Positions 1 through 33,250 of a DNA stretch of 33,250 nucleotides are shown here, in pieces. The translations under genes and the position numbers were made by a program. The notes below the pieces were generated by a model that saw only the letters and a program-made list of their open reading frames with translations, was not told where the DNA came from and searched no databases. How positions within the stretch are numbered: the stretch's first letter is position 1; each line of letters starts with the position of its first letter. Origin of the DNA: an uncultured Mycoplasma sp. (GTDB lineage Bacteria; Bacillota_I; Bacilli_A; RF39; UBA660); the NCBI GenBank assembly GCA_964487215.1, contig CAZAPU010000003.1:1-33250 (forward strand). The letters are read 5' to 3'.

Positions 1-28
1 TATATATTTTTGGCTTTCTTCAATCAAA

Positions 29-1111
29 TCATTTTTCACTTGTTTTACTAATATTCAAAATAATCCCAATGCTCGCCATACTAACTAATAAACTACTTCC
101 TCCATAACTAAGAAAAGGTAAAGTAACCCCTGTAACCGGAATTAATCCTACTACAACAGATAAATTTAAGATTGCTTGAAATATAATTTGAAATATTATT
201 CCAAATATTAAATACTTTGCAAATAAATCTTCAGTATTTAAAGCTATTTTTATTCCACAATGACATAAAATAATAAATAATAAGACTACAAATATGGCAC
301 CTACTATTCCAAATTCTTCACAAATAATAGAAAAAATAAAATCAGTTTGAGGCTCAGGTAAATACAATTGTTTTTGTCTAGAATTTAAAAAACCGAAACC
401 AAATATTCCACCAGGACCAATAGCATATAAACTTTGAATTATTTGAAATCCACTGCCTAACGGATCTTTCCAAGGATTAATAAAAGATGTAATTCTTTCT
501 AATCTATATGGTGCTATAGAGATTAAAGCTGTGATTCCCGCTAAACCAATCGCAAATAAATAATAAAAATATTTTACATCTAAACCCGAAATAAAAAATA
601 ATGATATAATCGATAAAACTAATATCATACCTGTACCAAAATCAGGTTGTAACATTATTAAGCCAAATGTTATAAGCATAATAATCAATACAGGTATAAC
701 TTGTTTTAAATTAATCTTATTAATTTTTGATAAATATTTAGATATTAAAATTATCAATCCTAGTTTAGCAAATTCACTTGGTTGAATACTAAAAGAAAAT
801 AAAGAAAACCAACTTTGAGAACCATTTCTAATTACTCCAATACCAGGAATTAATACTAATACTAAAAGAAAAAGACAAATTCCTAAAATGAGATTTGCCT
901 TTTTATAATATAATCTATAATTAATTTTACTTATTAGGTACATAATAATAAATCCCAGTATTGCAAACAATAATTGCTGTTTCATGTATTTAAATGAATC
1001 ATTAAATTTATACTCTGCCCATATTGATGAAGAAGAATAAACCATAATAATTCCAAAAACAATTAATAAAGCTAATGATATAAATAAAACTATATTATAT
1101 CTTTTTTGCAA
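29..1111 (-). CDS. ftsW: SEDS-family peptidoglycan polymerase (FtsW/SpoVE/RodA)
   Basis: 360-aa polytopic ORF with family motifs QPSEFAKL, QPDFGT, GSGFQIIQSLYAIGPGGIFGFG, PEPQTDFIFS and PVTGVTLPFLSYGGSS. Lies directly downstream of mraY, as in dcw clusters. TTG start preceded by AGGTGA. Confidence 0.9.
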   Translation of the reverse strand: MQKRYNIVLFISLALLIVFGIIMVYSSSSIWAEYKFNDSFKYMKQQLLFAILGFIIMYLISKINYRLYYKKANLILGICLFLLVLVLIPGIGVIRNGSQSWFSLFSFSIQPSEFAKLGLIILISKYLSKINKINLKQVIPVLIIMLITFGLIMLQPDFGTGMILVLSIISLFFISGLDVKYFYYLFAIGLAGITALISIAPYRLERITSFINPWKDPLGSGFQIIQSLYAIGPGGIFGFGFLNSRQKQLYLPEPQTDFIFSIICEEFGIVGAIFVVLLFIILCHCGIKIALNTEDLFAKYLIFGIIFQIIFQAILNLSVVVGLIPVTGVTLPFLSYGGSSLLVSMASIGIILNISKTSEK

Positions 1112-1131
1112 ATTACATCACCTAATAAATT

Positions 1132-2112
1132 TTATAACCAAACTGCAAAGAATATGCCAAGGAATGAACAAATAATTCCTAATAACCAAAATGCTTTTAC
1201 TATATCTGGTTCTTCAAAACCTCTTTTTTCAAAATGATGATGTATCGGTGAATTTAAAAACACCCTTTTTTTAGTCAATTTAAAATAACAAATTTGAATA
1301 ATTGAACTTGCTGTTTCAATTACAAATGGTAAACAAACAATAAATAAGGTTATCTCTCTTCTAGTAAGTATTGCTACTGTTGCAAGTACTCCTCCTAAAG
1401 CAAGAGAACCAGTATCTCCCATAAATACTCTAGCAGGATATCCATTAAACATTAAAAATCCCAATATTGTTCCAACTAAGATAAAACAAAATATTCCCAT
1501 ATCTTCTTGACCAATTAACAAAGAAATAAGTGCAAATGATATAAAGCTTATTGCAGAAAGACCTCCAGCTAAACCATCTAATCCATCTGTTAAATTAACC
1601 GCATTACTAAATCCAACTAACAATAGTAAAATAAATATTCCATAACCCCATCCTAAATTAATATTAATACCAAGAGTTGAAATAGTTAAATAAGTATTGC
1701 CATCATATTTCATAAAGATAAAAAAGAATACTAAAGCAATTACTATTTGTCCTAAAAACTTTTGTGTAATAGTTAATCCTTCATTTCTACCTTTCTTTAT
1801 ACTTAGATAATCATCTAAAAAGCCAAGCACCGCATATAACAAAAACACTATTAAAACTATGCCTAAATTGTAAGTAAATTCTATTCTCTTTGAAATAACT
1901 AAATAAGCTATAGTAATTATAGTTGGAATAATGAATATAAGTGCTCCCATTGTTGGAGTTCCTTCTTTTTTTCTATGATTTTCTCCTACATACTCGCCTA
2001 TTTTTTGTCCAAAATTAATTTTTTTTAAAAAAGGAATAAGTATTAAACCAAATATAACAGCAGATAAAAATCCAATCATTAATGAAAGAACTACTTTTGT
2101 TAAAATTAACAT
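1132..2112 (-). CDS. mraY: Phospho-N-acetylmuramoyl-pentapeptide transferase MraY
   Basis: 326 aa with motifs KKEGTPTMGA, NAVNLTDGLDGLAGG, VFMGDTGSLALGG and SPIHHHFE. Appears collinear with my recollection of Bacillus MraY over most of its length. GAGGTG SD upstream of the ATG. Confidence 0.95.
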   Translation of the reverse strand: MLILTKVVLSLMIGFLSAVIFGLILIPFLKKINFGQKIGEYVGENHRKKEGTPTMGALIFIIPTIITIAYLVISKRIEFTYNLGIVLIVFLLYAVLGFLDDYLSIKKGRNEGLTITQKFLGQIVIALVFFFIFMKYDGNTYLTISTLGININLGWGYGIFILLLLVGFSNAVNLTDGLDGLAGGLSAISFISFALISLLIGQEDMGIFCFILVGTILGFLMFNGYPARVFMGDTGSLALGGVLATVAILTRREITLFIVCLPFVIETASSIIQICYFKLTKKRVFLNSPIHHHFEKRGFEEPDIVKAFWLLGIICSFLGIFFAVWL

Positions 2113-2174
2113 ATTAACACCTCAATCTAATATATATTATATAATATATATTTGTTTTTTTATATAAATTTTAT

Positions 2175-3971
2175 CTAAAAATTAAATTTGCTGTAAAATC
2201 TATCTTTTTCTATTTTATTGCCCCATTTATTTTTTAGATATTCTTGTTCTTTTTGAAATCTTAATCTTTTCTCTTCAGTTACTTCATATCCTCTAGATTT
2301 GGATTCATAATGATACATTGTTACATTTGGAAGCATTACATTATAGTAACCCTTATCTAATAATTTTATATTCAAATCAACATCATTTAATGCTACTTTT
2401 AAATTTTCATCAAAACCATTAACTTCTAGAAATTTAGATTTTTTTATTAAAAGACAAGCAGCAGTAACTGCAGTATAATCATATGGTATTGCTAATCTGC
2501 CAAATAAACCATTATCATTTTTGTCTGCTGTAACATAAATATGACCAGCAAGACCACCATAGCCTAAAACAACTCCAGCATGTTGAACTTTATTATCTTT
2601 ATACAAAAGTTTTATTCCCACACATCCAACATGATCTTGCATACCATAACCGACCATCTCATCTAACCAATTATTATCTATAATTTCAGTATCATTATTT
2701 AAGAAAACAACATACTCACCATTTGCTCTTTTTACTCCTTCATTATTAATAAATGAGTAATTAAATTCACATTCTAATCTTAATACTTTAAAATTATCAT
2801 GTTCAATCTTATATTTGTTTAATAAATCAAAAGTAGTTTGTTCTGTACTATTATTATCAATTAAAATTATTTCATAATTTTTATAATTAGTTTTTTCATA
2901 AATAGAATCAACACAAGTTTTTAATAGTGAACTCTTATCTTTAATAGGAATTATAATAGATACAAGAGGATTATTATGTTCATAATGAGTAATATAAGCA
3001 CTTACTCTATCACTTGGAACAACTTTACCTTTTATATTTCTTCTTTTTAATGAGTCATTTAAAGCTAAAATAGCCTTATCTTTTGTATAATCTTTATTTC
3101 CAAGATAACCTGCTGTTGATGTTGCTGACATTCTCCAATGATATAAGATTTTTTCTATATGAAAAATTTTATTAGTTTGTTCAACAACTCTTAAAAATAA
3201 ATCATAATCTTGTGAACCATTATATTCACTTCTAAAACCACCTATTTTTTCTATAATACTTTTTCTAATCATTGTTAAATGACATATATAATTTACACTC
3301 ATTAATGTATCAGGAGAGTAATCAGGCTTAAAATGAGGTTCACATCTTAATCCTTTAAAATCAAGTTTATCTTCATCACTATATATCATATCAATTGTTT
3401 TATCATTGTTAAGTACCTCTACAAAATAATATAAGGCATCTTTGCTTATTGTATCATCATTATCAACAAGGACAATAAATTCACCTTTTGCCATATTTAT
3501 TGCAGTATTACTTGCTTCAGAAATATGACCATTTTTCTTCCTATATGTAATTTTTATTTTAGGATTATTTTCGTACTTTTTTAAAGTATAAATTGTTTCC
3601 TCATTTGTTGAACAATCATCTGCAAGACATATTTCAAAATTATTATAAGTTTGATCTAATATTGAATCTAAACACTCAGCTAATAATTTTTCACTTACAT
3701 TATACACAGGAATAACAATTGAAATAAGTGGATTATATTTAAAAGTTTTTCTTTCAAAATCTTTTTCATTTTCCTCTATCCATTTTAAATAAGCTTTTTG
3801 ATTAATAAATAAATTGGAAGTAGCACCTCTTTTAATTACTATCATAGCAGATTTAATATATTTTACTAAGGTTTTTGGTGGTATTAAAAAATGATGTCTA
3901 TTCCAAGCAAAATAAATACCTTTTTTTAATACATAAAATATTTTTTGAAATTTACCAATAAGTTTTTTCAT
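2175..3971 (-). CDS. Two-domain family-2 glycosyltransferase (candidate rhamnan/backbone polymerising GT)
   Basis: Two GT-A modules. The N module has SIVIPVYN, ADDCS, VDNDD and SQDYD. The C module has SIIIPIKD, IDNNS and FLNNDTEI. Paralogue of ORF 18794-20875. The ORF track starts at GTG 3980; I prefer ATG 3971, preceded by GGGTG. Confidence 0.85.
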   Translation of the reverse strand: MKKLIGKFQKIFYVLKKGIYFAWNRHHFLIPPKTLVKYIKSAMIVIKRGATSNLFINQKAYLKWIEENEKDFERKTFKYNPLISIVIPVYNVSEKLLAECLDSILDQTYNNFEICLADDCSTNEETIYTLKKYENNPKIKITYRKKNGHISEASNTAINMAKGEFIVLVDNDDTISKDALYYFVEVLNNDKTIDMIYSDEDKLDFKGLRCEPHFKPDYSPDTLMSVNYICHLTMIRKSIIEKIGGFRSEYNGSQDYDLFLRVVEQTNKIFHIEKILYHWRMSATSTAGYLGNKDYTKDKAILALNDSLKRRNIKGKVVPSDRVSAYITHYEHNNPLVSIIIPIKDKSSLLKTCVDSIYEKTNYKNYEIILIDNNSTEQTTFDLLNKYKIEHDNFKVLRLECEFNYSFINNEGVKRANGEYVVFLNNDTEIIDNNWLDEMVGYGMQDHVGCVGIKLLYKDNKVQHAGVVLGYGGLAGHIYVTADKNDNGLFGRLAIPYDYTAVTAACLLIKKSKFLEVNGFDENLKVALNDVDLNIKLLDKGYYNVMLPNVTMYHYESKSRGYEVTEEKRLRFQKEQEYLKNKWGNKIEKDRFYSKFNF

Positions 3972-4027
3972 ATTATTCACCCATAATAATTATACATTAA
4001 TAAAATTTTATCGTAAAGAAAATATTA

Positions 4028-4053
4028 AAAGAAGCATTAATTAATGCTTCTTT
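4028..4053 (-). terminator. Putative intrinsic terminator overlapping the gtrA-like stop codon
   Basis: Perfect 26-bp palindrome AAAGAAGCATTAATTAATGCTTCTTT. On the minus transcript it is followed by the U-rich run UAAUAUUUUCUU. The TAA stop (4037-4039) lies in the hairpin apex. Confidence 0.55.
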
Positions 4054-4438
4054 CTTCTAAAGTTAATTTTTTTGATATAAAATTATAAATCATTACTATA
4101 ATAGTAGCACCTATCTTAGTAATCATATAATAAACATCTAATATATCTGTACCCAACCACATGATTAATTGATTAATACCAAGACCTATAACACTTAATA
4201 CAATAAATATTATAAAATTTTTTTTCTTACTTGAGTTTTCTTTCACAGTAAATACAAATTTTACACTTGCAAAGTAATTAAAAATTACTGATACTGTAAA
4301 TGAAATAATTGATGAAGTTAAGTAATAAATATGTAAATACTCAGTACATACAAATAGTATTCCATAATCTATTAAAAAAGCTAATCCACCTACTACACCA
4401 AACTTTAAAATTTGTTGAATTAATTTTTTATTTTTCAT
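4037..4438 (-). CDS. GtrA-family small membrane protein (putative polyprenyl-phosphate-sugar flippase)
   Basis: 133 aa with 4 predicted TM helices. N-terminal FGVVGGLAFLIDYGILF signature typical of GtrA. Overlaps the upstream GtrB-like gene by 11 nt. Confidence 0.85.
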   Translation of the reverse strand: MKNKKLIQQILKFGVVGGLAFLIDYGILFVCTEYLHIYYLTSSIISFTVSVIFNYFASVKFVFTVKENSSKKKNFIIFIVLSVIGLGINQLIMWLGTDILDVYYMITKIGATIIVMIYNFISKKLTLEERSIN

Positions 4439-5363
4439 CTGGTTTTTTGCTCCTGATTAAAGTTAACTCAACTGTTTGACGATGCATTTTTACAATAACT
4501 TCTAATAAAATTCCACAAACAAACATCAATGTAGCCACAATTAACATAAATCCAGCAAAAATTAATGTAGGAAATCTTGGTACTAAACCTGTTTGAAAAT
4601 ATTCGATAAAAACAGGAGTACCAAATCCTAATGAAATGCACAAGAACAATAAACCAATAATAGTGAAAAAAATTCCCGGTTTATATTCTTTAAATAATCT
4701 TCCAATTGTTTTTAACACTTTAAATCCATCTTTATATGTATTTAACTTTGAAACACTTCCTTCAGGTCTATCTCTATAACTTACAGGTATTTCTTTTAAT
4801 AAAAAGTTTTTATCTAAAGCATGAATAGTCATTTCTGTTTCAATTTCAAAACCTTTAGATAATACAGGAAAATTTTTTACAAAATCATAACTAAAGGCAC
4901 GATATCCTGTCATAATATCTTTTACTTTTGAATCAAATAATGTATTTATTAGAAATCTAACTAATTTGTTTCCAAAATTATGAAACAATCTTTTATTTTC
5001 AGTAAAATATGTAGATGATAATCTATCACCAATTACCATATCTGCTTTACCTTCTAATACAAAATCACACATTTCTTTAGCATTCTCACAAGGATAAGTG
5101 TCATCACCATCAATCATTAAATAACAATCTGCATCTATATCCTTAAACATACTCCTAATAACATTGCCTTTTCCTTGTTTATATTCATATCTAACAATAG
5201 CTCCTGCTTTCTTAGCAATCTTATCAGTTCCATCACTTGAGTTATTATCATAAACATAAATATCTGCAGTAGGTAAAACTTTTTTATAATCTTTAACAAC
5301 TTTTTCAACAGTCTTACTTTCGTTATAACATGGTATTAAAACAGCTATTTTTTTATCTTTCAT
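4428..5363 (-). CDS. GT2 polyprenyl-phosphate glycosyltransferase (GtrB/CsbB-like)
   Basis: 311 aa. GT-A motifs VLIPCYNE, YDNNSSDGT and IDGDDTYP, plus two C-terminal TM helices, which is the GtrB/DPM1-like architecture. Confidence 0.85.
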   Translation of the reverse strand: MKDKKIAVLIPCYNESKTVEKVVKDYKKVLPTADIYVYDNNSSDGTDKIAKKAGAIVRYEYKQGKGNVIRSMFKDIDADCYLMIDGDDTYPCENAKEMCDFVLEGKADMVIGDRLSSTYFTENKRLFHNFGNKLVRFLINTLFDSKVKDIMTGYRAFSYDFVKNFPVLSKGFEIETEMTIHALDKNFLLKEIPVSYRDRPEGSVSKLNTYKDGFKVLKTIGRLFKEYKPGIFFTIIGLLFLCISLGFGTPVFIEYFQTGLVPRFPTLIFAGFMLIVATLMFVCGILLEVIVKMHRQTVELTLIRSKKPDEK

Positions 5364-5419
5364 TTTTACTTCCTCACTTCCAATTTTATTATATCAAAAA
5401 TCATTTTTAAAATAAATAA

Positions 5420-7345
5420 TTATTCAATAAAAGTAAATTTAAGCTTATTATTGATAATACTAATTTTATATAATTGACCTTCACTAATATTGTTATCAGT
5501 AAATAAATAACCATATTCATCAACAAAACTATCATCAATTTTAATCAAATATAAATAATCATATTTTTTTATTTCATTAATAGCAGCATTATAATCTTTA
5601 ATTGAACTATTTTCTTTATATGGTAAATTAAAATATTTAAGATTAAAGAATCTTGGATTGCTATAGTATTTTATAAAATATGAGTATTCAGAAGTTGCTC
5701 CATCAGCTACCACAAATACTTTACTATCATCTTCTGTATTTTTTATTACTTTTTCTGCATAAATTTCATATTGATTTTGCGGTCCATGTGAAATAGCAGG
5801 AATTAAAATTTTTATTCTTGATGGAATTTGAATTAACAATAGAACAACAAGAATTATTAATAAATCTCTTAAAAAGTTCTTAGAATTTTTTATTTTACTT
5901 TTCAATAGGTAAATAATAAAGAAAATTAACATTATTGCCAATACAAAAGTTGGCATATATCTATCATATGAAGCCAATGCTGGTCCTTCTACTTCTCCAA
6001 AAGAGAACATATATAAAATTAACATTGTAGCAGCATATCCAATAAAACCAACAAAAATCATACTACCAATTCCATAAATTTGATTTTTGTAAAAATAATC
6101 TCTATATTTTTTTGATAAGAATATTGCAATGCATACAGATATTAACATCCATAAAATATAATTAACTCTAATTAAAGAAGCTCCAACATTGTAATTAATT
6201 AAGCTACTTTTAAATGCTATAAATGTTGCTCGTTGATAATCAAAACCTCCATTACCTAATATAATACTTGGTAGTTCAAATACTTTTATGTCTGATAAAG
6301 AAAATTGAGCAGTAGCATTTAATGATTCTGTATATATTCCCCAAATTTTCCAAATAACTAATGGAATTACAATTAACAACACGAAACATTTCAAAAATAC
6401 TAAAATATTTTTTTTAGTAAACATTTTCTTAATTTTTATTTTACTTAAAAACTCTTTAAATTTAACATTTATATTATTTTTTAATAATAAATCTATTATA
6501 AATAAAAATATAATTAATAAGAAAAATGCTAAAGACATTTGCTTTGTAAGTAATAAAAACGATATTGTAATTGACAAATTAAGTAAAACAAAGTTATTTA
6601 AAGTATCTTTATTACTAATAATTAAATAAATTCCATATACAAATACTATTGCCATTACATAATCAGTATAAATCGAATTAATAATGCCATGCATATCAAA
6701 AGATAATATTAATAAATAGAATATTAATATCATTAAAATAATTTTCGTTATTGATTTTATTATTTTTTCTTTGTTAATTTTTATTTCACTAATAATAGGT
6801 ACAAAGAAACTAAATGATAAAATATGTAATGCAGTAATTAAATTTGATTCTGAATATCCTCCACTTAATTTACACCAAAATAATTCAAATAATTGAATTA
6901 TAGGTGGATAATCTTTATGAACCATTAAAGTAGATGCATCAACAGTATAAAACCTATCTAATCTAAGCATTTCTTTTACCATAACACCCCAATGAGAAAA
7001 TTCGTCCCAATCAGAGAATGATCTATTTAAATTAAAAACATAAAATAAAACAAAAATTATTAAGAATACAAAGAAACCCGTAGAAAAATATTTTTCTTTT
7101 ATTTCTCTAAAAAGTGTTTTTCTTTTAATCCAAATTACTATTAGTAATATTGGAAACATAATAGCAAATATTAAATTTAATATTAAGCCAACATAAAATG
7201 TTTTAAATATTAATTGACTGAAAAACAAACAAAATGCTGATAACATCATAACAATTGGTAATGAAATCCCAAATTTCTTTTTACTAATTATTACAAAGGT
7301 TCCTGTTGCAAATAAAAAATAAAATAATGGTACAATAAAATTCAT
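5420..7345 (-). CDS. Polytopic membrane protein, GT-C-like candidate extracytoplasmic glycosyltransferase
   Basis: 641 aa with more than 12 hydrophobic segments. SDWDEFSHWG acidic motif in the first predicted external loop and a ~120-aa soluble C-terminal domain. Sits just upstream of the GtrB/GtrA-like genes in the same operon. Confidence 0.55.
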   Translation of the reverse strand: MNFIVPLFYFLFATGTFVIISKKKFGISLPIVMMLSAFCLFFSQLIFKTFYVGLILNLIFAIMFPILLIVIWIKRKTLFREIKEKYFSTGFFVFLIIFVLFYVFNLNRSFSDWDEFSHWGVMVKEMLRLDRFYTVDASTLMVHKDYPPIIQLFELFWCKLSGGYSESNLITALHILSFSFFVPIISEIKINKEKIIKSITKIILMILIFYLLILSFDMHGIINSIYTDYVMAIVFVYGIYLIISNKDTLNNFVLLNLSITISFLLLTKQMSLAFFLLIIFLFIIDLLLKNNINVKFKEFLSKIKIKKMFTKKNILVFLKCFVLLIVIPLVIWKIWGIYTESLNATAQFSLSDIKVFELPSIILGNGGFDYQRATFIAFKSSLINYNVGASLIRVNYILWMLISVCIAIFLSKKYRDYFYKNQIYGIGSMIFVGFIGYAATMLILYMFSFGEVEGPALASYDRYMPTFVLAIMLIFFIIYLLKSKIKNSKNFLRDLLIILVVLLLIQIPSRIKILIPAISHGPQNQYEIYAEKVIKNTEDDSKVFVVADGATSEYSYFIKYYSNPRFFNLKYFNLPYKENSSIKDYNAAINEIKKYDYLYLIKIDDSFVDEYGYLFTDNNISEGQLYKISIINNKLKFTFIE

Positions 7346-7346
7346 A

Positions 7347-8495
7347 TTAATAATCTCCTTTAAATAAATCTTGATATTTTTTTATTATTATTTTCCAAGT
7401 ATAATTTTCTTTTATTCTTTCTTTAGCAAGTTTTCCTAATTTTTTACTTTCTTTTAATTTTACATCATCATCTAAAAGTTTTTTTAAATTATTTTCTCTA
7501 TCATTAAAATATAAGCAAGTATTTTTTCCAACTTCTTTATTGAAACTAACATTATATAAGATATTTAAATCAGTATAATTCATAGCTTCTAACAATGATG
7601 GATTAGTTCCACCTACTGAATGACCATGAATATAGAGAAAAGCATTTTTTCTTATAACACAAAGTTTTTGCTTGTCATAAACACCTGGAATAATTTTTAT
7701 TTTTTTATAGTTATCTAAATTATATTTATTTTTTAATTCTTCATAATATTTATCATTATTAGTATTAGAAATGATAACTAATTCCTTTTTTGTTTTCGAT
7801 TTTTTAAATTCTTTAATAATAAGATCAAAATTATTTTCTGGAACACATCTTCCTACAACTAATAAATAATTATCTTTTTTTAAATTAAATTCTGATAATA
7901 TTTCTTTTTGATTTAAATTATCTATATTAATTTCATCTGTACCATAAGCAATAAAATATTTAGGCACTTTATTATTTGGATAAGTTTTTTCAAAGTATGT
8001 TTTTATTCCTTCATTATCGCAAACAATTCCATCACAATTTTTTAACATTACTTTTTCTTCATATAAAAAGAATTTTTTTATTGGATAACTCCATTTAGAT
8101 CTTTTCCATTCAAGTCCATCTGGATTTACAAAAACCTTTATATTTAGTTTTTTTATTCTAGATTTCAATATTTTTAAAAATGGCCCCATTTTTAAACCTA
8201 AAATTAAAAATATACAATTACTTAATTTGTTTTGTTTAATATATTTCAAATAAAAATATAATGTTTTTATTGAATATATCATCATAGTAGAACCACCAGT
8301 ATTTTTAGTATAAATAGGATTACATACAATATTATCTTTTTTATATTCTTTTAAATTTTTATCATTAGTTAATTCACTAACAAAAATTTTATTGTCCTTT
8401 TTATCATAATTATCACAAAAATTTTTGGTAAAGGTTTCCCAACCACCATAATTTTTTTTATAGCCCTTTGAACCAATAATAAATATATTATTCAT
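7347..8495 (-). CDS. DUF1972-type GT4 glycosyltransferase (GacB/RgpA/WchF-like rhamnosyltransferase)
   Basis: 382 aa. N-terminus IIGSKGYKKNYGGWETF and C-terminal HGHSVGGTNPSLLEAM are hallmarks of this family as I recall it. Confidence 0.8.
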   Translation of the reverse strand: MNNIFIIGSKGYKKNYGGWETFTKNFCDNYDKKDNKIFVSELTNDKNLKEYKKDNIVCNPIYTKNTGGSTMMIYSIKTLYFYLKYIKQNKLSNCIFLILGLKMGPFLKILKSRIKKLNIKVFVNPDGLEWKRSKWSYPIKKFFLYEEKVMLKNCDGIVCDNEGIKTYFEKTYPNNKVPKYFIAYGTDEINIDNLNQKEILSEFNLKKDNYLLVVGRCVPENNFDLIIKEFKKSKTKKELVIISNTNNDKYYEELKNKYNLDNYKKIKIIPGVYDKQKLCVIRKNAFLYIHGHSVGGTNPSLLEAMNYTDLNILYNVSFNKEVGKNTCLYFNDRENNLKKLLDDDVKLKESKKLGKLAKERIKENYTWKIIIKKYQDLFKGDY

Positions 8496-8513
8496 TTATA
8501 TCACCAATTTAAG

Positions 8514-8543
8514 TATAACAAAAAAATACACATTTGTGTATTT
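8514..8543 (-). terminator. Putative intrinsic terminator after the GT4 gene
   Basis: AAATACACA..TGTGTATTT hairpin (8524-8543), followed on the minus transcript by a run of 7 U. Confidence 0.5.
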
Positions 8544-8554
8544 ATTATATAAAA

Positions 8555-9748
8555 TTAATTCTTATTTATAACTTTTTTTAAAACTCTTTCTAAGTCATCA
8601 AGACATTTTTCCTTTTTAAAATTTTTTAAATAATAATTAATACCATTTTTACCCCATTTTTCTAATTCCTCTTTGTTTTTATAATTATCTAATATAATTT
8701 TAGCAAGATTAGTATAATCAAGTGATTTACAAATCATTCCACAATTTGCTTCTTTTACTACTTCTTTTACTTCCCCATTAATTGCTCCAAAAATAGGTTT
8801 ACCTGCTAACATATAAGATTGTATTTTAGCTGGTAAAGTTGCATTAACTACTTCATTATCAGTCATTGTAATTATAAAAGCATCAGCAAGTTCATAATAC
8901 TTTTTCATCTCATCAACTGGATGATACCCATGAAACATAACATTATTTATTTTATATTTACTTACCATATCTTCACAAGTCTTCTTTGAAAGTCCATCTC
9001 CAACAATATGAAAGATAATATCTTTATTTTTCTTTAATAAATTAGCTGTTTCAATTATAGTTTCTACACTTTGAGCTGGTCCAATATTACCAGCAAAAAC
9101 TATATCAAACTTATCATTTTTATTCCATTTAATATTTTCATAAGCTGACTCTGCATAACTAGGTAAATATATAAAACCTTTGTTTTTTATATGTAATTCT
9201 TTCTCAAAATAGTTTTTAAAAGATTTAGAACTAATAGTTATTAAATCTGCTTTATTATAAGCATTTTTACTCCATTTATAAAGTATTTTATAAGCAAAAG
9301 AATTTTTACTAATACCTCCAGTTGTTATACTAATTGGCCATTGATCTAAAGTATAAATTACAAGTGGGATTTTTTTCATTTTCTTAACTACAATTGCTGG
9401 CCAAGTCATTGTAATTGGTGACAATTGAAACACATAAACAATATCAAAATCTTTTTTCATGAAAAAGGCTTTAATACTTCCAAATATTGCAAACCACATG
9501 TAATTAATTATCATTGAAATTAAAGAGTTACCTCTACCTACTAAAGAACATCTATTAATTTTTACACCATTTATTACTTGATTTCTATTTTTAAACCATT
9601 TATATTCTTTTAAAACCTTACCTTTGGGATAATTAGGAAGCCCTGTTAAAACAGTTACATCATTACCTCTTTTCACTAACTCAAAACAAATATCATTAAT
9701 TCTAAAATTTTCAGGAAAAAAATGTTGACATACTACTAATATTTTCAT
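8555..9748 (-). CDS. GT4 glycosyltransferase (WcaI/WbuB-like)
   Basis: 397 aa. N-terminus MKILVVCQHFFPENFRINDI..LTGLPNYPKGK and a C-terminal GT-B nucleotide-sugar motif region (LPAKIQSYMLAGKPIFG). Confidence 0.85.
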   Translation of the reverse strand: MKILVVCQHFFPENFRINDICFELVKRGNDVTVLTGLPNYPKGKVLKEYKWFKNRNQVINGVKINRCSLVGRGNSLISMIINYMWFAIFGSIKAFFMKKDFDIVYVFQLSPITMTWPAIVVKKMKKIPLVIYTLDQWPISITTGGISKNSFAYKILYKWSKNAYNKADLITISSKSFKNYFEKELHIKNKGFIYLPSYAESAYENIKWNKNDKFDIVFAGNIGPAQSVETIIETANLLKKNKDIIFHIVGDGLSKKTCEDMVSKYKINNVMFHGYHPVDEMKKYYELADAFIITMTDNEVVNATLPAKIQSYMLAGKPIFGAINGEVKEVVKEANCGMICKSLDYTNLAKIILDNYKNKEELEKWGKNGINYYLKNFKKEKCLDDLERVLKKVINKN

Positions 9749-10755
9749 TTCAAGCCCTGAACTTTCTTATTCATATCACTGAGATATTTTTTTTGAGCTA
9801 ATTTATGAATTGGTATGTACATGAATCTAGGTAATAGTTTATATAGAAATCTTTGAATTTTAAAAATTTTTGTTCTGTTTACAATTTTTTTAGGTTCATC
9901 AATCCAAGGAGAAATATTTTGATATTTTGCATATATTTCATTTTGTGGATGAATACTATTTTCTTCCCAAGGCCTACCTGTCATTGCTCCCATACAATGA
10001 TAAATAATTGGATTATCATATTCTTTCTTTATTTCTTCATAAGTATTATAATACTCTGGTTTCAAATCATACATTTTTAATGATTCTTTAATACCATAAA
10101 TATAAAATCCACTATTAAAATTATATTTTAAATTTAGATACATAAATTTATTTCTAAATAATACATTTAATATATCTTGATCAACTGTATAATATCCACA
10201 TCTTTCATTCTTTAGATGATTTATTATTTGATCTTTACACTTATATTTCAACCAGTTTTTTTGATTTATTAAAAGAACTCCTCCATTATAGTACTTATCT
10301 GTTAAAGGAATATTTATAAATGATTTATATGAATTCATTGTACAATCATATGTGGCAGCTAAAATATTATCATTTAAATTCATGTTACATAACTCTTTTA
10401 ATGAACCATTAATTATAGTATCACCATCTAATTGTAGAATTAAATTACTAGGTAAATCTAATTCTGAAACAGCCATAAGTTTAAAATAAGTTGTATAAGT
10501 TCCTTTAAATGGCGATACTTTTAAATCAATTAATTGTTTAAGAATTTTTTTTGTATCAACAATAATAAGATTTCTGTTATATTTTTTTATTACTTCATCA
10601 AATTTATCTAAATTTGATTTACTAATGTTATCATTCAATAAATAAATATTTATTTGATCTAAATCTTTATTGTTTTCTAAAAGTGATGTTACTGATACTC
10701 CAGTAATAGTTGCATAATTATCATTACTTTGATATAAAACATTTAATATATTCAT
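9745..10755 (-). CDS. GT8 glycosyltransferase
   Basis: 336 aa. GT8 motifs SNDNYATITGVSVTSLL, LQLDGDTII, YNGGVLLINQKNW and DQDILNVLF. ATGA overlap with the downstream GT4. Confidence 0.85.
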   Translation of the reverse strand: MNILNVLYQSNDNYATITGVSVTSLLENNKDLDQINIYLLNDNISKSNLDKFDEVIKKYNRNLIIVDTKKILKQLIDLKVSPFKGTYTTYFKLMAVSELDLPSNLILQLDGDTIINGSLKELCNMNLNDNILAATYDCTMNSYKSFINIPLTDKYYNGGVLLINQKNWLKYKCKDQIINHLKNERCGYYTVDQDILNVLFRNKFMYLNLKYNFNSGFYIYGIKESLKMYDLKPEYYNTYEEIKKEYDNPIIYHCMGAMTGRPWEENSIHPQNEIYAKYQNISPWIDEPKKIVNRTKIFKIQRFLYKLLPRFMYIPIHKLAQKKYLSDMNKKVQGLK

Positions 10756-10778
10756 ACTTACACTCCTAATTTATTTTT

Positions 10779-10808
10779 ATTATAGCAAATATTAAATATC
10801 AAAGTAAA
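10779..10808 (-). promoter_or_regulatory. Candidate sigma-A promoter for the GT8-GT4 operon
   Basis: On the minus strand: TTTACT, 18-nt spacer, then extended -10 TGCTATAAT. Leader of about 25 nt to the AGGAG SD. Confidence 0.4.
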
Positions 10809-10813
10809 TAGTA

Positions 10814-10843
10814 TTGACTTATATTTAATTTTTAAGGTATAGT
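10814..10843 (+). promoter_or_regulatory. Candidate sigma-A promoter for the plus-strand SDR gene
   Basis: TTGACT (10814-10819), 18-nt spacer, TATAGT (10838-10843). GGGAGGA SD and ATG at 10862. The leader would be very short. Confidence 0.4.
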
Positions 10844-10861
10844 AATTTACGGGAGGATACT

Positions 10862-11716
10862 ATGAATATATTAGTAACAGGTGCCAATGGTTATATTGGA
10901 CATAATCTTGTAAAAAAATTACTTGATGAAGGTCATCAAGTAATTGCTTGTGGTATTAATAATGATAAAATTGATAAAAGAGCACTATATAAGAATATTA
11001 ATATTTTTGACACTACAGTTGATTTTTATAATGAATTTGATTGCCCAGATGCATTAATTCATCTTGCATGGAGGGATGGTTTTAAACATAATTCAGATAA
11101 ACATATTTCTGATTTGCCTTACCATTACTTATTTTTAAAAAAAATGATTGAATCAGGTACAACAAATATATCTGTATTAGGCACAATGCATGAAATTGGC
11201 TTTTTTGAAGGAAAAATTGATGATAATACACCTTGCAACCCTTTATCAAATTATGGTATTGCAAAAAACACTTTAAGACAATTATTATTTGCCCTAAAAA
11301 CCAAATATGATTTTGATTTAAAATGGCTAAGATGTTTTTACATTTATGGTGATGATAAAAATAATCATTCTATTTTTACCAAATTAATTGAAGCAGAAGA
11401 AGATGGTAAAACAGAATTTCCTTTTACGACTGGAAAAAATCAATATGATTTTACAAATATAAAAGATTTATCTGAAATGATTAGTTTATGTATTCTTCAA
11501 CAAGAAGTAAATGGTATAATTAATTGTTGTTCTGGAGTTCCAATTTCATTAAAAGATAAAGTAGAAAAATTTATTGAGGATAATAATTTTAAAATTAAAC
11601 TTGCATATGGTGTTTATCCTGATAGACCATATGATTCAAAAATTATTTATGGCGATAATACAAAAATTGAACAAATAATACAAAATAAAATTAATATAAG
11701 AAAAAAATCCATTTAA
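10862..11716 (+). CDS. NAD(P)-dependent sugar epimerase/reductase (extended SDR)
   Basis: 284 aa. Rossmann motif VTGANGYIGHNL and catalytic YGIAKNTL (YxxxK). Confidence 0.85.
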   Translation: MNILVTGANGYIGHNLVKKLLDEGHQVIACGINNDKIDKRALYKNINIFDTTVDFYNEFDCPDALIHLAWRDGFKHNSDKHISDLPYHYLFLKKMIESGTTNISVLGTMHEIGFFEGKIDDNTPCNPLSNYGIAKNTLRQLLFALKTKYDFDLKWLRCFYIYGDDKNNHSIFTKLIEAEEDGKTEFPFTTGKNQYDFTNIKDLSEMISLCILQQEVNGIINCCSGVPISLKDKVEKFIEDNNFKIKLAYGVYPDRPYDSKIIYGDNTKIEQIIQNKINIRKKSI

Positions 11717-11727
11717 ATGGATTTTTT
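11702..11727. terminator. Palindrome spanning both convergent stop codons (possible bidirectional terminator)
   Basis: Perfect 26-bp palindrome AAAAAATCCATTTAAATGGATTTTTT. Both convergent ORFs end ...KKSI-stop inside it. Confidence 0.4.
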
Positions 11728-12777
11728 ATTTTTTCTAAATAATAACATTCCCCATGATAGTTTACTATAAAAGTTAATAAAAAATATTATATATTTTTTA
11801 TTATATTTTTTATTAATACCTAGTTCATCCTTTATAAAACCATAATCTACATTATTATATCCCTTTACACCTAACTCTGCAATTACTGCAGCAATACTGG
11901 CCTTCTTTATACATTTTTTTTCTGAATACCCTAATGTTTTTGCAATTGCATAAGTTTCATAATATGCACATTTTATTGAGTCATTACACACTTCCTGCTT
12001 TAGGGAAATATTTTCACCAACACCTCTAAAACATAATATGCTTGGATAAAAAATAACATCATAATAATAATTCATTTTTGCAGCAAATGCAAAATCTGAT
12101 GAAGGAAAATATTCATCATTTAAACCACCAATTTCCAAAGCTTTTTGTTTATTAATAAATAAGCAACTTGCTACAGGAAAGATGTCTTTCATATTATCCT
12201 CTAAAGTTAAAAAAATCGGCTTTTTTCTTCTTAATTTTATAAATAAATTCACAAATTTATTTATAGGTTTTGTATTTAATTTAGAACTTTTTGAATCAAA
12301 TTCATCAATATAACATCCAATTAATCCTGCATTTTTTCCATAATTATTGGCAATATTCATCATTTCTTCAAGATATGTTTCTTTCATAGTATCATCATCA
12401 TGTAATGAACAATACCATGGACTTCTACATAATTCAACTACTCTATTCCAATTGCCATATTGTCCTATGTTTATTTCATTTCTATAATAAACAACATTAG
12501 TATATCTTTTACAATACTTTATCATAAGTTTTTCTGTTGCTTCGTCATATCCTGAATCGTCTACTACAATAATTTCATATGGTTTTTTATATGTTTGATT
12601 AAGAGCACTATCAAGAGCATTCTTTAAACCATGTGCTCTTTTATATGTAATTATCATAATTGATACTTCAGGTTTTCTATTTGAGTGTTTTCCTGCTATT
12701 TTAAGTGATTTTATTTTTTTATATCTTTTAAAATTATTTTCCTTATTATTCCATTTACTCCAATTGATTTTTTTCAT
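11713..12777 (-). CDS. GT2 glycosyltransferase
   Basis: 354 aa. VSIMIITYKR, VVDDSG and SLHDDDT GT-A motifs. Confidence 0.85.
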   Translation of the reverse strand: MKKINWSKWNNKENNFKRYKKIKSLKIAGKHSNRKPEVSIMIITYKRAHGLKNALDSALNQTYKKPYEIIVVDDSGYDEATEKLMIKYCKRYTNVVYYRNEINIGQYGNWNRVVELCRSPWYCSLHDDDTMKETYLEEMMNIANNYGKNAGLIGCYIDEFDSKSSKLNTKPINKFVNLFIKLRRKKPIFLTLEDNMKDIFPVASCLFINKQKALEIGGLNDEYFPSSDFAFAAKMNYYYDVIFYPSILCFRGVGENISLKQEVCNDSIKCAYYETYAIAKTLGYSEKKCIKKASIAAVIAELGVKGYNNVDYGFIKDELGINKKYNKKYIIFFINFYSKLSWGMLLFRKNKKSI

Positions 12778-12791
12778 TTAAATTCTCCTAA

Positions 12792-14003
12792 CTACATTTT
12801 TTTTCTTAAAAATACATAACTACAAAGAAATATTACAAACTCAATTAGCATCGTAATTATATATGAGTATATTGCTCCATTTAAATTATCTATCATAAAT
12901 ATTGATAATATTATTGCAATTATTGCAGATATTGAAAACAAAATAATTTGTATATTTATTTTTCTCATAATTGTCATTGCAGAATAAATAATAGTTACAC
13001 CACCTGTACAAATACCCGCAAATATTAATAAAGCAATCTCAAAATTAAAAGTATTTAAATTAGTTTGATATATAAATCCCAAAACTGGTGCACCTATAAA
13101 ATACATTATTATACTTAATAAAATTCCAAATCCAAAAAATAAAAGCAATATTTTTTTTATATTTAAAAAGAAAGTACTATTACTTTTTTTATGATATTGA
13201 TCTACTAAAGATTTAAATAACGGTTGAATTAAAAATTGAGCAAACAAAGTTAATAATGATGCTGGTAATACAATAATTCCAAAATAACCTTGATCTAAAT
13301 CAGTTAATCTTAAATCAACAAAATATCTAGTAATATTAGTAATTAATAAAGTTAAAAAAGCAAATATAAAAATTGGAAAACATTTTTTTAATAAAGAAAT
13401 TGTTTTATTATTAATTTCAATTTTAGTTAAACTATATTTTTCACATACTCTTTTATCATATAAAAAAGTAAATAATCCATAAACAAATATAAAACTTAAA
13501 CTTGAAATCAATATATTTTTTGTAGATAAAAATAAGATAATAAATAATATTGTAGAAGTCAATGCTTTAAAACTCATCGATTTTCCTACTTGCACCAAAT
13601 TATCATTTTTTTGCATTATACCATAATAACTATCGCTTATTGATTCAAAAGCACGATATAGTACAAAAAACAGTATTAATGTAATCTTATTAATTGAATA
13701 AGCATTACTAAAACAAAATATAAGTGTCACTATAATCATAATAATATCTGAAACATATTTTAACGATACATAATTACTATCTGAATACTCTTTAGTTGTA
13801 TCACTAACATGATAGACTCTTCCTCCATAATTGCCAATCATTGAAAATAAAGAAGCAATATAAAAGGCATATGAAAATTGTCCTAAAGTTGACACATCAC
13901 TAGACCAGCTAATAAACATAGTTAAAAAAATCGAATATATAGAATTTAAAGTTATACCAATTGCATTCCATACTATTGATTTATTTAGTAATTTATTTTT
14001 CAT
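12792..14003 (-). CDS. Wzx/MOP-type polysaccharide or lipid-linked sugar flippase (GacK-like position)
   Basis: 403 aa, about 12 TM helices, no soluble domains. Overlaps the DUF2304-like gene by 11 nt. Confidence 0.7.
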   Translation of the reverse strand: MKNKLLNKSIVWNAIGITLNSIYSIFLTMFISWSSDVSTLGQFSYAFYIASLFSMIGNYGGRVYHVSDTTKEYSDSNYVSLKYVSDIIMIIVTLIFCFSNAYSINKITLILFFVLYRAFESISDSYYGIMQKNDNLVQVGKSMSFKALTSTILFIILFLSTKNILISSLSFIFVYGLFTFLYDKRVCEKYSLTKIEINNKTISLLKKCFPIFIFAFLTLLITNITRYFVDLRLTDLDQGYFGIIVLPASLLTLFAQFLIQPLFKSLVDQYHKKSNSTFFLNIKKILLLFFGFGILLSIIMYFIGAPVLGFIYQTNLNTFNFEIALLIFAGICTGGVTIIYSAMTIMRKINIQIILFSISAIIAIILSIFMIDNLNGAIYSYIITMLIEFVIFLCSYVFLRKKM

Positions 14004-14334
14004 CTTTTTTTTCCTTTAGTAATGAAACCTCTTGAATTAATATTCTTATTTTTTCTGTTTGACTTGATACTATTATTGTAAGTGAAATACACACTATCAA
14101 AAGTATTCCAATAATTAATGCAAAAATTAAATTTGATGCAACTTGTATTCCGATGATTTTAGTTAACCAAATTAAAACATTTGGAAAAACTGAAAGTATT
14201 AATAAAACAAAAGTTGAAGCAAGCCATACAAGTGAATACTTAATTGTAATTTTTCCTTTTCTTACAAAAAGTAAAACAATTAATATTAATACTATAGAAA
14301 ATAAAATAGAAATTATTTTTAAATTGGTTGACAT
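13993..14334 (-). CDS. DUF2304/GacJ-like small membrane protein
   Basis: 113 aa. Basic stretch RKGKITIKYSLVW, then hydrophobic helices and a C-terminal amphipathic tail. Its start overlaps the stop of the preceding GT2 (TAATG). Confidence 0.7.
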   Translation of the reverse strand: MSTNLKIISILFSIVLILIVLLFVRKGKITIKYSLVWLASTFVLLILSVFPNVLIWLTKIIGIQVASNLIFALIIGILLIVCISLTIIVSSQTEKIRILIQEVSLLKEKKDEK

Positions 14335-15047
14335 TATTTATACCTCCTAATACTTACAATTAGTAATGATAAACAAACATTTATCATATAATAAACAGAT
14401 TTCCAAGCATGAATTGAAGATTTACCTTCTTTTCTTTCATGCATTTTTACAGGAATTTCTTCTATTTTTAATTTATTTTTTAATAAAACAACACTTGATT
14501 CAGGCTCCGGATATTCATGTGGATAATGTTTTTGAAACAACGATATTACTTTTTTATTAGCAGCTCTAAATCCACTAGTTGGATCTTTAATTTTTTTACC
14601 AGTAAACAATTTTATAAAAAACGATATTATTTTTATTCCTATTCTTCTAACACCTGTTGACTTAAATTCACTTGAGGTTTTATCAATAAATCTAGATCCT
14701 ATTACAAAATCTGCTTTTTTATCAATAATTGGTTTAATAATTGTTGAAACATAATTTACATCATGTTGTCCATCTCCATCAAATTGTATCGCAATATCAT
14801 AATTATTTAAATGAGCATATTTATAACCAGTTTGTACTGCTCCCCCTATTCCTAAATTTTGAATCAAATTAATATGTGGAATATTGTTTTTTTCTAATAC
14901 TTCTTTAGTTGTATCTTTTGATCCGTCATTAATTACAATAGCATCTAATTTTAGATCATAATTTTTATTATAATTTAAAATCATATTGTAAGTATTTAAA
15001 ATGCTTTTTTCCTCATTATATGCTGGTATAATTAATAAAATTTTCAC
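14334..15047 (-). CDS. GT2 polyprenyl-phosphate glycosyltransferase (GacI-like)
   Basis: About 237 aa. IIPAYNEE, INDGSKDTT and QFDGDGQHD motifs. I prefer GTG 15047, which lies 8 nt after AGGAG, because the ORF-track start at 15056 abuts the SD. Confidence 0.85.
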   Translation of the reverse strand: MKILLIIPAYNEEKSILNTYNMILNYNKNYDLKLDAIVINDGSKDTTKEVLEKNNIPHINLIQNLGIGGAVQTGYKYAHLNNYDIAIQFDGDGQHDVNYVSTIIKPIIDKKADFVIGSRFIDKTSSEFKSTGVRRIGIKIISFFIKLFTGKKIKDPTSGFRAANKKVISLFQKHYPHEYPEPESSVVLLKNKLKIEEIPVKMHERKEGKSSIHAWKSVYYMINVCLSLLIVSIRRYK

Positions 15048-15127
15048 TACTATCACTCCTAAGATTATTGTAACATATTTAGCAACAAATTAGTTAATTT
15101 ATTTATATATTAAATACATTATATTTT

Positions 15128-16663
15128 TTAAAGAAAATACTTAATAACATATAAAATTGCACATAAATTTATTATTATTAATCCTATAGTATAAAACACC
15201 TTATATTTAGGCATAATAATTTTTTGTTTATTATCAAGCAATGGAATAAATAATAATATTATGAAAGGTATAAAATATCTTGCTTGAATGCCAAATATTT
15301 CTATGCCTCCAACTGGAGTCCATAATAAATAAAATGATAATGATATTATAGTATAAATTATAAACGGTAAAATAAATAATAAAATCTTATCAATTCTTTT
15401 TAACCCTGTTTTTACTTTTTCAAAAAATATAGTATGTATCAATAATATATAATAAAGAATAATTAAATACATATTGGTATATATTTCCCACCATCCCATT
15501 CTTCTTCCTACAAAATCAGTCATAAAATAATAAAGATATGTCTTTATTGTAGAAAAAAATGTATGAATAAAAGATAAAGGATTATTTAATAAATATTTAA
15601 TTTGACCAATTGTATCAATATTATAACCATCAATAATTGATCCATTAATTGATATATAGCTCATATTATGTATCAATTCTAAAAGAATTAATATTAGTAT
15701 TGCAATTATACCAAAAATCAAAATTAATTTTTCTTTTTTTTCACTTTTTTTCCAATTAGGTATAAGAATTAAAAGTAATAATACCAATATAATATATAAA
15801 TATTTTGTTATTCCAACTAAGAATAATAATATAAGTAGGATTATAATATTTCTAATATTTAATTTTTCGTACGATTTTTTTAAAAATAAAACATATGAAA
15901 TAAATAATAAAGAAGCTGTATTTAAAATAACATCTGCTGAAATGGAAGCTGATTGATGTAAAAACATTGGATTCAATAAATATACCAAAAATAATAGTTT
16001 TCCAAACGGAATTTTTTTTATAATAAAATATCCAAATAATAAGTATAAAATAGAATTTAAAATTCTACCAATATAAATAGCAATTAAAAAATTAAAGTTA
16101 AATATTTCTGCAATTTTAATTCCTATTGCAGGCATTAAATACACAATAAAAGAATATTTAGCAACGGGTACCTCATTTGTTATTTGTTTATCATTCCAAT
16201 TGGTTTTATGATTAATCATATTAATAAAATTTTGATAAGAATTAACATCATCTTGTTGATATTTTATTAGATCTACTGGCAAATTTACAATTAAATTCCT
16301 CTCTTCATTTTTTTTAGAAATTAAATTACCATTTGATACATCATATGCCTTATTAATATGTGCTTGTTCATCTGCAACATGATAAGGTAAAACAAAAATA
16401 CAAAACAAAAGAATAAGTGGTATAGCAAGCAATAAAAATAAATTTTCGTTTTTCTCTTTTGAAATTTTATATAAATAAATAAAATAAATAACAAATATTA
16501 TTATTAAAACTATATTAATTATTAATCCAAATATATTTGTATTCTTTAATACTAGTATGTTTAGTATATTAGTAAAGGTAATTACTGTAATTACTAATGA
16601 AAATATAAATTCAATAACAAATAACCAAAAATTACTAATTTTCTTTTTACTATTTTTTATCAT
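15128..16663 (-). CDS. GT-C-like polytopic membrane protein (DUF2142/GacL-like)
   Basis: 511 aa and highly hydrophobic. HVADEQAHINKAYD motif (DE..H) after the early TM helices. Lies immediately upstream of the GacI/GacJ-like pair. Confidence 0.6.
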   Translation of the reverse strand: MIKNSKKKISNFWLFVIEFIFSLVITVITFTNILNILVLKNTNIFGLIINIVLIIIFVIYFIYLYKISKEKNENLFLLLAIPLILLFCIFVLPYHVADEQAHINKAYDVSNGNLISKKNEERNLIVNLPVDLIKYQQDDVNSYQNFINMINHKTNWNDKQITNEVPVAKYSFIVYLMPAIGIKIAEIFNFNFLIAIYIGRILNSILYLLFGYFIIKKIPFGKLLFLVYLLNPMFLHQSASISADVILNTASLLFISYVLFLKKSYEKLNIRNIIILLILLFLVGITKYLYIILVLLLLILIPNWKKSEKKEKLILIFGIIAILILILLELIHNMSYISINGSIIDGYNIDTIGQIKYLLNNPLSFIHTFFSTIKTYLYYFMTDFVGRRMGWWEIYTNMYLIILYYILLIHTIFFEKVKTGLKRIDKILLFILPFIIYTIISLSFYLLWTPVGGIEIFGIQARYFIPFIILLFIPLLDNKQKIIMPKYKVFYTIGLIIINLCAILYVIKYFL

Positions 16664-16728
16664 TTTTTACTCCTCAAATTAATTATAAATTATATCAAAT
16701 TTTTTCAATTGTTGTATTATTTAATATA

Positions 16729-18807
16729 TTAATTACAAATTATTTTATTAATATTAACACCATCTTCTTCATATATATTCTCAAATTTTATATTATCTTT
16801 ATTATATTTAGTTAAATTACTGGTTGATACAACATATTTGATATTAATTTTACATATATCATCAGTATTCATTTTTACTGTCATATGATCAGCACCATTT
16901 AAAACAAACGAAGTTGGTTCATCTACTATATTAATACTAACATGAGCATAACGATTATATACATTGCTATATTCATCATTTAAATCAAACATCTTCCATA
17001 ATTTTAAGTTTGGTACAAAATTTGTTGAATTTAAAGTTTTAGCTCCATTTGCTAGAATATAATTATTAAAATAAAGACTGCAATCCATCGTAGCCCAAAT
17101 AGCATTTGGTTCTTCTTTTGTTATTTTTTGAATTTCTTTAGATACTGGTTTATCATATATAACAGAAAAGCCTTTAGAAACAGGATTTACAACAATTCCT
17201 GCTCCAAATATTATTATTGATAAAAATATTGCAAAATAATAATTAGTCTTCTTGTTATTTAAGATTAATAAAGTCATAAAAGGCAAGAATATACAAGCTG
17301 ATAAACAAACTAAAATTTTATAATTATCGAGTGTATAAATTCTTTTTACAATTAGAATAGCAGAAATAAAAGTTATTAATGAAATACCAATTGCAATTAA
17401 TAAATCTTTTTTTATTATCTTTTCTTTTTTTTCATAATTAGACATTAAATAAATAAACAAAAATATACAAGCATAGCCAACAACAATTTGACTTCTTCCT
17501 GGAGAAGAAAAAGATAAAAGTGAAATTTTAACAAACCAACTTGGTAATGCAACATAACACCATAAAGAAAGAAATAAAATTAATATAATAAATAAGGTTA
17601 CATAAAGATCTAATTTTTTGTTTATTATTTTATTTTTAATCATATAAAATATTGCCATAAAAAATGGTATTGGATAAAAACCAAAATAATTACTATATTC
17701 AGAAGGATTAATTACATTTATAAAAGAATAAAATGGTGTAAAGATGTATATAAATAAAAATTCCCAATTATTACCACCAAGTGATAATCTTTGACCAGGA
17801 TAGACAGTATTATTAACAATATCTAATATTTTAGAAGAATTTAATAATGTTGGAATAATTATTGTAGCTATAACACCAAAGACAATTGGTATATATAAAA
17901 GAAATTTCCAATGTAAATCTTTTTTATTTTTAACTAATATCCAAATAAATAAAATTAAATAAACAAATCCAAATGGTATTTGCCAAGCTGGATACATTAA
18001 TAATATATAATTTGTACCAACTAATCCCATTGCTAGGGCCAAGCCAAGCTTTTGCCAAATTTTCTTTGACTTAATAAAATAGTATAATATTAATACAGCT
18101 AAATTGCCCCACATCATCATGTCAACAGAATACCACCACATATTTGTTGCAGAAAATGTAATTAATATTGAGCCTAATAAAGAATATAACTTATTCTTTT
18201 TGGTTATTATCATAAATAATTCAAAACTAGCAAAAAACAGAACAAATAGCTTCCCAAACCACATTAATGAAAAAGCATTTTCTAATGGCAAAAACATAAA
18301 AGGAACAAAGAATAATTTTCCTAAAAGTGCAATTGATAAACAAGGATATGAAGGATATAAAGACACAGCTGTGTCTTTTGCCATCATTAAATTATTAATT
18401 TCAGTAAATCCAACTTTAGCTTGTGATAGCAATGTAGGAGTACCAACCATCCATTCATCACTTCTAATTCCTCTGTCCATACCCAAAATTGGAAATCCAT
18501 TCTTAGGAATATTATTTGGCTGAATAAATCTATTAAATATGTCAATGGAAGAACCATGATATCCTCTAATTACAATAAATAATAATAATAATCCGCCAAT
18601 TATATATCTTTTTTTATATATAAATTCATACATTTTTTTTATATCAAAAATAAAATGTAAATCTATAAAAATTAAAACACATGAAACTATTATTAGTCTA
18701 TCAAATGAAAAATATTCTCCAATGTAACATTTCTCAATAAAAGCAAATGTAATTATTAACAAAGCCGTTATAATTAAAATTATTATATTTTTTTTATTTA
18801 ATTTCAT
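16729..18807 (-). CDS. Large polytopic membrane protein, GT-C-like, with soluble C-terminal domain
   Basis: 692 aa. GIRSDEWMVGTP acidic loop motif, more than 14 hydrophobic segments and a ~150-aa C-terminal soluble domain. Start overlaps the bi-GT2 gene by 14 nt, with a GGGAGGA SD. Confidence 0.5.
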   Translation of the reverse strand: MKLNKKNIIILIITALLIITFAFIEKCYIGEYFSFDRLIIVSCVLIFIDLHFIFDIKKMYEFIYKKRYIIGGLLLLFIVIRGYHGSSIDIFNRFIQPNNIPKNGFPILGMDRGIRSDEWMVGTPTLLSQAKVGFTEINNLMMAKDTAVSLYPSYPCLSIALLGKLFFVPFMFLPLENAFSLMWFGKLFVLFFASFELFMIITKKNKLYSLLGSILITFSATNMWWYSVDMMMWGNLAVLILYYFIKSKKIWQKLGLALAMGLVGTNYILLMYPAWQIPFGFVYLILFIWILVKNKKDLHWKFLLYIPIVFGVIATIIIPTLLNSSKILDIVNNTVYPGQRLSLGGNNWEFLFIYIFTPFYSFINVINPSEYSNYFGFYPIPFFMAIFYMIKNKIINKKLDLYVTLFIILILFLSLWCYVALPSWFVKISLLSFSSPGRSQIVVGYACIFLFIYLMSNYEKKEKIIKKDLLIAIGISLITFISAILIVKRIYTLDNYKILVCLSACIFLPFMTLLILNNKKTNYYFAIFLSIIIFGAGIVVNPVSKGFSVIYDKPVSKEIQKITKEEPNAIWATMDCSLYFNNYILANGAKTLNSTNFVPNLKLWKMFDLNDEYSNVYNRYAHVSINIVDEPTSFVLNGADHMTVKMNTDDICKINIKYVVSTSNLTKYNKDNIKFENIYEEDGVNINKIICN

Positions 18808-20875
18808 AACTTTCTTCCTCCCTATTTAATACAAAACAATGATCATAACTAAAATTATTATTATAAAAATTATCATAAAGTATTTTTTCTTTCCATTTAT
18901 TCACTATGTAAGTAATTTCTTCTATAAATCTTTGTTTTTTATCATCATCTAAATCATTACCTCTACTAAGCGACTCATAATGAATTAATTTCACTTGTGG
19001 TAAAACGACATTATAATATCCTTTTTCCAAAATTTTTATATTTAAATCGACATCATTAAAAGCAACTTTTAAGTTCTGATCCAAACCGTCAACTTCCAAA
19101 AATTTTGATTTTTTTATCATTAAACAAGCTGCTGTTACTGCAGAATAATTATATGGTGCATTTATTCTTCCATAATAACCAAAAGAGTCTTGACCAGTTC
19201 CTACAAATGCATGTGAAGCAACTCCCCCTATTCCTAAAATTACACCACAATGTTGAATTGTATAATTAGGATATAATAATTTTACTCCAACACATCCAAC
19301 ATTATCTTGAATTGCATAACCAATCATTATATCTAACCAATTATCTGTAATAACTTCTATATCGTTATTTAAAAGAACAATATAATCACCATCAGCATTT
19401 TTTATTCCTATATTATTAAGATATGAATAATTAAAATCACATTCCAATCTTATTATTTTAAAATTATCATGCTCAGTCTTATATTTATTTAATAATTTTA
19501 TTGTGTCTTCTTCAACACTTCCATTATCAATAACTATTATCTCATAATTAGAATAAGTTGTCCTTTGATATATTGAATTTAAACACTTATTTAATATTTC
19601 ACTCTTATCTTTAGTTGGAATAATAATTGATATTTTTGGATTCAAAGTTTGTTTAAAATTAATCGAATACATTTCCATATTTTTATTTTCTATTTTTTGA
19701 ATATCTCCAACTAAATTTCTTCTTAATAATGTTTCTTTTAAAATGCTTAAATTATTTTGACATATATTATTAATTATTCGTTCATGATATAAAATCTTTG
19801 GTATATGATAAATATTCGATGTTAATTCAGTATACTTTAAACATAATTCATAATTGTTACTAAAATGTTTTATTTTTTTTAGTATATTTGTACGGTAAAT
19901 AGTTAAATTTGAAATATAATTAAAACTTAATAAAGTGTTTGGTGACCAATCTGGTTTAAAATGAGGATAACAATATTCTAAATTATCATCAATTTTATCA
20001 CAATCCGAATATATTAAATTAACATTTTTATTAGTATTTATTAGTTCAACAATTTTTGCTAATGCTTCTTTCTCTAATAAATCATTTCCATTCATAAAAA
20101 CAACAAATTCTCCATTAATTAACTCAACAATTTTTTCTTGTAAAACATCTTTAAATTGAACTTTATTTTTTTCGAAAGTATTATTAAAATTTTTCTTATT
20201 ACCTAATATAAATATTTCAAAATTCTTATATGTATTTTCCAATATTGAATTTACACAATCCTCTAAATAATCACTATCACTATTATTAATAACAATAGAA
20301 ATTAGTGGATTGTTTTCAAATCTATTATTTATTGAGATTGTTTTTTTATTTTTATTCAACCAATCATTATAATCTTTTTTTATCATAGGATTATAATACA
20401 TTTTATCAACATTATTAATATTATTTTTAAAAGATTTAATATATTGTTTTATTAATCTTGATGGTACTAAAAAATGATGCCTTTCCCACATTAATTTTAT
20501 AACCTTTATTAAAACTTTTGGTATTTTTATAGCTTTTAAAAAAATTAATTTTATTCTATCAAATATTCTAACAAAAATATTATAATTTTTTTCAAATAAT
20601 AATTTTGTTTTATTATCTTCTATATAACTAATACTTACTTTTTTAGTTGTATAAGGGATATCACAGTATAAAGAAAACTTATTATTTTCTCTTTTTAATA
20701 TCTTCTTAAAAACAAAATTCCTATTAATATCATTACTTTCAGAAAATTCAAATATTTGATCATCAGCTCTTAAAATTAATTTTATTTCTTTACTCATAAA
20801 ACCACGAATATAAACTCGTGGATTTTTAATTCCTCCAATAGTAATATCAGTAATTTCCATTTTACTTTTACTCAT
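18794..20875 (-). CDS. Two-domain GT2 paralogue with extra N-terminal domain and a degenerate first GT module
   Basis: 693 aa. The C module (SIIIPTKD, IDNGS, LLNNDIEV) closely resembles that of ORF 2175-3971. The N module is collinear with it but lacks the usual acidic residues (see finding). Confidence 0.8.
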   Translation of the reverse strand: MSKSKMEITDITIGGIKNPRVYIRGFMSKEIKLILRADDQIFEFSESNDINRNFVFKKILKRENNKFSLYCDIPYTTKKVSISYIEDNKTKLLFEKNYNIFVRIFDRIKLIFLKAIKIPKVLIKVIKLMWERHHFLVPSRLIKQYIKSFKNNINNVDKMYYNPMIKKDYNDWLNKNKKTISINNRFENNPLISIVINNSDSDYLEDCVNSILENTYKNFEIFILGNKKNFNNTFEKNKVQFKDVLQEKIVELINGEFVVFMNGNDLLEKEALAKIVELINTNKNVNLIYSDCDKIDDNLEYCYPHFKPDWSPNTLLSFNYISNLTIYRTNILKKIKHFSNNYELCLKYTELTSNIYHIPKILYHERIINNICQNNLSILKETLLRRNLVGDIQKIENKNMEMYSINFKQTLNPKISIIIPTKDKSEILNKCLNSIYQRTTYSNYEIIVIDNGSVEEDTIKLLNKYKTEHDNFKIIRLECDFNYSYLNNIGIKNADGDYIVLLNNDIEVITDNWLDIMIGYAIQDNVGCVGVKLLYPNYTIQHCGVILGIGGVASHAFVGTGQDSFGYYGRINAPYNYSAVTAACLMIKKSKFLEVDGLDQNLKVAFNDVDLNIKILEKGYYNVVLPQVKLIHYESLSRGNDLDDDKKQRFIEEITYIVNKWKEKILYDNFYNNNFSYDHCFVLNREEESYEIK

Positions 20876-20877
20876 TT

Positions 20878-21648
20878 TTATAACTCCTCTGCAAATCTTT
20901 TTTCAAGTTTTTTAAATATCCCATATCCAATAATTACTATAAAAATACATATTCCAAATAAAAGAATTAGATTTTTAAAATTTGGTGCTTGTTGATAATA
21001 TAAAATATCACGATAAGCAGATATTACATGATACATAGGATTTAATTTAAATAATGTTTGTAAATTATTTGGTATCATTGTAGCATTATATAAAACGGGT
21101 GTTGCATAAAACCACAACATTAACAAAACATTCATAAAATGTTCTAAATCTCTTATATATACAGTTATAGCTGATACTATTAAAGATAATCCAATTAATA
21201 ATAAATATTGAAGAATTAATATTAATGGAAAATATAATGCATACCAAGATAAACCTATTCCACTTATAAATAAAGCTAATAAAACTATAATACAAGATAT
21301 AAAGAAATTAAGTAAATTACTTGTTACTACTGATATAGGTAGTATTTCTCTTGGAAAATATATTTTTTTAATTATTCCTGCATTTGTTACAATAGAAGCA
21401 TTACTTTGTAAAATAGTGTTTGAAAAGAAATTCCAAGGAATAAGTCCTACGATTAAAAAAATTGTATAATTAGAAATACTTGGATCTCTTACTAAAAATG
21501 AAAAAACAACTGAATAAACAACTATTTGAAGTAATGGATTCAAAAATGACCATAATACACCAAGCACTGACTTCTTATATTTACCTCTAAATTCTTTAAA
21601 TACAGAGGTTTTAAAAAATTCTCGATATTTATATAAATTACTAAACAT
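20878..21648 (-). CDS. ABC-2 type polysaccharide export permease (Wzm/TagG/RgpC-like)
   Basis: N-terminus LYKYREFFKTSVFKEFRGKYKKSVLGVLWSFLNPLLQ is typical of the family, and there are 6 TM helices. I prefer ATG 21648, 8 nt after AAGGAG, over GTG 21657. Confidence 0.9.
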   Translation of the reverse strand: MFSNLYKYREFFKTSVFKEFRGKYKKSVLGVLWSFLNPLLQIVVYSVVFSFLVRDPSISNYTIFLIVGLIPWNFFSNTILQSNASIVTNAGIIKKIYFPREILPISVVTSNLLNFFISCIIVLLALFISGIGLSWYALYFPLILILQYLLLIGLSLIVSAITVYIRDLEHFMNVLLMLWFYATPVLYNATMIPNNLQTLFKLNPMYHVISAYRDILYYQQAPNFKNLILLFGICIFIVIIGYGIFKKLEKRFAEEL

Positions 21649-21660
21649 AACCTTCACTCC

Positions 21661-22395
21661 TTAATTACAACAGTTTAAATATTTTTCAATAACTTCATCT
21701 GTTTTTCCATCTAATTCTATTTTTCCTTCTTTTAGCCAAATACTTCTATCACACAAGAATTTTACAGCATCCATATTATGACTTACAAAAATCATAGTTT
21801 TACCTTGATTTTTGAGTTCTTTCATCTTTTGCATACATTTTTCTTGAAAATGTTGATCACCTACTGCTAATATTTCATCAATAAGTAAAATATCAGCATT
21901 TACATTTATTGCTACAGAAAAAGCAAGTCTCATATACATTCCTGAAGAATAAGTTCTTATGGGATTATCAATAAAATCTTTCAGTTCTGAAAATTCGATA
22001 ATATCATCAATTCTTTCATTTATTTCTTTTCTAGTTAAACCAAAAATTGAAGCATTAAAATATATATTTTCTCTACCAGAAAAATCCGGATGAAATCCAG
22101 CCCCAAGTTCTAGTAAAGATGCGATCTTACCAGTGGTTTTTATACTTCCTTTATTAGGAAAAATGATTTTAGTAATCAATTTTAAAACTGTAGATTTGCC
22201 ACTACCATTAACACCAATCAATGCTACTGTTTCTCCTTTATTAATTATTAAATTAATGTTTTTAAGAACTTCTCTTACTTCTTTATTGCCTCTCTTCCAA
22301 AAAATAAGTCGTTCTTTTAAAGTATTTGCCCTATCATAATAAACATTAAAAAATTTATATAAATTTTTTATTACTACAGCATTTTCATTTTTCAT
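21661..22395 (-). CDS. ABC polysaccharide export ATPase (Wzt/TagH/RgpD-like), short form without C-terminal carbohydrate-binding domain
   Basis: Walker A GVNGSGKST, signature YSSGMYMRLAF, Walker B ILLIDEILAVGD, H-loop FVSHN. ATG 22395 preceded by GAGGTG. Confidence 0.92.
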   Translation of the reverse strand: MKNENAVVIKNLYKFFNVYYDRANTLKERLIFWKRGNKEVREVLKNINLIINKGETVALIGVNGSGKSTVLKLITKIIFPNKGSIKTTGKIASLLELGAGFHPDFSGRENIYFNASIFGLTRKEINERIDDIIEFSELKDFIDNPIRTYSSGMYMRLAFSVAINVNADILLIDEILAVGDQHFQEKCMQKMKELKNQGKTMIFVSHNMDAVKFLCDRSIWLKEGKIELDGKTDEVIEKYLNCCN

Positions 22396-22428
22396 ATTAA
22401 ACACCTCATTACAACTTTATTTAAATCT

Positions 22429-22437
22429 ATTATAACA
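22429..22437 (-). promoter_or_regulatory. Candidate extended -10 promoter element for the wzt-led operon
   Basis: TGTTATAAT on the minus strand, about 35 nt upstream of the wzt start. No good -35 element. Confidence 0.35.
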
Positions 22438-22494
22438 TGTATAATTAGTATTCTGCTATTAAAAAAGCAAAAATTATTCGAAACTATTTCGGTA

Positions 22495-22525
22495 TTTACA
22501 ATTTTAGAATTTTTTATGTTATAAT
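22495..22525 (+). promoter_or_regulatory. Candidate sigma-A promoter for the pyruvyl transferase gene
   Basis: TTTACA (22495-22500), 19-nt spacer containing TG, TATAAT (22520-22525), so the extended -10 reads TGTTATAAT. AGGAG SD and ATG at 22549. Confidence 0.45.
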
Positions 22526-22548
22526 AAATCTATTAAAGGAGATGTCTT

Positions 22549-23859
22549 ATGAAATATAATATAGCCTTAGTGGGTACTTTTGATGTAGAAAATTTTGGTG
22601 ATTTATTATTTCCAAATGTTTTTGAGCATTATTCAAAAGATTTTGTAAATAATTTATATTTATTTTCACCTAATGGTAAAGGACCAAAGCCGTTTGAACC
22701 AAATACTCATGTGTTTGCTATTTCAGAATTAGAAGAGTTCTGTAAAAGCAAAAAAATTCAAGCTATCATTATTGGTGGAGGAGACATAATAAGGATAGAT
22801 ACTGCGATTGCACAAGATTATACTTCAACCGTTGAAGCATCATTAGATTTATTTATAACTCCTATTTTAATTGGAACAAAATATAATCTTCCAGTTTTAT
22901 TTAATACTCCTGGAATTCCCTTTGAGTTTGATTCAAAAGAAGTAATTATCGGATTACTTTTAAATAGAGTAAGATATTTATCAATCAGAGATAGATATTC
23001 ATATAATAATTTACCACAAATAAACAAAGAAAGTGCAATACTTGTTCCAAATACAGTAATTGGCATAAAAGAAACAATTAATAATTTAGAAATATCAGAA
23101 ATATTTAAAAATATTAGTAGTAAAATAAATATCAAAGAAAAAAAATATATTGTTGTACAATTAAACAATTCTACTGTCATTAATGATATCATGCTAAATG
23201 AAATATATATAAAACTAATTCAATTAGAAAAAATGTATCAAATTGTGTTGTTGCCTATTGGCTATGTTCATAATGACAACATAAAATTAAATCAACTAAA
23301 GACAATGGGAAATAATAATTTTATTGTTTTTAAAAATAAACTATCACCAATAGAAATGATTGCTATTCTTTCAAATGCAAAATTTTATGTTGGTACTAGT
23401 ATGCATGGTGCTGTTGTGTCATATGCATATAATGTTAATTTTGCTATTTTTAATTTTAATAATCTTACAAAAATAAATGGATTTGCAAATATTATAAAAG
23501 AAAAAAATGTATTAATAAACAACATAAATGATCTCGACATAATAGATAATCTAATAAAACAATCAGAAGATAATAAAAAAAGAATGATAACAAGAAAACA
23601 AATTACAAAAACAATAAAAAATCATTTTATTACAATAAATAATTCTATTAATGATTTCTATAATGGTGTAAGTACCAATACTTTTAATATTAAAACCGCT
23701 AAGCAAGGACTTGTATATATTTTTTCAAATATTGATAATCAAAACAATAAAATTGAACAACTCAAAAAAAAGTTAGAAATAATTGAAAATTCTCGCTCAT
23801 ATAAGATAGCAAGAAAAATATCAAAAATATTAGGAACAATAAGAAAAAGAAAAGACTAA
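22549..23859 (+). CDS. Polysaccharide pyruvyl transferase family protein with C-terminal coiled-coil/basic extension
   Basis: 436 aa. N-terminus IALVGTFDVENFGDLLFP is typical of PS_pyruv_trans proteins (CsaB/WcaK-like). The last ~90 aa are low-complexity with a heptad-like stretch. Confidence 0.7.
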   Translation: MKYNIALVGTFDVENFGDLLFPNVFEHYSKDFVNNLYLFSPNGKGPKPFEPNTHVFAISELEEFCKSKKIQAIIIGGGDIIRIDTAIAQDYTSTVEASLDLFITPILIGTKYNLPVLFNTPGIPFEFDSKEVIIGLLLNRVRYLSIRDRYSYNNLPQINKESAILVPNTVIGIKETINNLEISEIFKNISSKINIKEKKYIVVQLNNSTVINDIMLNEIYIKLIQLEKMYQIVLLPIGYVHNDNIKLNQLKTMGNNNFIVFKNKLSPIEMIAILSNAKFYVGTSMHGAVVSYAYNVNFAIFNFNNLTKINGFANIIKEKNVLINNINDLDIIDNLIKQSEDNKKRMITRKQITKTIKNHFITINNSINDFYNGVSTNTFNIKTAKQGLVYIFSNIDNQNNKIEQLKKKLEIIENSRSYKIARKISKILGTIRKRKD

Positions 23860-23880
23860 TTTTAGTCTTTTCTTTTTCTT
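23841..23880. terminator. 40-bp palindrome spanning both convergent stop codons (possible bidirectional terminator)
   Basis: 19-bp perfect arms AAGAAAAAGAAAAGACTAA / TTAGTCTTTTCTTTTTCTT around TT. Both ORFs end ...RKRKD-stop within the arms. Confidence 0.45.
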
Positions 23881-24878
23881 GTATAAGCTTCTTGATATTT
23901 TTTTGTTTTAATATCTTCTATCCAATTTTGATTATTTACATACCAATTAATTGTTTCTTTTATGCCATCTTCAAAATTATATGTACGATTCCAACCAAGT
24001 TCTTGTTCTACTTTGCTTGAATCAATTGCATATCTTAAATCATGACCTGGTCTATCAGTTACATATGTTATTAAACTTTCTGGTTTATCTAATTGTTTCA
24101 AAATTGTTTTTACAACTTCAAGGTTTGTTCTCTCAGAATGTCCACCTAAATTATAAACTTCTCCTACTTTTCCATAATGCAAAATATTATCTACACCAAT
24201 ATTATGATCATGAACATGAATCCAATCTCTTACATTTTCACCTTTACCATAAACTGGTATTGACTCATTATTTAATGCCTTAGAGATTACTACAGGTATA
24301 AGTTTTTCTGGAAATTGATATGGTCCATAATTATTTGAACATCTTGAAATTGTAGCAGGTAATTTAAATGTTCTATTATAAGCTTGAACAAGTAAATCTG
24401 CACTTGCTTTAGATGCTGAATAAGGACTTGATGTATGAATTGGATTATCTTCGGTAAATAATAAGTCAGGTCTGTCAAGTGGCAAATCACCATAAACTTC
24501 ATCTGTTGATACTTGATGATATCTTTTGACATCATATTTACGACAAGCATCCATTAATACTTGAGTACCAATAATATTTGTAGTTAAAAATATACCTGGA
24601 TTTTTAATTGAATTATCAACATGTGATTCTGCCGCAAAATTAACTACCCAATCAAATTTTTCTTTTGAAAATAAATCATCTACAAATTCTCTATCAGTTA
24701 TATCTCCTTTTACGAATTTAAAATTATCTTTTTCTTCAATAGGTTTTAAATTATTGTAATTTCCTGCATAAGTTAAAGCATCTAAACAAACAAAATTATA
24801 TTCTGGATACTTTTCTACCATATAATGTAAAAAATTACTTCCAATAAAACCTGCTCCACCAGTTACTAATATTTTCAT
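23862..24878 (-). CDS. rmlB: dTDP-glucose 4,6-dehydratase
   Basis: 338 aa. VTGGAGFIGSNF, HQVSTDEVYG and YSASKASADLL motifs. Collinear with RmlB/RfbB. Confidence 0.95.
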   Translation of the reverse strand: MKILVTGGAGFIGSNFLHYMVEKYPEYNFVCLDALTYAGNYNNLKPIEEKDNFKFVKGDITDREFVDDLFSKEKFDWVVNFAAESHVDNSIKNPGIFLTTNIIGTQVLMDACRKYDVKRYHQVSTDEVYGDLPLDRPDLLFTEDNPIHTSSPYSASKASADLLVQAYNRTFKLPATISRCSNNYGPYQFPEKLIPVVISKALNNESIPVYGKGENVRDWIHVHDHNIGVDNILHYGKVGEVYNLGGHSERTNLEVVKTILKQLDKPESLITYVTDRPGHDLRYAIDSSKVEQELGWNRTYNFEDGIKETINWYVNNQNWIEDIKTKKYQEAYTRKRKD

Positions 24879-24885
24879 ATTACTC

Positions 24886-26301
24886 CTACTTTCTAACCCT
24901 AACTTTTTCTTTTTCTAATTCTTCACTATATCTATTAACAGCATCTTGCCATGTTGGTAATCTATCAAAATCATCATCATCTAAACATACTTTATTTAGT
25001 TTTGAATTTAATGGTCTTATAGCCTTTGTTGGATAATCTTTTGTTAAAATATAATTAACTTTTACATCTTTATTATTTGCTTTAAATATATAATCTGCAA
25101 ACTCAGCCCAATTACAATAGCCCTCATTATTAGCATGATAAACACCATATTTATCAGTATCCATCATATCAACTAATAATTTTGCTAAATCAACAGTATA
25201 AGTGGGACTTCCATATTGATCAGATACAACATTTATTTCTTTTTTTGTTTCTGCTAAATTTAGCATTGTTTTTACAAAGTTTTTTCCGTTAATTCCAAAT
25301 ACCCAAGATGTTCTAACTATAAAACTTTTAGGATTTTTCTTTGCTTCTTGTTCACCAAGATATTTTGTTTTTCCATAAACACTCTGAGGATTAGTTTTAT
25401 CATAAACATCATAAGTACCCTTTTTAGTACCATCAAAAACATAATCAGTGCTAATATAAATAAGTTTTGAATTAGTTTTTAATGATGCTTCACTAATATT
25501 TTTAGTTCCTACCACATTGACATTATAACATGCTTCATAATTGTCCTCAGCACCATCAACATTAGTCCAAGCCGCACAATGGAAAACACAGTCTGGCTTA
25601 TAATCATTAAATACTTTATCTACTGCTTCTTTATCTGTAATATTTAAATCTTCAATATCTAAATTTAAAATATCATAAATTCCTCTTTTATTTAACTCTC
25701 TAATTAAATCATATCCAAGTTGTCCTTTACATCCAGTTATTAGATATCTTTTATGACAATAGAAGTTAGCATCACTATCTTTAAGCAACGGATGAACTTG
25801 ATCTTTAGAAGATAATACAGGCTCAGTAGTATCCCAATCTATATTCAAATTTGGATCACTATATAGGATTCCACCATCATGAGCCTTTGAATAATAATTA
25901 TCAGCTTTATATTGAATTTCAGTTCCTTCTACTAATGATTCAAAACCATGAGCAAATCCTCTTGGTACTACTAATTGTCTTTTATTTTCTGCTGTAAGTA
26001 AAACTTTAATCCATTTCCCATATGATGGTGAATCTTTTCTCATATCAACAACTACATCATTTAATGCACCTTTTGTACATCTAACAATTTTTGCTTGACA
26101 CATAGGATCCTTTTGAAAATGTAATCCCCTAATAATACCTACATCACTACATGATTGATTATCTTGAACAAAGTCAAAATTAAGTCCATTCTTACTATAA
26201 GTTTTTTTATTATAACTTTCCATAAACCAACCACGATTATCTCCATAACAATCTGGTTCTAAAATATAACAATCTTTTAATTCAGTTTCAATTTTTTTCA
26301 T
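24886..26301 (-). CDS. rmlC-rmlD: Fused dTDP-4-dehydrorhamnose 3,5-epimerase / dTDP-4-dehydrorhamnose reductase
   Basis: 471 aa. Residues about 1-180 are the RmlC cupin ([23 protein letters not shown]). Residues about 184-471 are RmlD ([28 protein letters not shown]). One uninterrupted frame. Confidence 0.9.
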
Positions 26302-27185
26302 CTTTTTCTTCCTCTTTGTAGTACTTTATTTAAATATCTACCATATTCATTTTTATTGTTAATTATTTCCGCTGCTTCTTCCAAACCTTCTTCACTTAAC
26401 CATCCCTGATCAAATCCAATTTGTTCAGGACAACAAATTATTTTTCCAGTATTTTCTTGAATAGCTTTTATCATATTTGAAGCTGCTAAATTACTTTCAG
26501 CAGTGCCTGTATCAAACCAAGTATAACCTCCACCTAAAAGTTCAGCTGTTAAATTTCCATTTTTTAAATACATATCGTTTAAAGTTGTAATTTCTAATTC
26601 ACCCCTAGCAGATGGTTTTACAAGTTTTGCAATTTCACTTACACCTTTTGGATAAAAATACAAACCAGTTATAGCAAAATCAGATTTTGGTTGTTTTGGT
26701 TTTTCTTCAACAGATAAAACTTTATTATTCTCATTTATTTCCATTACACCAAATCTTTCTGGATCTTTAACTTTATATCCAAAAATAGTTGCCTGATTTT
26801 GATCAGCCTTTTTTCTTGCAGATTGCAATAATTCAGTAAATTCATTTCCATAAAAAATATTATCACCTAATACCATTGCACTAGTATCATTTCCTATAAA
26901 ATCTTCCCCAAGTAAAAATGCTTGAGCAAGTCCATCTGGTGATGGTTGTACAATATAAGATAAATTTATACCATATCTTTTTCCATCCCCTAATAATCTT
27001 TTAAATTCATCTTGATTATCTTTTGTTGTAATAACTAAAATATCCTTTATCCCTGCTAACATCAATGTTGATAATGGATAATAAATCATAGGCTTATCAA
27101 AAATTGGTATTGATTGCTTACTGATTCCCATAGTCATAGGATAAAGTCTAGTGCCAGAACCTCCAGCTAAAATAATTCCTTTCAT
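26298..27185 (-). CDS. rmlA: Glucose-1-phosphate thymidylyltransferase
   Basis: [26 protein letters not shown] and VLGDNIFYG motifs. ATG 27185 after AGGAGG. ATGA overlap with rmlC-rmlD. Confidence 0.95.
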
Positions 27186-27208
27186 CAAAAAAAACCTCCT
27201 ATGTTTTT

Positions 27209-27238
27209 AGTATAACATAAGAGATTGAAATTTAGCAA
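27209..27238 (-). promoter_or_regulatory. Candidate sigma-A promoter for the rml operon
   Basis: On the minus strand: TTGCTA, 18-nt spacer, extended -10 TGTTATACT. Confidence 0.4.
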
Positions 27239-27252
27239 TTATTTAAATAAAA

Positions 27253-27651
27253 TTAATGATTATCAACAATAATATCACTTATTTTAGTATATAAAAGTCT
27301 TAGTTTAGTTTTATCTTCAGCAGATAATTGTCTAAATTTTAAATTTAAAGGATAACCACTATCCAAATAAATAATTAATTCACCATCACTACCATTAAAT
27401 AAAACAGCAATTGTTGATACGGAAGTTAAAGGTACAGTATGAATCTGTTTTTGTCCAGAAAATGGTTTTACATCAAAAAGAAGAATTTTTTTATCAGTAA
27501 ATACACCTCTATCACATCTTGTTGAATAACAAGCAAAAATTTCTTCCTTTGGGCTAATATAATCAGTTACATATTTTGGTAAATCATCTTTTGACAATTC
27601 CTTATAAAAATAAAAATACTTTGTTATTTCCTTATATTTAATATATGCCAT
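27253..27651 (-). CDS. Small cytoplasmic protein, bacterial PH-domain-like (YokE-like), function unknown
   Basis: 132 aa. The pattern FACYSTRCDRGVFTDKKILLFD...VPLTSVSTIAV resembles bPH-type domains. Weak assignment from memory. Confidence 0.45.
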   Translation of the reverse strand: MAYIKYKEITKYFYFYKELSKDDLPKYVTDYISPKEEIFACYSTRCDRGVFTDKKILLFDVKPFSGQKQIHTVPLTSVSTIAVLFNGSDGELIIYLDSGYPLNLKFRQLSAEDKTKLRLLYTKISDIIVDNH

Positions 27652-27652
27652 A

Positions 27653-28180
27653 TTACTTTAATACTCCTATTCTATTAAGTGGCCAAATTCTTACCACTAC
27701 TTTTCCAATAATATCTTTTTTTGATATTAATCCAATATCTCTACTATCCATCGAGTTTTCTCTATTATCACCCAATACTAAATAATGATTATCTGGAATA
27801 ATTTCATTTCCTAAACTACCAGTTGAAAAATCATCTGTTACAACATTTTTTAAATAATTTTCAACATAATATTCATCATTAATATATAATTTATTATTCT
27901 TATATTCAATCTTATCACCAGGAATTCCAATAACTCTTTTTATTAAGTTTTTCATTCCATCATATTCAAAAACAATTATATCTCCTCTTTTTACTTTGAA
28001 TATTTTATAATTTAGCTTTGATATTAAAACTAAATTACCTTCATCTAAAGTTGGATTCATTGAAGGACCAACTACTTGTTGCATAGATATTACATATAAA
28101 AACAATAAAACAACTACAATGAATACTATAAAATATTTAAATGTATCTTTAAAAAACTCAGTGATTTCTCTAAAATCCAT
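27653..28180 (-). CDS. lepB: Signal peptidase I
   Basis: 175 aa. N-terminal TM helix, catalytic boxes GPSMNPTL, IKRVIGIPGD and GDNRENSMDSR. Confidence 0.9.
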   Translation of the reverse strand: MDFREITEFFKDTFKYFIVFIVVVLLFLYVISMQQVVGPSMNPTLDEGNLVLISKLNYKIFKVKRGDIIVFEYDGMKNLIKRVIGIPGDKIEYKNNKLYINDEYYVENYLKNVVTDDFSTGSLGNEIIPDNHYLVLGDNRENSMDSRDIGLISKKDIIGKVVVRIWPLNRIGVLK

Positions 28181-28213
28181 ATTTTACCACCACTCAATTA
28201 TAGTATAACATAA

Positions 28214-28250
28214 AAAATTAAAAAAAGGGAGTTACAATACTCACTTTTTT
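28214..28250 (-). terminator. Weak candidate terminator after the surface-protein gene
   Basis: Short GAGT..ACTC stem flanked by an A-run and a 7-nt T-run. Marginal stability. Confidence 0.3.
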
Positions 28251-28256
28251 TATATT

Positions 28257-31238
28257 TTACTCTATTGTCTCATTAAAAATTTCTTCTTCAATTGTTGGCT
28301 CTTCTTCAATTATTGGTTCTTCTTCAATAATTTCACTAGATTGTTCAATTTGTTCTTCATTTTCACCAATAATTATTTCTTCAATTAATGAAGCTTGTGT
28401 ATTTTCAATACCTAATATTTCAATAATGGGTTCTTCAATTATTTCTTCAATTTTTGGTGTTTCAACAATAGGTTCTTCAACTATTGGTTCCTCTTCAATT
28501 TTAAGATCACTATTTTCATTAATAGTTGGTGCAATACTTTGAGCACTCATCATAGGTGCAGATCTTAATCTATTGTATTCTCTGTAGCCATCTAAATGCC
28601 ATCCATCACTTGTATTATATTTTAATACATACCATACAATAGTAGTTCCATATCTATTTAATTGTGCAAGTTTATTTCTACCATTAGTTGTAAGATAGTT
28701 ATATATTTCATCATTTAATGCTATATAAGCTTCTCCAGAACCATCATCACCTACAAATTCTTCAACATTATTTCTCTTATTTTCAAATGCTTTAGCTACA
28801 ACTCTGGCAAGAGCTCCTGTTCCATCATCCATAATTTGAACATTAGTTAATCCTGTTGGATCATAATTTTCTGTTGGTGATGGTAGATATATAGGATCTG
28901 GCATCAAATTTTTACTTTTAAGTATATAAGCTGTAGTTGTTGCACTAGTAACTTCTAAATATTCTAAATATACATTTAAATCTGATGTAATGCAGTCAAA
29001 ATTAGTATTCCAACTTGGATTTCTTAAAACTGTTCCTGTTGATAATGTAAAATCTGAACTTACTCTTGGTGCAGTTGCACTTGCTTTATATCTAACAGTT
29101 TGTTCTTTTAAAAGGTTCTCATTATAATTATAGAATCTAACTGTAAAGTATTTCTTAACAACCTTTAATGGAATTATTACTTCAACAGTTTCATAATTAG
29201 AATCTAATGTATAAGTTCCTTTTAAATTATAGTTTCCTACTGCTGATCCTACTGGTAATGTTTCAGTAAATGCAAATCCACTAGGTATTATTGCTTCATC
29301 AGATGATTGATTTTCGTAAATCCAAGTATTTCTTGGAATATTTGGTACCCTTGGTATTGCTTTTATTATTTTAAATGCTTGTGTTGGATTTGTTAATTTA
29401 TAGTTTGTATTTGTTATTGTTGCTGTTGCTGTGTAATCTCCTACATTCTTTCCTGCTCCTGCTACTGTTAATCCTACATTGTCTCCTGACATTACTCCAC
29501 TTATTCCATAAGTTGGTAATTGTTGTTTTCCATTATATACAAACTCTGTTTTTTCTCCCCACAACATTGTTACTTCTTTTTCTTTTATCTTTAATGTTGC
29601 TGTTAATGTTCCTGCATTATGATTTTTGTCTCCTGCAAATGTTGCTGTTACTGTATATGTTCCTACATTTGTTTTTCCGTTTCCTTCATATGTTACTGTC
29701 ATTCCTGCTGGTACATTTATTGCTGTTATACTTTGTTCTCTTTTATTATATGTTACTTCTTTATCATTAAATTTTATTCCACTTAAATCATATTCTGCTT
29801 TTATTATTTTAAATGCCTTGGTTGGATTTGTTAATTTATAGTTTGTATTTGTTATTGTTGCTGTTGCTGTGTAATCTCCTACATTCTTTCCTGCTCCTGC
29901 TACTGTTAATCCTACATTGTCTCCTGACATTACTCCACTTATTCCATAAGTTGGTAATTGTTGTTTTCCATTATATACAAACTCTGTTTTTTCTCCCCAC
30001 AACATTGTTACTTCTTTTTCTTTTATCTTTAATGTTGCTGTTAATGTTCCTGCATTATGATTTTTGTCTCCTGCAAATGTTGCTGTTACTGTATATGTTC
30101 CTACATTTGTTTTTCCGTTTCCTTCATATGTTACTGTCATTCCTGCTGGTACATTTATTGCTGTTATACTTTGTTCTCTTTTATTATATGTTACTTCTTT
30201 ATCATTAAATTTTATTCCACTTAAATCATATTCTGCTTTTATTATTTCATATATTCCTTTATTAAAAGTTACATCATAATTAGTATTTGTATAGCTTCCA
30301 GTAATATCATATTTTTCTACATCACTAGCTTTTGTTGCTTTTGTACTTAAAGTTAATCCAATAGGATATTCTTTCAACTCTACATCTGTTACATTTGAAG
30401 TTAATGCTTTAATATTTTCTCCATATATTCCAGAATTATTATCAATTGTTACAGTTACTTTTCTTCTATTTACAATAAAATCTTTTTCAAGTTTTGTTTC
30501 ATTTCCTAAAATATCAGTTGCTATTACTGTAACTAAATATTTTCCTGCAGTTAAAGGATCAATATTATGTTTAATATCAATCGTTACACCTTTTGTATTA
30601 TAAAATTCATCATGAGCAGTAATTAAACTTTCAAAATCTGGAATTTTATCATATACAATCATTGAATCTACAAAATCATCAATATTAATAGTTGGTGCAT
30701 ATTCATAATCTGGTATTATTTCTTCATCATCAAAATCACTATCAGATTCTAATTCTTCTTCATTAGTATAATGATCTTTGTCTTCATCTCCAAGCGGATC
30801 AAGAATAATCAATGTTCTAGTACCTGTTGCATATAAGCCAGCACTATCTGATGTAGATGTGTAATTAACAATATGAGTTCCTATTGATAATTCCTTAACA
30901 TTAATGTTAGGTTTTACCACTTCAACAACATCATGATCATCTGATACACTAACTCCTGTTAATAGATCATAATCATATCCTTTTACAACTTTTACTGTTG
31001 TAGGATTGATAACCATAATTGGTGCAGCATTATTTACTACAACTTGTGGACTATCATTACTATCGTCAAGTTCAACATTATTTAATGGTTGATAAATTGT
31101 TTCACCAACAACTGGTGTTATTACATCTTCTGGTAATTCTGTTCCTTTCTCAAGTTTTTCACCTGGGTTTGCAAATGTAAACATAAAGAAACCCATAATT
31201 AGAAATATTACTAGTGCAAATATTTTTTTCTTATCCAT
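28257..31238 (-). CDS. Large secreted/surface protein with Ig-like and MBG-type repeat domains and an acidic C-terminal tail
   Basis: N-terminal signal peptide or anchor (KKKIFALVIFLIMGFFMFTFA). Two Ig-like modules. Repeated about 70-aa MBG-like modules (..YG/YNG...GD..GL.....VG.Y..T......NY). Acidic EEPI(V/I)E tail. No LPXTG motif. The true start is probably ATG 31238, 7 nt after GGAGGG; the ORF-track start is TTG 31253. Confidence 0.85.
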   Translation of the reverse strand: MDKKKIFALVIFLIMGFFMFTFANPGEKLEKGTELPEDVITPVVGETIYQPLNNVELDDSNDSPQVVVNNAAPIMVINPTTVKVVKGYDYDLLTGVSVSDDHDVVEVVKPNINVKELSIGTHIVNYTSTSDSAGLYATGTRTLIILDPLGDEDKDHYTNEEELESDSDFDDEEIIPDYEYAPTINIDDFVDSMIVYDKIPDFESLITAHDEFYNTKGVTIDIKHNIDPLTAGKYLVTVIATDILGNETKLEKDFIVNRRKVTVTIDNNSGIYGENIKALTSNVTDVELKEYPIGLTLSTKATKASDVEKYDITGSYTNTNYDVTFNKGIYEIIKAEYDLSGIKFNDKEVTYNKREQSITAINVPAGMTVTYEGNGKTNVGTYTVTATFAGDKNHNAGTLTATLKIKEKEVTMLWGEKTEFVYNGKQQLPTYGISGVMSGDNVGLTVAGAGKNVGDYTATATITNTNYKLTNPTKAFKIIKAEYDLSGIKFNDKEVTYNKREQSITAINVPAGMTVTYEGNGKTNVGTYTVTATFAGDKNHNAGTLTATLKIKEKEVTMLWGEKTEFVYNGKQQLPTYGISGVMSGDNVGLTVAGAGKNVGDYTATATITNTNYKLTNPTQAFKIIKAIPRVPNIPRNTWIYENQSSDEAIIPSGFAFTETLPVGSAVGNYNLKGTYTLDSNYETVEVIIPLKVVKKYFTVRFYNYNENLLKEQTVRYKASATAPRVSSDFTLSTGTVLRNPSWNTNFDCITSDLNVYLEYLEVTSATTTAYILKSKNLMPDPIYLPSPTENYDPTGLTNVQIMDDGTGALARVVAKAFENKRNNVEEFVGDDGSGEAYIALNDEIYNYLTTNGRNKLAQLNRYGTTIVWYVLKYNTSDGWHLDGYREYNRLRSAPMMSAQSIAPTINENSDLKIEEEPIVEEPIVETPKIEEIIEEPIIEILGIENTQASLIEEIIIGENEEQIEQSSEIIEEEPIIEEEPTIEEEIFNETIE
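29359..30247. repeat. Two tandem copies (plus 13 bp of a third) of a 438-bp unit inside the surface-protein gene
   Basis: 29359-29796 and 29797-30234 read identical by eye except at 29379, 29381 and 29382 versus 29817, 29819 and 29820 (one Thr-synonymous change, plus Gln versus Lys). Each unit encodes 146 aa. The duplicated antisense ORFs in the track confirm the period. Confidence 0.95.
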
Positions 31239-31383
31239 AATCTTTCCCTCCAAATAAAAAACATTTAAAATACTTTAAATGCAACTGACTACCATAACAT
31301 ATAATGTTTTAGGTTCTTAAGCTTTGCGTCCTTTAATTTCTTAAAGTTTGCCTAAAAAATTTATATAAAATTTATTTATAAAT

Positions 31384-31412
31384 ATGTTATCATAAGTTTT
31401 TATTTTTTTCAA
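31384..31412 (-). promoter_or_regulatory. Candidate promoter for the surface-protein gene
   Basis: On the minus strand: TTGAAA, 17-nt spacer, TGATAACAT. This would give a ~140-nt leader. Confidence 0.3.
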
Positions 31413-31484
31413 TAAAAATACTTTAAATGTCACTTTTATTATATGCAAATATAACATTTTAAATAAATTTTATTTATAAAAATC

Positions 31485-31509
31485 AAAAAAATAGAAAAAT
31501 TATTTCTAT
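31485..31509 (-). terminator. Weak candidate terminator after the small membrane protein gene
   Basis: ATAGAAA/TTTCTAT 7-bp stem with a 5-nt loop, followed by 6 U on the minus transcript. The stem is almost entirely A-U. Confidence 0.3.
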
Positions 31510-31510
31510 T

Positions 31511-31900
31511 TTATTCTTTCATTTTAATAAAGAATGGGCTAAATTGAGTGCTTATATTAATTGAATCTCTATGATAATAATAAATATTATAACCTAAACC
31601 AACACATTCATCAGTTGTGCCATCTTCGTATTCATGAGTTTCTTTTTTTATACAAAACAATGGTTCTTTATTGTTTTCAACTTTAATAAAGTCTATTATC
31701 CAAATAGCTGCAATGCACACAAATAATGTCCAAAATACTATATCAAATATTTTATGACCTAAACTTTTTTTCTTTTCATTCGTTTTTTGAACTTTTTTAT
31801 CATCAAAAAAATCTTCTTTTTCTTCTACTTCTTTTACTACATTTTCTTTAACAATTTCCTTTTTTACATCTTTTTTAATTTTCTTTTTTCCACTTTTCAT
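31511..31900 (-). CDS. Small single-pass membrane protein with Lys-rich N-terminus, function unknown
   Basis: About 129 aa. Charged N-terminal region, one TM helix (IFDIVFWTLFVCIAAIWIIDFI) and a Cys-containing external domain. ATG 31900 follows GGAAGTG; the ORF track starts at 31918. Confidence 0.5.
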   Translation of the reverse strand: MKSGKKKIKKDVKKEIVKENVVKEVEEKEDFFDDKKVQKTNEKKKSLGHKIFDIVFWTLFVCIAAIWIIDFIKVENNKEPLFCIKKETHEYEDGTTDECVGLGYNIYYYHRDSINISTQFSPFFIKMKE

Positions 31901-31957
31901 TTTATCACTTCCTAACATTAATTTAACAATATTTTAAAAAAAAGTCAACTTCAAAAA

Positions 31958-32884
31958 TTAATCTCCCATTAGTAGCCTAATCTTACCTGTCTCATAATAT
32001 CGTTCCCCAGCAACAGGTGTTTGCTCTTTTACAATTTCCCCACCCCCCACATATTCTATATCAAATCCTGTTAATAGTTTTTTTGCTTCATTCTTGGTTA
32101 AACCAATAACATTTTCTACCTCATAATATTTTTTATCATACCATTCATATGATTTCTCTTTTTGATCTGATTGTTTCTCTATATTTAAAACACTGATAAT
32201 ATCTAATAATATTTTTCTTACAAATGGTGTTGTTGTATAACTAGAAAGAAGTGCTGTATTTTTTGGATTATCGATTGCCAAATACAAAACTACTTCAGGA
32301 TCGTTACTTGGCAAAACTGCCATAAAACTCATTATATAATTATTATCTAAATAAACACCATTATTTACTTTTTGAGCTGTTCCTGTTTTACCTCCTATTC
32401 TATATCCATCAATATATGTTAATTTTCCTCCACCATTTGATACAACACTTTCCAAGGCCATTCTCATAATTGCACTAGTATTTTTACTAATAGTTTTTCT
32501 AACTAATGTTTTATCATTACTCAAAAAAATATTATTTGTATTACTATCTAAAATACTTTTTAAAACATAAGGTTGATATAAATATCCTCCATTAACTATA
32601 GAAGAAACTGCCGTCACTTGTTGAATAGCTGTAACACTAACACCTTGCCCAAAAGCAGTAGTGGCTAATTCTAAATCTTTAACTACATCTAAATTAAATA
32701 TAATGCCCTCACCTTCACCACTTAAATCTATACCAGTTTTTTCTCCAAATCCAAATAAATCTATATACGAAAACAATTTTTCTTTACCTAATTTAAATCC
32801 TAATGATACAAACCCAGGATTCGTTCTGGTGAATACGGCAACATTTTGAATCGTCGTTTTCCTTGATATTACTGATATCTCCAA
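31958..32884 (-). pseudogene. 3' fragment of a class B penicillin-binding protein gene (SpoVD/PBP2B-like): distal transpeptidase part plus one PASTA domain
   Basis: NPGFVSLGFKLGKEKLFSYIDLFGFGEKTGIDL (SxN-box region), GGKTGTAQ (KTG box) and a C-terminal PASTA-like segment (VIGLTKNEAKKLL...). No membrane anchor, dimerisation domain or SxxK box. Frame closed by TAG at 32888-32890. The nominal TTG start has no SD. Confidence 0.8.
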
Positions 32885-33250
32885 TACCTACATTTATGTT
32901 CTCGTATAGACCAGAACGAATATTCTGGTCTATACAGGAACATTTTTGATTAAAAGAAATTTCATCACTTTGTAATGAATTCACATCTACTTTTATAGTA
33001 GGTTTTTCTTTCTTTTCATATAAGTCTAATTCTCTATCAATTATGTCTGTATTAAAGTTAAAATATACTACCATTCTTACATGTTTTCTATTATTATTTA
33101 CTTTAGTTATTTCAATTCTATCAATTAATAATTTAATTAGATGTGGTAGTTCATTCTTAATATCTACCTTCTTTGTTAAAGCTTTGCTTAACTCATTCAT
33201 TTTTTCATTCATTTTTTTGATTTCTATTTCTTTATTATCTATCCTTTTTA
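32793..33250 (-). CDS. C-terminal part of a putative large serine recombinase (partial; continues beyond the window)
   Basis: The frame is open from the window edge (..KRIDNKEIEIKKMNEKMNELSKALTKK, coiled-coil-like). It is followed by LIKLLIDRIEITKV..VRMVVYFNF, reminiscent of large serine recombinase tails. The catalytic domain is not in the window, so the call is tentative. Confidence 0.45.
   Translation of the reverse strand, partial: KRIDNKEIEIKKMNEKMNELSKALTKKVDIKNELPHLIKLLIDRIEITKVNNNRKHVRMVVYFNFNTDIIDRELDLYEKKEKPTIKVDVNSLQSDEISFNQKCSCIDQNIRSGLYENINVGIGDISNIKENDDSKCCRIHQNESWVCIIRI
32885..33250. mobile_element. Inferred end of an integrated element (prophage or skin-like intervening element) interrupting the PBP gene
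   Basis: PBP homology stops around 32820-32890, and the recombinase-like gene reads towards the junction. The exact boundary is not determinable from this window. Confidence 0.4.
32904..32936. repeat. Perfect 13-bp inverted repeat with 7-nt spacer at the element/PBP boundary
   Basis: GTATAGACCAGAA cgaatat TTCTGGTCTATAC. A related third copy lies at 32819-32836. Confidence 0.9.

Follow-up and report, generated by a model that had tools for sequence, protein, structure and literature searches.

The window analysed here comprises 33,250 nt and is the entire public contig. The features recorded by the initial annotation at 31958-33250 are present, all of them on the minus strand: the distal part of a class B PBP gene, with the terminal part of a second gene immediately 5' of it. 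The junction between the two lies about 430 nt from the contig end (Table 1).

Table 1. Features at the contig end, in window coordinates
Feature	Position	Strand	Remarks
SpoVD-type class B PBP, 3' portion	31958..32821	minus	287 codons + stop, from the Asn of SxN to the normal stop
Leading codons (~21) of the nominal ORF (TTG...FTRT)	32822..32884	minus	attP left arm + flank, in the PBP frame
attR	32796..32846	minus	identified from the intact attB sites of 12 orthologues and from the att sites (attL, attR, attP) of relatives
Large serine recombinase (LSR), C-terminal 151 codons + stop	32793..33250	minus	gene cut by contig end
Complete inner attP-like palindrome	32896..32943		21-nt arms 90% complementary, 6-nt centre, within recombinase coding region

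The nominal PBP ORF (31958-32884) encodes 308 aa from a TTG start. It matches the Pfam Transpeptidase profile at positions 103-298 of 299 only (E 6.6e-45) and the NCBIfam profile spoVD_pbp at positions 344-636 only (314.7 bits), carries a single PASTA domain (Pfam, E 8e-7), and contains GGKTGTAQ and NPGFVSLGFKLGKEK in its translation. This bears out the initial reading as the distal part of a SpoVD/PBP2B-type protein with a KTG box and one PASTA domain. In related MAGs, intact genes of ~640 aa share 74-86% identity with the fragment over the corresponding stretch. The SxN-box region, annotated as kept, is present with regard to its Asn, whereas its Ser-Cys are part of the 5' half, which is missing. 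The catalytic triad of the window ORF is incomplete, with KTG and the Asn of SxN alone and with SxxK and Ser-Cys nowhere in the window. A tblastn search of the entire window returned no N-terminal PBP half, in agreement with the claimed absence of membrane anchor, dimerization domain, and SxxK.

The frame is closed by TAG at 32888-32890, as described, and the 3' fragment has no credible start or SD. Alignment with intact orthologues places the beginning of true PBP homology at residue 21 of the nominal ORF, corresponding to the Asn codon at 32819-32821. The peptide IQNVAVFTRT precedes NPGF also in unrelated host alleles carrying the same element type. Judged by these comparisons, the leading codons are to be regarded as element-derived DNA in the PBP frame and not as PBP sequence.

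The second ORF extends without interruption from 33248 to the stop codon at 32793-32795, contains LIKLLIDRIEITKV and VRMVVYFNF, and overlaps the nominal PBP ORF by 92 nt. It reads across attR, and its final 9 codons are host DNA. The initial annotation had associated it with large serine recombinases, and homology to full LSRs in the identical position in two relatives, L021 and L039, confirms this assignment. In BLASTP, residues 455-562 of the L021 LSR align with the window tail at 38% identity (E 2e-19), and the L039 LSR matches it with an E value of 2e-13. The tail is 96% identical to protein P0001 and to the LSR tails of L084-L088, and the N-termini of the latter LSR and of the L021 LSR share 84% identity. 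The 151-aa tail itself has a Pfam match to DUF4368 below threshold only (17 bits versus a cut-off of 25), whereas the positional homologues in L021 and L039 are complete, at 578 aa, and contain Resolvase, Recombinase, and Zn_ribbon_recom domains (Resolvase PF00239: L021, 1.1e-27; L039, 4.2e-29). PF07508 and PF13408 are present in both, and also in L090, L092, L113, and L116 (precomputed Pfam annotation). Thus, the C-terminal coiled coil and tail of the window ORF are homologous to bona fide LSRs, and the contig ends inside an integrative mobile element with the LSR gene at its right end. Pseudogenization of the LSR in L084-L088 was considered and rejected; the gene is broken there by 100-N scaffold gaps alone.

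In attR, the crossover dinucleotide AA (minus strand) is found at 32820-32821 and supplies bases 1 and 2 of the Asn codon. DNA of the element makes up the left arm, TGTTGCCGTATTCACCAGAACG, and host DNA the right arm, TCCTGGGTTTGTATC, which puts the insertion point in the catalytic SxN motif, at its Asn codon (ENSC|NPGF). The attL and attR sites of relatives have the crossover dinucleotide AA in common, and attP, as deduced, forms an imperfect inverted repeat with this AA at its centre and with arm identities of 23/30 (L021), 19/30 (L039), and 22/30 (L089, of the window type), compared with 11/30 for attB. Beyond L021 and L039, 15 more attL junctions were collected from diverse host alleles in metagenomes. 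The same junction sequence occurs in the independent assemblies L010 and L084-L088 and in 6 protein clusters among P0017-P0125, and because of this recurrence the junction is no assembly accident. The insertion has parted the 3' half in the window from the 5' half, which comprises the membrane anchor, the dimerization domain, SxxK, and the Ser-Cys of SxN. For the 5' half in this MAG, the predicted junction sequence is ...GAAAAYTCNTGY AA TCTTCTGGTGAATACAGGAACAC.

Looking up the window proteins of 135 aa and 308 aa by exact sequence gave no match extending the contig, and a signal-peptidase look-up yielded short contigs on the opposite side only. Statements on attL, the 5' half, the catalytic LSR region, and a small ORF described below rest on relatives, since all four lie beyond the contig end.

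Most RF39-like gut MAGs possess an intact gene of ~640 aa. In 12 of 80 species representatives, an unusually high prevalence, the gene is cut at the same codon, and most of these 12 have a full LSR (Resolvase, Recombinase, Zn-ribbon) reading over the junction. A full LSR gene lies directly 5' of the 3' half in L021, L039, L029, L065, L040, L083, L060, and L006; in L009 the LSR next to the junction was lost. Further representatives are interrupted by a second LSR lineage, which cuts the same gene at the SxxK codons. The matching 5' half that the initial annotation expected at the far end of the element is absent from this contig, but was found upstream on the same strand in L021 (at 4.8 kb) and in L039 (at 3.0 kb). 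In silico excision with joining at AA produced uninterrupted ORFs of 636 aa (L021) and 634 aa (L039), both with ENSCNPGF, and the catalytic triad is complete in the excision products as well as in the intact orthologues. The 5' fragment terminates 15-20 codons beyond the junction. A search for protein homologues returned proteins of approximately query length only and is no measure of the prevalence of intact versus split alleles; similarly, a search for intact alleles of the L092 species missed even that species' own halves.

Taken at the level of sequence, these data make it very likely that an LSR-driven integrative element splits the SpoVD-type PBP gene at the Asn codon of SxN and that its excision would rebuild the gene. 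Following established LSR behaviour, the LSR alone would have catalysed integration between attP and attB, and the highly conserved codons of the catalytic motif would act as attB in many species. The PBP gene would be off while the element is integrated. Excision between attL and attR would need a directionality factor. A candidate is a conserved small ORF of 45-82 aa with the motif RLIxNKELYxxKxI, located directly upstream of every LSR in the relatives, including those of the SxxK lineage. It had no family match, and we consider it a putative directionality factor from its conservation and position. Upstream of this ORF, a weak CATA-type -10-like motif is present in 4/5 elements. Since the match is weak and the DNA has 24% G+C, this motif is too weak for a claim of sigma-E or sigma-K control.

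Elements seen whole range from 3 kb to ~10 kb, among them a complete 10.1-kb element in L104, and the window type was pieced together from L109 and L085 to ~13 kb. Their cargo in relatives includes toxin-antitoxin (TA) genes, a methylase, a T4SS coupling protein, a Tet-like ribosomal protection protein, and ANT(6). Genes for resistance to tetracycline and to streptomycin occur together in one relative of the window-type element. A TraG/VirD4-type T4SS coupling protein of 676 aa adjoins the LSR in L085, whose element is of the window type; neither a relaxase nor a T4SS was detected in the 13 kb assembled from L109 and L085, and the window contains no transfer genes. The same element type, with a 96% identical LSR tail, resides in a PBP allele sharing just 50% identity with the window's and has therefore moved horizontally. 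The window-type element is probably a mobilizable element moving between distant hosts. Mini-elements of 3-5 kb have no transfer genes and are immobile, yet they have kept an intact LSR and the small ORF.

Is the interrupted gene a sporulation gene? With 689.6 bits, the intact orthologue L005 lies barely above the cut-off of the NCBIfam equivalog TIGR02214 (spoVD), which is 688. L009 contains a separate division PBP of the mraZ-rsmH-PBP2X type, the split gene being the second class B PBP. The PBP gene is followed by mraY and a gene for a SEDS protein whose best match is SpoVE; this SEDS protein passes the FtsW cut-off and fails the SpoVE cut-off. Because the spoVD score lies at the edge of its cut-off and the SEDS protein passes that of FtsW, PBP and SEDS protein could also work together in elongation or division, within a genome that has been reduced. 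RF39 are predicted spore formers, a prediction made from genomes only (PMC10868615).

Since the target is SpoVD-like and not the division PBP, and since RF39 are predicted to sporulate, a role like that of skin, SPbeta, or gin appears the most likely one. By analogy with these elements, the element may reside in a gene required for the cortex only and may be excised in the terminal mother cell, restoring the gene, a proposal to which we give nearly an even chance. The spoVD score, the separate division PBP, the SpoVE-like SEDS protein, the open 3' halves, dN/dS values, the mini-elements keeping LSR and small ORF, and the second LSR lineage in the same gene were all counted in its favour. The more comprehensive proposition, that a widespread and previously undescribed LSR family in RF39 uses the SxN and SxxK codons of spoVD and that spoVD is rebuilt by mother-cell excision, we hold with somewhat less than even confidence.

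The split alleles can also be read in another way. A selfish element might have found a conserved landing pad and excise only for transfer, with no developmental link, so that the insertion is a plain knock-out, tolerated by hosts that manage with another class B PBP or need no sporulation in the gut. This is a serious contender, at appreciably less than an even chance. Split species are scattered among intact sister species, some of them near-identical, and for this reason the insertions look recent; together with the selfish cargo of TA and resistance genes, methylase, and T4SS coupling protein, which is typical of mobile elements, this scatter fits recent and purely parasitic insertions. 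A second class B PBP exists, L009 is without an LSR beside the junction, tandem and double insertions occur (L097, L099), and the region upstream of the small ORF offers the weak CATA motif alone and no demonstrated sporulation promoter. Against a knock-out, the PBP gene is conserved in all related species examined, a sign that it matters, and neither half of the interrupted copies contains frameshifts or stops, all examined 3' halves being open over their full length. In one species, the split allele was found on 41 contigs from many samples. The retention of LSR and small ORF by mini-elements devoid of transfer genes likewise speaks against a knock-out, and two unrelated LSR lineages have converged on one gene, as is the case for mother-cell sporulation genes (PMC4191935, PMC5595907). 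Interruption did not raise dN/dS, with values of 0.04-0.18 for interrupted alleles (all but one pair) versus 0.02-0.14 between intact alleles, a comparison with little power as a test of function because the insertions look recent.

Alternatively, the element might act as a reversible switch in growing cells, its excision and re-integration toggling the PBP in a subpopulation and with it wall synthesis or beta-lactam susceptibility independently of sporulation, in a manner resembling active lysogeny. In the Listeria comK prophage (A118/phi10403S), excision during intracellular growth restores comK function, the case known as 'active lysogeny' (Feiner et al. 2015, cited in PMC10747680). As in Listeria, a mobile element sits in a coding gene and excision restores function; unlike the elements described here, the comK element is a phage. 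The break parts the two catalytic motifs and clean excision reunites both, TA modules could penalize loss of the element after excision, and attP-like joints were detected in metagenomes (L089, L097, L111). However, L097 shows such joints in tandem arrays, which can account for them, and we therefore rejected them as proof of excised circles; in L089, the LSR is 5'-truncated or the contig is chimeric. Moreover, LSR reactions are strongly directional, and excision in dividing cells would lose the small elements because these have no replication functions. We regard such a switch as unlikely.

The initial annotation also proposed a prophage-inactivated gene, that is, integration of a temperate phage in the PBP gene. 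LSRs are common as phage integrases, and the nearest annotated relatives of the LSRs include phage recombinases at 29-38% identity. The LSRs are distant from annotated proteins, with less than 40% identity to any from phages or plasmids. The inserted DNA itself speaks against a prophage: the complete elements L021 and L039 contain no capsid, tail, terminase, or lysis genes and gave weak PHROG matches only, and L092 and L116 likewise lack such genes. The elements are small, a T4SS coupling protein is present instead of phage genes, and the attP arm had 0 matches in 2.9 million viral contigs. The elements of relatives are of the integrative or mobilizable type, and a prophage is very improbable. 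Lastly, the contig end 430 nt from the junction could, given how often MAG contigs break at repeats, point to an assembly artefact, or the ORF could be a naturally short stand-alone PBP-like gene, but the identical junction in independent assemblies and samples, the element DNA at the nominal start, and the finding that relatives have either the intact gene or the same break beside element DNA, usually with an LSR, leave this with hardly any probability.

Returning to the proposed mother-cell excision, its closest precedents are skin in sigK, excised by SpoIVCA in B. subtilis and CD1231/CD1234 in C. difficile, and SPbeta in spsM, excised by SprA/SprB (PMC4191935, PMC5499854, PMC5025042). As in these, an LSR-bearing element lies within the coding sequence of a sporulation-type gene, the recombinase gene is situated beside one att site, precise excision (here in silico and in relatives) rebuilds the ORF, and a small directionality factor is expected. 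Skin and SPbeta are excised during sporulation, whereas here excision is predicted from the in silico joining of relatives' halves. Further differences are the SpoVD-type target, the uncultured RF39-like gut Bacilli as hosts, and the nature of the elements, which are not prophage-like. The gin element in gerE of Bacillus cereus (28.6 kb, three recombinases, GirC/GirX, few Bacillus strains) is similar in being a non-phage intervening element with a serine recombinase and a small accessory factor, for which we have a candidate, and in its crossover at a central AA within an imperfect inverted repeat (PMC5595907). In contrast to gin, the present elements measure 3 kb to ~13 kb, possess one LSR, and are spread over many species, with a cargo of TA, methylase, T4SS coupling protein, and resistance genes. 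Other split sporulation genes, with elements that excise as circles, are yabG with yin in Clostridium botulinum, spoVFB with vfbin, and spoVR with vrin (PMC10747680, PMC4191935). These differ from our case in their targets and in being prophage-like; yin is unique to one strain, whereas the family described here occurs widely and hits one gene at two separate hot spots. In keeping with the initial annotation, which named no PBP target, our literature search turned up no PBP or spoVD as target of a gene-splitting element.

LSRs serve as the sole integrase of small integrative or mobilizable resistance elements such as Tn4451 (TnpX), Tn5397 (TndX), and SCCmec (Ccr). SCCmec integrates at the 3' end of rlmH and leaves this gene intact, and we know of no case in which Tn4451, Tn5397, or SCCmec targets the catalytic-motif codons of a PBP. 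The best NCBIfam matches of the L021 LSR are Ccr proteins, far below threshold (at most 125 bits versus cut-offs of 700-900), and the LSR does not belong to the TnpX, TndX, or Ccr families. The tandem accretion of elements in L097 is reminiscent of SCC composites.

The SpoVD-type PBP adds a new target, and an uncultured order adds new hosts, to the genes split by serine-recombinase elements. The position of att sites on catalytic-motif codons illustrates how an element secures a landing pad conserved across species. Annotation pipelines miss such split genes or call them partial, which affects sporulation predictions from MAGs, and split alleles may contribute to the 'reduced presence of spoVD' reported for RF39 (PMC10868615). 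The resistance cargo and the spread among PBP alleles as distant as that noted above are relevant to the flow of resistance genes in the gut, and LSRs with defined attP/attB pairs are new and distinct candidates for genome-engineering tool sets. If spoVD were indeed rebuilt in the mother cell, a peptidoglycan synthase would join the sporulation genes controlled by DNA rearrangement, and mobilizable elements, some with resistance genes, would be able to fill a skin-like role that is not reserved for defective prophages.

Within the recombinase coding region, the inner palindrome (Table 1) is similar to the reverse complement of the L089 attP. An origin from a tandem array followed by deletion does not fit, the centre of the palindrome being inverted. 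Absent from other LSR subtypes, the site is also present in L085 and L089.

The window retains the distal half of a SpoVD-type class B PBP gene that is split at the Asn codon of its SxN catalytic motif by an integrative element carrying a large serine recombinase (LSR), and this site is used recurrently. The initial annotation had read the ORF as a distal-only PBP with a KTG box, a PASTA domain, a TTG start and a frame closed by a stop codon, and translation, Pfam and NCBIfam bear this out. The nominal ORF covers the Transpeptidase model only at 103-298 of 299 (E 6.6e-45), plus PASTA, and the spoVD_pbp model only at positions 344-636; a TAG at 32888-32890 shuts the frame on the 5' side. The N-terminal half, noted there as missing, had no match in the whole 33-kb window when residues 1-360 of an intact orthologue served as the tblastn query; the window is the complete public contig (33,250 nt, 24% G+C). 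PBP-matching alignments of relatives all begin at residue 21 of the nominal ORF or close to it, and the peptides differ before NPGF (intact, QVFENSC/NPGFV; window, IQNVAVFTRT/NPGFV), so that residues 1-20 are an in-frame translation of foreign DNA. The split lies at 32819-32821.

Features of the split PBP gene and of the elements inserted in it
Feature	Locus	Coordinates	Size	Content
Nominal PBP ORF	Window	31958-32884, minus strand	308 aa	TTG start; NPGFVSLGFKLGKEK, GGKTGTAQ, C-terminal PASTA domain
Recombinase ORF	Window	Window edge (33248) to stop 32793-32795, minus strand		Different frame from PBP; contains LIKLLIDRIEITKV...VRMVVYFNF
Window-type element	L109 (left) + L085 (right)		~13 kb	Assembled from two contigs
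SxN element	L021		4773 bp	NUDIX, small ORFs
SxN element	L039		2987 bp	RelB/ParE toxin-antitoxin, 78-aa ORF, LSR
Element	L116		~3.7 kb	Transglutaminase-like gene, 81-aa ORF, LSR
SxxK element	L090	1525-11041	~7.6 kb	5' half, adjacent 576-aa LSR, then HTH and AAA_21 cargo
SxxK element	L092-L095	5180-11014	~3.9 kb	502-aa ORF, 54-aa ORF, 546-aa LSR
SxxK-type interruption	L012 and L019	~89-110		Second LSR lineage

Relatives were surveyed with each species represented by a single genome, and the best 80 of 197 loci were kept; in the GTDB, the family CAG-611 belongs to the order RF39 (PMC8035907), to which the window's organism probably belongs as well. The short ORF is not conserved as a stand-alone gene, since most of the 37 best loci, for which the full ORF was measured, have an uninterrupted ORF of 634-672 aa. 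The cut at exactly the SxN Asn codon was found in 12 of these best 80 species representatives (L006, L007, L009, L010, L021, L029, L039, L040, L060, L065, L083, and the type of the metagenome scaffold L084), and in all 12, the reading frame of the 3' half is open throughout (285-294 aa). Interrupted species are scattered in a neighbor-joining tree of the 3' halves, several have near-identical intact sisters (L009/L011, L010/L023, L029/L032), and one LSR type occurs in hosts with PBPs only 50% identical, so that the elements move horizontally and most insertions either are recent or are frequently lost again. In pairwise comparisons of the 3' halves, dN/dS was 0.04-0.18 for interrupted versus intact alleles (except L010/L023, 0.26 at a dS of only 0.03) and 0.02-0.14 among intact alleles; no decay was seen by this comparison, which has little power because the insertions are recent. 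Among the best 120 protein clusters resembling the 3' half, 48 have foreign residues immediately before NPGF (the window-type peptide ...FTRT in 6 of them) and 26 start right after NPGF, counts that reflect many independent interrupted alleles and not their frequency, because the search yields proteins of about query length.

Two loci deviate from this pattern. L009 (8990-10025) is cut at the same codon without an LSR beside the junction; directly beside the 3' half, but on the other strand, is a DUF5655 gene, the first left-end cargo gene in the window-type contig L109, an arrangement that may represent inversion or decay. In L017 (58-145), a short relic 5' of an intact PBP gene encodes ...VFLNTCNPGFV followed by a stop; it resembles the attB region (VFENSCNPGFV) and may have been left behind when the locus was rearranged at some earlier time.

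A matching 5' half, anticipated at the far end of the element, was found in the relatives L021 and L039, where the coding sequence for residues 3-355 of the intact protein lies 4.8 kb (L021) and 3.0 kb (L039) upstream, in the same orientation. Alignment to uninterrupted orthologues defined both ends in these loci, attL (...CTCATGC AA TCTTGGAGTAAATACAGGAACAC) and attR (GTGTTCGTGTATTGACACAAAGC AA CCCAGGATT), which share the dinucleotide AA. In silico joining at the common AA gave stop-free ORFs of 636 aa (L021) and 634 aa (L039) that contain ENSCNPGF; the PBP gene would be restored if the element were excised at this central AA. The two arms of the deduced attP form an imperfect inverted repeat (23/30 identical in L021, 19/30 in L039), and attB, with a symmetry of only 11/30, is not. 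The window-type joint on metagenome contig L089 (1389-1434) reads TGTTGCCGTATTCACCAGAACG AA TCTTCTGGTGAATACAGGAACA (symmetry 22/30) and thereby centers the window attR on the AA at 32820-32821 (minus strand). A right-arm scan of metagenome contigs gave 17 loci, comprising 15 attL junctions, whose host 5' halves are diverse, and 2 attP-like joints. In contig L104, the element is complete (10.1 kb) and its LSR is of the L021 type, and L097 (reverse complement, 1835-11520) has two elements in tandem at the site. The attP-like joints of L097, L111, and L089 are hybrids: the left end of another element follows an LSR tail with its left arm. We rejected them as proof of free circles because the elements of L097 form a tandem array; the L089 LSR is 5'-truncated.

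The neighboring ORF had been described as recombinase-like. Taken alone, it gave only DUF4368 below threshold in Pfam; its tail, however, is homologous to the LSRs at the same position in L021 and L039, its 151 residues matching residues 455-562 of the 578-aa LSR (38% identity, E 2e-19). In both relatives, this 578-aa ORF terminates across the junction and contains Resolvase (1e-27 and 4e-29, respectively), Recombinase (4e-19 and 2e-18), and Zn_ribbon_recom domains. By tblastn, an LSR was also located directly 5' of the 3' half in L029, L065, L040, L083, L060, and L006. A protein search retrieved tails 94-98% identical to that of the window (P0001-P0004); the contigs that encode them (L084-L088) have the junction sequence of the window, in a PBP allele that shares only 50% identity with the window allele, and their LSR, interrupted solely by 100-N scaffold gaps, has an N-terminus 84% identical to the L021 LSR. 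The LSRs are <40% identical to any annotated phage or plasmid record, and their best NCBIfam matches (CcrC, CcrB, XisF) are all far under the cut-offs. Because the recombinase ORF reads across the crossover, its C-terminus varies with the state of the site: in attR, it ends 9 host-encoded codons past the crossover (window 32793-32821), and in P0002 (197 aa), where it is joined to the element's left end, the tail comprises ~60 residues (versus P0001). Within the recombinase coding region, ~100 bp from attR, window-type elements alone have a complete inverted attP-like palindrome (32896-32943) encoding KCSCIDQNIRSGLYEN; the genuine left arm encodes the related KCCRIHQNE.

The PBP gene has a second hot spot at the SxxK motif, where 31 of the best 120 clusters start, 59-60 or 51 residues before NPGF. 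There, a distinct LSR lineage is inserted within the T-F-K codons (junction peptide MVGTFKII versus intact PGSTFKII), and the contigs have the common core ACATTYAA. The 3' protein of L092-L095 recurs on 41 contigs from many samples. In L099 (reverse complement, 2181-7959), the PBP gene is in three pieces, with one element of each kind, SxxK-type after residue ~302 and SxN-type after residue 355.

A prophage, which the initial annotation had considered, is not supported: no element seen in full contains phage structural genes, and the attP arm had no match in a viral contig collection. The size of the window-type element is inferential because L109 and L085, which overlap in the methylase, a 158-aa ORF, and the coupling protein, come from different samples. 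This composite encodes a DUF5655 protein, a GyrI-like protein, a glyoxalase, PadR, a 640-aa EF-G-like protein (Pfam shows EF-G architecture only), a streptomycin adenylyltransferase (E 2e-115), HTH and PAP2 proteins, an N6/N4 methylase, a TraG/VirD4-type coupling protein, a 71-aa ORF, and the LSR. The N-terminus of the EF-G-like protein is presumably Tet(M)-like. One window-type relative, L109 (stored strand minus), has genes for a Tet(M)-like ribosomal protection protein (4639-6561) and ANT(6) (3467-4324), accompanied by glyoxalase, PadR, PAP2, and methylase. The smallest element, that of L039, has an addiction module (7274-7877) on a minimal intervening element. Content differs even within one species, as L116 and L117, whose LSR is the same and whose 3' half proteins do not differ at all, have different upstream cargo; L116 has its 5' half nearby, and in L117 the cargo includes a UvrD helicase, with no 5' half within 10 kb.

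Excision by LSRs requires an accessory directionality factor (PMC5499854, PMC5595907). A small ORF of 45-82 aa lies directly 5' of the LSR in L021, L039, L085, L065, L040, and L083/L060, and likewise in L092 of the SxxK lineage. These ORFs have the motif RLIxNKELYxxKxI in common and gave no family match; by position and size, they are candidate directionality factors. A CATAnnnT-like motif precedes the small ORF at a similar distance from the SD in 4/5 elements, a weak signal in such A+T-rich DNA.

The interrupted gene is the second class B PBP, because L009 has a separate mraZ-rsmH cluster and, next to it on the 3' side, a 710-aa PBP that best fits the division-type model PBP2X. The intact orthologue, with one PASTA domain, barely reaches the NCBIfam spoVD equivalog cut-off (689.6 versus 688). 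The gene mraY comes 3' of it, followed in the window, L009, and L092 by a SEDS protein whose best match, SpoVE (423.8 bits), is under its cut-off of 448.8; FtsW is passed (392.3 versus 337.5).

Described targets of intervening elements are sigK, spsM, spoVFB, spoVR, gerE, and yabG (PMC4191935, PMC5595907, PMC10747680). The part of the literature that we searched yielded no spoVD as a target of an intervening element, prophage excision, or reconstitution, in line with the earlier remark that no PBP gene is known among them. The mechanism is the one already known from these elements; new are the target gene and the host order, the use of motif codons as attachment sites, the presence of two hot spots in one gene, and a mobilizable cargo that in one relative includes resistance genes. 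Following established LSR behavior, the LSR alone would integrate the element, the LSR with a directionality factor would excise it, and the PBP gene would be off while split. We tentatively favor, at somewhat less than even chances, a skin- or gin-like, sporulation-timed reconstitution of the PBP gene, because of the kind of gene that is hit, because two LSR lineages have converged on it, because its halves are intact, and because immobile mini-elements have kept the LSR and the small ORF. A tolerated plain knock-out is only slightly less probable, and to it the selfish cargo, the scattered distribution, and the borderline SpoVD assignment point. Another kind of conditional switch seems improbable. 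Split spoVD genes could add to the reduced spoVD presence reported in RF39 (PMC10868615).

In most relatives, mraY-SEDS adjoins the PBP gene; in the window, a ~25-kb cell wall polysaccharide cluster stands between them (29-27188). It is of the rhamnose type, with RmlA, a fused RmlC/D, many glycosyltransferases, an ABC-2 exporter, DUF2142, GtrA, and a pyruvyl transferase. The window ORF at 28257-31253 (minus strand) encodes a 998-aa MBG-domain surface protein, in which a 438-bp tandem duplication (29358-30247; 2.0 copies, 99% identical) gives two near-identical blocks of 146 residues.
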